Shown here one piece after another: positions 1 to 64,000 of a DNA stretch of 64,000 nt. Each line of letters opens with the position of its first letter. Within the stretch, counting starts at the first letter, position 1. The stretch comes from a bacterium (GTDB lineage: Bacteria > Patescibacteriota > Minisyncoccia > 1-14-0-10-42-19). Where the stretch lies: contig JAUYHD010000029.1 of NCBI GenBank assembly GCA_030690215.1, positions 14,568-78,567 of the forward strand, given 5' to 3'. Below the pieces are notes generated by a model, which searched no databases, was not told where the DNA came from, and was given only the letters and a program-made list of their open reading frames with translations. The translations under genes were made by a program, and so were the position numbers.

Positions 1-47
1 TTTGTCATGATAATTATGTTATGAGTAATGGGTAATGAGCAAATGCC

Positions 48-1898
48 CTATTCAACGGTAACGCTTTTCGCGAGATTCCGGGGCTTATCGACATCGGTAC
101 CCCGAAACACGGCAACATAATACGCAAAAAGCTGCAACGGAATAACCGCAAGTATGGGACTTAACGATTCCCGTACCTGTGGGACAGAAATAACATGTTT
201 TGTGTATGTTGGGATAAGCGCGTCTCCCGCTGAAGCAACTACAATGACCGGCCCCTTGCGCGCGCGAATTTCTTGGATCGCAGACACCGTTTTCTCATAT
301 ACGCTATCGCGTAGCGCTACTACAAAAGTAGGAATGCTTGCGTCAATCAATGCGATTGGCCCGTGTTTTATTTCTCCTGCAGGATACCCCTCCGCGTGGA
401 TATATGATATTTCTTTCAACTTTAAGGAGCCCTCAAGAGCCGTTGGCCAATTATACCTCCTGCCCAAAAAAAGAAAGTTGTCGGCAGTATAAAATTTCTT
501 CGCTATTTTTTTTACCGCATCGCTTTCTTTGAGCACCGCCCTGCACTTATGCGAAAGCGCTAAAAGGTCTTTTAAAAACGCTTCGCGCTCTTTTTTGGGA
601 TGCATATTACGAATATCTCCCATGTATGCCGCACAGAGGGACAAAATCACAATTTGGGACACGAATGCCTTTGTTGAAGCAACCGCTATTTCTGGCCCCG
701 CGTGGTTGTATAAGCCTGCATGCACCTCACGCGCGATTGATGAGCCGACAACATTTACAATACCGATAGTAAGCGCACCCTGTTTTTTTGCCTCCCGCAC
801 TGCTTCCAGCGTATCTGCAGTCTCTCCCGACTGCGAGACAGCAACGACAAGAACGTCTTTATCCACCACATGAGGCGCGTATCGGAACTCTGAGGCATAA
901 GCGACCTCAACGGGTAACGCCGCCATCTCTTCAAAAAGATATTTCCCGATAAGCCCCGCGTAATAGGATGTACCGCACGCAACAATCACAATGCGCTTTA
1001 TAGACGCGAGTTTCTTTTGGATCGCTTCAATCCCGCCAAGTTTAATAATATTTTCTTTTACAAGCACGCGGCCGCGAAGCGCGTTATCAATCACATCGGG
1101 GATTTCGTGAATTTCTTTCAGCATAAAATGAGGGAATCCTCCTTTTTGGGATTCTTCTATGGTCCAATCAACAAGTGTTGTTGGTTTTGAAACCGTATTA
1201 TTCGCGATATCAAATACACGGTGCCCTTTTGAGGAAAGTGAAATCATTTCATTATCGTCTAAATACAATACGCGTTTTGTGTGTTCGGCGATAGCGCTTA
1301 TGTCAGACGCAATAATATATTCCCCGTTTTTCCCTATTCCTACAAGTAACGGAGAGCCTCTTCGTGCCGCGACCAACGTAGAAGGCCAGCGAGAAGAAAG
1401 CGCGACAATGCCGAATGTCCCTCGCACATGATGGAGCGCTTGGCGAAGCGCGTCTTCAAAGGACGGCGCGCCAAACGCAAGCATCCGCTCAATAAGATGC
1501 ACGAGCACTTCAGAGTCGGTATGGGAACGGAATATATGCCCCTCACGCACAAGCGCTTCCCGCAAGAGTTCGTGGTTTTCTATAATGCCATTATGCACGA
1601 GCATTATTTCTTTTTTGCACCCGATATGCGGGTGGGCGTTTTGTTTTGTGGGGACGCCATGCGTCGCCCATCGAGTGTGGCCGATAACCGCGGTTTTCTC
1701 TTTCGCCTTTTTCCCCCGCAGTGCCGTTTTTAACGATTGGAGGCGGCCTACTGTTTTTATTACACAGGGCTCTGCGTTTTTTTCCGCAAAAAATGCTACC
1801 CCGGCGGAATCATATCCTCGGTATTCAAGACGTTCAAGCCCTTTTGTCACCACAGACATGCCGTCTTTTTCTCCTATGTATCCTACGATGCCGCACAT
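48..1898 (-). CDS. glmS: glutamine--fructose-6-phosphate aminotransferase (isomerising)
   Basis: N-terminal MCGIVGY class-II amidotransferase Cys; two SIS-domain-like halves; C-terminal KPRNLAKSVTVE typical of GlmS; 616 aa. Confidence 0.95.
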   Translation of the reverse strand: MCGIVGYIGEKDGMSVVTKGLERLEYRGYDSAGVAFFAEKNAEPCVIKTVGRLQSLKTALRGKKAKEKTAVIGHTRWATHGVPTKQNAHPHIGCKKEIMLVHNGIIENHELLREALVREGHIFRSHTDSEVLVHLIERMLAFGAPSFEDALRQALHHVRGTFGIVALSSRWPSTLVAARRGSPLLVGIGKNGEYIIASDISAIAEHTKRVLYLDDNEMISLSSKGHRVFDIANNTVSKPTTLVDWTIEESQKGGFPHFMLKEIHEIPDVIDNALRGRVLVKENIIKLGGIEAIQKKLASIKRIVIVACGTSYYAGLIGKYLFEEMAALPVEVAYASEFRYAPHVVDKDVLVVAVSQSGETADTLEAVREAKKQGALTIGIVNVVGSSIAREVHAGLYNHAGPEIAVASTKAFVSQIVILSLCAAYMGDIRNMHPKKEREAFLKDLLALSHKCRAVLKESDAVKKIAKKFYTADNFLFLGRRYNWPTALEGSLKLKEISYIHAEGYPAGEIKHGPIALIDASIPTFVVALRDSVYEKTVSAIQEIRARKGPVIVVASAGDALIPTYTKHVISVPQVRESLSPILAVIPLQLFAYYVAVFRGTDVDKPRNLAKSVTVE

Positions 1899-2054
1899 AT
1901 AAATAATTTAAAATGTAAATATCAAAATGCAAAATTATTCCGATTTCATCGAGAATCCTCGGTGCCGACTACGTCGAGCATTCTCGGTAAAACCAGAACA
2001 AAGTCGGGACAAATTCTAAATTATACATTCACAATATGGGCAGGGGTATATAAT

Positions 2055-2810
2055 CTACTTCTCTAACCGATCCCACAACATATCAAATAATAAACGCTGC
2101 GTGCGCGCTATTTTCCCATCATCAATACGAACACCAAACGGCGTATCATCTTCTGCAACCGAAATTAATGCGATTTTTGGCCCATACACAATCATATAGG
2201 CGGGGGCATCGTGTGTGACTATTTTTCGTTCAGCCATAGCTATGTGTTTCGGGTCAGCTCCCTCCCCAAGCCCGATTACTTTTGTAAAAATTCCTCGTTT
2301 TACTTTTTCTTTCGTAAAATTCGGAAACAGCTTATATAAATAACTGCGAACTGATTTTGAAGAATACAACACGTACTCTTTCTCATTTTTTTCTTGCGTA
2401 AGCGTCTCGAGCACATCATCAAGGATTTTTTTTATACCTTCGTCGGAATCAAAGTATTCAACACGCGGCCGTCCGCCTTGTTTCGCGTAGAGCGACATAA
2501 GCTGCGGCATTACTTCTTCAATTTTTTTTGTCTGGTCGCGAAGCGCGCGTCCCCTCTCTTCCAATACCGCAACAATATTTTTTGGGGGCGCGAGTAAAAA
2601 TCGGCGCCGCGATCCTTGGCGCTCCGAAAGCAAAAGGCCTTTTTCTAAAAGCGTCTCAAGGATATCGTGAACCGTACCCCGATTGATTCCGGTCCGCATA
2701 GACAGTTCTCGCACTGTTCCTCGCCCAAGAGGCAAAAGAGCGTCATATACCGTAATCTCTTTGTCATTTAAATCTATGCTTTTGAGCACTGTTTGAAGTT
2801 CTGGGACCAT
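2055..2810 (-). CDS. TrmB-family transcriptional regulator (sugar-responsive HTH)
   Basis: N-terminal wHTH (LPLGRGTVRELSMRTGINRGTVHDILETLLEKGLL) plus C-terminal sensor-like domain; 251 aa. Confidence 0.65.
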   Translation of the reverse strand: MVPELQTVLKSIDLNDKEITVYDALLPLGRGTVRELSMRTGINRGTVHDILETLLEKGLLLSERQGSRRRFLLAPPKNIVAVLEERGRALRDQTKKIEEVMPQLMSLYAKQGGRPRVEYFDSDEGIKKILDDVLETLTQEKNEKEYVLYSSKSVRSYLYKLFPNFTKEKVKRGIFTKVIGLGEGADPKHIAMAERKIVTHDAPAYMIVYGPKIALISVAEDDTPFGVRIDDGKIARTQRLLFDMLWDRLEK

Positions 2811-2902
2811 AATTTTATGGTATTTTAATGGAATTATTTGTCAACAAATTCTCTGCATAAGCTGTGGATAACACTTAAAAACCCCTTTATTCCAACAAAA
2901 AA

Positions 2903-2945
2903 GCCGGCACTTTTGACAAAATACCGGCTTATTTTTTAATAATTT
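2903..2945 (-). terminator. rho-independent terminator downstream of 2979..3512 gene
   Basis: stem aagccgg/ccggctt followed by U-run on minus strand. Confidence 0.5.
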
Positions 2946-2978
2946 TTGCATACACATACAGACACGCACAAAAATATC

Positions 2979-3512
2979 TTAATAAACAAATGGGAGCAAC
3001 CTATACGGAGTTTTCTTGGTGAACATAGCCCATTCTCCAGGAAAAGCGTTTTGTAAAACTTTTTCCTCCTTTCGTACTTGGTAGATAAAAGCAAGAACGC
3101 TGAATATATTAAGAAAGAAAAACGGGCTAAAAAACACTAGCTCTATACCGCACCCCACAAAAAGAGTCCCCGTGTAGATGGGATTTCTTACGAAACGATA
3201 TACCCCTCGTACAATAAGACGATTTGGCGCCTCCATAACAGCCGCGGCCCGATAATTTTCGGCCAACAATAAACGAGAATAACTTGCGATAAGCACTCCC
3301 GCAAGAAAAAGCGCTACTCCTGCGCACGATGCCCACAAAGGAACATGCTTTGACACCCCGAACCCAACGAACAGTTGTAAGCAGAAAAATAACACAACGC
3401 CTCCGTCAAGAATCCATGTTCGTATGTTGTTTGTATGTTTTTCAATCGCAAAATAAAGCATCCATTTAACAGAAAAGTATACTGCCAGCCCCGCGATAAG
3501 AATTATCTGCAT
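2979..3512 (-). CDS. isoprenylcysteine carboxyl methyltransferase (ICMT/PEMT) family membrane protein
   Basis: multi-TM, RNPIYTG motif region (VRGVYRFVRNPIYTGTLF) characteristic of ICMT/PEMT family. Confidence 0.6.
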   Translation of the reverse strand: MQIILIAGLAVYFSVKWMLYFAIEKHTNNIRTWILDGGVVLFFCLQLFVGFGVSKHVPLWASCAGVALFLAGVLIASYSRLLLAENYRAAAVMEAPNRLIVRGVYRFVRNPIYTGTLFVGCGIELVFFSPFFFLNIFSVLAFIYQVRKEEKVLQNAFPGEWAMFTKKTPYRLLPFVY

Positions 3513-3623
3513 TATTTTCTCCTTTCAAGGTAATATTACACGCATAGTACCATAAAAAATCCGTTTGCGCAAGAACAACAAAAAAAGCCCCAAAGAGAGA
3601 CTTTTTTATATTGCGTATACATT

Positions 3624-4769
3624 TTAAAGAATCATTGATTCTAAATCTTTTGGGAAAACATTCAAATTGCGGCATCCGTCTTTCTCAACAATAACTACGT
3701 CCTCAATGCGTATCCCCCCCGCCAGTATGTGCCCGTTGGCTTTCGGATAATATAATCCGGGCTCTATCGTTATCGCATAACGCTCTTCAAGAATAATGCC
3801 GGGGGTTCCTATCCGGGGATACTCGTGTATCTCAAGACCTAAACCATGTCCCGTTGAATGGATAAAACCTCTTCCGTTTTTAGGGTCTCTTGGGTAGCCG
3901 CTTTCTTCAAAAAATTCGAGTATCCAGTTATGGATATCGGCTCCGGCTACTCCAGCCCGCACCATTTTGATTCCTGTTGTCTGTGCTTTTAGCACTGTGT
4001 CATACATTTTCTTAAACTCTTCAGCGGGTTCTCCCTTAAAAACAGTGCGTGTCATATCGCCCCAGTAGTGTGTTTCCATATGTACCGGGAATATGTCAAT
4101 AATAATCGGCGAATATGCCAATAATACACCTGATCCCATATCATGAGGTTTTGCTGCTTGCGTACCGGACGCTACAATTGTCTCTCCTGCCAGATATCCG
4201 TTCTTATAAAGATGCAGGTTGATTATTTCCTTCACCTGCTCGGCTGTTACTTCTCGGCCTTCGTGACAAATCTTATCATTCTTTACGGAACATATTCGTA
4301 AAAAATCAATTGCCTTTTGCAGAGATGATTCAACTGTCTCCTGCGCATGCTTCAAGTATCCTATTTCTTCGTCGGTTTTTATGATGCGGTCCTGATAAAA
4401 AGGCGGATCCTGAAACCGAACCATAAACCTTTTCCGCAGAAACTCCGCGGATTTCGCGGGGAAATCTGAAGGAAGAACAACCCTTCTAACACCATGTTCT
4501 TCTAAAAATTTGCGCGTGACAGCTGCTTTTTCTTTTGATGTCATCCTCCGCTCGCTTCTAAAGGTAGCTGTGTTGATTACTTCATCAACTTTCGCCTCCT
4601 CCTTTGCTCTCCCGTATTCAAGCTCGTTTGTAAAAAGGAATGTACTGCCATTAACCTCTACAAAAAATACGGGGTCGGGAACGGCAAAACGGGTTTTCCA
4701 TAATATATCTTCGGAAGGATGCCCTCCGCCCATCATGGTAGAACCATACAATATCCTTGCTTCTTTCAT
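3624..4769 (-). CDS. Xaa-Pro aminopeptidase / M24 family metallopeptidase
   Basis: M24 pita-bread motifs (HSTGHGLGLEIHEYP, GIRIEDVV); likely start MKEARILYG at 4769 preceded by AGGAGG (ORF track extends to 4808). Confidence 0.85.
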   Translation of the reverse strand: MKEARILYGSTMMGGGHPSEDILWKTRFAVPDPVFFVEVNGSTFLFTNELEYGRAKEEAKVDEVINTATFRSERRMTSKEKAAVTRKFLEEHGVRRVVLPSDFPAKSAEFLRKRFMVRFQDPPFYQDRIIKTDEEIGYLKHAQETVESSLQKAIDFLRICSVKNDKICHEGREVTAEQVKEIINLHLYKNGYLAGETIVASGTQAAKPHDMGSGVLLAYSPIIIDIFPVHMETHYWGDMTRTVFKGEPAEEFKKMYDTVLKAQTTGIKMVRAGVAGADIHNWILEFFEESGYPRDPKNGRGFIHSTGHGLGLEIHEYPRIGTPGIILEERYAITIEPGLYYPKANGHILAGGIRIEDVVIVEKDGCRNLNVFPKDLESMIL

Positions 4770-4912
4770 TTTTTCCCTCCTGTTAACGTTCAAAGCTGTA
4801 AACACCATACCACGAAAATCTCATAAAAACAACCACAAAAGGCAATATGCGGGTGCATTACCTGGCGCTATTGAAAAAAAATGAAAAATGTGTAATAATA
4901 TATGACATATGA

Positions 4913-5032
4913 GTCCCGTTAGAGGCCGCGATCGGGTGTGCCATTGCGGGGGCATCAGATATTCATATATTATAAGCTATCTTAATTTCTGGTAGATTGC
5001 ATCATTGATCGCGACCTGCCTCTAACGGGATG
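4913..5032 (+). promoter_or_regulatory. long imperfect hairpin (20 bp stem, ~70 nt interior) ending at the ATG of the downstream nucleotidyltransferase gene
   Basis: gtcccgttagaggccgcgatcg ... cgatcgcgacctgcctctaacgggATG; 3' arm abuts the start codon; no SD present. Confidence 0.5.
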
Positions 5033-5722
5033 AAGGCTGTTATCTTGGCTGCAGGCGAAGGAACCCGCATGCGGCCGCTCACCAACGACACGCCAAAACC
5101 CATGCTTTTTGTTTCAGGAAAGCCGCTTCTTCTGCATATGCTGGACTCTCTCCCTGAAGAAATAAATGAAATCATTCTTGTTACCGGTTATCTTGAAGAA
5201 AAGATCAAAGCATATTTTGGAGAACAATTCGGGAGATTCCGCATCCGTTACATAAAGCAGAACGAAAAAAAAGGCACGGGCGACGCGCTATTTCTGTGCA
5301 AGCCGTTTTTCGCAAAAAACGAGCGTTTTCTCGTAATGTACGCTGACGACCTTCATTCAAAAAAAGCGATAGAAGAAGTTATAAAACACCCCTTAGCCAT
5401 ACTTGTAAAAGAAGTTGAAAACCCTCGAGCATTTGGCGTGATTACAACTGATGAAAACGGACATATCCGCGAATTTGTAGAGAAGCCCGAAGTCCCGCCC
5501 TCCAACCTCGTATCAATAGGAGTGCAGTTGCTTGACGAGCGAATTTTTTCATACCCGCTGGAAAAACACGCAAACGGGGAATATTATTTAGTAGACGCGG
5601 TGGCGCACATGGCTCGCGACTACAAAATAAAAACGATACATACTGATTTTTGGATCCCTATAGGATACCCGGAAGATCTCAAAAAAGCGGAAGATTACTT
5701 CAATCAAAAAAAGTCCGCCTAA
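5030..5722 (+). CDS. sugar-phosphate nucleotidyltransferase (G1P thymidylyl/uridylyltransferase-like)
   Basis: MKAVILAAGEGTRMRPLT N-terminal NTP-transferase signature; 230 aa. Confidence 0.8.
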   Translation: MKAVILAAGEGTRMRPLTNDTPKPMLFVSGKPLLLHMLDSLPEEINEIILVTGYLEEKIKAYFGEQFGRFRIRYIKQNEKKGTGDALFLCKPFFAKNERFLVMYADDLHSKKAIEEVIKHPLAILVKEVENPRAFGVITTDENGHIREFVEKPEVPPSNLVSIGVQLLDERIFSYPLEKHANGEYYLVDAVAHMARDYKIKTIHTDFWIPIGYPEDLKKAEDYFNQKKSA

Positions 5723-5788
5723 TCGGCGAGACTTATTGCCCGCCTAGTCGGCGAGGCTTTCAGAAGAATGGCCCGCCTAGTCGGCGAG
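5715..5788. repeat. three tandem copies of 16-17 bp hairpin unit CCGCCTARTCGGCGAG between convergent genes
   Basis: copies at 5715-5730, 5739-5755, 5772-5788 with 8 and 16 bp spacers. Confidence 0.7.
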
Positions 5789-5819
5789 GATTGATGAGAA
5801 ATCCCCGTTAAAAGGCTTT

Positions 5820-8456
5820 TTATAGAACAATATTTACAAGACGTTTTGGAATTACAATTATTTTTTTCGGCGGACTGCCTTTCAGCAATTCTTGTATGTG
5901 CGGGCGCGAGAGCGCCTGCTTTTCCATTTCTTCTTTTGATACGTCTATCGGCGCTTGAAACTTATCGCGCATCTTTCCATTGATCTGGACTACCAACTCA
6001 AATGTTTCTTCTTTTATTTTTTCTTGGTCAAACGAAGGCCACAAAGACACATGGATTGATTTTTTTTCTCCAAGCATTTCCCATAATTCTTCGGCGAGAA
6101 AGGGGGCGAAAGGCGCGAGCAATTGCAAAAATATTTTTAAATCGTTATGAGTTATGAGCAATGAGTTACTCTCAAATTCTCGCAATAAAATCATTAACTG
6201 CGATATTGCGGTATTATAATTCAGCGACTCTATATCTTCCGTCACCTTTTTAATTGATTGATGTAATATTTTTTCAATTTTGTTTCGTCCCCCTGATTCC
6301 TGATTCTTAATTCCTAATTCCTGTCCCAGTTTCCATACTCGTTCCAAAAACCGCGTTATTCCTTTAATACCATCGTCCCGAAAATCCCCTCCTTGTTCAA
6401 ACGGCCCCAAAAACATGAGATACATACGGAGCGCATCGGCGCCATATGCCTTGATATATATGTCGGGGTTTACAACATTACCGCGCGACTTGGACATTTT
6501 TGCGCCATCTTTTATTAAGAGGCCGTGTGCCCGGAATTGTGCAAACGGTTCATTAAAACCAACCAATCCCCAATCGTAAAATACTTTCGCAAGAAAACGA
6601 GTATATAAGAGATGAAGCACTGCATGTTCCGCTCCCCCGATATACATATGCACCGGCAACCACTTCGCCATCATTTCTTTAAATGATGAATTTTTAATTT
6701 TTCCGCCCGAGGCGGATCCGCCTTTGGCGGACAATTTCTCCCGACGTAAAGTCGGGATCCCGACTTCATTATTTAAAGATATAAATGGTACGTCGGGACA
6801 ATTTTCAAATTTCATTAAATACCCAATATAGTACCATGCGGAATCTAAGAAGGTGTCCGATACATCGGTTTCTCGGCGCGCTTTTTGCCCGCATTTCGGG
6901 CAGTCGATTTCGTAAAACTTTTTTACCGCTGCAAGAGGCGACGTAGTGCTTCCCGTGGGCTTAAACTCTTTTACATACGGCAAAACAACCGGTAAATCTT
7001 TTTCAGGAACCGAAAACCAGCCGGGATTTTCTAATTCCCCTTTGTTATATTCCTCTTTGTCCTCAATTCTTAATTCCATATTCTTAATTCTCTGAGCGCA
7101 GTTTTCGCAGAAAACGAGCGGTATTGGAGGCCCCCAATATCGCTGACGGCTGATTAACCAATCGCGAAGACGATAAGTCGTTGTTCTTTTTCCTCCTACT
7201 TTTTTGGCAATTTCCCATTTTGCCTTCTCCGATTCCATGCCATTAAATACATCCGAAGCAACTAAATGACCCTTCCCTGTATACGCCTCATCCAATATAG
7301 GGCATGTTTTTGCGGGGTAATGCGGGCATACAACCATAATCATTGGGAGATTATATTTCTTTGCAAACTCAAAATCTCTTGAGTCGTGCGCAGGGACTGC
7401 CATAATAGCACCCGTTCCCACCCCGCCTAGCACATAATCGGCAACCCAGATTGGGATTTCTTCATTATTTGCAGGATTGATTGCCATCACGCCTTCCAAT
7501 TGCACCCCTGTCTTGTCTTTATTATCGGTAATTCTTTCTTCTTCAGTCTTACTTTTTGTTTTCTCTATATACGCGCTAATTTCTTCTTTATTCCTGATTC
7601 TTGATTCTAACTTCTTAAGTAATTCGTGTTCTGGCGCAAGAACCATGTATGTCGCGCCAAACAATGTGTCGGGTCTTGTCGTAAAAACCCTGATACTTGA
7701 TTCAAAATTCTTAATTCTAAATTCTATTTCTGCGCCTTCACTCTCGCCTATCCAATTTTTCTGCGCGATTTTTACTTTCTCAGACCAATCAATATTCTTC
7801 AAATCATCCAACAAGCGTTTTGTATAATTCGTAATTTTGAAAAACCACTGCTCAAGTTCTTTTTTTATTACGATGCTGTCGCATCGTTCACATTTTCCTT
7901 GAATCACCTGCTCATCGGAAAGAACCGTTTTACACCCGGGGCACCAATTTACTTTTGCTTTTTTCCGGTAAGCCAACCCCCTTTTAAACATCTGCACAAA
8001 AATCCACTGAGTCCAACGGTAGTATTCAGGATCATATGTTTCGAGCTTTTCGTTCCACGCAAAACCATTGCCAATCATTCGGAGCTGGCTATAAAAATTC
8101 TTTGCGCTTTTTTCTGCAAGCTTCATCGGATGCGCCCCGATTTTGAGCGCGTAATTTTCCGAATGAATGCCAAATCCATCGAGTCCTATCGGCTCAAGTA
8201 CATCATATCCCTCCATCCGCTTTTTGCGACCATAAATATCAGCGCCTACAAATGCGTACATATTACCCACATGCAAACCTTCCGCCGACGGATACGGGAA
8301 CATCATGAGGTTATAAAATGGCCGCCTATGGCGAGCCTCGCTTGCGGCGGGCTTTTTTGCTCCGCCGCCTGGCGGATTTAAGTCGGGCTCATATAGCCCG
8401 TCGTCTTGCCATTTTTTCGTCCACTTTTTTTCTATCTGTTTAGGATTATATCTCAT
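5820..8456 (-). CDS. leuS: leucine--tRNA ligase
   Basis: class I aaRS HMGH-like (PYPSAEGLHVGN), KMSKS (KMSKSRGN), WLPVHMYIGGAEHAVLHLLY LeuRS hallmark; 878 aa. Confidence 0.95.
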   Translation of the reverse strand: MRYNPKQIEKKWTKKWQDDGLYEPDLNPPGGGAKKPAASEARHRRPFYNLMMFPYPSAEGLHVGNMYAFVGADIYGRKKRMEGYDVLEPIGLDGFGIHSENYALKIGAHPMKLAEKSAKNFYSQLRMIGNGFAWNEKLETYDPEYYRWTQWIFVQMFKRGLAYRKKAKVNWCPGCKTVLSDEQVIQGKCERCDSIVIKKELEQWFFKITNYTKRLLDDLKNIDWSEKVKIAQKNWIGESEGAEIEFRIKNFESSIRVFTTRPDTLFGATYMVLAPEHELLKKLESRIRNKEEISAYIEKTKSKTEEERITDNKDKTGVQLEGVMAINPANNEEIPIWVADYVLGGVGTGAIMAVPAHDSRDFEFAKKYNLPMIMVVCPHYPAKTCPILDEAYTGKGHLVASDVFNGMESEKAKWEIAKKVGGKRTTTYRLRDWLISRQRYWGPPIPLVFCENCAQRIKNMELRIEDKEEYNKGELENPGWFSVPEKDLPVVLPYVKEFKPTGSTTSPLAAVKKFYEIDCPKCGQKARRETDVSDTFLDSAWYYIGYLMKFENCPDVPFISLNNEVGIPTLRREKLSAKGGSASGGKIKNSSFKEMMAKWLPVHMYIGGAEHAVLHLLYTRFLAKVFYDWGLVGFNEPFAQFRAHGLLIKDGAKMSKSRGNVVNPDIYIKAYGADALRMYLMFLGPFEQGGDFRDDGIKGITRFLERVWKLGQELGIKNQESGGRNKIEKILHQSIKKVTEDIESLNYNTAISQLMILLREFESNSLLITHNDLKIFLQLLAPFAPFLAEELWEMLGEKKSIHVSLWPSFDQEKIKEETFELVVQINGKMRDKFQAPIDVSKEEMEKQALSRPHIQELLKGSPPKKIIVIPKRLVNIVL
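6703..6798. repeat. composite GC-rich palindromic repeat (two element types) lying in-frame inside leuS
   Basis: 6703-6730 ccgcccgaggcggatccgcctttggcgg (1 mismatch to 23777-23804); 6739-6798 ~85% identical (reverse complement) to 45048-45096 intergenic element. Confidence 0.75.
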
Positions 8457-8536
8457 TTTTTCTTGCCCCGAGCGTAGTCGAGGGGGTCTATTTTTTTAGG
8501 GTTATATCGCTGCATTTCCTTAGAATAGCGTATTTT

Positions 8537-8575
8537 TTTTACTTACTCAATAAAAAAACCGCATATACATGCGGT
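8537..8575 (-). terminator. rho-independent terminator downstream of 8585..8968
   Basis: accgcatatacatgcggt hairpin flanked by A/T runs. Confidence 0.55.
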
Positions 8576-8584
8576 TTATAAAAA

Positions 8585-8968
8585 CTACGGCGGCGAGGGC
8601 CAGGAATAATCGCTAAACCTTACCGGAAACATTGGCCTCATTAATAAAATATCGGGCCTACTAAAAACAATGCTTTTAGTTTGAACGGGTAAGGGAACAT
8701 ATATCCCTTCTTTCTGTACGACGGTAAATGGGAAGCCGGTCTTCTGCGTATCCAATTGAAGATGCGCGTCTAAAAATTTCTGATGAAATACACCTTTTTC
8801 AAAACTATCCAATCTTATTTGAAGATCTATTTTTGTAGGATCGTCTATCTTCCGATATGCTTTGAAGCGAACCTCCATCTCATTTGCCGGCATAATAAAA
8901 GAACTATATGCATAAAATAAAAACAAGCCTACCAACACCCCACCAATAAAGGGCAAGGACTTTTTCAT
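8585..8968 (-). CDS. hypothetical N-terminally membrane-anchored protein
   Basis: GGAGG RBS; single N-terminal TM; last gene of the VirD4-like operon. Confidence 0.45.
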   Translation of the reverse strand: MKKSLPFIGGVLVGLFLFYAYSSFIMPANEMEVRFKAYRKIDDPTKIDLQIRLDSFEKGVFHQKFLDAHLQLDTQKTGFPFTVVQKEGIYVPLPVQTKSIVFSRPDILLMRPMFPVRFSDYSWPSPP

Positions 8969-9125
8969 TTATGTAACCTCCTATCAAGTTTTTTTTATTT
9001 TATAGAACGCATCCTCATCTGTCAATATATATATAAAAATTTACCCAACGAATACAGATTTTCTTTTCCGGCACAGAGGAAATCGTAAAAAGAAAAATGG
9101 CCATCAATACAAGGGGTGTTCTGCT

Positions 9126-9779
9126 TTATACCCTGAAAACGATAAGCTTATACCCGACAAAGTTCCACACAAGACCAGCGGCAGAACCCGCAACAGCGCC
9201 AATATTCGCCCACCCGTTTGCATCAATGCCGAATTGCGGCCCGATTATATTTACCACAAGAGTCGCGGCTCCCACATTTATTAAAAGGCCTATGATACTG
9301 ACAACAAAAAATTGGATGTATTCTTTGGAGACATCTTTTTTGGGAGCATCTGCGATCTCAAGAGATTCCAGATGAGCCGGAGCTTTTTTGCGGAATGTCC
9401 AAAATTTGTTCCAAAAATAACTATTTATATTCGCAATAATGAATGATGCGCCCTTGAATAACGAAAAATAAATGCCCGCGTTTACCCCGATAAAAAAAAT
9501 AAGCGCGTTTAATACCCCGAAATCAACCGCCGCATTTAAAAATCCCGTTACCGCAAATTTACTTGCTTGATAAAAAACACGAATCCACCGTGAAAGAAAC
9601 CCGCCAAGAAAAAGACCGAATGCCATAAGCACTGGGAGCCCGATAAGCAACATAAATTCTTGATATGGGATCGCAACCTCTATATTGCGTAAGACCGGAA
9701 ATAAAAAAATGCCCGTAAGAAACCCGGAGACGAGCGCGAGCAGATAATCTTTTTTAAAAAATCGCTGTTCCATATACAT
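9126..9779 (-). CDS. GtrA-family membrane protein (polyprenyl-phosphate-sugar translocase-like), apparently duplicated domain
   Basis: small polytopic protein with NINSYFWNKFWTFRKK GtrA signature; start overlaps upstream stop. Confidence 0.55.
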   Translation of the reverse strand: MYMEQRFFKKDYLLALVSGFLTGIFLFPVLRNIEVAIPYQEFMLLIGLPVLMAFGLFLGGFLSRWIRVFYQASKFAVTGFLNAAVDFGVLNALIFFIGVNAGIYFSLFKGASFIIANINSYFWNKFWTFRKKAPAHLESLEIADAPKKDVSKEYIQFFVVSIIGLLINVGAATLVVNIIGPQFGIDANGWANIGAVAGSAAGLVWNFVGYKLIVFRV

Positions 9780-10336
9780 TACAATGAATGGCTGCCGGCT
9801 TCTTTTATTCGTTCAATGTCGCCGCGCAACCCTAAAAGATAACGCTTCATGATAAAAAAGACGACGCCCAACACAACAAAAATAATAATAAACGCAAAAA
9901 GGACATAATAATTTAATAGAAGCGTGCCTTCTCCCAGTATAACCGCAACAATGGAAAGAAAATATAACGGAGAAGGAGAAGCAATCTTTTCCATAAACCG
10001 GAGGGGAATACTATGCCTGAAAGATGCGTATACAACAAAAAGGCCGTAGAGTACGAATGCAATTAATACCCAGGACTCAAACGACGAAAAGATGCTCCGT
10101 TTCATATCAAAAAGAAAAAGTACGCGCATGGCAACCAGACTTACCCAGACGAGAGACATCCCGCTCGTTAACGTAGAAGAAAATCCGAATTGTTCACGTT
10201 TATATTCTCCGAAATATAATTCTACGGCAACCCACACAACCAATAATGGCGCAAGCAAAAGCCATATGGAAAGATCCGCCGTAAGCACCCTGCCGATATT
10301 AAGAAAAGCGTCTGCGAGCGGTGTAATAAATGCCAT
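9779..10336 (-). CDS. hypothetical polytopic membrane protein
   Basis: 4-5 predicted TM helices; translationally coupled to upstream ATPase (stop/start 10336/10338). Confidence 0.45.
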   Translation of the reverse strand: MAFITPLADAFLNIGRVLTADLSIWLLLAPLLVVWVAVELYFGEYKREQFGFSSTLTSGMSLVWVSLVAMRVLFLFDMKRSIFSSFESWVLIAFVLYGLFVVYASFRHSIPLRFMEKIASPSPLYFLSIVAVILGEGTLLLNYYVLFAFIIIFVVLGVVFFIMKRYLLGLRGDIERIKEAGSHSL

Positions 10337-10337
10337 A

Positions 10338-12764
10338 TTATTGGTATCGTCTCGTAATTTCTTCTTCTATTTCTTTTTTGGGACGGCCGTATTTTTGCGA
10401 TGACAACTCTTTAATTGCTTCTGCGGCAACCTCGTTGCTTTCTTTTGGAGGAAGTGTCCTAAGGTTAAATGGTTTTACCGCTTGGCCATCTATAAGCATT
10501 TTAATATACGCCTGAAAATTCTCTATGTTTGTCAAATCATGCGCAGAGAATATCGGCTCAAATTGCTTCTCTACGATTTCCGCATCCTCGCGTCCGATAC
10601 GAAACGAAACTATAGTTCCTACATTTCCAAATACGGATTTTCGGATTTCATCAGACAATTGCCCGATAAACTGATGCGCCATGATAAGATTTAATTTATA
10701 TTTACGCGCTTCAGAAAGAATGGTTGCGATAGAGGGCGTTGTGATGCTCTGAAATTCATCAAGATACAAAAAGAAGTCGCGGCGCTTTTCCTGGCTTGCT
10801 TCACTCGCGCGGGAGAACGCAGCCATAAGAATCTTCCCGACAATCACTAATCCCAAAAGCGCGGAATTCGTCTCCCCCACCCTCCCCTTAGAAAGATTCA
10901 CAAGAAGTATCTTGCCGTTATCCATTACATCCCGCATCTGAAAAGCAGATTGTTGTTGCGCGATAATAGGACGCACGATATCGTTTGAAAGGAATGTGTC
11001 AAATTTAGATGTAATATACGGAATCATGTTTTGGAGCGCGTGCTCTCCTCCTGTTTTCTCCGCGATGTCTTTCCAAAATACATTCACTAAAGGATTTTTT
11101 GAACGGGAAAGTTTATATTCACGAAATGCTTTATCCGAAAGCACGCGGATAATTTCTAAAAGCGTGTTGCCGGATGCGGGGTCTTCTAATACTAAATGCG
11201 TTGCATTCCTAAAATACTGTTCAAACATTGGTCCGCCGGCAAGCTCCATGTTATACAACTTATTGAAAATGGCGAGCAACTCATCAACAACAAACGTTTT
11301 TTGTTCGGGATAGCGCTCATCATATTCAAGAAAATTAAGCCCCATAGGCATCGCGGTATCTCCCGGGTCAAAATAGATAACGTCTCCGACGCGCTTTTCA
11401 GGAATTTGCCCCAATATATCGCTTACCATATCGCCATGCGGATCTATCACGCAAAGACCCTGCCCCGCCTCAATGTCCTGACGGATCATGTGCTTCATGA
11501 ATTCTGATTTTCCGGTTCCGGTTTGTCCAATGATATATGCATGGCGCCTCCGGTCGTCAAGCTTCATACGCACATCGCGACTTTCTCCGCGAAATGTATT
11601 CACCCCCAACCGAATCCCCTCCGTGGGAACATTCGCGGGCGCTGGAGCATCCTTTGACTTGAGCGTTTTTAATTTTGGGGCAGAGACAACACCGTACGGA
11701 AAATGAAAAATAGTCGTAAGCTCACGCGCATTCAAATATACTCCGTGCGCCCCCGAAAATATACGAAATGAGAATCGGTAAAAAAAATCTTGCGCATGCG
11801 ATTTTTTAATGTCTCGCGCAACAAATTGGTTTCCCTGCGGCTCTGAAAATTGTAAAAACGCCGAGGAAAGCTCTTGTATAATGCCTTCGGCTTCTTCTTC
11901 CGTGGGGGCTGACGCAATAAGACGAATGTTTACCTTAAAAATCGGGGAATTCAACTTCTCATTCACCAACTTTATCACTTCTTCATTCACGCGATGTTTT
12001 TGTTCTTCTTTTTTTTGCTTTGCGGCTGGAGACGGCCCGGAAAATGTATGCATTGTTTTTGAAAATTCGTCCATCCATCCTTTTGTAGCACTCGCAGAGA
12101 GCGAATTGCCGCCAAGAAGCATTTCGCGCGCCCGTTTAATTTTTTCTGTTGCACGCGATTCTGCGGTCTCAACAATAATCTGAAGAGCTGCTCCTTCCCC
12201 CTTTTTCTTTAATTTGGAAAACGCATTCGCGATGACCTCCAGCGGGTCTGCTTCTAATTTATCGTAGGTGCGGATGGGAAGCGCAAAATTTCGCGCCGTC
12301 GTGATAATCGCGCCCTTGCTTGCGCCCTCCGCATTAAAAATATTGTAATCATGTTCGGAGACTTCTAATCGTGCATGCGGGAATAGACTTTCCAACTGCT
12401 TTTCAAAAATACGGCTATGCTGTTTTTGTACGCCGACATAAAATGTTATTTCTTCCCCCACATCGGGTAATGCAAGTTCCAATACATAAAAATTTTTTTC
12501 TGTGCCCCACGCTGTTTTTGTTTCGCTTATCGCGCTCATCCCGCTATAAAATTGTTCCATGATGGAAATAAAATTTTTAAATCCGCCCTCGCCAATCGGA
12601 GATTCTTCTTCTGAAAATGTCACTTCATACAGAATAAATTGGAGAGAACGCTCAAATTGTTTGCGCGTACGCCTATGATTTACAAAAAACAATACGGCCG
12701 CAAAAACAATAAGGCCTGCGATACTGTATGGAATATATGCGGTAAAACCGTATATGAGCGCCAT
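10338..12764 (-). CDS. VirD4/TraG/TrwB-like coupling-protein ATPase (FtsK-HerA superfamily) with novel ~360 aa N-terminal domain
   Basis: one N-terminal TM; Walker A IGQTGTGKS, Walker B FFLYLDEFQ, C-terminal AHQxxxQL...GN...F motif typical of T4SS coupling proteins. Confidence 0.65.
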   Translation of the reverse strand: MALIYGFTAYIPYSIAGLIVFAAVLFFVNHRRTRKQFERSLQFILYEVTFSEEESPIGEGGFKNFISIMEQFYSGMSAISETKTAWGTEKNFYVLELALPDVGEEITFYVGVQKQHSRIFEKQLESLFPHARLEVSEHDYNIFNAEGASKGAIITTARNFALPIRTYDKLEADPLEVIANAFSKLKKKGEGAALQIIVETAESRATEKIKRAREMLLGGNSLSASATKGWMDEFSKTMHTFSGPSPAAKQKKEEQKHRVNEEVIKLVNEKLNSPIFKVNIRLIASAPTEEEAEGIIQELSSAFLQFSEPQGNQFVARDIKKSHAQDFFYRFSFRIFSGAHGVYLNARELTTIFHFPYGVVSAPKLKTLKSKDAPAPANVPTEGIRLGVNTFRGESRDVRMKLDDRRRHAYIIGQTGTGKSEFMKHMIRQDIEAGQGLCVIDPHGDMVSDILGQIPEKRVGDVIYFDPGDTAMPMGLNFLEYDERYPEQKTFVVDELLAIFNKLYNMELAGGPMFEQYFRNATHLVLEDPASGNTLLEIIRVLSDKAFREYKLSRSKNPLVNVFWKDIAEKTGGEHALQNMIPYITSKFDTFLSNDIVRPIIAQQQSAFQMRDVMDNGKILLVNLSKGRVGETNSALLGLVIVGKILMAAFSRASEASQEKRRDFFLYLDEFQSITTPSIATILSEARKYKLNLIMAHQFIGQLSDEIRKSVFGNVGTIVSFRIGREDAEIVEKQFEPIFSAHDLTNIENFQAYIKMLIDGQAVKPFNLRTLPPKESNEVAAEAIKELSSQKYGRPKKEIEEEITRRYQ

Positions 12765-12769
12765 GTGAA

Positions 12770-13165
12770 TTATGACGAAGATGCTGAATTATCGTGGGAC
12801 AATAATGTTTCTATAAGATAATCATGAAAATCATCAAGGAGATGGGGGTTAGCAAGACCCCGAGCAACTTTGAGGGCGGACAGTATTCCTTTTTCCTCCG
12901 CGATTGCCATAAGCTCGCCTATTTGTTCGTGATGCTCTTCTTCCTTGATTGCCTTTGTTTTCTTATGCGTGTCATCGTCAGTCAGCGCATACGCCCCCAG
13001 AGGCTTTGGCGCTTTTTCAATGGCTTCGTATAATATTTCTTTTGCCGCTTCCTTACGCGGTGTCGGTTCTCTTCCTTCGCTCTTTGTTTTTGTCTCAAGT
13101 TGGTCCCGGAGCCACGCGATTTCTTCTTGCGGAGAAGAAAACGGCTGTTCTGGTGAAGTGTTCAT
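12770..13165 (-). CDS. hypothetical acidic protein, first gene of the ATPase operon
   Basis: 131 aa, highly charged, no recognisable motif. Confidence 0.4.
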   Translation of the reverse strand: MNTSPEQPFSSPQEEIAWLRDQLETKTKSEGREPTPRKEAAKEILYEAIEKAPKPLGAYALTDDDTHKKTKAIKEEEHHEQIGELMAIAEEKGILSALKVARGLANPHLLDDFHDYLIETLLSHDNSASSS

Positions 13166-13187
13166 ATTTCTATATTATAATAGAACT

Positions 13188-14828
13188 ATGCGAAAAATAC
13201 ATATTGTATTGCTTCTCCTCATCCTCGGGATTGCCGTTTTCCTGCGCGTATTCAATCTCCAAGACATACCGCCCGGCGTCTATCCGGATGTCGCGATGAA
13301 CGGCAACAACGCGCTCTACACGCTTGATACGGGAACTCCGGAGGTATTTTATCCCGAAAACAACGGCAGAGAGGGTCTTTTTATCGTTCTATTGGCGTGG
13401 CTCATGTCCATATTCGGCCAAGATATATGGGTACTGCGGTTGCCGTCCGCATTATTCGGAATTTTGACCGTGTTTGGGACATATCTTCTTACCAAGGAGC
13501 TTTTCCGCGAAACCCATAAGGACAAAGCTGAGGTTATAGCGCTACTTGCGGCTTTTTTTATAGCAACATCATTCTGGCATATTAATTTTTCACGAATAGG
13601 ATTTCGGGCGATTATGGCTCCGTTCTTCCTCACATTCGGATTTTATTTTCTTTGGCTGACGCTTCGGAAAGATATTTCCGCTACCAAAAGAATTCTTGCC
13701 GCAACGTTGGGCGGGGTTTTCTTTGGGGGAGGATTTTATTCTTATATTGCATACCGAGTAATGCCCCTTTTGCTTATTATACCGGCCGTACGCATGTGGC
13801 AGATACAGGGATTTAAAAATATAGGTAAAAAAGGATGTATATGGTGTTCCTTTGCGCTTTTCCTCTTTTTCTCATTCGTTGCGGTGGTGCCGCTTGGAAT
13901 GTATTTCTTAGAACATCCGGCTGATTTTTTGGGACGCACCGCGCAAATTTCTGTCTTTGATACCCCATCCCCCCTCAAAACCCTCACAACAAATACGATC
14001 CAGACGCTCGGAATGTTCTGGTTTTCGGGAGATACAAATTGGCGACATAACTTTTCGGGAGCGCCTCAACTTTGGTTTCCTGTCGGAATATTATTCGCGC
14101 TCGGCATCCTAGTGCACGTCTCATCTCTCCGCAAAAAAAAATATTGGCATACATCGCTCTTCCTTTTGGGGTGGATTGCGCTTGGATTGCTGCCGGTCAT
14201 TTTTTCAAACGAGGGGATCCCGCATGCGCTTCGCGCGCTTCTTGTAATCCCGCCTGTCATGATTCTTGCCGCGCATGCATTCTCGTCAATTATCCATGGG
14301 ACGGCGGACTGGCTTGCCACAAAAGAACACTACGCCCCGCAATCAAAAAAACAGCTTAAAAGAATCCAAAAAGAACTACTCGTACTGCTTTTTGTCTTTC
14401 TTGTTGCGGGAGCATCACAAGCATATAACCAATATTTTATCCGTTGGGCATACCACCCCGAAACATACAATGCCTCAAGCGGTAATTATACGGGGCTCGG
14501 CATCTGGCTTGCGCAACAACCGAATGAGATAAAAAAATACATTATTATCAATGCCGGTGGAACGCCCGTACACATTCCCGGAAGCACAGAATCCATTCCT
14601 ATGCCCTCCCAAACGATTATGTTCCTCACTGACAGCTGGAGCGCCGATAAACAAAAAGAGAAAAATATTGTATATCTTCTCCCCGAAAAAATAGAATTGC
14701 TTACCTGCAGCGATCACTGCATTGTCGCAATGCTTGAACGCGATGAAATGCTTCGCTTTCGTATCCGCGAACATATCCCTGAACTTCATCTGTCCCCGGA
14801 GACCGGCTACCTTATTCTCCAAAAATAA
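13188..14828 (+). CDS. GT-C fold glycosyltransferase (ArnT/PMT family, GT39/83-like)
   Basis: MRKIHIVLLLLILGIAVFLRVFNLQDIPPGVYPDVAMNGNNA N-terminus and polytopic topology typical of ArnT/PMT; ORF track start 12945 likely an upstream extension. Confidence 0.75.
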   Translation: MRKIHIVLLLLILGIAVFLRVFNLQDIPPGVYPDVAMNGNNALYTLDTGTPEVFYPENNGREGLFIVLLAWLMSIFGQDIWVLRLPSALFGILTVFGTYLLTKELFRETHKDKAEVIALLAAFFIATSFWHINFSRIGFRAIMAPFFLTFGFYFLWLTLRKDISATKRILAATLGGVFFGGGFYSYIAYRVMPLLLIIPAVRMWQIQGFKNIGKKGCIWCSFALFLFFSFVAVVPLGMYFLEHPADFLGRTAQISVFDTPSPLKTLTTNTIQTLGMFWFSGDTNWRHNFSGAPQLWFPVGILFALGILVHVSSLRKKKYWHTSLFLLGWIALGLLPVIFSNEGIPHALRALLVIPPVMILAAHAFSSIIHGTADWLATKEHYAPQSKKQLKRIQKELLVLLFVFLVAGASQAYNQYFIRWAYHPETYNASSGNYTGLGIWLAQQPNEIKKYIIINAGGTPVHIPGSTESIPMPSQTIMFLTDSWSADKQKEKNIVYLLPEKIELLTCSDHCIVAMLERDEMLRFRIREHIPELHLSPETGYLILQK

Positions 14829-14830
14829 AT

Positions 14831-16681
14831 ATGGTACATAAACGCCCCGCAAACACTATAGCTCTTATCTTGCTTGCGCTATTCTTCGTTCTCATGCTTT
14901 TTTCGGCACTTCCGGAATCGGCAATCATGGACGAACTCGCCCACATCCCTGCATCCTACTCGTATGTAGCGAAACAGGATTATCGTCTCAACCCCGAACA
15001 TCCTCCGCTTGCAAAAGATCTTGCGGGCATCCCGCTTCTTTTTCTCAACCTTAATTTTCCAATCGATGTCTCCGCGTGGACTACCGATATAAACGGACAA
15101 TGGACAATGGGGTCTATCTTTTTATATGAGGCAGAAAATAATCCTGACTCTATTCTTTTTTGGGCGCGTTTCCCGCTCATGCTTTTAGCGCTTCTTTTCG
15201 GGTGGCTTTTGTATCGCTGGGCATCAGGCGCGTATGGGGGAAAGGTCGGGCTTCTTTCGTTATTCTTTTTTACGACATCGCCAACTATTATCGCGCATGC
15301 GCGCTATGTGACAACCGATCTTGCGGCGGCCTTTGCGTTCTTTATAGGGCTCGCCTCTTTTTTTACCTATCTTCTCTCTCCCTCCAAAAAAACGCTTGCT
15401 CTTGCGGGTATCGCATTCGGTATTGCGCAACTTCTTAAATTTTCGCTTATTCTTCTCATACCCATATATGTTGTCTTGGGAACACTATGGGTGTTCTTGT
15501 TCCATCTTGATCATATGCGCGCATTGCCCTCCTTCTCAAAACGACTTTTTCATTTTCTACACCACGAAATAAAACTCATTGGCAATCTTGTTCTCATTGG
15601 TCTCATCGGCGTAATCATCATATATGCTGTATACGCATTCCATGTTTGGAATTATCCCGAAGACATGCAAATTCGAGACATGACATATAACTTAGAAACC
15701 GTGCGCTTCCAGCCTATCGCGGAGACCCTCATCACTCTCTCCGACTTCCCCGTGCTTCGCCCGCTTACGCAATACGCGCACGGTCTTTTAATGGTTATTA
15801 ACCGAGGCACACACGGAAACACTACATACTTTTTAGGAGAGGTTACCAATAACGGGTGGTTCCATTATTTCCCAACAGCATATCTTCTTAAAGAACAGCT
15901 TGCTCTACACATACTTACGCTTTTAGCCATCATTCTTTTTCTTACAGCAATCGTCAGAAGTCATGAAAAAACAATCTTCTCTCTTCTTGAGTGGATGCGG
16001 GACAATTTCGTGATCACCGGCAGCATATTTTTTATTGTTGTATATTGGGCTAGCTCTGTCGCAAGCCCGCTTAACATAGGGGTGCGCCATGTTTTACCTA
16101 CATTCCCGTTTATTTTTCTCATCATATCCCGTGAAATTATCCGCTGGACGCATCACGTCACGTTTACCGATCCCCGAACGCTTAAAGAATGGCTCATCTC
16201 TCTCTACGAACTTGCGATAAAGCGCATCCCTAAATTCATTTTTATTGCAGCCACACTTGTCTGGATGGGGATTACGACACTTCTTGCGTTCCCCCATTAT
16301 CTTCCTTACTACAATGTACTTGGCGGCGGGACAGAGCATGGTTATCAATATATTACCGATTCAAATTATGATTGGGGGCAAGATTTAAAACGCCTCAAAA
16401 CATTTGTTGACGAAAATAGTATTGAGCATATCCGGCTTAATTACTTCGGCGGCGGATCGCCCCGCTATTATTTGGGGAATACATACGAAGAATGGTATTC
16501 GGCGAAAGGAGAGCCTGAAGAAGGATGGTTTGCGGTATCCGCAACGCTCCGGCAAGGATCGTGGGGAACGCCCATCCGCGGATGGGAAACAAAACCCGAA
16601 GACAGCTATAGCTGGCTTCGCGATAAAGAACCGGTCGCGCGTGCGGGGTATTCAATATTTATCTATAATCTTGCCCCGTAG
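14831..16681 (+). CDS. GT-C fold glycosyltransferase (phospholipid carrier-dependent, PMT_2-like)
   Basis: polytopic; ALPESAIMDELAHIPASYSY / HPPLAKDLAGIPL loop motifs typical of GT-C mannosyltransferase-like enzymes. Confidence 0.7.
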   Translation: MVHKRPANTIALILLALFFVLMLFSALPESAIMDELAHIPASYSYVAKQDYRLNPEHPPLAKDLAGIPLLFLNLNFPIDVSAWTTDINGQWTMGSIFLYEAENNPDSILFWARFPLMLLALLFGWLLYRWASGAYGGKVGLLSLFFFTTSPTIIAHARYVTTDLAAAFAFFIGLASFFTYLLSPSKKTLALAGIAFGIAQLLKFSLILLIPIYVVLGTLWVFLFHLDHMRALPSFSKRLFHFLHHEIKLIGNLVLIGLIGVIIIYAVYAFHVWNYPEDMQIRDMTYNLETVRFQPIAETLITLSDFPVLRPLTQYAHGLLMVINRGTHGNTTYFLGEVTNNGWFHYFPTAYLLKEQLALHILTLLAIILFLTAIVRSHEKTIFSLLEWMRDNFVITGSIFFIVVYWASSVASPLNIGVRHVLPTFPFIFLIISREIIRWTHHVTFTDPRTLKEWLISLYELAIKRIPKFIFIAATLVWMGITTLLAFPHYLPYYNVLGGGTEHGYQYITDSNYDWGQDLKRLKTFVDENSIEHIRLNYFGGGSPRYYLGNTYEEWYSAKGEPEEGWFAVSATLRQGSWGTPIRGWETKPEDSYSWLRDKEPVARAGYSIFIYNLAP

Positions 16682-16872
16682 AGCAATATCGCATAATAAG
16701 CTATGCGTTCGCCGCTGGAGGTCAAAAACTATCCCATGTTCTTACTTTTTTGCAAATGGTATTTTGTATAAGAGCTTATAAGAACACGCTATGCGATATT
16801 GTCTTACGGGGTTTGACAAAAACTAAGAAAAGACATACCCTATAAAAAGAATGTTCCTAAAAGGAGTCAATA

Positions 16873-17061
16873 ATGAATATATCTGGCTTTTTCCTGGTCG
16901 GGATCCAATGGTTTGCTATTCTACTCACTGCAGCACTAATTTTGTTTGGTGTCGCCATACGTCTTTTCCCGCACCTTCGTTATAAAAAATGGGTGCACAG
17001 CGTCATTGAGTGTATCGGCAATACAGAGATTCCGGAAAAATATAAAACGTACAAAAAGTAA
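16873..17061 (+). CDS. small hydrophobic peptide P1 (62 aa, 1 TM + basic tail)
   Basis: AAGGAG RBS 7 nt upstream of ATG. Confidence 0.4.
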   Translation: MNISGFFLVGIQWFAILLTAALILFGVAIRLFPHLRYKKWVHSVIECIGNTEIPEKYKTYKK

Positions 17062-17107
17062 CGCAGTTCCTATAATGACCAGAAACCAAAAAGGAGGTTC
17101 TTTAACA

Positions 17108-17311
17108 ATGGCGCATATTTTTATATTTTTATCCGGTCTTAGTTTTGGATGCTTTGTTACAGTAATGAAAATTAACTTAATAATTGATTCTTCACTCAAT
17201 GAATTGGGTATGCTACTTTTTGCGGGTGTCGGAGTTATGGCATTACTGTTTGGTATTCAGGGAATTAACAAAGATAAAAGAAACCCTAAGCCCCCAAAAA
17301 CGGAAAAATAA
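17108..17311 (+). CDS. small hydrophobic peptide P2 (67 aa, 2 TM + basic tail)
   Basis: AAAAGGAGGTT RBS; internal start of ORF 16946..17311. Confidence 0.4.
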   Translation: MAHIFIFLSGLSFGCFVTVMKINLIIDSSLNELGMLLFAGVGVMALLFGIQGINKDKRNPKPPKTEK

Positions 17312-17421
17312 GATATAAAATCTGTGCCTATTTTTACTTCTATTCGATATCGTCTAATAGAGTTCGACGAAGAATAAATAAATTACTATGATGTAAAAAA
17401 TAAAAAGGAGGTTTTCCAAAA

Positions 17422-17544
17422 ATGGTAGCATTTCTAGATACATTTATGCCCTGGGTGGCCGTTATTGCCGGCATTATTCTAATTTTTATGTTCAGTCTCC
17501 CTATTCTTGCCAAGCTCTTTCCGAAACTTCTCCGAAGAAGATGA
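17422..17544 (+). CDS. small hydrophobic peptide P3 (40 aa, 1 TM + KLLRRR tail)
   Basis: AAAAGGAGGTT RBS nearly identical to P2's; below ORF-track length cutoff. Confidence 0.35.
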   Translation: MVAFLDTFMPWVAVIAGIILIFMFSLPILAKLFPKLLRRR

Positions 17545-17630
17545 TTCTACTCGCTTTTTAAATCCATCGTTGTCGGCATAGGAAACCGCGAAATCTCAGA
17601 AGAAGAAAAGACGAAAAAATAAGATACAAA

Positions 17631-17660
17631 AACCCCCTAACAACAGGGGTTTTTATTTTT
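17631..17660 (+). terminator. rho-independent terminator after P1-P3
   Basis: aacccccTaacaacaGggggtt + tttttattttt. Confidence 0.7.
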
Positions 17661-17669
17661 CTTTCCCTT

Positions 17670-17699
17670 CTGGATACGCTCAACCTGGATACGCTCAAC
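17670..17699. repeat. 15-bp perfect tandem direct repeat ctggatacgctcaac x2
   Basis: 17670-17684 and 17685-17699. Confidence 0.8.
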
Positions 17700-17716
17700 T
17701 CTTAAATACCCCCAAC

Positions 17717-17756
17717 AAATCAACGAAGAACTACGATCGTTGTTCTTTGTTGATTT
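17717..17756. promoter_or_regulatory. 40-bp near-perfect palindrome (operator-like), core AGAACTACGATCGTTGTTCT
   Basis: 36/40 self-complementary; second copy of core at 18503-18522. Confidence 0.6.
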
Positions 17757-17903
17757 ATGATTCTTCCCGCTCTTACTAAGAATCACACCTCTCTCCCCAA
17801 GGAACGACGGTACAAGGCCGGGGGTTTCATTGCCACAGATAGAAACAAAAATATGGGATACGGTCTTGAAAAACTTGAGACTGAAAGACTTGCTTTTAGT
17901 GTC

Positions 17904-18482
17904 TCATCCAAGCTTAAAATATTTCTTAAGATGAAATTCATTATCAAGCGAATCGGCAATAATAAAACGGGTGTAGGGACGTGCATAAAAAAATTCAATT
18001 ACAAAATCAACTTCATCCTGACATTCAAATGGATGTACAAATACACTTTTTTGATATTCAAAAAATCCGGCTCGTATCAATGCGCGCCGCAAGGCGTCCC
18101 GAATCACACGTGATTTCTCAGGTATATCAAATAACACTATGCGCCACTTCCCATCCCATTTTTCCATGGGAGCAACACGGATGGCATCAATTTTATATCT
18201 GAGCGCTTTTTCTTCCCCCTTTTGCGTAAGCACGAGAGTATATGTTCCGTCTTTATTACGTACCGTTTTGATTAGCCGAGAATTATAAAGACTTTTAATG
18301 GCGCGATGAAGAGCTTTTTGATCAACTTCCTTCCACCAATGAGCAACACCCCTTACAATGTTAAAATATTTTTTTGGGTTATGATTCAAGCCCAACAACG
18401 CTCCTCCTAAAAGCAAAATAAGAACTTTTTGCGAATTTGGCCCAAGATTAAAACCTCGTTTTGTTTTTTTGCGATATTCCAT
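17904..18482 (-). CDS. winged-HTH + Cas2/VapD-fold (PaaX-like architecture) putative transcriptional regulator
   Basis: C-terminal KWRIVLFDIPEKSRVIRDALRRALIRAGFFEYQKSVFV matches Cas2/PaaX_C pattern; N-terminal wHTH-like; ORF track uses GTG at 18500, first ATG at 18482. Confidence 0.5.
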   Translation of the reverse strand: MEYRKKTKRGFNLGPNSQKVLILLLGGALLGLNHNPKKYFNIVRGVAHWWKEVDQKALHRAIKSLYNSRLIKTVRNKDGTYTLVLTQKGEEKALRYKIDAIRVAPMEKWDGKWRIVLFDIPEKSRVIRDALRRALIRAGFFEYQKSVFVHPFECQDEVDFVIEFFYARPYTRFIIADSLDNEFHLKKYFKLG

Positions 18483-18502
18483 AATTAAATAGAAATACAC
18501 GA

Positions 18503-18522
18503 AGAACTACGATCGTTGTTCT
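18503..18522. promoter_or_regulatory. 20-bp palindromic operator AGAACTACGATCGTTGTTCT between regulator start and divergent promoters
   Basis: 18/20 self-complementary; identical to 17727-17746. Confidence 0.6.
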
Positions 18523-18548
18523 ATGTGGATTTTGCTCATTATATCATT

Positions 18549-18557
18549 TTATTGCTA
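18549..18557 (-). promoter_or_regulatory. extended -10 (TGaTATAAT) for the regulator gene
   Basis: reverse complement of ctcattatatca; operator lies between it and the start codon. Confidence 0.45.
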
Positions 18558-18578
18558 TTTAACTGTACGGGGGCGGGG

Positions 18579-18607
18579 TTGACAAAGAATAAATATTTTG
18601 ATATAAT
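18579..18607 (+). promoter_or_regulatory. consensus sigma70-type promoter TTGACA-N17-TGnTATAAT driving P4
   Basis: TTGACA 18579-18584, TG 18599-18600, TATAAT 18602-18607; GAGGAGG RBS 18624-18630. Confidence 0.75.
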
Positions 18608-18638
18608 GTAGAAAACTAACAAAGAGGAGGAGTCTTAA

Positions 18639-18794
18639 ATGCGGCTTGCTTATATGTTTTTTGCGGGTTTGGGCACTGGAACAATAGCTACGCTTTTATT
18701 CGCACCAGAACATGCCTATGGCATCGGGCCCGGTATCATTATTAGCGGGACAGTTGTTCTTTATGTTCTTTATCGGGGTATCACTAGAAAATAA
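18639..18794 (+). CDS. small hydrophobic peptide P4 (51 aa, 2 TM)
   Basis: perfect promoter + strong RBS; below ORF-track cutoff. Confidence 0.45.
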   Translation: MRLAYMFFAGLGTGTIATLLFAPEHAYGIGPGIIISGTVVLYVLYRGITRK

Positions 18795-18904
18795 TAGAAG
18801 GGGCTTGCTTATTACTAAGCGGGCCTCTTTTTATTTTTAGCAAAAATCCCTCAAGTTAAATTTTTAGGATGAAATTACTTACATGCTGATATATAATACA
18901 ATCA

Positions 18905-19867
18905 ATGGCAAAAATCGTTGTTGGAGTACTGCGCGGAGGCCCTTCCTCTGAATATGACATTTCGCTCAAAACTGGCGAAAATGTTTTGCGTCATCTTCCC
19001 CAAGAAAAATACAAACCCTTGGATATTTTTATTTCAAAAGCAGGCGAATGGCACTTAAAAGGCCTTGTCCGCCCGCCCGAAAAAATACTACAGCATATTG
19101 ATGTCGCCTTTAACGCTATGCACGGTGAATATGGAGAAGATGGAACAGTACAAAAAATTTTCCGTGATCACGGGATCCCCCACACAGGATCGGAGGTTAT
19201 GGCATCCCGCTTTACCATAAAAAAAGATACAGCAAAAAATCTACTGGAACGCGCGGGATTAAATGTACTCCCAGGAATAACCGTGCGACCCGATGACGAT
19301 ACACAAACGACACTCACGCTCGTGCATAAAAAAATGGCGCCTCCGTGGGTAGTTAAACCGAACGGAAAAGGATCGTCCGTGGGAGTTTCGATAGTAAGGA
19401 CTTTGCCGAATTTGGAAAAAGCAATCTCTGAAGTATTCCGCATTGACTCCTTAGTACTCGTAGAAAAATATATAAAAGGCAGGGAGGCAACATGCGGTGT
19501 CCTTGAAAATTTCCGGAATGAAAAATATTATGCGCTTCCGGTTGTGGAGATAATCCCGCCACAAGGAAAGTTTTTTGACTATCAGTCAAAATATGACGGC
19601 TCAACCAAAGAGGTTTGCCCCGGAAGATTCAGCAAACGCGAAGCAACACACCTCCAGGACGCAGCAATACGTGCGCATAAAGCGCTTGGATGCAGGCATT
19701 ATTCTCGAACCGATATGATTCTTGCAAACGATACGGTATGGGTTCTTGAAACAAACACCCTCCCGGGGCTTACTTCAGAATCTCTACTCCCTAAATCCGC
19801 AGAAGCGATAGGGCTTTCTTTCCCGGGCTTATTAGACCACTTGGTCGCTCTCGCACTTAAGAAATAA
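18905..19867 (+). CDS. ddl: D-alanine--D-alanine ligase
   Basis: ATP-grasp Ddl N-terminus MAKIVVGVLRGGPSSEYDISL and C-terminal motifs. Confidence 0.9.
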   Translation: MAKIVVGVLRGGPSSEYDISLKTGENVLRHLPQEKYKPLDIFISKAGEWHLKGLVRPPEKILQHIDVAFNAMHGEYGEDGTVQKIFRDHGIPHTGSEVMASRFTIKKDTAKNLLERAGLNVLPGITVRPDDDTQTTLTLVHKKMAPPWVVKPNGKGSSVGVSIVRTLPNLEKAISEVFRIDSLVLVEKYIKGREATCGVLENFRNEKYYALPVVEIIPPQGKFFDYQSKYDGSTKEVCPGRFSKREATHLQDAAIRAHKALGCRHYSRTDMILANDTVWVLETNTLPGLTSESLLPKSAEAIGLSFPGLLDHLVALALKK

Positions 19868-21128
19868 TAGCGCCCCCAAGCACCTGCCTGCCGGCAGGCA
19901 GGTTTCCCTCCTCCATTGAATAGAAAACTATTGATTGGCCGGGTGTTACTGCGCGTTGCGGATCTTTAAATTGAATTAAGAATTTTGAATTAGGAATTAA
20001 GGTTTCTTCCGTTATTCTTGATTCATAATTCATAATTCGTGCTACTTGTAGCGGTTGGCGATATCGTATTCGCACCTCACATTCTAAAGGCAATTCCGGA
20101 ACAACTCCGGATATCCAATGCGCGTCGCGAACGCGCAATTCCGTTTTAAATAATGCCTCTTCATATGGACCTTCGGCAACCGTAATCGTATTGATCGAAA
20201 CATCTTTATCGGTTACATAATATGGGATGCCCCCACCCACCCCTATGCCGTGACGCTGGCCGATGGTGTAAAATTCTGCCCCTTCATGCGTGCCTATTTC
20301 TTTTCCGCCGGTAGTCAGAATTTTCCCGGAACGCTTCGGCAATACTTCCTGCATAAAAGAACGGAAATCGATATTACCAACAAAACAAAGTCCCTGGGAA
20401 TCTTTTTTTGCATGTGTCGGAAGTCCAAACTTTTTTGCCATAGCGCGGACCTCTCTTTTTTCATATCCCCCAATCGGAAATAATGCGTGCTTCAATTGGT
20501 CTTGCGTTAGCGTCCATAAAAAATAACTTTGATCTTTGTTTATATCTCTCGCAACATGTAGCATATAGCGTGCGGCAGATTTCTCATTTTGAGTTTTGAA
20601 CTTTGCGCTTTGAGCTTTCCTTACATAATGTCCAGTTGCAATATAGTCTGCCCCCAAACTACGCGCCTTATTTAAAAAAACTCCGAATTTAATTTCTTTG
20701 TTGCACATGACATCTGGATTTGGCGTAAGCCCCGCTTTATATTCACGCACCATATAATCAAACACTGATGCGCGGTATTCTTTTTCGAGATCAAATACAT
20801 AAAATGGAATATGCAATTTTTCTGCGACTCGTCGGGCATCCTCCGCGTCTTGTGCGGATGTACAATACGCCCCCTCTGACCAGCACTTCATATAGGCGCC
20901 GATTACTTCGTATTCCCCACTTTGAACCAACAAAGCAGCCGCAACGGACGAATCAACCCCGCCGGACATCGCTACGAAGACCTTTTTACCCCGAGTAGTA
21001 TTGAGGGGCTTGCCCCGAGTGCTATCGGGGGGCTTGCCCCGAGCCCCGCCAGAAGCGGGATCGAGGGGCTTGCCCCGAGCCCCGCCAGAAGCGGGATCGA
21101 GGGGTTTGTTGTTTTGATTAATTGACAT
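19857..21128 (-). CDS. mnmA: tRNA-specific 2-thiouridylase MnmA with Pro/Gly-rich repeat N-terminal extension
   Basis: PP-loop KVFVAMSGGVDSSVAA, catalytic Cys regions; N-terminal ~47 aa encoded by tandem repeats. Confidence 0.88.
   Translation of the reverse strand: MSINQNNKPLDPASGGARGKPLDPASGGARGKPPDSTRGKPLNTTRGKKVFVAMSGGVDSSVAAALLVQSGEYEVIGAYMKCWSEGAYCTSAQDAEDARRVAEKLHIPFYVFDLEKEYRASVFDYMVREYKAGLTPNPDVMCNKEIKFGVFLNKARSLGADYIATGHYVRKAQSAKFKTQNEKSAARYMLHVARDINKDQSYFLWTLTQDQLKHALFPIGGYEKREVRAMAKKFGLPTHAKKDSQGLCFVGNIDFRSFMQEVLPKRSGKILTTGGKEIGTHEGAEFYTIGQRHGIGVGGGIPYYVTDKDVSINTITVAEGPYEEALFKTELRVRDAHWISGVVPELPLECEVRIRYRQPLQVARIMNYESRITEETLIPNSKFLIQFKDPQRAVTPGQSIVFYSMEEGNLPAGRQVLGGAIIS
20990..21112. 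repeat. GC-rich tandem repeat, 36-bp unit x2 full plus partial copies, in-frame in mnmA 5' end
   Basis: gccccgccagaagcgggatcgaggggcttgccccga at 21041-21076 and 21077-21112; partial copies 21001-21040. Confidence 0.85.
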
Positions 21129-21417
21129 CGTAGTGTATCTATGATAAAAAAAATATAGAAAAAATTCAAGGAGATACGCAATTGCTACTACTTATAACGG
21201 GAATGTTTAGCGGGTATTTCTCAATTGGGATACTCATCGTTATCGGAATAAGACTCGCTACAAAAAAAGACCGCGAAAAAATACCGGTTGAAACTAAGAG
21301 AAAACTTTATCAAAAATGGTTCTTCTTGTGGGGCGTACTCGCTGTTCTTTGGCTTCTTGGTCAATTTGGACAATTTGGGAGATTCTCCCGATAAACCAAT
21401 AAGGACGCGATGCGTCC

Positions 21418-22332
21418 TTATTTTATTTTTTGCTGGAGCTCACGGATATGTTCGGACGCAATCCCGAATCCTATGCCTACCTGCGAAACATCCCCGACCA
21501 ATTTTACCGTTTCATTATATAAATCAACATTAAACTTTACCGGATCAATACCGCCAATTGCAAAACCGGAAGAATATCCCGCCGGAAGTGTTATTAATTT
21601 TTCAACCGGAATATCCGTCTGGCGCGAACTCACCATCCCAATAACACGCCCCGTAATAGCGGAAAAAATAGGCCCCCCGCTATTCCCTTTATTTACGAAT
21701 GCATTAATGCTTAACTGGCGAACGCCTCCGCTTTCGTCTTTTGCAGAAATAACCCCCCTATGTATTAAAATGCGCGAAAGCCCCCTATTGAACGCCGCAA
21801 TCCCGATTTCTTCCCCTATTTCAATATTTTCAAAATACCCCAAAGAAACCGCGGGAAAATTTTTTCCATCTACACCAACGAGGGCGGTGTCTGAAACGCT
21901 GTCTTTTGCAAGCACGCGTGCTTCCAAGACGCGTCCATCAACTGTCTGGACATCAAAGGAACCCCCAACAGCGTCGGCAACATGCGCGGCTGTCGCAATA
22001 ATACCTCGCGAATCAATAAAAAATCCCGATCCCTTTACTTCCCCTTCGTCCACAATCATCACGGTCGCCCTCTTTACCGTTTCGGCATATAAAGAAAAAT
22101 CTTCCGCTTCAATAAAGCCCGATTCCTTCAAAGAAACAATTTGGCGCTCCTTTTCGTCCAACGCCTTGTCCAGTAGTAAGAAACGCTCCTCAAATGAATC
22201 CGAAAGGGCTGTAAGCATCGATTCGGTCTTGCGCGCGCTTTGACCACTTTGATATGCAATAATTATTACGACACCCGCAAGAAAAAAAATTGCTAGAGGT
22301 ATCGCATGTCTTTTTAAAAAATTCATATACAT
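21418..22332 (-). CDS. trypsin-like (S1C/HtrA-like) serine protease, membrane anchored
   Basis: GSGFFIDSRGIIATAAHV (His), NKGNSGGPIF (Ser) motifs; N-terminal TM. Confidence 0.8.
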   Translation of the reverse strand: MYMNFLKRHAIPLAIFFLAGVVIIIAYQSGQSARKTESMLTALSDSFEERFLLLDKALDEKERQIVSLKESGFIEAEDFSLYAETVKRATVMIVDEGEVKGSGFFIDSRGIIATAAHVADAVGGSFDVQTVDGRVLEARVLAKDSVSDTALVGVDGKNFPAVSLGYFENIEIGEEIGIAAFNRGLSRILIHRGVISAKDESGGVRQLSINAFVNKGNSGGPIFSAITGRVIGMVSSRQTDIPVEKLITLPAGYSSGFAIGGIDPVKFNVDLYNETVKLVGDVSQVGIGFGIASEHIRELQQKIK

Positions 22333-23465
22333 TATTTAAGATATCGCGTCTTGTTCTCTTTGTGCTCTTCAAATGTTTTTGCGTAATGCGCCTGTCCCTC
22401 CGCGTCATGCAAATAGTACCAATAATCGCTCTCTTCGGGGAAAATGGCAGCTTCAATCGCCTCTAACCCGGGGTTTGAAATGGGTGTTGGAGGAAGACCT
22501 AGTCGCTTGTACACATTATACGGGGAATCAATATTCAGATCGTCTATGCTTAACTCAAAAGAACCCCTTCCCGTCACATATGAAAGTACCGCGTCAACCT
22601 GAAGCGGATAATCCTGTTCAAGCCGCTTCCATAAAATACCCGAGATAATCCGACCGTCATCCCCATCAAATGCTTCGCGCTCAATAATAGAGGCCATAAT
22701 GAGCACGTCATAAAAATCCTTCCCTTGATTTTTAATCGCCTCCCGCAATTCGGAAGTAATTTTTCGGTCAAAATTTTCAAGCATCGCATGCACTACTCCT
22801 TGTGGTGACACTCCGGGTGGGAAAAAATATGTATCAGGAAATAAAAATCCCTCAAGACCTTCGCCTGCCGGCTTTGCCTCTAATAGATCTGTTTTTATGC
22901 TGTAGTCATTTGCGAGCGGCAGATATTCTCCGTTATTTCCATAATGAAGCGAATGAAGACCGGCTGCGCGCCAAAAATCTTCTGCGCTAAAAAATCCCCG
23001 CTCTTCAAAAAAAAGACCCATCCCATACACGGTCGCCCCTTCCGCAATAGTCGCCCGAAACGGAGTTACTTCGTAATTTCCGTCGGTAAGGCGGTACATA
23101 ATGTCAATTAAAGAAAGCGGCTGCTCAAAATAATAAAGTCCCGCTTTGATATCCCGCTCATATCCGAATGCCATTACCAATACGGAAAAAAGAAGGGGCG
23201 ATCTGATAACATTATGCGAACGCAGAGATGCCGCTATTTCACGCAAGCCCCTTCCCTCTTCTATTTCAAAAATCTTGTCGCTCGGAAAATCGTATGGGGG
23301 AAGAAAAAGCATGATTGCGGTGAAAACAAGCCACAAAAAAAACGCCATGCCGGCAATCCAAAACACGCGTTTATGACGGATGCGTTCATATATCAGATAG
23401 CCCTTTTTTGTCTTATCTATACTATCCATTACGCCATTGTAACATCTCTTATGTTCATACGACAC
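22332..23465 (-). CDS. mltG: endolytic murein transglycosylase MltG (YceG family)
   Basis: N-terminal TM, YceG-like domain incl. LPPTPISNPG motif. Confidence 0.8.
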   Translation of the reverse strand: MSYEHKRCYNGVMDSIDKTKKGYLIYERIRHKRVFWIAGMAFFLWLVFTAIMLFLPPYDFPSDKIFEIEEGRGLREIAASLRSHNVIRSPLLFSVLVMAFGYERDIKAGLYYFEQPLSLIDIMYRLTDGNYEVTPFRATIAEGATVYGMGLFFEERGFFSAEDFWRAAGLHSLHYGNNGEYLPLANDYSIKTDLLEAKPAGEGLEGFLFPDTYFFPPGVSPQGVVHAMLENFDRKITSELREAIKNQGKDFYDVLIMASIIEREAFDGDDGRIISGILWKRLEQDYPLQVDAVLSYVTGRGSFELSIDDLNIDSPYNVYKRLGLPPTPISNPGLEAIEAAIFPEESDYWYYLHDAEGQAHYAKTFEEHKENKTRYLK

Positions 23466-23480
23466 GCACCCGCATAAATG

Positions 23481-23640
23481 AATAACCGCACCGCAAACAG
23501 TGCGGTATTCGCGCTGATTGCGGTCTTGCGGTTATTCCACCCAGCACATAAGTTTAAACAACGTCATTTTTTAACCGGCTTTTGTTCGATGGATACTGCA
23601 TTCATACAGCGACGTGCTATTAAACTTATGTGCTGGGTTT
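23481..23640. repeat. structured repeat element: outer 10-bp IR (aataaccgca/tgcggttatt) + 18-bp perfect-stem hairpin cccagcacataagtttaa...ttaaacttatgtgctggg
   Basis: homologous, in opposite orientation, to 45155-45280. Confidence 0.7.
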
Positions 23641-23664
23641 ATTATCTGCATACCGCATCCACCT

Positions 23665-23732
23665 CGTTAGAAATTTCCTCAATAAAAAAACAACATAAAA
23701 CGCGTAATTTTCTTATACGGTAATTTCTAACG
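23665..23732. repeat. 11-bp perfect inverted repeat cgttagaaatt / aatttctaacg enclosing 46 bp
   Basis: member of CGTTAG...CTAACG(GG) hairpin family. Confidence 0.6.
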
Positions 23733-23776
23733 GGGTTCACCCTCGCAAGAGACGACCCAGCTTCGCCAAAGCTTTT

Positions 23777-23804
23777 CCGCCCAAGGCGGATCCGCCTTTG
23801 GCGG
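23777..23804. repeat. GC-rich palindromic element ccgcccaaggcggatccgcctttggcgg
   Basis: 27/28 identical to 6703-6730 inside leuS. Confidence 0.8.
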
Positions 23805-23845
23805 AAGCGAGGTAAGGGCTCACCATGGGTGGTTGCGGGCAGATA

Positions 23846-23880
23846 ATAAAATGCCCGTTCCGCATTTTGCGGAACGGGCG
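23846..23880 (-). terminator. rho-independent terminator for 23888..26461 gene
   Basis: perfect 11-bp stem gcccgttccgc/gcggaacgggc, U-rich tail on minus strand. Confidence 0.7.
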
Positions 23881-23887
23881 TAGAGTA

Positions 23888-26461
23888 TTATTTTTCTTCA
23901 ATCGGAAGACATCCAAGAGTAGTTTCAACATACATATTTATGTACGTGACATTTGAAATATCGTCTTCAAGACGCTGTTTCCCGTGGCCGTAAAACCCTG
24001 ACTCTATTTCTATAATACGGCCTTCTTTAGAAAGAATACGCGCAAACGCAACCCCAAAATCAGTTACTTTTGATTTGCTGTCTTCAAATGGCGTATGGGT
24101 GCAAATCGTAGGGCATTGCAATGAAAGCCGCTGTCCCAACTCCACCTCATAATGCTGGACAGATGTCGCCTGATGCCAATTTGCAGGAACAACAACATGG
24201 GCTTTTCTATATTTCGCAAGAGCGCGTTCAGAAGGAATACTGATAGTTTCGGTTCGCGCTGTCCCCGGATGTGTTGATTTGAAATTCAAACCGGATATGG
24301 GGCTCGTATAATGAATTTTCTGCGAAAGATTGTCTTTTATTATCTTAGAGCTGACAACCTTATGAAGCCCCGCGAAATTATACCCAAGCTTTTCAATACA
24401 CGAAGCAATTTCTCGCACAAGATATGCTTTCAGCGAATGCGTGAATTCAGACAAAGGAGATGTGCCTTCTCTTTTCTTCCAGTCATCATGGTTCCCAGAA
24501 ACATACAAAAATGTAACCAGGGCGGAAAGAATCGCTTGTCTGAGAGCCTCGGGAGAATGGTCCGGAGCTTTCGCATGCCACTCTTCAAATCGCGCGCGAA
24601 ATACCTCCATAACAACCTTGCCAACTATATGCGATGCTATCTTTTCTTGCTGGCTATCATTTGCTCCTGCTAAAATCTCTCCCCGCGCGAGTAACCCATG
24701 CTGCATTCCCTGGGTAAAATCACCGGAACCTACTAATAGGTTAGCATTGCGCCGCAAAATAAGAGCTGGCACTTCATGCACAAAAAATTCTCCGTCGCTA
24801 TAGACCGCACCCCCGTGCAAACAACCAAATCCGACAATGCTATCTTCTTTGAAATTGCTTTCGTCTTTAAACGGATACTCCACTTTTTTCTGAAGCACAT
24901 ACGGCGCAAAATCATATTCATCAGAATGTTCATCATGAACGATTTTGAACTTTGATTGCTTCATGTTCTCAATTTCTTTTCTTATCTCTTCGCGAGTCGC
25001 TTTATTCCCCATGCTATGGAGATGATATTCAATCATCCCGAGACGCTGTGGTCCCTTTTTAACCTGTTCAAAAATAAGCGCGCCTAATTCCGAAAGATCT
25101 TTTGGTGTTTTAACATGAGAACGCTCTTCCTTTACCAAATCCTTAAACGACCGATTTATGGTTGAAAACGTCCCATCAGGAAGGTACTTGAAAAAGCCTA
25201 CGCCGATCTGGTTCTCTGACGAGCGCGTTTCCATGATATTGTGAAGGGCCGGAGCAGTAACCCATGGCCGTTTTGCCTCTCCTTGAGGACGCTCAACACT
25301 TGCGGCAAAACACCCAACAAGAAAAACATCCGGCAAAATATGAGACGAACGCTTCTCTACATCCTGCAATTCGCGCTGCGGAGCTGTCGAATAATACCGT
25401 GAACGCCACGATGCCTTGCTTGGAACAACCGGCAAAATAGTTTTATCAATATATTTTACATACAAAGGATTCTGTTCTGCCGTTTTGTTATTCCAAAACA
25501 CGATATCTTCCTTGCGGATTTCAGCAAGCCGTTTTGCTATCTGCTCCCCTATCTCGCCATCATAGGCAGGACTTGTTACGATATAGAGCTTTGCGAAACT
25601 GCCGTCCGGCTTTTTAATTTGCGGGATGACATTGGCAAGTTCGCTTGCGGCATCTCCATAAAAGTCGCCCGCATCAAGGAGTTTCTCTTTTTCCCTCTCT
25701 TGCAGACTCAAGTCGCGCCAAAATTCCTGCTGCTTGAGTTCCTGCAGGCGATCTTTTAAATACAGTTTTAACTGTGCTTTAAGGGCCCGCTTATCTACAA
25801 GACCACCGACCAATATATTAAAAACGGTGTTCTTGCGTTGGAACTCCTGCATGCCCCGCTTTACAAGAGCGTCGCGATATCCGTCGCTCCCATAATCAAT
25901 ACGCGAACAATATCCGATGTAGCATGCGCCATCTTCAGCCCATCCTTTTTCAATCTCAAGAACAGAAGGATTGATTTTATTCTTTTCGTGTTTCTTTTCG
26001 CGGTCTTTCCGATATTGTTCCGCATTAACCTGGGAAGAGCCCGGATCTTTTTTTACACCCCGAACGCCAAGCTGTTTGCGAATATCGTAACGCTGTTGCG
26101 GACTTAACGACCTCAACGCCGGGAACCTCTTTACCTGCTCCTCAAAAGACAGCGAAAACGCCTCCGAAAGAGCGTCATGGTCCTCTTCTTTCGGGAAAAA
26201 CGTATAAAGCAAATTCTTTTTCCGGCCAAGATTTTCCCATGCTTTCTGCAGGGTATCTCCTTTTTTCTGCCTACGCAACCTGCTAAGAATCGCTCCAAAA
26301 GAAAAATCTTTAAGCGCCTTCTCTTTCTCAACTTCTTTCTGCAGATCTTCCTTGATAACGCAACGGCTTAAAGCGTTCCCAAGCGCGTCAACATTCGCCT
26401 TTCCTTCCTTTGTTTTCACGTCCCATGTTCTCGACATGTCTGCCTCCCTGTTGAAGTCCAA
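23888..26461 (-). CDS. large hypothetical protein (857 aa) with degenerate C-terminal calcineurin-like/Mre11-SbcD-like metallophosphoesterase motifs
   Basis: GFGCLHGG (motif I with Cys for Asp), VGSGDFTQG (II), VSGNHDD (III, GNHD as in SbcD/Mre11); N-terminal ~500 aa charged, no match recognised. Confidence 0.45.
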   Translation of the reverse strand: MDFNREADMSRTWDVKTKEGKANVDALGNALSRCVIKEDLQKEVEKEKALKDFSFGAILSRLRRQKKGDTLQKAWENLGRKKNLLYTFFPKEEDHDALSEAFSLSFEEQVKRFPALRSLSPQQRYDIRKQLGVRGVKKDPGSSQVNAEQYRKDREKKHEKNKINPSVLEIEKGWAEDGACYIGYCSRIDYGSDGYRDALVKRGMQEFQRKNTVFNILVGGLVDKRALKAQLKLYLKDRLQELKQQEFWRDLSLQEREKEKLLDAGDFYGDAASELANVIPQIKKPDGSFAKLYIVTSPAYDGEIGEQIAKRLAEIRKEDIVFWNNKTAEQNPLYVKYIDKTILPVVPSKASWRSRYYSTAPQRELQDVEKRSSHILPDVFLVGCFAASVERPQGEAKRPWVTAPALHNIMETRSSENQIGVGFFKYLPDGTFSTINRSFKDLVKEERSHVKTPKDLSELGALIFEQVKKGPQRLGMIEYHLHSMGNKATREEIRKEIENMKQSKFKIVHDEHSDEYDFAPYVLQKKVEYPFKDESNFKEDSIVGFGCLHGGAVYSDGEFFVHEVPALILRRNANLLVGSGDFTQGMQHGLLARGEILAGANDSQQEKIASHIVGKVVMEVFRARFEEWHAKAPDHSPEALRQAILSALVTFLYVSGNHDDWKKREGTSPLSEFTHSLKAYLVREIASCIEKLGYNFAGLHKVVSSKIIKDNLSQKIHYTSPISGLNFKSTHPGTARTETISIPSERALAKYRKAHVVVPANWHQATSVQHYEVELGQRLSLQCPTICTHTPFEDSKSKVTDFGVAFARILSKEGRIIEIESGFYGHGKQRLEDDISNVTYINMYVETTLGCLPIEEK

Positions 26462-26675
26462 AAGCTCAATATGATTTTTTCAAATAACTACACTTTTATT
26501 ATAACCGAACAGAGACCATTTGCAGGACAAAAATACAGTTAGACAGTAAATCAAGGAGTCCGTAAACCCCGTTAGAAGTACCGCTATCTAACCGTGCGAT
26601 ATTCTTGTATGGTATCTTTCATTTCCTATATACCGCCCATGGACTTAAAAACGCTCCACTTTTTGCGAAACGTTT

Positions 26676-27515
26676 TTAATAGCCACCAACAAATTCACGA
26701 AATCGTTTTTGCAATTCTCTTGTATGCAAGCCGACTTTCCCGTTCCCCACCATGTTGCTATTAATCTTTACAACAGGCAAAATCTCTTTATTGGTTGCGG
26801 TAAGAAACGCTTCAGACGCTTTAGGCACTTCATCTAAGCGGATATCCCGCTCTTCAATCCGAAAATCTTTTTTTGCGAGAGAGAGAACAAAATTGCGAGT
26901 AGTCCCTATTAATACATTTTTCTTCGGCGTAATGAGCCTGCTCCCCCTTACAAGAAAAAAATTACTTGTAGTCGCTTCAAGAATGTCGCCGTGGTACGTG
27001 TAGAGCATCTCTCTATACCGTTTATGCTTCTTAAAATTTCGCATCTTAAGCGCGATCATGTAATTATTTGTTTTTGCTTCAGGAATATCCCGAAGGTATT
27101 CATGCGTCAGCACCGGGATTCCTTTCGTATACAATATGTCGGGCAATGGTTCTGATTTTTCGGCAAGAATAAAAAATGTCGGTTTTTCAATAAAAAACAC
27201 GCTTGTGCTCGGTCCTCCGGTCAATACAAAACGCAAACAAGTTTCTGGAAATGCATTTTTTTCTATAAGCGCGTGTGTCGCTTTTTCGATATTCTTGCGG
27301 GAAACGGAAATCTGCAAATGGAGTTTTTTTGCGGATTCTTCAAACCGATCAAGGTGCTCTTTCATTAAAAACGGCTTACCATTATAGGTGCGTAAAAAAT
27401 CAAAAACTCCATACCCGCGAAGCACCCCCAAATCATTCAAACGAAAATCCGCATCTTTAAAAAGAACAATCTTTCCGTTAAAAAAACAGTGGCTGCCTAT
27501 CATCTTAATTTTCAT
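26676..27515 (-). CDS. class IV (fold type IV) PLP aminotransferase (BCAT / D-amino-acid aminotransferase / ADC lyase family)
   Basis: GVFDFLRTYNGKPFLMKEHLDRFEESA motif; probable start MKIKMIGSH. Confidence 0.7.
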   Translation of the reverse strand: MKIKMIGSHCFFNGKIVLFKDADFRLNDLGVLRGYGVFDFLRTYNGKPFLMKEHLDRFEESAKKLHLQISVSRKNIEKATHALIEKNAFPETCLRFVLTGGPSTSVFFIEKPTFFILAEKSEPLPDILYTKGIPVLTHEYLRDIPEAKTNNYMIALKMRNFKKHKRYREMLYTYHGDILEATTSNFFLVRGSRLITPKKNVLIGTTRNFVLSLAKKDFRIEERDIRLDEVPKASEAFLTATNKEILPVVKINSNMVGNGKVGLHTRELQKRFREFVGGY

Positions 27516-27605
27516 TATAAAAGAAAAACGGATGCAAAGATAGAAACATTGACACCAAAGCAAAAACATGTCACCATTGAAGAAACGCAAGAGGAGAGCC
27601 ATCGT

Positions 27606-28064
27606 ATGAAAAAAGAAACGGCATACCAGACATACCGCAAACAGCTTGTATTATTGGCAAATGAATACCATGATATTTTCCGGGATACCATGAGAGACGC
27701 GCTCGTAGTGCACACAAAAAAGTTAACGTCCGCTCTATTAAAACAAGCAGACCGCATAACGCTAGACGATCCTCTCCCCCAACTTCTTACTATTATCCCC
27801 GATATATATATAAAAGAAGATATTCTTGCGCAAACAATGCAGAATAATGGAAGAGATATGCCGAAGCATTTTCTTATGAAAATGCGAACGGAAAAAAAGA
27901 GAACGAAAACTTTGCCGTATGTAATCATGCACCTACAAAACGGCGAAAACTCGTTAGAGTATCCGGCCAACACACTAAATTTTCTCGAAAAAATCTTCTT
28001 TTTTATGTACTCAGGAAAATTTCCTTCCAAAGACACAACGTACCAAAAGCTAATCATCGCATAA
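27606..28064 (+). CDS. hypothetical protein (152 aa)
   Basis: GAGGAGAG RBS before ATG 27606; strong terminator immediately downstream; opposite-strand ORF 27515..28057 looks like antisense artefact. Confidence 0.45.
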   Translation: MKKETAYQTYRKQLVLLANEYHDIFRDTMRDALVVHTKKLTSALLKQADRITLDDPLPQLLTIIPDIYIKEDILAQTMQNNGRDMPKHFLMKMRTEKKRTKTLPYVIMHLQNGENSLEYPANTLNFLEKIFFFMYSGKFPSKDTTYQKLIIA

Positions 28065-28072
28065 ATTAAAAA

Positions 28073-28107
28073 GGACAGACACGGAGTGTCTGTCCCCTTT
28101 TTTTATC
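28073..28107. terminator. bidirectional rho-independent terminator
   Basis: ggacagacacggagtgtctgtcc perfect stem flanked by A-run and T-run. Confidence 0.8.
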
Positions 28108-28113
28108 TAATCG

Positions 28114-29301
28114 TTATTGCTTATGGCGTATCCGATAAATCACTCCCGCCTTATCGTCCGACACGAACATATCTCCATTGGGGCGGATAACCACATCAAC
28201 AGGCCTCCCCAGAGCCGCATTGTCTTTCGTAAGCCATCCGGTGATAAAATCGGTAACTTCCGAAAACTTCCCGGCAGGATCAAATACTATGCGCACCAGC
28301 TTATACCCCGTCGGCTCAGTTCTGTTCCAAGATCCGTGGTATGCCACAATCAGGTCGTTTTTATACTCTTCGGGCCAATCCGCACTCTGAGGGACAAACG
28401 CCAGCCCAAGAGGCGCTGAATGCGCCTGCAGATCAATACGCGAGGGCGACTCAAATGGCTCCATGCACGGATTTCGTATATATGTATTTTTATCAAATTC
28501 AGTATCGTGTATATTCTTGCCGTAACAGATGGGCCATCCGTAATTGGCGCCCTCGATGATAATATTTATTTCATCGGGCGGAATGTTGTCTCCCAACTCA
28601 TCGCGACCCATCTCGGTCGCCCACATTCTTCCATCAAATGGGCTCCAGTCAAAAAATACCGCATTACGAAGGCCTCTGGCATACTCTTTAAAATCGCTCC
28701 CGTCTTTGTTCATGGAAAAAATCTTTGCGCGACGGTCGTCTTTTTCATTACATACATTACAAGAAGAACCAATAGATACATACAAACGCCCATCGGGCCC
28801 AAACCTAATCGTTCGAGTAGAATGCCCGCCACCAGAAGGCAGATCAGCGATTTTTTCAGGAGACCCTTCCGAGTATATCCGTACGCGCGATATTGTATCT
28901 TCCTCCGCAAAATAAAGAATTTGCGGGTCATCGGGGTCAAACGCAAGCCCATGAGGTTTTTGTAAATTCCTGAATACGTTGCTTGTGTGTGTCGCTTTCC
29001 CTGACTCATTCAACTCAACAAGGGAAATAACGCCTTCCGAAGTACGAGACACCCACATGTTTCCAAACGCATCAAACACAATAACACGCGCGCCTGAAAG
29101 CCCATCCGCAAAAAGAGAAATAGAAAAACCGGAGGAAAGCGTAAACGGCATTCGCCCTTCTTCAAAAATGTCTTTTATATTTTCTACAGGGGGCAGTATC
29201 GCAGGGCCGCTCCCTCGTAAATTTTTCCAATAAAAAACTGCGGCCCATAAAACACCGCCTGCGATAATCCCTATTCCTATGCCGACAATAATCTTTTTCA
29301 T
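28114..29301 (-). CDS. PQQ-dependent sugar (glucose/sorbosone) dehydrogenase-like beta-propeller, N-terminal TM
   Basis: soluble aldose sugar dehydrogenase (YliI)-like repeats; 395 aa. Confidence 0.65.
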   Translation of the reverse strand: MKKIIVGIGIGIIAGGVLWAAVFYWKNLRGSGPAILPPVENIKDIFEEGRMPFTLSSGFSISLFADGLSGARVIVFDAFGNMWVSRTSEGVISLVELNESGKATHTSNVFRNLQKPHGLAFDPDDPQILYFAEEDTISRVRIYSEGSPEKIADLPSGGGHSTRTIRFGPDGRLYVSIGSSCNVCNEKDDRRAKIFSMNKDGSDFKEYARGLRNAVFFDWSPFDGRMWATEMGRDELGDNIPPDEINIIIEGANYGWPICYGKNIHDTEFDKNTYIRNPCMEPFESPSRIDLQAHSAPLGLAFVPQSADWPEEYKNDLIVAYHGSWNRTEPTGYKLVRIVFDPAGKFSEVTDFITGWLTKDNAALGRPVDVVIRPNGDMFVSDDKAGVIYRIRHKQ

Positions 29302-29304
29302 GCA

Positions 29305-29541
29305 TCATATGCCGGTCGGGGGCTCCGAAACATTTATACTCTTTTTCTGTTTTTTTGTACGGGTAACTAACAAATATAAAATTTCAAAAATACCCGCCGT
29401 ATTCACCACCAAAAATACAACAAACCACCATTTGTCCCCTCTGTGCGCGGCGCGCCAAAGCGCAAACCCTTTCCAAGGCAATGTCCATATCGCAAGAACG
29501 AGCGCGAGAATAAAAATCGTTTCCGGAATATCCCCTATCAT
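29305..29541 (-). CDS. small 2-TM protein, PLD-nuclease N-terminal (PLDc_N/DUF5652)-like
   Basis: ALWRAAHRGDKWWFVVFLVVNTAGIFEILYLL pattern. Confidence 0.4.
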   Translation of the reverse strand: MIGDIPETIFILALVLAIWTLPWKGFALWRAAHRGDKWWFVVFLVVNTAGIFEILYLLVTRTKKQKKSINVSEPPTGI

Positions 29542-29560
29542 GCTTTCATGATACCAAATA

Positions 29561-30100
29561 TTACTCCCTATCGCCTACCCCGCCGGAGTTATTTTCGGAA
29601 AATGTTTGAAAAACGTCCATAATTAAATTCCCGAAAGGATCTTGAAGCGCTTCATCCTGACGAAAATTAAATTCACGATCACCATCATCCGCGTGGATGA
29701 CCGCATAATATGTTTTTCCCGGTGCCGTGTTACGAAGCAATTCCACGGTCCCCGCTGTCTTTCCTCCCGGAAAATATCGGGCGCCTAGAATATTTGACGG
29801 CACGCCATGTTGATCCTCATGAACCGCAAGCCACGCCCCCCGCGAGAGCGTCGCTAAAGAAATAAATACGCTATCGCCTGCGTCTTGAGCATCAACCGAA
29901 ACTGAATTGTGCCCTAACGGCAAAGAAAACACATCAGAAGCCGTGTTTGATTCATTGCGCGCGGCAGCCCTATCTTTTTGCTCTCCAGAAAAAAGAAGCC
30001 ACGCAAAACCAAACCCCAGCGCAAACGCTATAACGGGAATAAAAATAGAAACAAAAAACGAAGATGAAACGGTATCTTTTTCCATAATGAATCCCTCCAA
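29561..30100 (-). CDS. hypothetical membrane-anchored protein
   Basis: N-terminal TM then soluble domain; no motif recognised. Confidence 0.4.
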   Translation of the reverse strand: MEGFIMEKDTVSSSFFVSIFIPVIAFALGFGFAWLLFSGEQKDRAAARNESNTASDVFSLPLGHNSVSVDAQDAGDSVFISLATLSRGAWLAVHEDQHGVPSNILGARYFPGGKTAGTVELLRNTAPGKTYYAVIHADDGDREFNFRQDEALQDPFGNLIMDVFQTFSENNSGGVGDRE

Positions 30101-30120
30101 TTATAAACTATTCGCACAAA

Positions 30121-30192
30121 TAAAAAAAGGCGTCCTGTGTGTTGACCCCGAAATGCATGTGTTGCATAACGGGGCAAGCAGGACGCCTGTGT
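30121..30192 (-). terminator. terminator hairpin with conserved 42-nt interior, downstream of pepF-1
   Basis: stem GGCGTCCTG/CAGGACGCC + 8 U on minus strand; interior identical to 32162-32203. Confidence 0.7.
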
Positions 30193-30193
30193 G

Positions 30194-32020
30194 TTATTTA
30201 TTTTTTATACGAGATAAAAGAACTTCCATTTCCTCTATCGGCTTTTTGAGCGTATGGATGGCATTAACCCAAAACTCGGGAGATGAAAGATCTTTGCCGA
30301 TCGTTTTTTTTGCAACTGCTTCGGGGGTGTCTGAGCCAGACAACATAAGGAATTTTTCATATTTCGGAAGAAAATCTTCCCCTTCTTCTTTAAAAAGAGC
30401 GAAAAGACCCCTGCTTAGTAAATATCCGAACGTATACGGGAAATTGTAAAACATAACTCCAGTAATATAAAAATGGAGTTTTGTCGCCCAAAAATATGGG
30501 TCTTCGCCGCCTTTTTCAAGCACATCCCCAAATATAGCGCGCTGCTTTTGAACCATAATATCATTCAATCGCGCAACGCTTAATTCATGGGAGGCACGCT
30601 CTTCATATACCGCTTTTTCAAATTCGTAGCGAACCGGAATATCTAACAAATAAATCGCGCCGTGATTAATTTCCGCATCAAGCATAAGCGCTTTTTCTTC
30701 ATCAGAAACTTCGGGGTCTTTCATAATCCCCTCCGCAAGAATCATTTCTCCAAATGTAGAAGCAGATTCCGCAAGAGTCATCGGATAGTGACGACCAAAT
30801 GTTCGCACGCCCCTCATGATGTTTTCATGAAATGCGTGTCCTGATTCATGCGCAAGAGTTAATATGTCTCCTATGGTATTGTTATAGGTCATAAAAATCC
30901 TGGATTCGTTGATGAGGAGTGATCTGCTACAAAATCCGCCCGGTCGTTTCCCGGTGCGCGGCTCCCAATCAATCCACCGCTCATTGCATAGGTTGCGGAA
31001 AAATCTTCCGAGTTTTGGATATGCTCCGAAAAATGATTTTTCAACAAGCTGTTTTGCTTTTCCCCAATCAAGATGCGCGTGTATATCCAATGGAGCGCCC
31101 AAATCAAACCATGCGATATTTTCTCTTCCCATCATTTTTGCCTTTAACCCAAGAATTTTTTTCGGTAGGGCAATTTCCGAATATACCGCTTCAAGCATTG
31201 CTTCAAGCGTTTCCTGCTTTATTCCCGCATCAAATAAAGCGGTATCAAGAAAATAATTCGTCCCTCTTTTTTGGCCAAGCGTCAGCCGGGTACCCGAAAT
31301 TGCGTTCAACGCAGCTGCAGGAATGTCAGCTATCTTTGCCCACGCTTCGTTCCCCCCTCTAAATGCCGCTTCTCGTATCTCTCGGTCCGGCTTTTCCATA
31401 AGAGAGCGCCTTTGCGAAAAGGGTTTTATTTCTTTCCGCCCGTCAGGGTACTGCATCTCAAATGTCAATTTCCCCGAAGTGTTATTATATAAACGACCCC
31501 ACGCTTCAATCCCATCCACCCCAAGATCCGCGGCAAGTATTTCCATCTCTTTTGACATGGTCATGTTTGCCCTTTTTCGCATCCGAGCAAGATAATAAAG
31601 TGCGGCTCCTGCATTGCCCATAAAAGCGTCTCGCGCAATGAACGTATGGAATACGCTATCGGGCACGCCCTTAAGCGCTCTATCAAGCTCAACTTCCAAT
31701 CTTGCGTATTCGGCTTTAAGACGAGACATACCCGCCTGCTCTTCAGTATATTTCTCATTATCCGCATCAGCAGATGAAATGCATTCTACATATGATTCCA
31801 GATGAGAAAAGCGGGCCTGGATACCTTCGAGCGCAAGAAATATTTCTTCCCATTCGTTTTGATTTGAATCGCCCAACGAATCAAGCAATGATGCTTTTTT
31901 TGTAAAATCCTCTACATCCTTCCTAAAATTTCTTTTGAACGCCCTCATCCCAGGGCCATTGAATGCAAGAAAATACCTTGAGAGGTCCCAATTTCCATCC
32001 CTATTTACAGTCGCGTGCAT
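30194..32020 (-). CDS. pepF: oligoendopeptidase F (M3B)
   Basis: HESGHAFH zinc motif, M3 fold; start MHATVNRDG after AAGGAGG. Confidence 0.85.
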   Translation of the reverse strand: MHATVNRDGNWDLSRYFLAFNGPGMRAFKRNFRKDVEDFTKKASLLDSLGDSNQNEWEEIFLALEGIQARFSHLESYVECISSADADNEKYTEEQAGMSRLKAEYARLEVELDRALKGVPDSVFHTFIARDAFMGNAGAALYYLARMRKRANMTMSKEMEILAADLGVDGIEAWGRLYNNTSGKLTFEMQYPDGRKEIKPFSQRRSLMEKPDREIREAAFRGGNEAWAKIADIPAAALNAISGTRLTLGQKRGTNYFLDTALFDAGIKQETLEAMLEAVYSEIALPKKILGLKAKMMGRENIAWFDLGAPLDIHAHLDWGKAKQLVEKSFFGAYPKLGRFFRNLCNERWIDWEPRTGKRPGGFCSRSLLINESRIFMTYNNTIGDILTLAHESGHAFHENIMRGVRTFGRHYPMTLAESASTFGEMILAEGIMKDPEVSDEEKALMLDAEINHGAIYLLDIPVRYEFEKAVYEERASHELSVARLNDIMVQKQRAIFGDVLEKGGEDPYFWATKLHFYITGVMFYNFPYTFGYLLSRGLFALFKEEGEDFLPKYEKFLMLSGSDTPEAVAKKTIGKDLSSPEFWVNAIHTLKKPIEEMEVLLSRIKNK

Positions 32021-32150
32021 GTATAAAACCTCCTTGTAAAATAGCTTATTTGAATATGATAGTATCATAAAAAATAAATTTTGTATATAATATCTACCCT
32101 TCTGTGTTGCTCACCCTCCCAAATTGTGTATTAAAAAATAGGCGCTCAAA

Positions 32151-32222
32151 ACAAAAAAAGACGTCCTGTGTGTTGACCCCGAAATGCATGTGTTGCATAA
32201 CGAAGGCACAGAGGACGTCTCA
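32151..32222 (-). terminator. terminator hairpin with conserved 42-nt interior, downstream of pepF-2
   Basis: stem GACGTCCTCTGTG/CACACAGGACGTC with compensatory changes relative to copy 1, + U-run. Confidence 0.7.
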
Positions 32223-32236
32223 TGCGTTATTTGTTT

Positions 32237-34048
32237 TTATGAAAGTGTTGCGTACATCTCTTCGGCTTCTTTCAGCATTTCGCGCATAATTCGTATCCCG
32301 GAATTCCAAAAAGCAGGATCGATTATGTCTACGCCTACATGCTTTTTTAAAAGAATATGCGGCGCATCGCTCCCGCCGGCAGAAAGTAAACTCATATACC
32401 CCGGCACAAACGCCTGCCCTTCTTCCAGATATTTTTGATATAGCGCGAGCACCAAGAGTTCGCCGAACGAATATGCGTAACAATAGAATGGCGAATGAAT
32501 AAAATGAGGTATATAGAGCCACCACCATGCGTATTCCTTGGTAAGCGTCAGCGAACCGCCAAACATTTTTTTATTCTCATCAATCCATAATTCATTGATG
32601 TGCTCTGTCGGGATTTCTCCTTTTTCTCTGCGCTCTCTATGAACACGTTCTTCAAAACGGGTAAAAATAACCTGACGGTATACGGTAGCAAATATTTCTT
32701 CCAACTTGCCCATAATAAGCGCCATTTTTTTCTTTGGATCTTTTTCTTGTTTTTTCAAGCTGTCAAAAAGAAGTATTTCGGCAAAAACACTCGCGGTTTC
32801 AGCAGTAGGGAGAGGTGTGTCGGCTCCAAACAATCCTTGCTTGCGCGAAAGATACTGATGAATGCCATGCCCAAGCTCATGCGCGAGCGTCATAACATCG
32901 CGCAGACGCCCCATGTAATTTACGAGGACATAGGGATGCGCGCTCGGAACGGTGCCGTGGCTAAACGCTCCTCCACGCTTTCCTTTCCGCGGTGCCGCAT
33001 CAATCCATTTGTGGACAAAAAATTTCTCGGCAATGTCTCGTGCGTCTTGAGAAAATACCCCGAACGAATCAAGCACCATGCGTTTCGCATCAGAAAAAGC
33101 AATTCTCTTTTCATCGAATACCACAGGAGCATACCTGTCATAGTCATATAACACGTCAAGACCAAGCACCTTTTTCTTAAGCTCATAATAGCGGTGCGGT
33201 ATATCATAATGTTCCTCGGAAACTTTTAAAAACGCATCTACTATATCCTGGCTTATTTCATTCTCAAGATTCCGGAATGCCATCGGGTGCCCGAAAGACC
33301 GAAGCCTGTCGTCAATCGCGCAATCCTGAAGAATGGTGTTGAAGATAAACGTAAGAGTTGTTTTGTTCTCTTGGAGGCCTTTCGTAAGTGCGTCTGCCGC
33401 TGATTTTCTAAGGGTACGGTCGGAATGATATAAGAACGCGAGTATTTCGCTCTCGCTCATCTTTTCTGTTTTTTTGCCTCTTCTCATCTTAAAAACAATA
33501 TTATTTCCAATCTCATCAAAAAGACGCGAAAAGGCCTCTGAGCCGGTATTGTTTTTTTCGCTTAGTATTTTTTCTTCCGGCTCGCTAAGCTTATGCGGTT
33601 TTTCAATTCTTTCTTTCTCTAAATAGTGCCTATATCGAGAGAGGGTTTCTTCTCCGAGCAATTGTTCTGCTACGCTATCGGAAACGCCCACCCACTCTAA
33701 TTCAAAAAACAACACATGCTTATTTATTTCTGTTGCTTTTTCTTGCATCCTGGCAAGAAATGCTCCGTATTCTTGCTTGCTCGTATCGCTCGCGTACATC
33801 AAATACGCGTATGCAAGAATTTTGTGAACGCATTCCGTTATTTTTTCCAGACCAGAAACCGCATCAAATAGAAAAGACGCGGTAAGCGAATCGGAATGTA
33901 TCTTGCCCCTATAGCGCGCGCCAAATTCTTTCGCCCTCAAAAGAGCGGACGCAATATCGTTCTCAATAGCCGGGTCTGTATGCCCCGTATATAAATCGGA
34001 TAAATCCCACGCGGGGATTTTCTCATTTTTTGCAGATTGTGTGTTCAT
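32237..34048 (-). CDS. pepF: oligoendopeptidase F paralog (M3B)
   Basis: HELGHGIH zinc motif; ~40% identical to pepF-1 by eye. Confidence 0.85.
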   Translation of the reverse strand: MNTQSAKNEKIPAWDLSDLYTGHTDPAIENDIASALLRAKEFGARYRGKIHSDSLTASFLFDAVSGLEKITECVHKILAYAYLMYASDTSKQEYGAFLARMQEKATEINKHVLFFELEWVGVSDSVAEQLLGEETLSRYRHYLEKERIEKPHKLSEPEEKILSEKNNTGSEAFSRLFDEIGNNIVFKMRRGKKTEKMSESEILAFLYHSDRTLRKSAADALTKGLQENKTTLTFIFNTILQDCAIDDRLRSFGHPMAFRNLENEISQDIVDAFLKVSEEHYDIPHRYYELKKKVLGLDVLYDYDRYAPVVFDEKRIAFSDAKRMVLDSFGVFSQDARDIAEKFFVHKWIDAAPRKGKRGGAFSHGTVPSAHPYVLVNYMGRLRDVMTLAHELGHGIHQYLSRKQGLFGADTPLPTAETASVFAEILLFDSLKKQEKDPKKKMALIMGKLEEIFATVYRQVIFTRFEERVHRERREKGEIPTEHINELWIDENKKMFGGSLTLTKEYAWWWLYIPHFIHSPFYCYAYSFGELLVLALYQKYLEEGQAFVPGYMSLLSAGGSDAPHILLKKHVGVDIIDPAFWNSGIRIMREMLKEAEEMYATLS

Positions 34049-34128
34049 ATCTATCTCCTTATCGTGCTATTTTTAAACATCTTCTTTGCAGAATACTATC
34101 ATAAAAATTTACTTCTGTATATGATATG

Positions 34129-34431
34129 TTACATGTCAGACAGCATCTTTCTTACCACTTCTCTGTATTCCGGGAAATACGACTCAATATCCTGAAGAGA
34201 AAATCTCCGTAGAATTGATTCATTCGATTCATGCGATAAAAGAAACCGAAATGATTGTTGCACCAAGATATCGGGAGCTGCGCTTTCCCCCGTTAACTCC
34301 TCCCAATATGGCTCGGATAAAGAAACTTCGTGCGTTGTTGTCGTCCCGTTGCGGACGGTAACGCGATACTTCGCTTCAGGAAGCGGATCAATTTCTTCCA
34401 CCGTGACAGTATAGGCAAACGAATCTCGCAT
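34129..34431 (-). CDS. hypothetical acidic protein (100 aa)
   Basis: ORF only. Confidence 0.35.
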   Translation of the reverse strand: MRDSFAYTVTVEEIDPLPEAKYRVTVRNGTTTTHEVSLSEPYWEELTGESAAPDILVQQSFRFLLSHESNESILRRFSLQDIESYFPEYREVVRKMLSDM

Positions 34432-34514
34432 AATGTTCCATTAGTATACGGCATTTTTCGGAAATAAAAAAACCCCGATATTCTTTTACAAGAATAACGG
34501 GATTCTATTGGTAT

Positions 34515-35741
34515 TTAATTGCAATTTTCAATCAATACGGCAACCGCTCCTCCTCCACCATGGCATGTGGTCGCAATGCCGTATCGTCCATTCATGTCTT
34601 GTAGCGCGTAGCAAAGATTTACTAAAATTTTTGCGCCGGAAGCACCCAGTGGATGGCCGTTTGCGATAGCGCCGCCCCATACATTCACTTTTTCAGGGGA
34701 GAGTCCCAATTCTTTTATCGCAAAAAGGGGTGCGGGAGGAAATGCTTCGTTTATCTCAAAAAGGTCGATATCTTGCAGGCGCAATTTTGCTTTTTCTACA
34801 ACACGCGTTATCGCAAGAGTTGGCGCGCGCAAGAATTCGCGCGGTTCGAGCCCCGCGTGACCAAATGCCACTATGCGCGCCATGGGCTTTTTAATACACC
34901 CCACTGCTTGTTTCTCCGATATGAGTATGAGGGCAGATGCACCGTCCGATAACTGTGAGGAATTGGCAACCGTCAACCGTCCATTGTCGCAAAACACGGG
35001 CGGACGGCTCCGTATCTTATCTCTGTCCGGCTCACGCCATCCTTCATCAAATTGAGGAGAATTTTTTATATGCAGAAGCTGACGAGATATCTTTTCTCGC
35101 GCCGAACCTGCGCGAGAATAACTTTCAAACGCATACGCATCCAACACATCCCTCGATATTTCGTGGTCTCGAATAATACTTTCGGCAAGTTTTCCCATAA
35201 CGGGGAAGCCGGGGTAGAGCGCGTCGCACAATCCTTCCGACTGCAAACTATCCACTGCGTATTGCCCCATCAGAGGATCAGCGTTTTTTTCTTGCAGCGC
35301 TGTCTGTAAATACGAGAACGTATAGGCAAACGTAAGCGGATCATATACCCCATGTAGACGCCTCATCAAAAACGGCGCGTTGCTCATTGACTCAATACCG
35401 CCGACAATAACCGCATCCATGTCCCCCGTGGCTATTTTAAGGTACCCATACTCGGCAGAAAGAAAACTTGAAGAACATACCTTGCTAAAATTTGACGCAT
35501 CGGTAGCATGCCTCAATCCCGCGCGAATCTTTATTTGATTTGCCGGATGCTGGCCAAGCCCCGAAGAAACTACGTTCCCGATATATACGCCTTCTATGTC
35601 GCTACGGCTGATCAAAACGTAATCAATCAGCTTTTCTATGAGTTGGGCCCCAAGATCCACAGCCGAACTATCTTTATACGCACCGCCAAACCGTCCGGTA
35701 GGAATGCGTTTTCCTTCAAGAATATATACAGGCTTCATGCC
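34515..35741 (-). CDS. acetyl-CoA C-acetyltransferase (thiolase)
   Basis: thiolase motifs (NVHGGAIAIGHPLGASG, CxGGG at C-terminus); start MKPVYILEG after GGAGG (ORF track extends to 35837). Confidence 0.9.
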   Translation of the reverse strand, partial: GMKPVYILEGKRIPTGRFGGAYKDSSAVDLGAQLIEKLIDYVLISRSDIEGVYIGNVVSSGLGQHPANQIKIRAGLRHATDASNFSKVCSSSFLSAEYGYLKIATGDMDAVIVGGIESMSNAPFLMRRLHGVYDPLTFAYTFSYLQTALQEKNADPLMGQYAVDSLQSEGLCDALYPGFPVMGKLAESIIRDHEISRDVLDAYAFESYSRAGSAREKISRQLLHIKNSPQFDEGWREPDRDKIRSRPPVFCDNGRLTVANSSQLSDGASALILISEKQAVGCIKKPMARIVAFGHAGLEPREFLRAPTLAITRVVEKAKLRLQDIDLFEINEAFPPAPLFAIKELGLSPEKVNVWGGAIANGHPLGASGAKILVNLCYALQDMNGRYGIATTCHGGGGAVAVLIENCN

Positions 35742-35801
35742 AAACCTCCTTATGCAATTTTTTACTATAACAAACAACAAATACCCCCGCAGTATACACC
35801 A

Positions 35802-35828
35802 AAACACCCCTTTATAAAAGGGGTGTTT
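35802..35828. terminator. perfect palindromic hairpin aaacaccccttta-taaaggggtgttt (possible terminator of GIY-YIG gene)
   Basis: 11-bp stem; weak U tract. Confidence 0.4.
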
Positions 35829-35917
35829 ATGTTCCAAGATTTTTTAAAGCCAGCTTACCCCCGCAAAATAGACAAGAGCAAGAACAATAGCAAGGATAAG
35901 GAACGCCAAAAGAGCAA

Positions 35918-36238
35918 GCATACCCCGTTAGGCTAAATCAAATGAAGAAGACCAATACCCCCGCAGGCGATTCCTCAAAAATCTGCGTCCCGCAGTAGAT
36001 TTGAGATAACGCTCACGCTGTATGGCGTCTTCTTGATTTGTGCAAGCCTCAAGATAAATGATAATAAATGGTAGTCTCATTTTTGTTGAAAAGTTATATC
36101 CCCGTGTATGCTCTTCTAATCGTTTTTTAATATTCTTTGTACATCCTACATACATATTGCCATCCTTTTTGCTCCGCAATACGTATGTCCAGAAGAGCAT
36201 ATTTGATTTTGCCATACGGGGCATACCCCGTTAGGCTA
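35918..36238 (-). mobile_element. 303-bp GIY-YIG nuclease cassette bracketed by 18-bp direct repeats gcataccccgttaggcta
   Basis: DR at 35918-35935 (contains stop) and 36221-36238 (contains start); period 303 bp. Confidence 0.55.
35928..36224 (-). CDS. GIY-YIG nuclease family protein (YhbQ/UPF0213-like)
   Basis: FWTYVLRSKKDGNMYVGCTKNIKKRLEEH ... RERYLK matches GIY-YIG core. Confidence 0.8.
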   Translation of the reverse strand: MPRMAKSNMLFWTYVLRSKKDGNMYVGCTKNIKKRLEEHTRGYNFSTKMRLPFIIIYLEACTNQEDAIQRERYLKSTAGRRFLRNRLRGYWSSSFDLA

Positions 36239-36580
36239 CATCGAAAAACGTCTTCCTTGCCCCGTAAGACAATATCACATGGTACGTCATGCATTCGCCG
36301 TTCATTCACCATAGCATAGCTGTACTCCCCATTTCTTCTGACAGCGACGCTCTAATAAATGACGTACAAGAATGCGTTATGTGATATTGTCAAACGGGGC
36401 TTGCAAAATCGCAGAATATATTTCGATGGTTACCTTTTATTGTACTTTTACTAATAATACTTCGTATCACCTCCGTAAGACGTAAAGATTTTGCTTTTCC
36501 GCCGGAGGCGGATCTGCTCGCCTCGTCTTCGCCTCGGCGAGGCGGGCCTTCGGCATGACGATGTTGCCATACGGGGCATA
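36211..36580. repeat. 355-bp non-coding segment bracketed by 15-bp direct repeats gccatacggggcata; contains repeat-family sequences
   Basis: DR at 36211-36225 and 36566-36580; interior holds 36367-36414 (~80% to 16781-16830) and GC-rich palindrome 36488-36550. Confidence 0.5.
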
Positions 36581-37393
36581 TTATCTTATTTCGTATATCA
36601 GCGTTACTGTCACCATGATATCCTGTGACCCCGGTTCAATAGAAGGCGCGGGAGCCGTAGCACCGCCTATTCCTGCGTCACGAACAGACTCAAGCCCAAC
36701 AACACCCTTATAAAAGGGCGTAAACCCTCCTTCAGAAAGCGAAAGAAGGCGCCCAATCCTAAATCCTCCAGCACGCGCGGTCGCTTTTGCCTTTTCTTTT
36801 GCTTGTTCAATTGCTTTCTCGCGCGCCTCTTGCTCTACCATCGCAGGATCATCAATCGTAAACCAAAGCTGGGATACGGAATTTGCGCCATTTTCTACCA
36901 CACCGGAAAGCAGTTCGCCTACTATGCCAAATTTATCTTCCCGAGCTTTTACCAACACGGTTTGGCTTATCGTGTATCCTACTATTTCAGCAGGAGGGCA
37001 TGGCTCTATTGATATAACGTCACCCAATGACACGGGACGCGAACAATTATAGTATTGATATCGCGGAGAAACAGTATATCCCTGTGTAGTAATATCTTCT
37101 TTTGCTATCCCTTTTGATTTTACAAAATCAATCGCGGCATTCGTGCTTTCGGTATTTTTTTGCTGAAGAGAAGCAACATTGGTACCGCCTTCAGTAAGCA
37201 CGGTGAAAGAAAATTGCGCGACATCGGGTACTGCAACAACCTTCCCTTCGCCGGATACCGAGAAACTCCGGGCAAAAGACGGGTCAATTGAATTTTTTAA
37301 TGCGCCGACAAGCCCAACGACTCCGTACGAAAATGCGAGGAGCGCTACAATAATAACGACATAAAGATACTTTTTCCCTATAGGTGTGTCCAT
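36581..37393 (-). CDS. SIMPL/DUF541-like secreted or membrane-anchored protein
   Basis: N-terminal TM, size and composition typical of SIMPL domain proteins. Confidence 0.5.
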   Translation of the reverse strand: MDTPIGKKYLYVVIIVALLAFSYGVVGLVGALKNSIDPSFARSFSVSGEGKVVAVPDVAQFSFTVLTEGGTNVASLQQKNTESTNAAIDFVKSKGIAKEDITTQGYTVSPRYQYYNCSRPVSLGDVISIEPCPPAEIVGYTISQTVLVKAREDKFGIVGELLSGVVENGANSVSQLWFTIDDPAMVEQEAREKAIEQAKEKAKATARAGGFRIGRLLSLSEGGFTPFYKGVVGLESVRDAGIGGATAPAPSIEPGSQDIMVTVTLIYEIR

Positions 37394-37509
37394 ATGTATA
37401 GAAAATAATAACCTAATAATATACGCTTATAATACCATGTTTTCGGGCGCCCCATCAATGAAGCATGCTATACTATACATAGACCATCTTTACTAGGGAG
37501 GGCATATAT

Positions 37510-38316
37510 ATGCTCAAAAAAATAATACCGCTTGTAGTATGCCTCATGCTGCCGCTTATAACTGCCGCGTCACCCGCACCGTTACACCATCCGAGCTCAT
37601 ACGAACCGATTATTCGGGATAATTTTCAAGCAGTAAGAAATGTTGTAGTCGCAATCGCCGTAGAATTTGTTTCGAAAAAAGATCCTCCGGCTCCCCCCGA
37701 AAAAACGATAGGATCCGGAATCATTATTCACCCCGACGGAATCATTTTTACCAACGCCCATGTTCTATCCGAGAAAGATTTTGCGATAAAAAATATCACG
37801 GTAGAACTGTGGGACGGAAACGTATTTTTTACCAAAGATGTCCAGTGGATAGACACAAAAACAGATACAGCCAGGATTAAGGTTGATGCGGTATTCACTC
37901 ACTATGCAAAAATTGACGCGCGCAATTTTGATGCCATACGCCAAGAAGATATTGTGGGAGAAAAAGTCATCATCATGGGCCATCCGTTTGGATTGTCGTG
38001 GGACATAGTAGAAGGATATATCACCCACCCTTCGCGCATATTGACCGAAGACAATGCCAACTCTTTTATACAACTAGAGCTCCATGTAAACCCGGGAAAC
38101 AGCGGTGGCGGGTTGTTTGATAGCCAGGGAGAGCTTATAGGAGTACCCACTATGATGATCGATGGATCCGGCAAAGGATTTGCAATTCCCATAAAACGCT
38201 TCTGCGACAAAGACAAAGAACATGGCTATAATGCATGTGTGCAAACGAGGCCCGAAAAAGCAATAAAAGCGCCGGAACACACTCCTTTATTCCCCTCTGC
38301 TCCTTCAATACAGTAA
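37510..38316 (+). CDS. trypsin-like serine protease (S1)
   Basis: signal peptide; FTNAHVL His motif, NPGNSGGGLF Ser motif; AGGGAGGG RBS. Confidence 0.75.
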   Translation: MLKKIIPLVVCLMLPLITAASPAPLHHPSSYEPIIRDNFQAVRNVVVAIAVEFVSKKDPPAPPEKTIGSGIIIHPDGIIFTNAHVLSEKDFAIKNITVELWDGNVFFTKDVQWIDTKTDTARIKVDAVFTHYAKIDARNFDAIRQEDIVGEKVIIMGHPFGLSWDIVEGYITHPSRILTEDNANSFIQLELHVNPGNSGGGLFDSQGELIGVPTMMIDGSGKGFAIPIKRFCDKDKEHGYNACVQTRPEKAIKAPEHTPLFPSAPSIQ

Positions 38317-38368
38317 TATAAAACCCCCAACTTCGGGGGTTTCTCTTTGCATAACGCATCTAATAATT

Positions 38369-39091
38369 CTAGAATACCGGATTCAATGAATAAATCATGT
38401 AAAAACCAAGAATGATGAGGAACAGGCCAACCGAAAGGCGCATAAGTCCTCGGTGCTTGTGCCTCCATGCCTCTAAGCGTTCTGACGATGTGCCAAAATA
38501 GGCAAACGCAATAATAATAAGAAGCGGAAGAACAAAAATAAAATTATACAAGAGCAACAACGGAACGGCGGTTGCATACGCCCCCTTGGACAGAAGCCCC
38601 AGTACCGCGAGATACGGCGCACCCGTACACGGCAATTCAACAAGTACGACAAAAATGCCGAGCACAACCATGGTCAACAAAAGCAGGCTAAAATGACGGG
38701 ACTGCATCCGTTCAATCCACATAGTATACGATTTAATGCGCGCAGACGCTCCGGGAATCATCTGCAACGAAAATCCTTTTCCATACCAAAAATAATCTTT
38801 AATTTCCAAAAATCCCGCAAAAATGGCAATCAATGCGACAATCCAATAAAATACTCCCGCAACATCGGGGCTCAAAGCCGCAAACCGAAGAATACCGAAC
38901 CCCAACACTAAATACGTAAGATACACCACGAGTGTATATGTAAGCCCCCCGGCAAGCATTCGGTTTTTGCTCTTAAATACGCGCGTCATAAAAGCAATCA
39001 AAAACACTAACACGCCAATCACGCATGGATTGATGCTGTCTAAGAGCGCTGCTCCGATAATAATGCCCAATGTAAGATTTCCTTCAAGCAT
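38369..39091 (-). CDS. ccdA: cytochrome c biogenesis / thiol-disulfide transmembrane electron transporter CcdA (DsbD family)
   Basis: LDSINPCVIGVL Cys motif in TM1, 6 TM. Confidence 0.7.
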   Translation of the reverse strand: MLEGNLTLGIIIGAALLDSINPCVIGVLVFLIAFMTRVFKSKNRMLAGGLTYTLVVYLTYLVLGFGILRFAALSPDVAGVFYWIVALIAIFAGFLEIKDYFWYGKGFSLQMIPGASARIKSYTMWIERMQSRHFSLLLLTMVVLGIFVVLVELPCTGAPYLAVLGLLSKGAYATAVPLLLLYNFIFVLPLLIIIAFAYFGTSSERLEAWRHKHRGLMRLSVGLFLIILGFYMIYSLNPVF

Positions 39092-39109
39092 GGTTTGGGT
39101 ATGAGTTAT

Positions 39110-39162
39110 GTCCCGCTATTTACTTTAAATATTTTTAAATTATTGTATAGCGGGATCCCGCC
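39110..39162. repeat. GC-rich hairpin element gtcccgcta...tagcgggatcccgcc
   Basis: same architecture as 45048-45096 and 6739-6798 with covarying stem positions. Confidence 0.65.
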
Positions 39163-39198
39163 ATTTTATACGTTATAATTTTTGAATACATGGCGGGA

Positions 39199-39235
39199 AG
39201 TTATGGGGTATGGGTTATAAGTTATGAGTTACAAG
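39199..39235. repeat. heptamer tandem repeat TTATGRG x5
   Basis: ttatggg gtatggg ttataag ttatgag ttacaag; related runs at 18-40, 6144-6170, 39093-39110. Confidence 0.7.
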
Positions 39236-39242
39236 CCGCTCG

Positions 39243-40058
39243 TTACTCGTTACTGCTAACAGAGCAACCAGCGAAATCGGCAAACTCGGGAATTTGCTGA
39301 ATACCGATTGCGCGTTTTACTTCTACGCCATCCCGCTCAATGATGAATGTCGGCGTTTTTGTAATATTTTTTTCTAAGCACAATTCGGGCTGAGGATTAT
39401 CTCCGTCCGGGTGGCATTCAATAGACTGTAATTTTGAATACGCGGGACCAAATACTTGTTCTTGTCTCCTGCAACTACTGCATCTGACCGACTTGTAGTA
39501 TATAACCTGATTATCGTTAGCGCATAAAAAAAGTTCAGAATAATCTTCTTTTGTTCCTCCACTCATTTGGGCAAAATAAGTGATGCCCACGACCAGCAAT
39601 CCTCCGATTATAATAGGAATGGTGTTGCGCAAAGGAATAGGAGTAGTTTTGCGCGCCGCAAGAAAAGAAATGATGAGAATGCCTATCATTGTTACTTTAG
39701 ACGATTCGCAGAGGACACAAAATGCCTTTATCACAGACACCTCAATAAATGTCAGATAAAAAGACGGAACAAGCATAAAAAGCGCCAAAAAGAAAACGCT
39801 TTGGAATACCGCATCTTTCTTATAAAAAAACAGAAGAACAATCAGCAAGGAAAAAAATCCGATTCCTAGAAGCGACATGGGGATACCGAATACTTCAGAA
39901 TAAATACTCGTGGTTACCACATCACAAGACACCTCTGCCGAAAAATCGCAAAATGACTGGGCATTCGCATAATGCAAATATGTAAGGTATATCATGATAC
40001 CCAACCCCGCAAACGCAAAAAGAATCGCGAGAATCCTATATATTTTCATTGTTCCCAT
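39243..40058 (-). CDS. vitamin K epoxide reductase (VKOR)-thioredoxin-like fusion (DsbB analogue)
   Basis: VKOR TMs with CVLC (CxxC) and loop Cys pair CDFSAEVSC; C-terminal Trx-like CSSC. Confidence 0.65.
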   Translation of the reverse strand: MGTMKIYRILAILFAFAGLGIMIYLTYLHYANAQSFCDFSAEVSCDVVTTSIYSEVFGIPMSLLGIGFFSLLIVLLFFYKKDAVFQSVFFLALFMLVPSFYLTFIEVSVIKAFCVLCESSKVTMIGILIISFLAARKTTPIPLRNTIPIIIGGLLVVGITYFAQMSGGTKEDYSELFLCANDNQVIYYKSVRCSSCRRQEQVFGPAYSKLQSIECHPDGDNPQPELCLEKNITKTPTFIIERDGVEVKRAIGIQQIPEFADFAGCSVSSNE

Positions 40059-40145
40059 TATAGAACAGCGCGCAGAAACCTGCGAACCAAGTTATACACA
40101 ACAAAAAAAACTGGACGAAGATCGCCCAGCGTGCATATCTAAAGA

Positions 40146-40592
40146 TTATTGCGTTCGTATAATTCCTTCCCCGTCAATAAAATATGTTTCTATTTCCAGT
40201 TGAGGAAATTTTTTCTTAAGAAATGCTTTTGCTTTCTTGTGTTCTTCACGATGAAACGCAAATTCTTTTTCTTCGCTATTGTGGAACCGCGCAATGCCTC
40301 CATATGCTCCGCAATGGGTATGCGAAAAAAGCATAACGCGTTTAACGTGGTGAAGTTGTATTGATTTTTCAATCTCGCGAACATAAAAATCCCGATCGCT
40401 TTCAAATTCAGGAGATGCAAATATTTTCGCGCCGCCCGCAGGAGATTTTGGGTCTATGTGTTCGTACCCCAAGCTCGCGATAAAGTGCTTGAACGACTTC
40501 CAAAAACGATCGTCAACACAGCGTACCGTAAACGCATCCGCGGAATAATGCCCAAGATCGCTTTTTTCTTTAAATACGTATTCTTTTTGCAT
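40146..40592 (-). CDS. beta-class carbonic anhydrase-like small protein
   Basis: CxDxR (RCVDDR) and HxxCG (HTHCGAYGG) with ~56 aa spacing. Confidence 0.4.
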   Translation of the reverse strand: MQKEYVFKEKSDLGHYSADAFTVRCVDDRFWKSFKHFIASLGYEHIDPKSPAGGAKIFASPEFESDRDFYVREIEKSIQLHHVKRVMLFSHTHCGAYGGIARFHNSEEKEFAFHREEHKKAKAFLKKKFPQLEIETYFIDGEGIIRTQ

Positions 40593-40625
40593 ATATCCTC
40601 CTTTATGAACGGTTCAAAAAAGATA

Positions 40626-40937
40626 TTACACTACTTTATGTGAAATTTCAACCGCCTCTAATGGCTTTGAAACGTCGGGATCGCTCACCAAAATAACAAC
40701 CTTGCTGTGCGGTTTTACTTCAATAAAACCGAAAGGAACCGGAATTTCTATCATATGCTCAGACTGAATCACGCCCTCCTTTGCCTGTATGTATATTTTA
40801 ACGCTTCCGCGAACCAAAGAAATCAACGGGGCATGATCTTCCAAGATTGTTATTTCTCCCATAGCGGTTTGCGCGATTATTTTTTCCGTATCACCGTCAA
40901 ACAATGTTTTTTGGATAGAATAAACAGCAACTTTCAT
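40626..40937 (-). CDS. atpC: F-type ATP synthase epsilon subunit
   Basis: N-terminal beta-sandwich sequence MKVAVYSIQKTLFDGD; operon position. Confidence 0.85.
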   Translation of the reverse strand: MKVAVYSIQKTLFDGDTEKIIAQTAMGEITILEDHAPLISLVRGSVKIYIQAKEGVIQSEHMIEIPVPFGFIEVKPHSKVVILVSDPDVSKPLEAVEISHKVV

Positions 40938-41180
40938 AAAATAAATAGGGGAAGTTTCTTAAAATTAAAAATGTAAAATGTAAAACTCAAAATGAAAAAT
41001 GACAATAAATAATTTTCAATTTTTAATTCTCAATTTTCAATCAATAGTCAATTTTCAATTTTCAAACACAAAACTAAGAAAAAGAGGGTTTGAAAATTTA
41101 GTCATTGAAAATTCAATGAAAATTAGAAATTGATAATTGAAAATTCAGTCTTAATCATTTTGATTTTTGATTTTTGAATT
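40938..41180. repeat. AT-rich intergenic region with many direct/inverted copies of AATTTTCAA(T) between atpD and atpC
   Basis: ttttcaatt / aattgaaaa motifs >10 times in 243 bp. Confidence 0.7.
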
Positions 41181-42560
<1,380 letters not shown>

Positions 42561-43490
42561 TTACCGTTCAAGCGCTTCAACGCCCGCAGTAATTTCGGTT
42601 AATTCTTGGGTGATACTCGCCTGGCGCGCCTTGTTATAGAGCAACTGTAATTCTCCTATAAGTTCCTTTGCATTATCCGACGCAGCTTTCATCGCAACCA
42701 TCCGCGCAGAATGCTCGGATGCATTTGATTCAAGAATAATATGATGCATATGCATACGGAGCAAAAGCGGAATAAGCATATCCAGCAATTCTTGAGGCGA
42801 CGGCTCAAAAAGATATTCGTAACTATACCGCGTCTCGGCACCTTCAGAAATCTCCTGTTCTGAAAATTTCCCCTTCTCGGGGGAAATGCTCTCCACTATT
42901 TCCTGCAACCCTTCCTTCGTTGCGGGAAGAATAATTTTTTTTACTACATCCTGGCGCAATGTTGAGCGAAAATTAGTATACACGACAATAACTTCGTCGT
43001 AGCGCTTCTCAAGAAACCCTTCCAAAAGACTGTCGGCAACGGGCATCGTGTCCTTAAACTCACTGAAATCACCAAATCCTAAAAATGTTTTTTCCATTGT
43101 CTCGTGCCTATGTCCAAAATAATCTTTTGCCTTTTTCCCTACGGTTACCAAAACATATTGTTTTTTTTCTTTTTTCATCCCAAAAAGCAATTCTTCCGCT
43201 TTGCGAAATACATTCGCATTGAAAGCGCCCGCAAGCCCCTTGTCCGAAGACACAACACATATAAGAGATTTTTTTACTTCCCTTTTTTCAAGCACCGACG
43301 GCAAAACCGAAGCATATTCCAAAAGCCCCTTCAGCATTTTAAACGAAGCAACCGCAAAAGGACGCGCGGATATCGCAAACTCCTGGCTTTTGCGCATTTT
43401 GGTGGCCGAAACTGCCTCCATTGCTTTTGTGATCTGGGCAATATTTTTTACGGAACGCACTCTATTTTTTATTTCTTTTGACGAGGACAT
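42561..43490 (-). CDS. atpG: F-type ATP synthase gamma subunit
   Basis: N/C-terminal coiled-coil helices, ITxELxEI C-terminus. Confidence 0.9.
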   Translation of the reverse strand: MSSSKEIKNRVRSVKNIAQITKAMEAVSATKMRKSQEFAISARPFAVASFKMLKGLLEYASVLPSVLEKREVKKSLICVVSSDKGLAGAFNANVFRKAEELLFGMKKEKKQYVLVTVGKKAKDYFGHRHETMEKTFLGFGDFSEFKDTMPVADSLLEGFLEKRYDEVIVVYTNFRSTLRQDVVKKIILPATKEGLQEIVESISPEKGKFSEQEISEGAETRYSYEYLFEPSPQELLDMLIPLLLRMHMHHIILESNASEHSARMVAMKAASDNAKELIGELQLLYNKARQASITQELTEITAGVEALER

Positions 43491-43495
43491 ATAAT

Positions 43496-45022
43496 TTATT
43501 TTATTTTTTTGAATTCTTCAACGCCATTCTTTATTTTTTCCTCGATAGCTCCGGATAATTCTCCTGTCTCGCGTATCGTGCTTACAATATCCTTTTCATG
43601 CATCTTCTCCATATAATCAAGAAGCTTGACGCCGGTACTCCGTACAGCATCAACAGGAAGATCATCAAAATATCCGTGAGTCGCGACATACATAAGAATA
43701 ACCTGCTTTTCAAACGGAATTGGTTCTCGTTCACCCTGCTTTAACACTTCAACCAATACTTTCCCGCGCAAGAGCCGTTTTCGGGTTGATTCATCCAAGT
43801 CGGAAGCAAACTGGGCAAATGCCGCAAGCTCACGGAATTGCGCAAGCTCAAGACGTAATTTGCCCGCAACTTTTTTCATTGCTTTTGTCTGGGCAGCGGA
43901 CCCGACGCGCGAAACCGAAAGCCCGACATTCACCGCAGGACGATTCCCCTGATAAAAAAGTTCCGGCTCCAAATAAATCTGTCCGTCGGTAATCGAAATA
44001 ACATTCGTAGGAATATACGCTGACACGTCACCCAATTGAGTTTCAATGATAGGAAGCGCGGTGAGCGATCCCCCGCCGTGCTCCTTGCTTAATTTTGCGG
44101 CACGCTCAAGAAGACGCGAATGAATATAAAAAATATCTCCGGGATATGCCTCTCTCCCTGGAGGACGGCGCAACAAAAGCGAAAGTTCCCTATACGCCCA
44201 CGCGTGCTTTGAAAGATCGTCATATATCACAAGCGCATCCTTTCCTTGGTGCATAAAATATTCCCCAATTGCAGCACCCGCATACGGAGCTAAAAACCAA
44301 AGGGATGTCGCTGAAGAAGACGGAGCAGAAACAATAATTGTATATTCCATCGCACCCGCTTGTTCGAGCGTTGAAACAATTTTTGCTGTCTTTGATTCTT
44401 TTTGGCCTATAGCAACATAAATACAAATCGGAGTCTGATAGCGGCTATCACGGCCCTGATTAATAATTGTGTCAATGACCAATGATGTTTTCCCTAATTG
44501 CCGGTCTCCAATAATAAGCTCACGCTGCCCGCGTCCTATCGGAATCATGCTATCAATCGATTTAATTCCGGTATGAAGAGGCGTGCCTACCGGTTCGCGC
44601 ATAATAACGCCCGGGGCTTTGCGTTCCACAGGATAATATTCTCCTTCTCCCTTATGAAAAATTTCTCCTCTGCCGTCTTGCGGTTTGCCCAACGGGTCAA
44701 TTACTCTTCCGATAAGCTTGTCGCCGACATGCATAGAAAGTACCCGCCCTGTGCCTCGCACCGTATCTCCCTCTTTGATTTTGAGATATTCGCCGAGCAC
44801 AATTGCCCCGATCGTATCTTCTTCAAGATTGAACGCAATCCCCTGCACAACACCATGCTCTGTCTCGAACTCCAATTCTTCTTGAGAAGCAACTTCGCCA
44901 AGCCCCGAAATGCGGCAAATTCCATCCCCCACCTCAATCACGGTTCCTATTTTTTCCGCTTTAATTTCACGCGCAAATCCCTCAAATTCTTTTTTTAAAT
45001 TTTCAACTATAAAATCTGCCAT
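43496..45022 (-). CDS. atpA: F-type ATP synthase alpha subunit
   Basis: GDRQLGKT P-loop. Confidence 0.95.
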
Positions 45023-45416
45023 AGTATAAAAATTTTTTAATGCTAATGTCCCGACGCACCATCATACTTTTTGTAATAATGAAGTCGGGATCCCGATATC
45101 CTTTATCATATTTTTTAATAGATATCGGGAAATAAATTTTGTCTTAATTTGCACACCCATCACATAACTTTGTATTCATAAATATTTTTTTCGACACAAA
45201 GTTATGTGCTGGGTAAAGTCACCGCACTGTTCACGAAGCAAGTTTTGATGTACAAAACGTAGCTGAGTGATTACAGTGCGCAACCCCGCCTATTCCTCGG
45301 CATATTTATTTTATAATACTTCGTGAACATGCGAGGTCTTCGCCCATTCAACTACTCGCTCGCGCTCGCAGGAATGGGCGGGGGTTTGGCTACCCGCCAA
45401 AGTTTGCTTCGCAAAT
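45023..45416. repeat. 394-bp highly structured non-coding insert inside atp operon (multiple nested inverted repeats; repeat-family members)
   Basis: 45048-45130 GC-rich hairpins (homologous to 6739-6798); 45155-45213 hairpin homologous to 23540-23637; 45221/45273 and 45231/45321 inverted repeats; 45351-45390 hairpin. Confidence 0.7.
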
Positions 45417-45809
45417 TTAGGCGGGGCCAATTCCTTTAAATAATTTTCTTAATTGGCCCGCCCCACTCGCGTCAATAACCGTATCGCCATCAATAATAAA
45501 TTTTATGCCTGCAAAAAGTTTAGGATGTATTGATTCGTGGAGAATAACGTTCCCGCCGAATACATGTTCTATTTGTTTTTTCACAGCAGAAGATAACGGT
45601 GATACCGACTCAACGCTAACCGTATGCAGGCCTTCCGTATTGCTGTGGATTTTCCCAACCTCCTCCAATATCCTTCCGACATACTGCTGGTCCCGGTTAC
45701 GGACAATATACGCATAAAAACGCCGCATAATAGCCTGTCTCTCGCTGTCTTTTGCGTCCCGCAGGGCTCCATATAATGCGTGAGCGTATTGTCTCGTAGT
45801 ATATTTCAT
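45417..45809 (-). CDS. atpH: F-type ATP synthase delta (OSCP) subunit, compact
   Basis: C-terminus GIKFIIDGDTVIDASGAGQLRKL matches OSCP; operon position. Confidence 0.8.
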   Translation of the reverse strand: MKYTTRQYAHALYGALRDAKDSERQAIMRRFYAYIVRNRDQQYVGRILEEVGKIHSNTEGLHTVSVESVSPLSSAVKKQIEHVFGGNVILHESIHPKLFAGIKFIIDGDTVIDASGAGQLRKLFKGIGPA

Positions 45810-45821
45810 TATGATAAAAAT

Positions 45822-46331
45822 TTATTTATAGGTTGCTTTCAATTCTTTCAACGCTTCTTCTATTAACTTTTCGTCGCGCTCGGAGGCGGACATTTTACCT
45901 AACACATGAACAGTTGCCGCACGCACGAGCTCGCGCGTATCTTTATATACTTCGTCTTTTATTTTTCCTTTTTCTTCTTCTAGGCGGCGCTTTGCCTCAT
46001 CAAGCATTTTTTCCGCCTGATGCTCGGCTCCCTGGACAATCCCGACTCGTTTTTCTGACGCATCTTCTTCCGCTTTTTGAATAATACCAAGCGCTTCACC
46101 CCTTGCCCCCAAAAGAACCTCCTCACGATCTTCATTCACCCGCTTCATTGTTATTTCCGCATCGCGGGTAAGCGTAATTCCTTTTTCAATCTCTTCCCGC
46201 CTTGTTTTAAGCATCTTCATCAAAGGACCAAATGCGAATTTCTTAAGCAAAAAAAGAAGAATAGTAAAATTAATTGCTTGCGCAAGAAGCAATTTCCAAT
46301 CAATGCCAAAATTGTGGATGAATTCATTCAT
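45822..46331 (-). CDS. atpF: F-type ATP synthase subunit b
   Basis: N-terminal TM then long charged helix. Confidence 0.85.
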   Translation of the reverse strand: MNEFIHNFGIDWKLLLAQAINFTILLFLLKKFAFGPLMKMLKTRREEIEKGITLTRDAEITMKRVNEDREEVLLGARGEALGIIQKAEEDASEKRVGIVQGAEHQAEKMLDEAKRRLEEEKGKIKDEVYKDTRELVRAATVHVLGKMSASERDEKLIEEALKELKATYK

Positions 46332-46338
46332 ACAATGC

Positions 46339-46433
46339 TCCTACGAACATACGAACAATGTACGAAAATACGAAAGAGAAATTGTATTTTTCGTATTATT
46401 TCGTAATTTCGTAGGGGTTCGTACTTTCGTAGG
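46339..46433. repeat. ~95-nt imperfect palindrome of TACGAA x5 / TTCGTA x5 between atpF and atpE
   Basis: cctacgaacatacgaac...gttcgtactttcgtagg. Confidence 0.75.
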
Positions 46434-46434
46434 A

Positions 46435-46674
<240 letters not shown>

Positions 46675-46684
46675 TTAATAATAA

Positions 46685-47440
46685 TTAATGCTGATGGCTC
46701 ACCGAAATGCTTATAAATACCATCGTAAGCATTGCGAACACAAGCGCCTGCACAAATCCGACGAACAGCTCAAGCCCCAAAAAGGGAACAGGAACCAGAA
46801 AAGGCGCCAAAAACGCCATAATTACCAAAAGCACCTCGCCCGCAAAAATATTACCGAATAAGCGAAACGAGAATGATATCATTTTAGCAATTTCTGAAAT
46901 TAATTCAAGAACACCCACAAAAAAATCAATGGGACTTTTTATTGAGATAAACTTGGAAACATGCTTAAAAAAGCCGATCGCGGCAATACCAAATATATTC
47001 GTAAGAAACACAGAGATTATCGCAAGCGCCAGCGTAAAATTAAGATCACTCGCAGTTGAGCGGAAAAGCGGTACAAAGCGTTCTTCTCCATGCAATTCTT
47101 CTCCGCCAATAACAGACAACCCTATAGAACCCACTCCCGGCAAAATACCCATCCAATTGGAAAGGAGTACCAAAAGAAAAATAGTGGCAATGACAGGAAA
47201 ATATTTTTCTGCTTTATCACGCGTTCCAAAAACACCTTCCATCATGCCAAGAAACCGTTCTATTAGGATTTCGAATATATTTTGCAGCCGCCCGGGAACA
47301 ATCGACATCCCTCGGTATATCACGCAAGAAAACACCGCAAGAACAACGATTGTAATCCACACCATGATAAGCGTATTCGTAATAGGGAACCCGAATATCG
47401 TGCCTATTGTTTCGGCTGCGACTTCAATATGAGGCGACAT
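46685..47440 (-). CDS. atpB: F-type ATP synthase subunit a
   Basis: polytopic; conserved Arg in RLFGNIFAGE. Confidence 0.9.
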   Translation of the reverse strand: MSPHIEVAAETIGTIFGFPITNTLIMVWITIVVLAVFSCVIYRGMSIVPGRLQNIFEILIERFLGMMEGVFGTRDKAEKYFPVIATIFLLVLLSNWMGILPGVGSIGLSVIGGEELHGEERFVPLFRSTASDLNFTLALAIISVFLTNIFGIAAIGFFKHVSKFISIKSPIDFFVGVLELISEIAKMISFSFRLFGNIFAGEVLLVIMAFLAPFLVPVPFLGLELFVGFVQALVFAMLTMVFISISVSHQH

Positions 47441-47481
47441 CTTTCCATTGTATAGAAAAACCGCGTGTTAGCAATCATGTG

Positions 47482-48729
47482 TTATTCGTACCGAAGCGCC
47501 TCAATAGGAGATTTTCGTGACGCTTGGCGCGCAGGATAGAGCCCAAACACTACCCCCACTCCGCTTGAAACAAGCAAGCCAAGAAGTGCGGCGGATACGG
47601 GAAAAACAAATTGCCATGCAAGTCCTACAAATTGACTCAATATAAAGCCCACTATAAAAGAAAGAACTGTCCCCAAAAAAATTCCGATAACGCCCCCAAA
47701 TCCTGTTAAAAATACTGCTTCAACCAAAAATTGGCTCATAATATCGCTATCAGTCGCTCCTACTGCTTTCCGAAGACCGATCTCGCGAGTTCTTTCGGTA
47801 ACCGATACAAGCATGATGTTCATAACGCCAATCCCCCCAACAACAAGAGCAATTGCAACTACAAACGTAAGGAAGGTCGTAAAAATACCTATAATGGTAC
47901 TCACCTGCTCAACTAACCCCTGTTGCGTTTGAACATAAAAATCATCATCGGCCGGATCGTCAATATTATGAAGCGCGCGTAATGTTGCTTGTATATCAAA
48001 TACAACCCGGTCTACCGATTCGGGTGAATCGGCGCGCACAATAATTTGATTATAATAATTATTTCCCGTTAAAAATGCCTGAGCTGCAGTATACGGAACA
48101 AGTACAAGCTCATCTACATCAAAAAAAACAACTTGCCCGCGCTTTTCAAACACGCCCACAACCCGGAATTTATTTCCTTTTATCGTTATGGATTTCCCTA
48201 TCGGATCGGAAGTGCCGAATAATTCATCTTTGACGCGCCCGCCAATTATCGCAACCCGCGCTTTATTATGGATATCGGTCTCGTCAAAAAATATGCCGTC
48301 AGACAACTGCAACCCAAGCGAATCGCGCATAAATTCTGCCGAAAAACCAAGAATCACCGGCCTGAATGTTTCCCCTTCAAATGAAATACTTCCGCCCGGA
48401 ACTAATATTTCAGGCGCAACACCAATCGCATTCGGAATATTCTGTTTCCGCCCGAGCGCTTCCAATTCCCTATCTTTCAATGAATCCCCAAAAAGCGATT
48501 CCGCAAAATCCGTTGGGCCCGACGGTTCTTTCCCGGGGCGTACAACGACTGTTTCCGCGCCAAGCCCCCCAAGTTCACCTACAATAATCGCTTCGGCAGC
48601 ACTCCCGATAGACATCACCATAATAATTGAGGTGATGCCAATCACTATTCCGAGCACGGTTAAAAAAGACCGTGACCGGTGAGCGATGAGCGCCGCAAGC
48701 GCTGTTTTTATAACATATAAAAATTGCAT
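47482..48729 (-). CDS. ABC transporter permease, FtsX/MacB-like
   Basis: N-terminal TM, large periplasmic domain, C-terminal FtsX 3-TM domain. Confidence 0.85.
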   Translation of the reverse strand: MQFLYVIKTALAALIAHRSRSFLTVLGIVIGITSIIMVMSIGSAAEAIIVGELGGLGAETVVVRPGKEPSGPTDFAESLFGDSLKDRELEALGRKQNIPNAIGVAPEILVPGGSISFEGETFRPVILGFSAEFMRDSLGLQLSDGIFFDETDIHNKARVAIIGGRVKDELFGTSDPIGKSITIKGNKFRVVGVFEKRGQVVFFDVDELVLVPYTAAQAFLTGNNYYNQIIVRADSPESVDRVVFDIQATLRALHNIDDPADDDFYVQTQQGLVEQVSTIIGIFTTFLTFVVAIALVVGGIGVMNIMLVSVTERTREIGLRKAVGATDSDIMSQFLVEAVFLTGFGGVIGIFLGTVLSFIVGFILSQFVGLAWQFVFPVSAALLGLLVSSGVGVVFGLYPARQASRKSPIEALRYE

Positions 48730-48730
48730 A

Positions 48731-49441
48731 CTATTTTATGAAATGATCGCGAGCCCATCTGCGCTTCGAAACGAGCGAATCGCCGGCTATTTCCCCGTCG
48801 CGAACGCGAATGATCCGCTTCGCATGTTCAGCGGTATATGTCTCGTGAGTAATCAAAAATATCGTGTGCCCTTTTTCTTCATTGAGATGCTGGAGAATCT
48901 CCATAATCGACTGCCCCGATTTTGAATCAAGATTTCCTGTCGGTTCATCGGCAAAAATAACTTGAGGATTATTCACAAGAGCACGCGCAATTGCAACGCG
49001 CTGTTTTTCTCCCCCCGAAAGCTCTGACGGCTCGTGATCAACGCGGTGCGCGAGCCCCACAGATTCAATCGCCTTCATCGCGCGGTCATTCCATTCCGAC
49101 GACGGAATTGTTGAATACGAAAGAGGCAATTTCACATTTTCAAGAACGCTTGCGCGCGCAAGTAAATTAAACATCTGAAAAATAAAACCCATTTTTTCGT
49201 TACGAAGACGCGCAATACCGTCCGGCCCGTAATCATCAAAGGTCTTCCTTTGGAATTTGTATGTACCCCCTGATTGCGCATCCAAAAAGCCAAGCACATG
49301 CAAAAGTGTTGATTTACCCGATCCCGAAGGACCCATAATGCCCACAAACTCTCCTTTTTCAACCTCAAAAGAAACCCCGTGCAAAGCCCGGGTTCCATCT
49401 GGATATTCTTTGGAAATATTTTTTACCTCAATAAGCGCCAT
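48731..49441 (-). CDS. ABC transporter ATP-binding protein (MacB/LolD-like)
   Basis: GPSGSGKST Walker A, LSGGEKQRVAIARAL signature, IIFADEPTGNLD Walker B; start MALIEVKNI. Confidence 0.9.
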   Translation of the reverse strand: MALIEVKNISKEYPDGTRALHGVSFEVEKGEFVGIMGPSGSGKSTLLHVLGFLDAQSGGTYKFQRKTFDDYGPDGIARLRNEKMGFIFQMFNLLARASVLENVKLPLSYSTIPSSEWNDRAMKAIESVGLAHRVDHEPSELSGGEKQRVAIARALVNNPQVIFADEPTGNLDSKSGQSIMEILQHLNEEKGHTIFLITHETYTAEHAKRIIRVRDGEIAGDSLVSKRRWARDHFIK

Positions 49442-49442
49442 A

Positions 49443-51005
49443 TTATTCCCGGAAAAATGTCGCAACTTTTTCTCCTTCCGTAAGCCCGGATATAATCTCA
49501 ATTTCGGCAAAAGATCCGCGAAGTCCCACCGAAACCTCCCTCTCCTCTATAGAGCCATCATTACGGACAACCCTCACAAAACGATTTCCGTTCTTAGAAA
49601 AAACAGAACGAGCGGGAATCGTCAAAACATGTTCCCGCACGGCAGTTACAATATCTACATTTGCGGTCATGCCCGATTTAATGCGCGGGTCACGGACATC
49701 AAATTGAAGTGTGATTTGATACGTTACGACGCCATCAATTACATTTTCTGCGGGATTAATCGTTACAACATGCGCCGGGAACATATCTTCATCCGTATAT
49801 GCATCAAGCGTGATGCGCGCATTATTCCCCAGCGTAATTTTTGTAATATCGGTCTCCGGGATATTCACTTTTACCTCAAACTCGGATTCGGAAATCAACG
49901 ATACGATATCCACCCCCGCGCTCACAATTTGCCCTACTTTGGTATCTTGTTTTGTTACAATACCGCCCATCGGAGAACGAAGAATTGTTTTTGCCAAATC
50001 CGCTTGCTTATTTGCAACCGCCGCCTCCGCCTGTTCAAGTTTTGCTTCCTGAACCCGGACTGCTTCTCCGGTAGGTCCCGCGGTTTTTACCACAAGCTGC
50101 TGGCTTTCATACGACAATGTTGATTCGGCAGTCTGTAATTTTTCCTGTGCCGAAGAAATGTTTGCTGAGGCGGTATTTACCGCTGTTCGCGCCGTTGCAA
50201 TATCCGTCTTGTATCCATCAAGTGTGGTCTGCGAAATGGCGGGGCTTGCCTGCGTTTGATTCACCGCAAGCGCAGATATGTCTAGTTCGGAACGAATGCG
50301 AGCAATATTATTTTTCGCTTCCGTGTAAAATGAAAAGAGATCGCCGTCCGCAGAAATGGCAAGTAATGAAATTTGCCATGTATCAAGAACACCCTCCAAT
50401 ACAGCGCGCCCGTTCTTAATATCATTTTCAAGTTGAGGATTGTTCACAGTAAAATAAATAGTGTAATTTCCTCCTTGCGGGTTTACAAAAATCTGATCAA
50501 GCTTATTGCGGATTGCATCATCTCCTTTTGTGAACGCATCAAGAATAACATCAACCAGATTTTTTCTTGCATCATCAAGAGTGGTTTTTGCGTTTTCAAC
50601 TTTAATTTCTTGAGACCGTATTTCTTCCAGTCGTGCACCGCGGAGTAACTCATCGAGTGCCGCCTGTTCAATTTTAACCCGGGCTTCCGCGTCTTTTAAC
50701 TGCGCTGCAATATCGCTATTTTCTAAAACAATGAGAGAGGCACCCACACCAACTTCGCTCCCGACATCAACAGAGATACGCGACACGCGCCCGGTCCGTT
50801 CAAACGCAAGATCAACCGCGCGCGCAGGCTGGACATTGCCGGTGACACTTACCTCTTCTGAAATATTTTTCCGTTCCACAAAAGCAAAATCAGCAAGAAC
50901 CTCCTCTCCTCCGCGAAAAAGAAAAAATCCTCCGACAATAATACCAATGCCGACAATCGAAGATAGAACAGGATGTTTTTTTATAAGAGAGATCTTTGTT
51001 CTCAT
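49443..51005 (-). CDS. HlyD/MacA-family periplasmic adaptor (membrane fusion protein)
   Basis: N-terminal TM, coiled-coil region, beta-barrel C-terminus; 1-bp gap to ABC ATPase. Confidence 0.8.
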   Translation of the reverse strand: MRTKISLIKKHPVLSSIVGIGIIVGGFFLFRGGEEVLADFAFVERKNISEEVSVTGNVQPARAVDLAFERTGRVSRISVDVGSEVGVGASLIVLENSDIAAQLKDAEARVKIEQAALDELLRGARLEEIRSQEIKVENAKTTLDDARKNLVDVILDAFTKGDDAIRNKLDQIFVNPQGGNYTIYFTVNNPQLENDIKNGRAVLEGVLDTWQISLLAISADGDLFSFYTEAKNNIARIRSELDISALAVNQTQASPAISQTTLDGYKTDIATARTAVNTASANISSAQEKLQTAESTLSYESQQLVVKTAGPTGEAVRVQEAKLEQAEAAVANKQADLAKTILRSPMGGIVTKQDTKVGQIVSAGVDIVSLISESEFEVKVNIPETDITKITLGNNARITLDAYTDEDMFPAHVVTINPAENVIDGVVTYQITLQFDVRDPRIKSGMTANVDIVTAVREHVLTIPARSVFSKNGNRFVRVVRNDGSIEEREVSVGLRGSFAEIEIISGLTEGEKVATFFRE

Positions 51006-51068
51006 AGGAATGCGCTGTCGTTAGAATAAAATTATTTATTTTGCTTGCCCCGAAGTGATGCGGAGCAT

Positions 51069-51326
51069 CTACTTTGGGGATTTTATTTTTTTAATAACAC
51101 CGCGAATAACATCAAGTTTACCTGAAAGATGCGAAGCAAATTTTTCCACTTGAGATAACTTTGTAAACGTGAGCATGTCATGGCCCATGCCGAACACGAG
51201 TAGCTTTTCCCCCTTTTTAATGCCCATTGCTTTCCGGGCTTCCGCAGGAACAACAACCTGCCCTTTCTCGCCCACGGTGGTCGTGCCAAAGAAAAAATGA
51301 TGGTCCTTTTTTTGTTTTTGTATCAT
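51069..51326 (-). CDS. AbrB/MazE/SpoVT-family DNA-binding protein
   Basis: swapped-hairpin motif GTTTVGEKGQVVVPAEARKAMGIKKGEKLLV. Confidence 0.6.
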   Translation of the reverse strand: MIQKQKKDHHFFFGTTTVGEKGQVVVPAEARKAMGIKKGEKLLVFGMGHDMLTFTKLSQVEKFASHLSGKLDVIRGVIKKIKSPK

Positions 51327-51377
51327 GCCTCTATGCTACCCTATTCCTTAAAATCATACAAGTAGGAAATGTACGTC

Positions 51378-52181
51378 TTAGAAGAAAAGAGAGACAACGG
51401 TCACACAGGCAAAGAAGAGAACGAACCACGCAAATCGCACTTTTTGCGCAATGCGCAAAAGTATATGAATCGTACCGAGCCCGACAACAAACGCCGTACT
51501 AAGACCGGCAATAAGTTCTATGGTTATCGCAAAATTATTCAGCTGAAGAAAAATATTCCCCGCAAGCACAATGGGTAAGCTCATAATGAAACTCAACCGC
51601 AAAGCCGAGGCGTCCTCAAACCCGCGAAGCAAAAATGCCGCAACCGTCGTTCCTGATCGCGAAAGACCGGGGAGAACAGAAAACCCCTGAACAATCCCCA
51701 ATATAATACCGTCTGCAAAAGAAAGTGAATCTTTGTTGCGAATGCCTTGCGCCTTTCGCATAAATCCAAGCCCCGCGGTAATAAAAAGCAATATCGCAAC
51801 CCCCCCGGTAACAATTCTGCCCCCCAATTCAATAGAACCGGAAAATTCTTCAACCGCGTTGGAAAAAATAAAGAAGAACACCCATCCGAGAATGCCGCTT
51901 ATAATCGTTGCAATAATATAAAATCGCGCCTCCCTTTGTGATGCGCCATCGTTTTTTCGGTATGAAAATATATGCGACATAATCCGAAAGATATCCTTAT
52001 AAAAATACGCGAATGCCGCAAAAAATGTTCCTAAATGCAAAAAAAGCGAAAGCTCCACCGCGTCTACAAGCGATGTTTCGCCGAAAAAATGAATCTGTGC
52101 TAACACTAAAAAACCCTCCGAACTTATCGGAATCCATTCGGCAAGGCCCTGAATAAAGCCGAGAACAATTGCTTCAAACAT
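51378..52181 (-). CDS. uppP: undecaprenyl-diphosphate phosphatase
   Basis: BacA/UppP motifs (GLAEWIPISSEG, GLSRSG). Confidence 0.9.
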   Translation of the reverse strand: MFEAIVLGFIQGLAEWIPISSEGFLVLAQIHFFGETSLVDAVELSLFLHLGTFFAAFAYFYKDIFRIMSHIFSYRKNDGASQREARFYIIATIISGILGWVFFFIFSNAVEEFSGSIELGGRIVTGGVAILLFITAGLGFMRKAQGIRNKDSLSFADGIILGIVQGFSVLPGLSRSGTTVAAFLLRGFEDASALRLSFIMSLPIVLAGNIFLQLNNFAITIELIAGLSTAFVVGLGTIHILLRIAQKVRFAWFVLFFACVTVVSLFF

Positions 52182-52183
52182 GA

Positions 52184-52393
52184 CTATGCTTCATCCTTAT
52201 TCGTATCCTCATATCCCTCTTCCGTTTCTCTGAGCGCCTCCAATTCCGCTTTCGTTTTTGCATCGCTATGCTCTCCGTCATTGCACGAACACGACACGAG
52301 GTCTTTCCCGTGATGAGGGCAGCTATCCATTTGGCATACGCCGGGAGTGCCTGATATACCTCCGCACCCGCCGGTACAAATAAAATGCTCCAT
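52184..52393 (-). CDS. small Cys-rich acidic protein (putative metal-binding), cotranscribed with uppP
   Basis: CTGGCGG...CQMDSCPHHG...CSCNDGEH: 8 Cys + His in first 40 aa. Confidence 0.4.
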   Translation of the reverse strand: MEHFICTGGCGGISGTPGVCQMDSCPHHGKDLVSCSCNDGEHSDAKTKAELEALRETEEGYEDTNKDEA

Positions 52394-52473
52394 AGCATTA
52401 TATATTATTTAATTATAAAAAATACATCCTTATAATAGCAAACAAATAGAAAGTATCGTAAATCGTCTTATGC

Positions 52474-54471
52474 CTACTCCCCTTTTTCTTGAATATCCCA
52501 AATTTCTTTGCTGATATATTTCTCAGCCCAGTCAAGGTCGCCCAGCAATTGTTCTTCCCGGAGGCGTTCTTCTTCAGAAAGCGCGTTACTCTTTTTTATC
52601 CGATGGATAATTTCCAATTCTTTTCCGATATCATTCCGCACCACGGCAAAACCGCGCTTGAGCGATTCTTCCGCTTCGCGTACTTCGTTGAGCCACGCGC
52701 GGCGTTTCGTTCGCGCATGACGGATATGGATACCGATAAATATGAGGAGCCCGATGTTTATTGCAAATAACCCGAGCATGAGGATAATATAGAGCGTCTC
52801 ATAGCTCAACCGCGACGAACCGAACTGAAAGGCGGTCTGCCGGACATACATTTCAACTTGAGGTGTAGGCGGCGAGAACGACTCACCAAGCCGGGTTTGC
52901 GCCCACACAATATACCGACCGGTCGGCAAAAATGCGTCATGCCGGTAGAGCCAGTCGCCCCTATTATCGGATGTCACCTCAAAACTTCTGGTGCTCCCTG
53001 ATTCAATATCTTGCACATAGACAATTACCGGAACGGTCGCGTTATCTGTTTTGCCTCGAATATAAAATATATCCTCATTTGAAATATCGCGTGACGCGCC
53101 CGTCACGAAAGGCGGCGCGACTACTGATTCATCCGCCTGCGCCGATACCGCCCACCCGAACAAAACCATCACGCTCATACCCGCGACAAAAAGCATCATA
53201 CTCATTTTTCCGTATGTTTTCCGATAATGTTTCAGTTCTTCCAAATCATGCTGAATATCTTTCGGCAGCCGTTTTTCGCTATGCGCTGCATCAACCCGTT
53301 TGTGCAAACGGTATGCCCTCCACGCGCCAAAACCCAATAGAACGCCGAACACCGTCAAAAAAATCCATGTCCACGGATTCCGGACGGCAAACTCAAACGG
53401 AGTGACAATACGGATACGCTCCGTTTCCTCCGTGATATTTCCTGCCGTATCATACGCGCGCACGATAACATCATATACGCCATGCCCCAAAGAAAGAATT
53501 TGCGGCGATTCCGCTTCAATAAATATGCTTTGTTCTTCTGCCTGTGCAATATTGTCTCCTCCGAGAGGAATAACTCTATATTCATAATGACTAATGCCTG
53601 ATACCGCGTCAGTCGTTGCAAAGTTAAGAATAACGGATTGCGCCGTAGTCACGCGTGACGGATTAACAGTGATCGGAAAACGCGCGGGCGGGTCAATATC
53701 AACATGAATCGCAAAATGCGTCGCGCCGCCCCACGCGCCCTCGCGAAGCGCTTTTATGTGAAAATAATGCACGCCGCTCGTCAAATTCGTATACGAAGCG
53801 CTTTGCTGACGCCCTTCAGAAATATTATCTGGAATATCAACCGGTCGCAAAGAAAGCATAAAACTATATCCCTCGGCAAGAATATTGCTTGCCCAAGTAA
53901 ACAGAGCCGTACGCTCCGCGTAATATGTTGTCTGATCCGGAAATGTTTCCGATACAACAATTGGCCCTTGCGGTGGCGGGAGCACAATGCGATATATGCC
54001 GTTTGTCACATCAGCAAGGATAGGAGTCGCCTTGCCGTCGTGCATAAAGACCTCCGACGTATCAGTAAATCGGACAATCGCATCTCCTATTTTCCGCGCA
54101 CGAAATGTAAATGTCGCTACAATGCCTCTGTCTGTCGTAATACCCCCTGGAATGCCTCCTTGAAACCGCATAACACCCGCCTGATTGTCGTACATGGGAC
54201 GTTCTACCCACGTGCCGACAATTGATTTTCCTGTCGAGGAAGGGGAAACTATCTGCAATATATCAGGAGGAAAACGCAATTCCACATCAAACGCGTTTAC
54301 TGTAGCGCCCTCACCGTTAAGGACAACCGAAACGATAAATGTGCTTCCTACCTCAAACGTGCCCGTGTTCGGAGAAAGCGACATCGTAGCCGCATGCGCG
54401 CGCGGCGCGCCCCCCAAAACACCCGCAAGAAAAATAAGAGCAAAAACGAATAACGCGCCCTGGGCTTTCAT
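52474..54471 (-). CDS. large membrane/surface protein with Ig-like or cohesin-like extracellular domain and 3 TM segments
   Basis: signal/TM MKAQGALFVFALIFLAGVLGG; beta-rich N-terminal ~350 aa; TM helices mid and C-terminal. Confidence 0.45.
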   Translation of the reverse strand: MKAQGALFVFALIFLAGVLGGAPRAHAATMSLSPNTGTFEVGSTFIVSVVLNGEGATVNAFDVELRFPPDILQIVSPSSTGKSIVGTWVERPMYDNQAGVMRFQGGIPGGITTDRGIVATFTFRARKIGDAIVRFTDTSEVFMHDGKATPILADVTNGIYRIVLPPPQGPIVVSETFPDQTTYYAERTALFTWASNILAEGYSFMLSLRPVDIPDNISEGRQQSASYTNLTSGVHYFHIKALREGAWGGATHFAIHVDIDPPARFPITVNPSRVTTAQSVILNFATTDAVSGISHYEYRVIPLGGDNIAQAEEQSIFIEAESPQILSLGHGVYDVIVRAYDTAGNITEETERIRIVTPFEFAVRNPWTWIFLTVFGVLLGFGAWRAYRLHKRVDAAHSEKRLPKDIQHDLEELKHYRKTYGKMSMMLFVAGMSVMVLFGWAVSAQADESVVAPPFVTGASRDISNEDIFYIRGKTDNATVPVIVYVQDIESGSTRSFEVTSDNRGDWLYRHDAFLPTGRYIVWAQTRLGESFSPPTPQVEMYVRQTAFQFGSSRLSYETLYIILMLGLFAINIGLLIFIGIHIRHARTKRRAWLNEVREAEESLKRGFAVVRNDIGKELEIIHRIKKSNALSEEERLREEQLLGDLDWAEKYISKEIWDIQEKGE

Positions 54472-54834
54472 CGTGATCCTGAATTCTAGCTTGTAACGCC
54501 TTTCGAGATGTTTCATTGCACTTTGGATTAGAACCTGGGTATTGAGGATTCACAATGGGCTTCCCCTCCCCCTCAAAAAAAAGAACATATGGTTCTTTCG
54601 TAAAATCAGGCAATACAGGCGTTTCTTCGCTTATTGCGATAGCTTCTTGCACGACTTGCTTTCTAATCTCGAAGGCGGACACAGCTCCCAAAATAACCAT
54701 TACCAACAATAAAATCTTATTCCAAGTAGGCATACAACCTCCTATCAATGTGCTTTTATCGTATGGTACTCTTGCTGTGCGGAAAAGGCAACTATTTGGT
54801 AAAAAACCGCATTATATCTATAATAAAAAATAGC

Positions 54835-55599
54835 ATGGCAACACACACACTCTACGCGCTTATAAGCGTTTTCGCGGTCAGCTTCATTTCTCTTGTGGGG
54901 CTGGCGGCCCTTTCCATCAACGGACAACGGCTTAAAAAAATAATTTTTCTTTTAGTGGCGCTCGCTATTGGCGCACTCCTCGGAGATGCATTTATCCATC
55001 TTATTCCGGAAGCAATAGAAGAATCTGGGCATTCTCCACTCATCCCGCTTCTTATTATTGTCGGCATCGTATTCTTCTTTATTTTTGAAAAGCTCCTCGG
55101 CTGGCACCATCATCATCACGAAAAACCGGCAGCCTGCATAGACTGCCAAGACATCCTTCCCGTGGGAAGATTGGTTCTTTTTTCGGATGGGCTCCATAAT
55201 CTTGTTGATGGGATTATTATCGGCGCAAGCTATTTGGTAAGCATTGAGATAGGCATCGCAACCACCATTGCTGTCATATTACATGAAATACCGCAAGAAA
55301 TCGGTGATTTTGGCATATTGATTCACGCGGGATACACAAAAATAAAAGCGCTGTGGTTTAATTTTCTTTCTGCACTGCTTGCAATTGGCGGAGTGCTTCT
55401 CGTAATACTTTTTGGCGAAAACATAGAATCAATGATCCCGTTTATCCTTGCGCTTGCCGCAGGAAATTTTATCTATATCGCAACCGCGGACCTAATCCCC
55501 GAACTCCATAAAGAACACGGCGCCCGGCAATCAGGACTGGAAATAATATTTATTATCGCGGGAGCTGCCGCGATGTATCTTTTGCTTTTCCTTGAATAA
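54835..55599 (+). CDS. ZIP-family divalent metal (Zn) transporter
   Basis: His-rich loop HHHHHEKP, HEIPQEIGDFGIL signature; start MATHTLYA. Confidence 0.85.
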   Translation: MATHTLYALISVFAVSFISLVGLAALSINGQRLKKIIFLLVALAIGALLGDAFIHLIPEAIEESGHSPLIPLLIIVGIVFFFIFEKLLGWHHHHHEKPAACIDCQDILPVGRLVLFSDGLHNLVDGIIIGASYLVSIEIGIATTIAVILHEIPQEIGDFGILIHAGYTKIKALWFNFLSALLAIGGVLLVILFGENIESMIPFILALAAGNFIYIATADLIPELHKEHGARQSGLEIIFIIAGAAAMYLLLFLE

Positions 55600-55628
55600 A
55601 AACATCTTGCACATATCCTAAAAACAAA

Positions 55629-55660
55629 AACATTCCGCAAAATACGGAATGTTTTTTATT
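55629..55660 (+). terminator. rho-independent terminator after ZIP gene
   Basis: aacattccg-caaaata-cggaatgtt + tttttattt. Confidence 0.75.
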
Positions 55661-55924
55661 TATAAAACCAATAAACGAAAAAATTCCGCCGTCAGCGGAA
55701 TTCTTTCAAAGCAGTACTCGTGTGGCAGTTTGTCCGCTCTTATACAAGATATATATCTTCAGCGAAAAACTCGAAAGCGTTCGCAATTTAGATATCTGAA
55801 AAAAATTATTTGATCGGAACCGCCGTTATATAAGAGTACTGCTATTTTTATTATACTCCTTTTCTATAAAAAATCAAGAGCAAAACCTTCTTTACCCACA
55901 CCTATAGTTACATCAACCTATAGC

Positions 55925-56305
55925 CTATTTAAACCACTCTTTAAAGTTTTTTGGCCAGCCCAAGAGCAAAAGCAATGCCAATGGGGCTCCCCAATTAGCC
56001 GACCGCTCTACAAAATCCCATATCGGCATGCCTACAATCGGACGTAAGAGTGCCGTCCAAAATCCCCAAAGCACCATCCATAAAATTGCCGCACGAATTG
56101 GCTTTATCAAAACCAAAATTGCAAGCGTAATATCTATCATCCCCAAAACCAACAATAACGTTTTCGCCATTTCGGGATCTGTGATGCCGAACGTAGAAAA
56201 CCATCCAACCCAATCTTTTTTCCCTTGCAGAGCGAATACCCCATGCCCCAAAAATTCACCCGCAACAGCAATCCGCAATACCCATTGAATATGTTTTGTA
56301 TTCAT
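55925..56305 (-). CDS. DoxX-family membrane protein
   Basis: 4 TM, size and pattern typical of DoxX. Confidence 0.5.
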   Translation of the reverse strand: MNTKHIQWVLRIAVAGEFLGHGVFALQGKKDWVGWFSTFGITDPEMAKTLLLVLGMIDITLAILVLIKPIRAAILWMVLWGFWTALLRPIVGMPIWDFVERSANWGAPLALLLLLGWPKNFKEWFK

Positions 56306-56326
56306 ATATGAGCTAAAAATTAAATG

Positions 56327-56941
56327 TTAATTAGCGTACCACTGGCTATACCACTCTCGCATTGAATTTATTTCTCGGGTCTGCGCTTCAATGATGTTTT
56401 TTGCAAGCTGTTCCATCTCTGGCCTGTCACTCGATCGTAAAAGCATTTGCGCCATCATCACCGCCATCTGATGATGCGGGATCATTTGTTCAATAAATTC
56501 CTTATCGAACACATCCGCATTTTCGAGAGTACCAATATCGGTTTCGTTACCCATCATGCCGCTATGCATCATCATTCCCATGCCATGTCCCATGGAAAAA
56601 CTTACATTGGGAACCTCTTTCCCAAACCACGACGCATACCATTGTTCCATCTGGTCAATTTCTTCTGACTGGGTTCGAATAATGCCAGTTGCAAGCTCCT
56701 TAATTTCTAGATGTTCCGCCCGCGTTGATGCAAGATTTGCCATAATAATTGCATCTTCATGATGAGGAATCATCTGTTCAATGAAGTGAGCATCAATACC
56801 TTCCGCAAAATCACCACTACCCATCATGGAGTCGCGATACATCATTTGTCCCGCCCACGGCATCGCAGGTAAAAATAAAGGCGCAACAAAAATACCTATA
56901 ATAATGCCCGCCACGCCCGAAATGATTATTTCTTTACTCAT
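56327..56941 (-). CDS. DUF305 (four-helix-bundle, copper-resistance-associated) protein
   Basis: duplicated FIEQMIPHHxxA(I/V)xMA motifs. Confidence 0.75.
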   Translation of the reverse strand: MSKEIIISGVAGIIIGIFVAPLFLPAMPWAGQMMYRDSMMGSGDFAEGIDAHFIEQMIPHHEDAIIMANLASTRAEHLEIKELATGIIRTQSEEIDQMEQWYASWFGKEVPNVSFSMGHGMGMMMHSGMMGNETDIGTLENADVFDKEFIEQMIPHHQMAVMMAQMLLRSSDRPEMEQLAKNIIEAQTREINSMREWYSQWYAN

Positions 56942-57005
56942 ATGTTTGTATAATAATTACTATCTATTAATTGTAAGAGCATTCTTCAACCAGAGAATGC
57001 TTCTA

Positions 57006-59024
57006 TTATAAAGCTCTCTTCTTTAACATCATAGCGTTCACCGCAACAATAACCGTAGATAAAGACATGAATACCGCCGCAAGCGCTGGTTCCAAAAAAA
57101 TACCCTTAAATGCCAATACCCCCGCGGCAAGCGGGAGCGCGACAATATTATATCCGGTCGCCCAAAAAAGATTTTGGATCATTTTTGAATATGTCATTTG
57201 AGACAGCCTGATTATTTTTACTATGTCCCGCGGATCGTTGCGAACGAGAATAATCCCGGCTGATTCAATCGCGACATTCGTGCCGGCCCCTATCGCAACT
57301 CCCATATCCGCTTGAGTAAGAGCTGGGGCATCATTAATACCATCGCCCACCATCGCAACCCGAAAACCCTGCCTTTGCAGTTCCTTCACCCTGTCCGCTT
57401 TTGCGCCGGGCAACACTCTCGCGAAATACTCATCAATAGTAAGCTCCTTTGCAACATGCTTTGCGACTTCCTCCGAATCGCCGGTGATCATAGCAACCCG
57501 TATCCCTGCTCGCTTTAAATCCCGGATTGCCTCACGTGCTTCTTCGCGAATGGTGTCTGCAACAGTAATGGTCCCGACAATTTTGCCGTTCTCTTCAACA
57601 ACAATATCGGCACCCCCGCGATGGCCGACAAAAATTGTTCTTCCGTCAATGTCCGCTTCGGTTCCTACGCCCGGTATCCGCCTAAATTGTTTTGCTTCCG
57701 GGATAACAAGCTGTCGTTTTTTTGCTTCAGATACGATTCCTTTTGCAATCGGATGTTCGGAATGGAAATCAGCCGCGGCAGCAAGCGCAAGCGCCTCATC
57801 GGATGAGTAATGCACTACCCCAAATTTTCCTTCAGTAAGCGTTCCTGTCTTGTCAAAAAGCACCATAGTCAATGTACGGGCGCTTTCCAAAGCGATCCGT
57901 TCTCTCACCAAAAAACCATTCTGCGCCGCCTTTGTTGTTGAGATAGAAGCAACCAGAGGCACAGCGAGACCAAGCGCATGAGGACATGCAATAACAAGCA
58001 CCGCAACAAGCCGTGCTACCGCAAAACTGATATCAGCTCCCGCAAAAAGCCAGGCTATGAGCGTAATACCCCCTCCCATAACAGCAAGTATCGTGAGATA
58101 TAATGCCGCCCGGTCCGAAAGAATTTGGAGCCGAGACTTGCTTGCTTGCGCTTGGGCAACCAGACGCATAATGCCGGCAAGAAATGTTTTGTCTCCGATG
58201 GTAGACACGGCAACCTTTAGCATGCCGTCACCGTTGATTGTCCCGGCGATCACACCATCGCCTTCTTTTTTGGAAACTGGCTTTGATTCGCCCGTAACCA
58301 TTGATTCGTTCACATCAGAACCGCCCTCTATGACTACGCCATCTGCAGGTATGCTCGCACCGGGCCTTACCAATACCACATCTTTTTCTTTCAGCTCGGA
58401 TAACAAAATTTTTTCCGTAGTACCATTTCGAATTACTTCGGCAACATCCGGAAGAAGTTTCGATAATTCTTTGAGCGCCCCCTGCGCTCCGCTCACCGCA
58501 CGCATTTCAAGCCAATGGCCAAGGAGCATAATTGTAATAAGTGTTGCAAGCTCCCAAAATAAAACCTCCTCGCCCGCAAACACCGCGTATACGCTCCATA
58601 TATACGCGGCAGAAATCGCAATACCGATAAGCGTCATCATCCCGGGAAGTTTCGCTTGCAGTTCCCGGTATGCCGAACTGATAAACACCCATCCGCCATA
58701 AAAGAAAATGACGGACGCCAGCACAAATGGCATATACGCTGAACCGGGGAATGCCGGCGCCTGATACCCAAGAAGTGTCTGGGCAATATCGGAATATATA
58801 ACTATGGGCAGAGACAGCATCAAGCTCACCCAAAACTTCACCTTGAAAATGTTTGTTGAATGCCCCTGATGCTTATCAAATTCTTGGCGATGTTCGTGCG
58901 TCTTTCTCTCCTTCTTGGCGGGCACAAGCGCCATTCCGCATTCCGGGCACATCCCCGGATGTTGTTGTACGACATCAGGATGCATGGGACAGCTATACAA
59001 TTTTATTTTTTCGTTATGATCCAT
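57006..59024 (-). CDS. copA: copper-translocating P-type ATPase
   Basis: CPH ion motif (ACPHALGLA), DKTGTLT, GDGINDAP; N-terminal Cys-rich metal site CPMHPDVVQQHPGMCPECGMAL. Confidence 0.9.
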   Translation of the reverse strand: MDHNEKIKLYSCPMHPDVVQQHPGMCPECGMALVPAKKERKTHEHRQEFDKHQGHSTNIFKVKFWVSLMLSLPIVIYSDIAQTLLGYQAPAFPGSAYMPFVLASVIFFYGGWVFISSAYRELQAKLPGMMTLIGIAISAAYIWSVYAVFAGEEVLFWELATLITIMLLGHWLEMRAVSGAQGALKELSKLLPDVAEVIRNGTTEKILLSELKEKDVVLVRPGASIPADGVVIEGGSDVNESMVTGESKPVSKKEGDGVIAGTINGDGMLKVAVSTIGDKTFLAGIMRLVAQAQASKSRLQILSDRAALYLTILAVMGGGITLIAWLFAGADISFAVARLVAVLVIACPHALGLAVPLVASISTTKAAQNGFLVRERIALESARTLTMVLFDKTGTLTEGKFGVVHYSSDEALALAAAADFHSEHPIAKGIVSEAKKRQLVIPEAKQFRRIPGVGTEADIDGRTIFVGHRGGADIVVEENGKIVGTITVADTIREEAREAIRDLKRAGIRVAMITGDSEEVAKHVAKELTIDEYFARVLPGAKADRVKELQRQGFRVAMVGDGINDAPALTQADMGVAIGAGTNVAIESAGIILVRNDPRDIVKIIRLSQMTYSKMIQNLFWATGYNIVALPLAAGVLAFKGIFLEPALAAVFMSLSTVIVAVNAMMLKKRAL

Positions 59025-59037
59025 GATTTTACTTTCA

Positions 59038-59967
59038 TTATACGCCACAACTCTCGCCTCCACGAGACTCGGGAGGACCAACCTCCAAAAGAATCTTTTG
59101 ATACCCCTGTGCGCTTGAGTAAGCGGATCCTAAAACCTCTTTCGCATCAACCTCATCCCAGCTCACACCGCGCATCTGAAAATATGTTGCAATCGTAAGA
59201 TAGGTATCCGGAAACCAGTATGAGTTCACCTGAAGTGCAACGGCATACATCTCTTCTTCCGAAACACTTTCTGCCGCCATCAACTCCAAAAGCCCGAGCA
59301 TCGCCATGCCGTGATTACAATCGGGGAAATAAACAGAATTACCGCAACATGGCCGATAAATATTTTGGGATACCCGCTCAACTAGTCTTTGCTGTTCTTC
59401 GGTAAGTACTGCAAAAGAATGCGCGCTATAATGGTCCATCGCATCCCCTACCGCAAGCGTCCAACCGCCGGTTGAAGCAAAATTACCAGCATCCCCGCCG
59501 TACCGGGGATCAATCATGGGCCCTTCTTCTAAAATCGGGTTTTTGTTTGATAGCCCAAATGCCCACAAAAGATTTAATAATGTGTGGGCATTCTCCCGGC
59601 TTATAACAATCATGTTATTGTTTTCTTCGTACAAAAGCGCTCTCGCTTCCCCGCCCAATCCTCCCTGGTTGGCATACAATTCCTCAAATTGATCTGCATC
59701 AATAACACCCGCCTCAACCATTTGCTTGCCGAAAGACCCCCATCTGATAGGAAGAAGAATTCCCTCCGAAGGAAGAACCGCTTCTTCGATATTTACTTCT
59801 TGAACCACATGCGTTTTCTTGTGCAAGGCAAATACGAATTGGGGTGTAATAGCAAACTCAATTGAGAAAAAATAATTCACAATAAATATACCAAGCAATA
59901 CAAATGCTATTACCCGCCAATACCGCGCTGCTTTCTCTGATGAGGAATGATCATTATTCATACTCAT
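59038..59967 (-). CDS. hypothetical exported/membrane-anchored protein with His/Met/Cys-rich features
   Basis: N-terminal TM; PCCGNSVYFPDCNHGMAMLG motif; between CcdA-like and copA. Confidence 0.4.
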   Translation of the reverse strand: MSMNNDHSSSEKAARYWRVIAFVLLGIFIVNYFFSIEFAITPQFVFALHKKTHVVQEVNIEEAVLPSEGILLPIRWGSFGKQMVEAGVIDADQFEELYANQGGLGGEARALLYEENNNMIVISRENAHTLLNLLWAFGLSNKNPILEEGPMIDPRYGGDAGNFASTGGWTLAVGDAMDHYSAHSFAVLTEEQQRLVERVSQNIYRPCCGNSVYFPDCNHGMAMLGLLELMAAESVSEEEMYAVALQVNSYWFPDTYLTIATYFQMRGVSWDEVDAKEVLGSAYSSAQGYQKILLEVGPPESRGGESCGV

Positions 59968-59974
59968 ATACAAT

Positions 59975-60832
59975 TTACGAATGGAACTTCTTTTCCGCCC
60001 GAAAAAGAAAGAAAAGAAAAATCCCGATAATAATAATGGCCCAGACAGCATCTGGAATGACCGACAATAATTCAAAGGCATATTGCGTCCATGCATTGAG
60101 CGAACGCCCCACCCCAGCCTGCGCATCCGGCGACCAGAATGCGTTACCCGAAAGACCCAACACAAGCATCGTCATACCAATAATAAGAAATATGACACTT
60201 GACACAAGATTGGTGGAATGAGCATAGAAAATTTTTGTTCCTATTTTTACTTCCAAAAGCTTCCCCCTGATAATTGCCGACTCTTCTATTTTATACTTAT
60301 CGTACAGGTATGCCGTAATGAAGAGAGGAAATGTCATGCCGAAAATGTATGCGAACACAACAATAATAGCCTTCCAGAACGCACCCGATATAACCGCGAG
60401 TGTCATGGCGCCGGCAAGCACAGGCGCGCAACACGAAGTCGCCGCTCCCGATAACACACCGAGCATAAATACAGACCTTGCATTTGATAGCTTTAATTTA
60501 GATCGCATTCGCCCCGGCAACGGCAAAAATATTCCTTTCCCCAACAGTGACATCACGGCAAGCAACAGCATAAAAAGTCCGCCGAATATATACAGCTCTT
60601 TGTGGAAATCCTGGAAAACTTGAGCAAGACCGGCCGCACCCAATCCAATCGGTATAAGAACAACCGAAATCCCAGCGAAAAAAATAAATGTCATCTTAAG
60701 AATATTTCTTTTTTCACGAAAAGCCGATCCAAGATATGCCGGCAAAAGCACGGTAATACAGCAGGGAGCAAAAAGCGCAACCATCCCCGCAAGAAATGCG
60801 GCAATAATGGATGCCGAAAAAATAATATCCAT
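59975..60832 (-). CDS. CcdA/DsbD_2-like transmembrane thiol-disulfide protein (two intramembrane Cys-Cys pairs)
   Basis: FAPCCITVLLPAYL and AATSCCAPVLAG motifs in TM helices. Confidence 0.55.
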   Translation of the reverse strand: MDIIFSASIIAAFLAGMVALFAPCCITVLLPAYLGSAFREKRNILKMTFIFFAGISVVLIPIGLGAAGLAQVFQDFHKELYIFGGLFMLLLAVMSLLGKGIFLPLPGRMRSKLKLSNARSVFMLGVLSGAATSCCAPVLAGAMTLAVISGAFWKAIIVVFAYIFGMTFPLFITAYLYDKYKIEESAIIRGKLLEVKIGTKIFYAHSTNLVSSVIFLIIGMTMLVLGLSGNAFWSPDAQAGVGRSLNAWTQYAFELLSVIPDAVWAIIIIGIFLFFLFRAEKKFHS

Positions 60833-60834
60833 AG

Positions 60835-61353
60835 TTATCGCATCACGGTCGCCTGAAACGAAAATTCAAGCTTCGGTGATGTCCCCGAATTAGTTTCAAG
60901 ATAGACAGACCTTTGCGCGAGACCCACACCCGAAGGACCGTGCGCAGCAGGATCAAAAATCGCTTCAATTGTAATGCGCTCCCCCGGAGCGACCTCTATA
61001 TCGGCACTAGACGGCCCGGCATGACCCGGCATGCCGAATATCCCACGCACATTTCCTGCGCCATCCGTAATTTGTGCTGCGGTACACATGCAAGATGTGT
61101 ATACTTTCGTAATAATAACCGGTTCTTCCCCGCTATTTTCAGCAACAAAGTCGTGGCTCACCTTTCCGTCTTTCATGGATATTGTTTCAAAATCAAATGA
61201 AGCATCAGCAGTTTGCAGAATGCCCGCGGAGAACTGCTGTACTGGCTGCCTATCTTCATAATCATTACCCGATGCAACAATGGCTATTCCTCCAACAAGA
61301 ACGAAAAGAGAAAGAACGCTCCATTGTATTATTTGTTTTGTACTTTTCTTCAT
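60835..61353 (-). CDS. DUF1573 (Ig-like fold) exported protein
   Basis: YTSCMCTAAQ conserved Cys motif; N-terminal TM; start MKKSTKQ. Confidence 0.6.
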   Translation of the reverse strand: MKKSTKQIIQWSVLSLFVLVGGIAIVASGNDYEDRQPVQQFSAGILQTADASFDFETISMKDGKVSHDFVAENSGEEPVIITKVYTSCMCTAAQITDGAGNVRGIFGMPGHAGPSSADIEVAPGERITIEAIFDPAAHGPSGVGLAQRSVYLETNSGTSPKLEFSFQATVMR

Positions 61354-61435
61354 AGTAGTAAGAATCAAAAACACCCGTTCAAAAATTGAACGGGTGTATG
61401 AATGGAAAAATAATAAGAGAATCGCCCCTACAGCA

Positions 61436-61879
61436 TTACCGTAAGGCAATATTCCATACACCCCTAAAGGAAACAAGGGAATCGCACTTGTTATGAAGCG
61501 CAATCCATTGAAGCACAGGGAAACGCGCCAAATAAATTATGGTGCCCTCCTGTATGCTATATGTCGGAATATAAAACGGATTTTCCCCAAGTAAAGACGA
61601 TCTTTTTGCTGCAAAAAGAGAAGCCCCAACCAATGAGATAAGGAGTAGAAAAGCAACAAAAGGAGAAGAAACAAGAGATCGTCCAAACGATTGAAGCCCC
61701 GAAATATGATGGCCCACAGAAGAAAGCAAGCCATAGGAAGCGCAATCACTCGCTACAAATATTGAAAATGGGCACAGCACATGAGCGCCGTGCGTAAGAG
61801 AACTCAACCACAAAAACCCAAAAACACCCGCGAAAATAAACGCACATAGCAATAGGGTTGGGCGTATCTGTGATTTCAT
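61436..61879 (-). CDS. hypothetical membrane protein
   Basis: 3-4 TM, several Cys; no family recognised. Confidence 0.35.
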   Translation of the reverse strand: MKSQIRPTLLLCAFIFAGVFGFLWLSSLTHGAHVLCPFSIFVASDCASYGLLSSVGHHISGLQSFGRSLVSSPFVAFLLLISLVGASLFAAKRSSLLGENPFYIPTYSIQEGTIIYLARFPVLQWIALHNKCDSLVSFRGVWNIALR

Positions 61880-61914
61880 AGTTGCATTATAACAAAAAAT
61901 GGAGAAAAATCAAG

Positions 61915-62466
61915 TTATTGTTTTTCTACAAGCTCCGCGAATTCTTTTTGGACTTTTTGGAGCTTCGGATTAATCACTAACTGGCAATATTGGTTTTTAG
62001 GATTTTTTTCGTAATAATCCTTATGATAGTCTTCCGCTTCATAAAATTTCTCTAGCGGTTTCACCTCAGTTACAATCGGCTCTCCATCCTCCGACGATTC
62101 GTTTAATTTTTCTATAAACGCTTCCGCTTGTTTCTTTTGTTCCTCGTCCATATACAAAATAATTGAACGATATTGCTCGCCCACGTCCGACCCCTGGCGA
62201 TTTGGTGTAGTTGGATCGTGCGTTGCAAAAAACACCGTAAGAAGACTTTTTAAGGATATACTATCCGCATCATATTCAATACGAATCACTTCTGCGTGGC
62301 CCGTTTCCCCGCCCGACACCTCTTCGTATGTCGGATTTTCTTTTGTCCCTCCCGCATACCCCGGCGTCACATCAAATACCCCCCCGAGTTCCTTGAACAC
62401 GGCCTCCGTGCACCAAAAACATCCGCCCCCAAACACAATTACTTTTTTATTCATATCTATCATCAT
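61915..62466 (-). CDS. msrA: peptide-methionine (S)-S-oxide reductase
   Basis: GGGCFWC active site. Confidence 0.9.
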   Translation of the reverse strand: MMIDMNKKVIVFGGGCFWCTEAVFKELGGVFDVTPGYAGGTKENPTYEEVSGGETGHAEVIRIEYDADSISLKSLLTVFFATHDPTTPNRQGSDVGEQYRSIILYMDEEQKKQAEAFIEKLNESSEDGEPIVTEVKPLEKFYEAEDYHKDYYEKNPKNQYCQLVINPKLQKVQKEFAELVEKQ

Positions 62467-62511
62467 AACAAAAATCCCGTTCTATGCGGGATTTTTGTAT
62501 TGTTCTATATA

Positions 62512-63714
62512 TTATCCGAATGTAAACGCAAACGCCCCCACCCCGGGTCTCTTGAACATTATCCATAACACATGCTCGCCGTACTCTCCCTGCAAGTCTA
62601 TAAGATTGTACAAATCATGTCCGCCAAAATGCACAATGCCGTTTTCGTCAGCGTCCGCGCCTCTGTTTGAAGCATCAACGCGTTTCCCGTCCAAATAGAT
62701 CTCTGCTTCAACGGCGCCATCGAGAGCACCCGCTACCAAATTTACTTTTGACGCAGAAAACCCAAGAACAATAGCCCCCTCATTGCTTTTGAGGACCGCC
62801 TCTTCCGAGTTTATCTGCCACGAGCCACCCAAGCGAAATGTATTAAGCTCAACACCATCTTCTTCCGCGTCAAAATCACATACGGCATCAAGACACGAAC
62901 GCAAAAAGGTGTTTGCGATATGCTGCAAGCGACTGTGGCCAAAATACATTTCAGGAGATTGCACCTTCCCAAAATCAACATTCTGGGTATCTGCCGGAGG
63001 ATTTTCATTTAAAAAGACCGCGTCCATACCCAATACGAGATTTTTTTCATTCAACAGCTCAACAATCTTTTTTTCCGTCTCTTCGTATGCCCCCTCACCG
63101 ATGTGATCGTACACAATAAACCCATCTATATCTATCAAATATTTGCGCGGCCAATACCTATTTTTATATGACTGCCATGTAGAATAATCATTATCTAAAA
63201 TAACCGGGTATTGTATGCCAAACTTTTCTACCGCGCGCTGGACATTTTCAATATCTTTTTCAAATTCAAATTCCGGGGTATGAATCCCTAAAATCACAAG
63301 CCCCTCATCGGCATATTTTTCATGCCACGAATTAAGGTACGGGGTTGTCCGCTGGCAATTAATACAAGAATACGTCCAAAAATCCACAAGAATAATTTTT
63401 TTACCGATAAGCTCCGAAATAGTAATAGGCCCGGCTTGCCCTGAGCCTGTGGTTCGACTTTGCTCACCACCCTGAGTGTTAATCGAATGGGTCGAAGGGG
63501 TATTGATAAACCCGTCCGGCGTAGAAATTTCTTTTGCGGGCTCAAATTGTTTTTCTTTTTCGGCGACACGCTCTCCTTCGTTCATGATTACTACATTTTG
63601 GTTTCCCGACGATGAAGATGGCGCATCGATTTTGCGCGATTCAAGATAGAATATCGCGCCCGCCACAAGCACAAGCACCACAATAGAAAAAATTGTATTC
63701 TTTGAGACAGCCAT
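62512..63714 (-). CDS. TlpA/ResA-like thioredoxin (CxxC = CINC) with N-terminal TM and extra C-terminal domain
   Basis: LVDFWTYSCINCQRTTPYL redoxin motif. Confidence 0.7.
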   Translation of the reverse strand: MAVSKNTIFSIVVLVLVAGAIFYLESRKIDAPSSSSGNQNVVIMNEGERVAEKEKQFEPAKEISTPDGFINTPSTHSINTQGGEQSRTTGSGQAGPITISELIGKKIILVDFWTYSCINCQRTTPYLNSWHEKYADEGLVILGIHTPEFEFEKDIENVQRAVEKFGIQYPVILDNDYSTWQSYKNRYWPRKYLIDIDGFIVYDHIGEGAYEETEKKIVELLNEKNLVLGMDAVFLNENPPADTQNVDFGKVQSPEMYFGHSRLQHIANTFLRSCLDAVCDFDAEEDGVELNTFRLGGSWQINSEEAVLKSNEGAIVLGFSASKVNLVAGALDGAVEAEIYLDGKRVDASNRGADADENGIVHFGGHDLYNLIDLQGEYGEHVLWIMFKRPGVGAFAFTFG

Positions 63715-63995
63715 TATTGGAGTAAAAGGTTATTCAAAAAATCAAAATTCGCGACTAGATTTAAGCTCTGCGTAAATACCAAAACACCAAGCACGATAAG
63801 AATAATACCGAATATCTTGCTTATATACGAAAACACTCCCGCATACCGGTTTACAAACTCCTGTGAACGCGAAACAAAAAGCCCTACGAGTAAAAACGGC
63901 AAACCAAGTCCGAGCGAATACAAAAACAAAAGATAAAACGCTTTGCCCGGGGCGGTTGCCGCAAGTCCTAAAATAGCGCCGAGTGCAGCCCCCAC
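63714..63995 (-). CDS. CcdA-family protein, C-terminal part (gene continues beyond window)
   Basis: C-terminal CcdA TM helices; translationally coupled to TlpA-like gene. Confidence 0.55.
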   Translation of the reverse strand: MGAALGAILGLAATAPGKAFYLLFLYSLGLGLPFLLVGLFVSRSQEFVNRYAGVFSYISKIFGIILIVLGVLVFTQSLNLVANFDFLNNLLLQ

Positions 63996-64000
63996 GCAGG

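Follow-up and report, generated by a model that had tools for sequence, protein, structure and literature searches.

A probable lineage-specific copy of a junction-filling palindromic repeat family between atpH and atpA in a member of the Patescibacteria

The 394-bp spacer separating atpH and atpA in the analysed stretch of DNA (64,000 nucleotides, hereafter the window) is, with a probability of roughly two in three, a lineage-specific insert from a family of sense-oriented, junction-filling palindromic repeats with a proposed role in intercistronic processing or stability. This repeat family was previously undescribed and comes from a subset of Patescibacteria. The spacer occupies positions 45023-45416 of an atp operon composed as follows:

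46685-47440, minus strand: atpB
46435-46662, minus strand: atpE
45822-46331, minus strand: atpF
45417-45809, minus strand: atpH
43496-45022, minus strand: atpA
42561-43490, minus strand: atpG

No ORF of at least 40 aa was found in the atpH-atpA gap, and a small ORF or pseudogene was ruled out on this ground. Region 45010-45430 is strongly structured: its predicted fold reached -155.6 kcal/mol on the minus strand, compared with -99.6 +/- 5.0 kcal/mol for shuffles (z -11.3), and -152.7 kcal/mol on the plus strand (z -12.2), with 0/100 shuffles folding as well on each strand. The sequence-only reading had described a structured, repeated and non-coding insert, and these z values (about -11 to -12), the lack of ORFs and the further metagenome copies presented below all agree with that description. 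The inverted repeats that it listed are present in the sequence, including the pair placed at 45351/45382, which lies 10 positions away from there, at 45341-45349/45372-45380. The repeats are:

45091-45105/45116-45130 and 45049-45090: inverted repeat, joined at GGGATCCC
45155-45182/45187-45214: inverted repeat
45223-45230/45273-45280: inverted repeat
45228-45238/45319-45329: inverted repeat
45341-45349/45372-45380: inverted repeat

Some of these pairings are mutually exclusive. Segment 45370-45383 can pair with either 45284-45297 or 45341-45349, and 45228-45238/45319-45329 competes with the 45223/45273 hairpin. Together with the strong predicted structure, this would suit an atp-specific cis-regulatory RNA (riboswitch, attenuator or stoichiometry controller) acting between the delta and alpha subunit genes. 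Such an RNA is nevertheless extremely unlikely, for its modules recur at unrelated junctions and inside leuS (see below), the operon sense strand displayed no terminator-like site between 44900 and 45550, and Rfam covariance models gave 0 matches at gathering score in the window, those at E <= 1 being only miRNA-like generic hairpins far below their cut-offs. The tRNA/tmRNA scan was likewise negative. Three terminator-like sites do occur within 44900-45550, all on the plus strand and hence antisense to the operon; an intrinsic (Rho-independent) terminator was rejected since the sense strand lacks a GC-rich stem followed by a T-run. Independent Logan assemblies matched the spacer edges exactly and then broke within the spacer, where three contigs end. 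An assembly artefact was rejected because these independent contigs agree at the edges.

Comparison with relatives added a further argument against an atp-specific RNA. The atpH and atpA genes overlap (ATGA) in L084, L085 and L087, in line with the earlier remark that atp junctions are normally tight. Two of these relatives, L084 and L085, share 80 % identity with the window in AtpH and 93-95 % in AtpA over the aligned part. Relative L086 (AtpA 92 %) carries a 149-bp element at atpH/atpA and another at atpA/atpG; L084 has an element at atpA/atpG, where the window gap is 5 bp. No target duplication was apparent when the filled junction of the window was compared with the empty one of L084 (TTATTT/TC/ATG). 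As judged from these alignments, the 394-bp spacer is a lineage-specific copy and no conserved feature of atp operons. A conserved or atp-specific regulatory role is unsupported, given the empty junction in the three relatives and related copies at unrelated junctions.

Evidence for the family came from scanning metagenomes, from counts of covariation and from two covariance models. These models, R1 and R2, correspond to arm 1 and arm 3 (defined below), and both were built without hairpin B. The hairpin-B pattern was found in 117 metagenome stretches, and 30 copies had conserved arms and linkers in common; these canonical copies were initially gathered via hairpin B, which biases the view of its conservation. 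R1 and R2 recovered additional copies with scores of up to 84-87 bits, and R1 retrieved zero copies from 80 named genome loci (1.3 Mb). Viral contigs contained just four hairpin-B matches, too few for a phage feature. When ten carrier loci were compared with Rfam, the only matches at gathering score were three tRNAs, and full-text literature searches returned no description of such elements in CPR/Patescibacteria.

The units of the family are AT-rich hairpins of 50-90 nt in the fixed order arm 1, B, arm 3. A canonical copy measures about 150-230 nt and consists of these three hairpins directly abutting one another, with linkers of 0-1 nt. Arm 1 has the upstream stop codon inside its basal helix. 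Hairpin B, CCAGCACAUAACUUU(R)UGUA, forms an almost perfect duplex some 20 bp long and is flanked in nearly all canonical copies by TTAC (5') and ..TCAA (3'). Arm 3 starts with GTGCTCAA, and its basal helix GUGC...GCAU includes the A and U of the downstream AUG. The filling of junctions is precise at both sides: a long ORF on the same strand ended at offset 1-2 or within the arm in 30/33 arm-1 matches, and 24/26 arm-3 matches had the ATG of a long ORF as their end. The upstream ORF reached 15-41 nt into arm 1 in several copies. Contig L165 alone has four copies in a 3.6-kb ribosomal-protein operon, among rpsQ, rplN, rplX, rplE and rpsN; related copies occurred at atpA/atpG, ribosomal-protein, tRNA-synthetase and other junctions, and arms were shuffled between copies in a mosaic manner. 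A simple MITE, an option left by the sequence-only reading, is not supported, as copies are non-randomly oriented and neither terminal inverted repeats nor a target duplication were found. The ends AAGGGCTT.. and ..ATTGGC are not mutual inverted repeats, and classical MITEs were rejected for this and for the lack of a target-site duplication.

The window copy was divided into the following parts:

45378..45439, minus strand: arm 1, top R1 match in the window (20 bits, E 0.014, weak)
45393..45425, minus strand: apical hairpin of arm 1, CCCGCCTAAATTTGC/GCAAACTTTGGCGGG (inverted repeat I5, 15-nt arms, 87 % complementary)
45219..45377, minus strand: nested block of about 160 nt interrupting the canonical linker GCCAAACC / (C)TTTAC
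45155..45218, minus strand: linker CTTTAC and hairpin B, CCAGCACATAACTTTGTG..22-nt loop..ACAAAGTTATGTGATGG, a module common to 23540-23637 and the 117 metagenome stretches
45129..45154, minus strand: 5' strand of arm 3, GTGTGCAAATTAAGACAAAATTTATT, aligning with GTGCTCAAATTAAGACAAAA of L086 4748-4891
45049..45130, unstranded: twin hairpins joined at GGGATCCC (GTCCCGAC..GTCGGGA, then TCCCGATATC..GATATCGGGA), in the position of the arm-3 apex
45020..45048, minus strand: tail CATTAGCATTAAAAAATTTTTATACT, then the atpA ATG (45020-45022); by-eye comparison, weak, not detected by R2

The R1 match lies on the gene strand and in the position expected of arm 1. It covers the last 7 atpH codons and the TAA stop (AAAGGAATTGGCCCCGCCTAA, 45417-45437), the stop being at offset 20 within the arm. 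It begins with TTAAAGGAATTG, as do the copies in L086 and L084, and its 3' end reads ..TAGCCAAACC. The window copy displays the (T)AA(A)GG.. start that is conserved in the family, in sense orientation and overlapping the end of the upstream ORF. The apical hairpin was paired in both MFE folds, with the atpH stop in its 5' strand. Downstream, the string GCCAAACCTTTAC is unbroken in canonical copies, unlike in the window copy, and the block at 45219..45377 would represent a nested insertion. This block contains the hairpins 45341-45349/45372-45380 and 45223-45230/45273-45280 as well as the alternative long-range pairs 45284-45297/45370-45383 and 45228-45238/45319-45329. The apex of the first hairpin, CUGC-GA-GC-GCGA-GC-GA-GUAG, has a tandem G-A internal loop like those of canonical arm-1 apices.

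Hairpin B (CCAGCACATAACTTT..) was found at 45155-45218 with its 5' ..TTTAC and 3' GTG..CAA borders; the flanks CTTTAC / GTG..CAAATTAAGACAAAA are a near match to the atpA/atpG copy of L086. Membership of the window copy in the family leans partly on direct similarity to this one relative's copy, the R1 match being weak (20 bits). Model R2 gave no significant match in the window. Arm 3 is recognisable only in its initial 26 nt and in a tail of loose similarity, CATTAGCATTAAAAAATTTTTATACT, corresponding in a weak by-eye alignment to the canonical 3' strand ..CATTGAGCTCATAAATTTTAACAACATTGGC-ATG, while twin hairpins stand in place of the apex. By these comparisons, arm 1, hairpin B and the beginning of arm 3 persist in the window copy, which appears swollen by nested palindromes. 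The insert would have entered an atpH/atpA junction that originally overlapped (ATGA), and the block of about 160 nt and the GGATCC twin hairpin would have nested in it, raising its size to 394 bp. A regular-expression search of the window for canonical linker strings revealed no further copies, which indicates that the window genome has divergent versions only.

A second locus was related to the first by hairpin B:

23540..23637, unstranded: second hairpin-B-type module, CCCAGCACATAAGTTTAA..62 nt..TTAAACTTATGTGCTGGG

This module sits within the 422 bp that separate mltG/YceG (22332-23465) from the gene at 23888-26461, and neither the arm-1 nor the arm-3 model matched there. Within the 64 kb, CCCAGCACATAASTTT with <= 3 mismatches was encountered 4 times against 0.96 expected (0/100 shuffles reached 4), and all matches corresponded to two arms each at 23540-23637 and 45156-45213, nowhere else in the window. 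The loci are further joined, on opposite strands, by a matching flank of 29 nt (24/29) and by the 11-nt match ACCGCACTGTT. Beyond the hairpin ends, alignment of the two intergenic regions yielded a local score of 50 against a shuffle maximum of 52, which is not significant. Of the module sharing reported previously for the mltG-upstream region, the hairpin was retained (4 matches) and the wider region was not; since the hairpin is palindromic, the 'inverted orientation' of the two loci is weakly defined. The compensated G-C to C-G swap noted between their stems was confirmed and is general: this position was complementary in 79 of the 85 distinct hairpins of this type from metagenomes (63 C/G, 16 G/C) and mismatched in 6.

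The GGATCC twin hairpin has a 22-nt exact match (22/22), with about 50 nt of similarity, to 6752-6773 inside leuS. Units with twin-hairpin architecture were observed at 6701-6733, 6739-6798, 23775-23806 and 39111-39198. The one at 6739-6798 is in frame in leuS, where it encodes NCPDVPFISLNNEVGIPTLRR and adds 21 aa to LeuRS, an insert missing from 8 relatives. The twin hairpins at 45049..45130 belong, as far as these recurrences indicate, to a separate palindromic repeat family. The sequence-only reading had overlooked this mosaic nature, i.e. a junction element together with nested palindromes recurring in the window, one of them inside leuS. Rickettsia palindromic elements (RPE) likewise lie in frame within protein genes (PMC3184786). 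Only the nested twin hairpin shows such an in-frame character; the likeness is limited to its GGATCC copy in leuS and does not concern the junction element, and organisms and sequences differ.

Structure of the family was substantiated by covariation. Double-sided changes occurred in 34/66 pairs, and 97.3 % of cells were paired, where shuffles gave 83 % (0/500) and slid controls 32-47 %. GA/GAA internal-loop motifs are conserved while the surrounding stems covary. On the sense strand, G-U outnumbered A-C by 40 to 6, an excess stemming largely from two conserved positions. Sense and antisense folding energies differed slightly (mean difference -2 kcal/mol, p 0.06), and the structure could consequently also act in single-stranded DNA.

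Of the options in the sequence-only reading, a processing or stability element is the most plausible, and the element is probably an mRNA processing/stability cassette. Its operon-internal position, the sense-only orientation and the lack of terminator-like sites suggest that it is transcribed within the atp mRNA. Autonomous folding of each hairpin most likely renders the insertion tolerable. The long and perfect hairpin B may be a double-strand-specific (RNase III-type) processing site and, after the cut, one cistron would be left with arm 1 as a protective 3' hairpin and the other with arm 3 as a protective 5' hairpin, from which the host might draw some benefit. A comparable situation exists in the early region of phage T7, where intercistronic hairpins are RNase III sites; cutting there divides the polycistronic mRNA into its cistrons, with a protective hairpin remaining on the 3' side. 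T7 sites differ in being single hairpins with an internal loop and not repeated mobile elements; the analogy is functional only, and cleavage of the present elements is hypothetical.

A broader proposal, which we advance tentatively and regard as possible but doubtful, is that the whole family forms an RNA 'punctuation' system in some Patescibacteria, made of sense-only cassettes of three coaxial hairpins burying stop and start codons. These cassettes would have colonised a large proportion of the junctions of essential operons (ribosomal proteins, ATP synthase, tRNA synthetases) and would operate through an RNase III-type cut in hairpin B or through ribosome handover to the next start codon; proteins would bind at the tandem G-A internal loops, which are conserved, and at the invariant sequence of hairpin B.

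Copies were gained and lost across junctions in close relatives and arms were shuffled, which points to spread by some form of transposition or recombination; mobility of the family is suggested by this distribution. The same observations would fit purely selfish DNA, whose hairpins would be DNA-level substrates, e.g. recognised in single-stranded form by a Y1/HUH-type transposase of the kind known from REP/RAYT or IS200/IS605-derived elements. Strand-specific insertion, together with purifying selection against harmful copies, would then have produced the RNA structure and the sense orientation as by-products. The near-equal folding energy of both strands, the breaking of assemblies within the spacer and the borders of hairpin B are also in its favour, TTAC and TCAA being tetranucleotides that may resemble IS608 cleavage sites. 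This explanation was nonetheless considered rather unlikely. No transposase was found among the 20 window ORFs and none was seen adjoining copies, insertion specificity alone cannot explain nucleotide-precise stop-to-start filling, and both the sense-strand G-U bias and the maintenance of GA/GAA loops amid covarying stems argue against it. The hairpin arms may bear some resemblance to dif/Xer sites and DnaA boxes.

Abutting hairpins and codon-containing basal helices could alternatively reflect translational coupling, in which the folded hairpins juxtapose stop and start and ribosomes re-initiate across the 150-400 nt insert by a 'shunt', the start codon being otherwise masked in the GUGC/GCAU helix. 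In support of this, the insertion replaced an ATGA overlap, typical of coupled genes, and the conserved 3' strand ..AACAACAUUGGCAUG displays no visible Shine-Dalgarno-like sequence. Yet the variable end of the upstream ORF within arm 1 (15-41 nt inside in several copies, offset 20 in the window) implies that the shunt geometry is not fixed, and we know of no citable experimental precedent for bacterial shunting over such structures. This possibility is quite improbable. An internal promoter driving the downstream gene is more improbable still: the AT-rich arm-3 apex often resembles an extended -10 box (TGnTAAAAT), and TG-N-TAAAAT-like strings were noticed in several canonical apices (e.g. L165a, L184, L101), for which Correia and Neisseria REP2 repeats, whose promoters drive the downstream gene, offer an analogy. 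However, the motif is not conserved across copies, its columns covary as a helix, and the window spacer contained 2 promoter-like sites against 2.1 expected from shuffles, i.e. no enrichment.

Among known repeats, REP/BIME of Enterobacteria and Pseudomonas resemble the family in being extragenic palindromes arranged in mosaics, intercistronic and present in many copies per genome. They are co-transcribed within operons and stabilise upstream mRNA; the work of Higgins et al. (1982) on an 'intercistronic regulatory element' is cited in PMC3184786. The present units differ in being long, AT-rich, sense-only and delimited by exact stop-to-start boundaries, with no RAYT seen in the window. According to PMC2817692, REPs are GC-rich units of about 35 nt in alternating orientation and associated with RAYT transposases. 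Membership in REP/BIME was dismissed since copies are all sense and hairpins long and AT-rich.

ERIC and Correia elements are imperfect palindromes of 100-170 bp in transcribed intergenic regions whose presence varies between close strains, and ERIC repeats, in connection with RNase E, affect mRNA stability and processing (PMC3184786). In contrast to the sense-only family described here, ERIC and Correia (NEMIS/CREE) have terminal inverted repeats, TA target duplications and both orientations. Neisseria REP2 and the upstream inverted-repeat elements of Borrelia lie immediately upstream of genes and include the ATG and two stem-loops (PMC3184786); a promoter and a ribosome-binding site are part of REP2, for which coverage of the upstream stop codon is not described. 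Integron attC sites were also rejected: ACATAAC/GTTATGT are each one base off the RYYYAAC/GTTRRRY consensus, the flanking genes are core operons in conserved order (atp; L16-L29-S17-L14-L24-L5-S14) and no integrase was seen.

Patescibacteria, a candidate phylum, have small and compact genomes that are thought to be repeat-poor. A structured repeat family has here spread into gene junctions within the most conserved operons and left these operons intact. Should the hairpins serve as processing or coupling signals, they would constitute a compact, portable intercistronic cassette and give insight into polycistronic expression in uncultured bacteria; if they are purely selfish, they would provide a clean natural case of a translationally and transcriptionally 'transparent' mobile element. 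In practice, these elements disrupt short-read assemblies and make annotated AtpH, AtpA and LeuRS carry false C-terminal extensions and in-frame inserts.

The 394-bp spacer between atpH and atpA (45023-45416) proved to be an insertion belonging to a repeat family, the junction element: three abutting hairpins (arm 1, hairpin B and arm 3) running from the stop codon of one gene to the ATG of the next. Interest lies in the family reached through the window copy, rather than in that degenerate copy itself. The atp genes concerned are as follows (window coordinates).

46685-47440, minus strand: atpB
46435-46662, minus strand: atpE
45822-46331, minus strand: atpF
45417-45809, minus strand: atpH
43496-45022, minus strand: atpA
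42561-43490, minus strand: atpG

The spacer contained no ORF reaching 40 aa and folded into six or seven independent hairpins in series (minus strand -155.6 kcal/mol, z -11.3; plus strand -152.7 kcal/mol, z -12.2; 0/100 shuffles equal for either strand). The structured, repeated insert proposed in the sequence-only reading was confirmed. The inverted repeats listed there were present, except that one pair was off by 10 nt and belongs at 45341-45349/45372-45380. Neither Rfam nor tRNA searching gave a match in the window. Two independent samples supplied three Logan contigs that matched the window exactly and ended or started within the spacer (45396, 45361 and 45104); they confirm its edges, such breaks being an expected effect of repeats and palindromes on short-read assemblies.

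The source organism is a Patescibacterium (CPR); in GTDB species genomes its AtpA was best matched by MAGs of 73-76 % identity labelled Paceibacterota or 'Saccharibacteria'. Among loci of much closer relatives in public assemblies, L084 and L085 displayed 80 % identity to the window for AtpH and 93 and 95 % for AtpA over the aligned part (AtpD of L084, 95 %), L086 displayed 72 % (AtpH) and 92 % (AtpA), and L087 57 % (AtpH). Conservation of the atp operon does not extend to the spacer: L084, L085 and L087 lack it, their atpH and atpA genes overlapping by ATGA, and L086 has at this junction an insert of 149 bp whose central hairpin is a different one. Inserts also occurred between atpA and atpG in L084 and L086, where the window gap is 5 bp. 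The atpH-atpA and atpA-atpG junctions are thus respectively filled and empty in the window, empty and filled in L084, and both filled in L086. Since the window copy was, in addition, closer to the L086 atpA-atpG copy than to the orthologous L086 atpH-atpA copy, the pattern calls for two or more independent gains or losses, or else for exchange between copies. Copies turn over between close relatives. The empty atpH-atpA allele of L084 reads ..AAAATTATTT-TC-ATGAAAGATTTT and the filled window allele ..AAAATTATTT-(AAAGGAATTGG....TTTTTATACT)-ATGGCAGATTTT, from which it follows that the window atpH ORF gains six codons from the insert ahead of its stop.

JGI metagenome contigs were scanned for the hairpin-B pattern CACATAASTTT-(11-71 nt)-AAASTTATGTG. 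This search for further copies yielded 117 stretches, for which a few tens of chance matches are expected by rough estimate, and 30 were alike well beyond the hairpin, sharing linkers and arms. The S positions were complementary in 79 of 85 distinct hairpins (63 C/G, 16 G/C; 6 mismatched), so that the compensated G-C/C-G swap noticed between the two window stems is general. Canonical copies, recovered from at least nine metagenome datasets including 0.1-um-filtered Hainich groundwater, are ordered stop codon-(A)GGGCTT(T/G)G(T/C)C-(arm 1)-ACAAAACCTTTAC-(hairpin B, CCAGCACATAACTTTRTGTA..loop..), then GTGCTCAATGTTGT-(arm 3)-..AACAACATTGGC-ATG, the ATG being the start of the next gene. Matches lacking canonical flanks (contigs L088-L204) carried the CACATAACTTT/AAAGTTATGTG core in other, mostly intergenic hairpin families with outer stems CCCA.., CCCT.. 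with GTCAAC extensions, or CCGAG..; conservation of the core sequence thus extends past the junction element.

Covariance models of arm 1 (R1) and arm 3 (R2), built without the hairpin-B sequence, recovered all training copies as well as copies not chosen via hairpin B (e.g. metagenome contigs L129 at 4088, 10145 and 13259, L094 at 2390, L165 at 1973 and L166 at 7383). R1 had no match in 80 named genome loci (~1.3 Mb, including ~20 other Patescibacteria atp regions), indicating a lineage-restricted family and a specific model. It matched L086 at 3052-3114 (atpH-atpA) and 4755-4818 (atpA-atpG) and L084 at 5977-6039 (atpA-atpG), and R2 matched L086 at 3204-3251, ending in ATGACAG, which includes the atpA start codon. 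Copies are sense-only and extend exactly from stop to start: in 30/33 R1 matches a same-strand long ORF ended within arm 1 or at offset 1-2 (the TAA in xTAAAGGGCTT), and in 24/26 R2 matches a long ORF started at the last three bases or at an ATG 4 nt upstream.

Upstream ORFs often ran into arm 1 before their stop (offsets 15-41), as in the three R1 matches just cited and at window 45417-45437. AtpA has 517 aa in L084 and L086 versus 508 aa in the window, where AtpH ends in the element-encoded KGIGPA; annotated C-termini of these loci are partly repeat-encoded.

Junction elements are not gene-specific, and an atp-specific element was not borne out, copies occurring at ribosomal-protein and other junctions. 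L165, a ribosomal-protein operon (L16-L29-S17-L14-L24-L5-S14 by Pfam), displayed four arm-1 matches in 3.6 kb, after S17, L24, L5 and S14; elsewhere, the gene downstream of one element is presumably seryl-tRNA synthetase, judging from its first residues (MLDIKFIRE). Arms combine differently, an identical arm 1 occurring, for example, in L165 and L129 with different arm 3 and genes. At L165 1973-2436 (rplX-rplE), an arm-1 copy is followed, in place of hairpin B and arm 3, by an antisense ORF (2043-2387, 114 aa, hydrophobic, strong GGAGGTGG ribosome-binding site), a gene inserted against the operon beside an element remnant.

Single-copy folds and RNAalifold on 13 copies gave three directly abutting hairpins, with the upstream stop codon within the arm-1 basal helix and the A and U of the downstream AUG within the arm-3 basal helix GUGC/GCAU. 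This structure is under selection. Covariation was strong, with double-sided changes in 34/66 pairs of a MAFFT alignment not fitted to structure; paired cells amounted to 97.3 %, versus 83 % in column shuffles (0/500) and 32-47 % with partners slid. Hairpin B was nearly invariant in this set, partly because copies had been selected on it. Canonical arm-1 apices (alignment A2, columns 24-44) keep an asymmetric internal loop of tandem G-A type, 5'-GA / 5'-GAA (e.g. GC-GA-GCC..GGC-GAA-GC), while the stems around it covary, and this conserved loop may be a protein-binding motif.

On the sense strand G-U exceeded A-C by 40 to 6, mostly from two conserved positions, an excess which favours RNA-level or at least strand-specific constraint. 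Sense and antisense folding energies differed by a mean of -2 kcal/mol (p 0.06). Because folding is nearly equal on both strands and the G-U excess comes mainly from two positions, the element may instead act as single-stranded DNA in transposition. No transposase was found among 20 window ORFs, no terminal inverted repeat at element ends and no target duplication between filled and empty junctions; with sense-only copies, a simple MITE was not upheld. A role in mRNA processing or stability is plausible. The element would be transcribed within its operon, given its location inside operons and the lack of a terminator-like site on the sense strand in the window spacer, and its self-contained hairpins would shield neighbouring cistrons from the insert's interference. 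A double-strand-specific nuclease or a binding protein could target hairpin B, whose duplex of ~20 bp is almost perfect and conserved in sequence; the 3' and 5' ends created by a cut might then be protected by arms 1 and 3.

The closest kinds are the bacterial intergenic palindromic repeats (PMC3184786; PMC2817692): REP/BIME, which are mosaic, intercistronic and mRNA-stabilising, ERIC and Correia, co-transcribed and influencing mRNA decay, Neisseria REP2 and Borrelia repeats, which take in the start ATG of the gene that follows, and, for the twin hairpin described below, RPE. The junction element differs from these kinds by its fixed three-hairpin order and strict sense orientation. It also covers both stop and start codons, occupies core operons very densely, and lacks terminal inverted repeats, target-site duplication and alternating orientation. 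No Rfam family matched it in the window and carrier loci, and no published description of such elements in CPR was found in the literature.

Within this family the window copy is degenerate and nested, and R2 does not detect its arm 3.

Anatomy of the window copy (sense strand, minus)
45378-45439, minus strand: arm 1, best R1 match in the window (weak, with 20 bits and E 0.014; position and strand as expected)
45219-45377, minus strand: extra hairpins (~160 nt) interrupting the canonical linker between GCCAAACC and TTTAC
45155-45218, minus strand: CTTTAC and hairpin B
45129-45154, minus strand: GTGTGCAAATTAAGACAAAATTTATT, near match to GTGCTCAAATTAAGACAAAA 3' of the L086 atpA-atpG hairpin B
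45049-45130: two hairpins joined at GGGATCCC, in the expected arm-3 apex position
45020-45048, minus strand: AT-rich tail and atpA ATG

Its arm 1 begins TTAAAGGAATTG, identical to the L086 and L084 copies, and includes the atpH stop. A nested hairpin (45341-45382) has a GA/GA internal loop as in canonical arm-1 tips and a GCGA tetraloop, and hairpin B of the L086 atpA-atpG copy (CCAGCATATACCTTTGC../..GCAAAGGTATGTGCTGG) displays further compensated changes relative to the window. CCCAGCACATAASTTT occurred four times in 64 kb (expected 0.96; four reached in 0/100 shuffles), solely in both arms of the hairpins at 45156-45213 and 23540-23637. The latter is a second hairpin-B-type module, located upstream of mltG/YceG in a gap of 422 bp rich in hairpins, where R1 and R2 found no arm 1 or arm 3. 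The two intergenic regions have this hairpin in common, with a flank matching at 24/29 nt and a shared 11-mer at its ends; farther out, their alignment was not above shuffled controls.

The spacer also holds a twin hairpin, a separate palindromic repeat of two hairpins joined at GGATCC, which matches 6752-6773 over 22 nt exactly (~50 similar) within the leuS ORF (5820-8456, minus). With such nested modules the spacer is a mosaic in the BIME sense. The leuS unit (6739-6798) is in frame and encodes NCPDVPFISLNNEVGIPTLRR, a 21-aa insert missing in eight LeuRS relatives. Like-built units (TCCSnn..nnSGGA/TCCSnn..nnSGGA, GGATCC junction) occurred at 6701-6733, 23775-23806 and 39111-39198. The first is a second in-frame repeat in leuS (region 6696-6800) encoding SAKGGSASGGK; the other two are intergenic, 39111-39198 reading GTCCCGCTAT..ATAGCGGGA/TCCCGCCAT..ATGGCGGGA and 23775-23806 TTCCGCCCAAGGCGGA/TCCGCCTTTGGCGGAA. 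The leuS twin hairpins are RPE-like selfish DNA in an essential gene, RPE being in-frame inserts (PMC3184786), a likeness that applies to the twin hairpin. In 64 kb, GGGATCCC occurred five times and CGGATCCG twice.

A second insertion in the atp operon, 40938-41180, separates atpD (41181-42548) from atpC (40626-40937), both on the minus strand: a 243-bp AT-rich long palindrome of AATTTTCAA / TTGAAAATT repeats (L084 gap, 1 nt). The 3' end of the L084 atpA-atpG spacer carries a similar TTTTACATTTTGA motif. Three tandem 36-nt GC-rich hairpin repeats (ATCGAGGGGCTTGCCCCGAGCCCCGCCAGAAGCGGG) at 21000-21095, at the 5' end of an mnmA-like ORF (19857-21128, minus), precede residue 48, where the tRNA methyltransferase domain starts, and are either a repeat-made N-terminal extension or a mis-called start. 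Three tandem hairpin units of 25-33 nt (GCCCGCCTAGTCGGCGAGG) occur at 5710-5792, between a nucleotidyl-transferase gene (5030-5722) and the leuS end. A 54-nt direct repeat (30118-30171 / 32149-32202, 96 % identical, ..AGGCGTCCTGTGTGTTGACCCCGAAATGCATGTGTTGCATAACG) lies just downstream of two neighbouring 600-aa ORFs (30194-32068, 32237-34048), each copy in a 10-bp-stem hairpin. At 36205-36580 there are three copies of GATTTTGCCATACGGGGCATA, spaced 178 nt apart, whose inverted partners are GCCCCGTAAGACAATATCACAT / ATGTGATATTGTCAAACGGGGC; this family is also present at 16674-16811. Finally, an AT-rich 25-nt repeat (ATTCTTAATTC-like) in leuS and mnmA (6296-6320, 7066-7091, 7583-7718, 20014-20039) gives recurring peptides on the coding strand (e.g. 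RIKNMELRIE, RIKNFES, RIRNKEE, GIKNQES) and may be another in-frame repeat.
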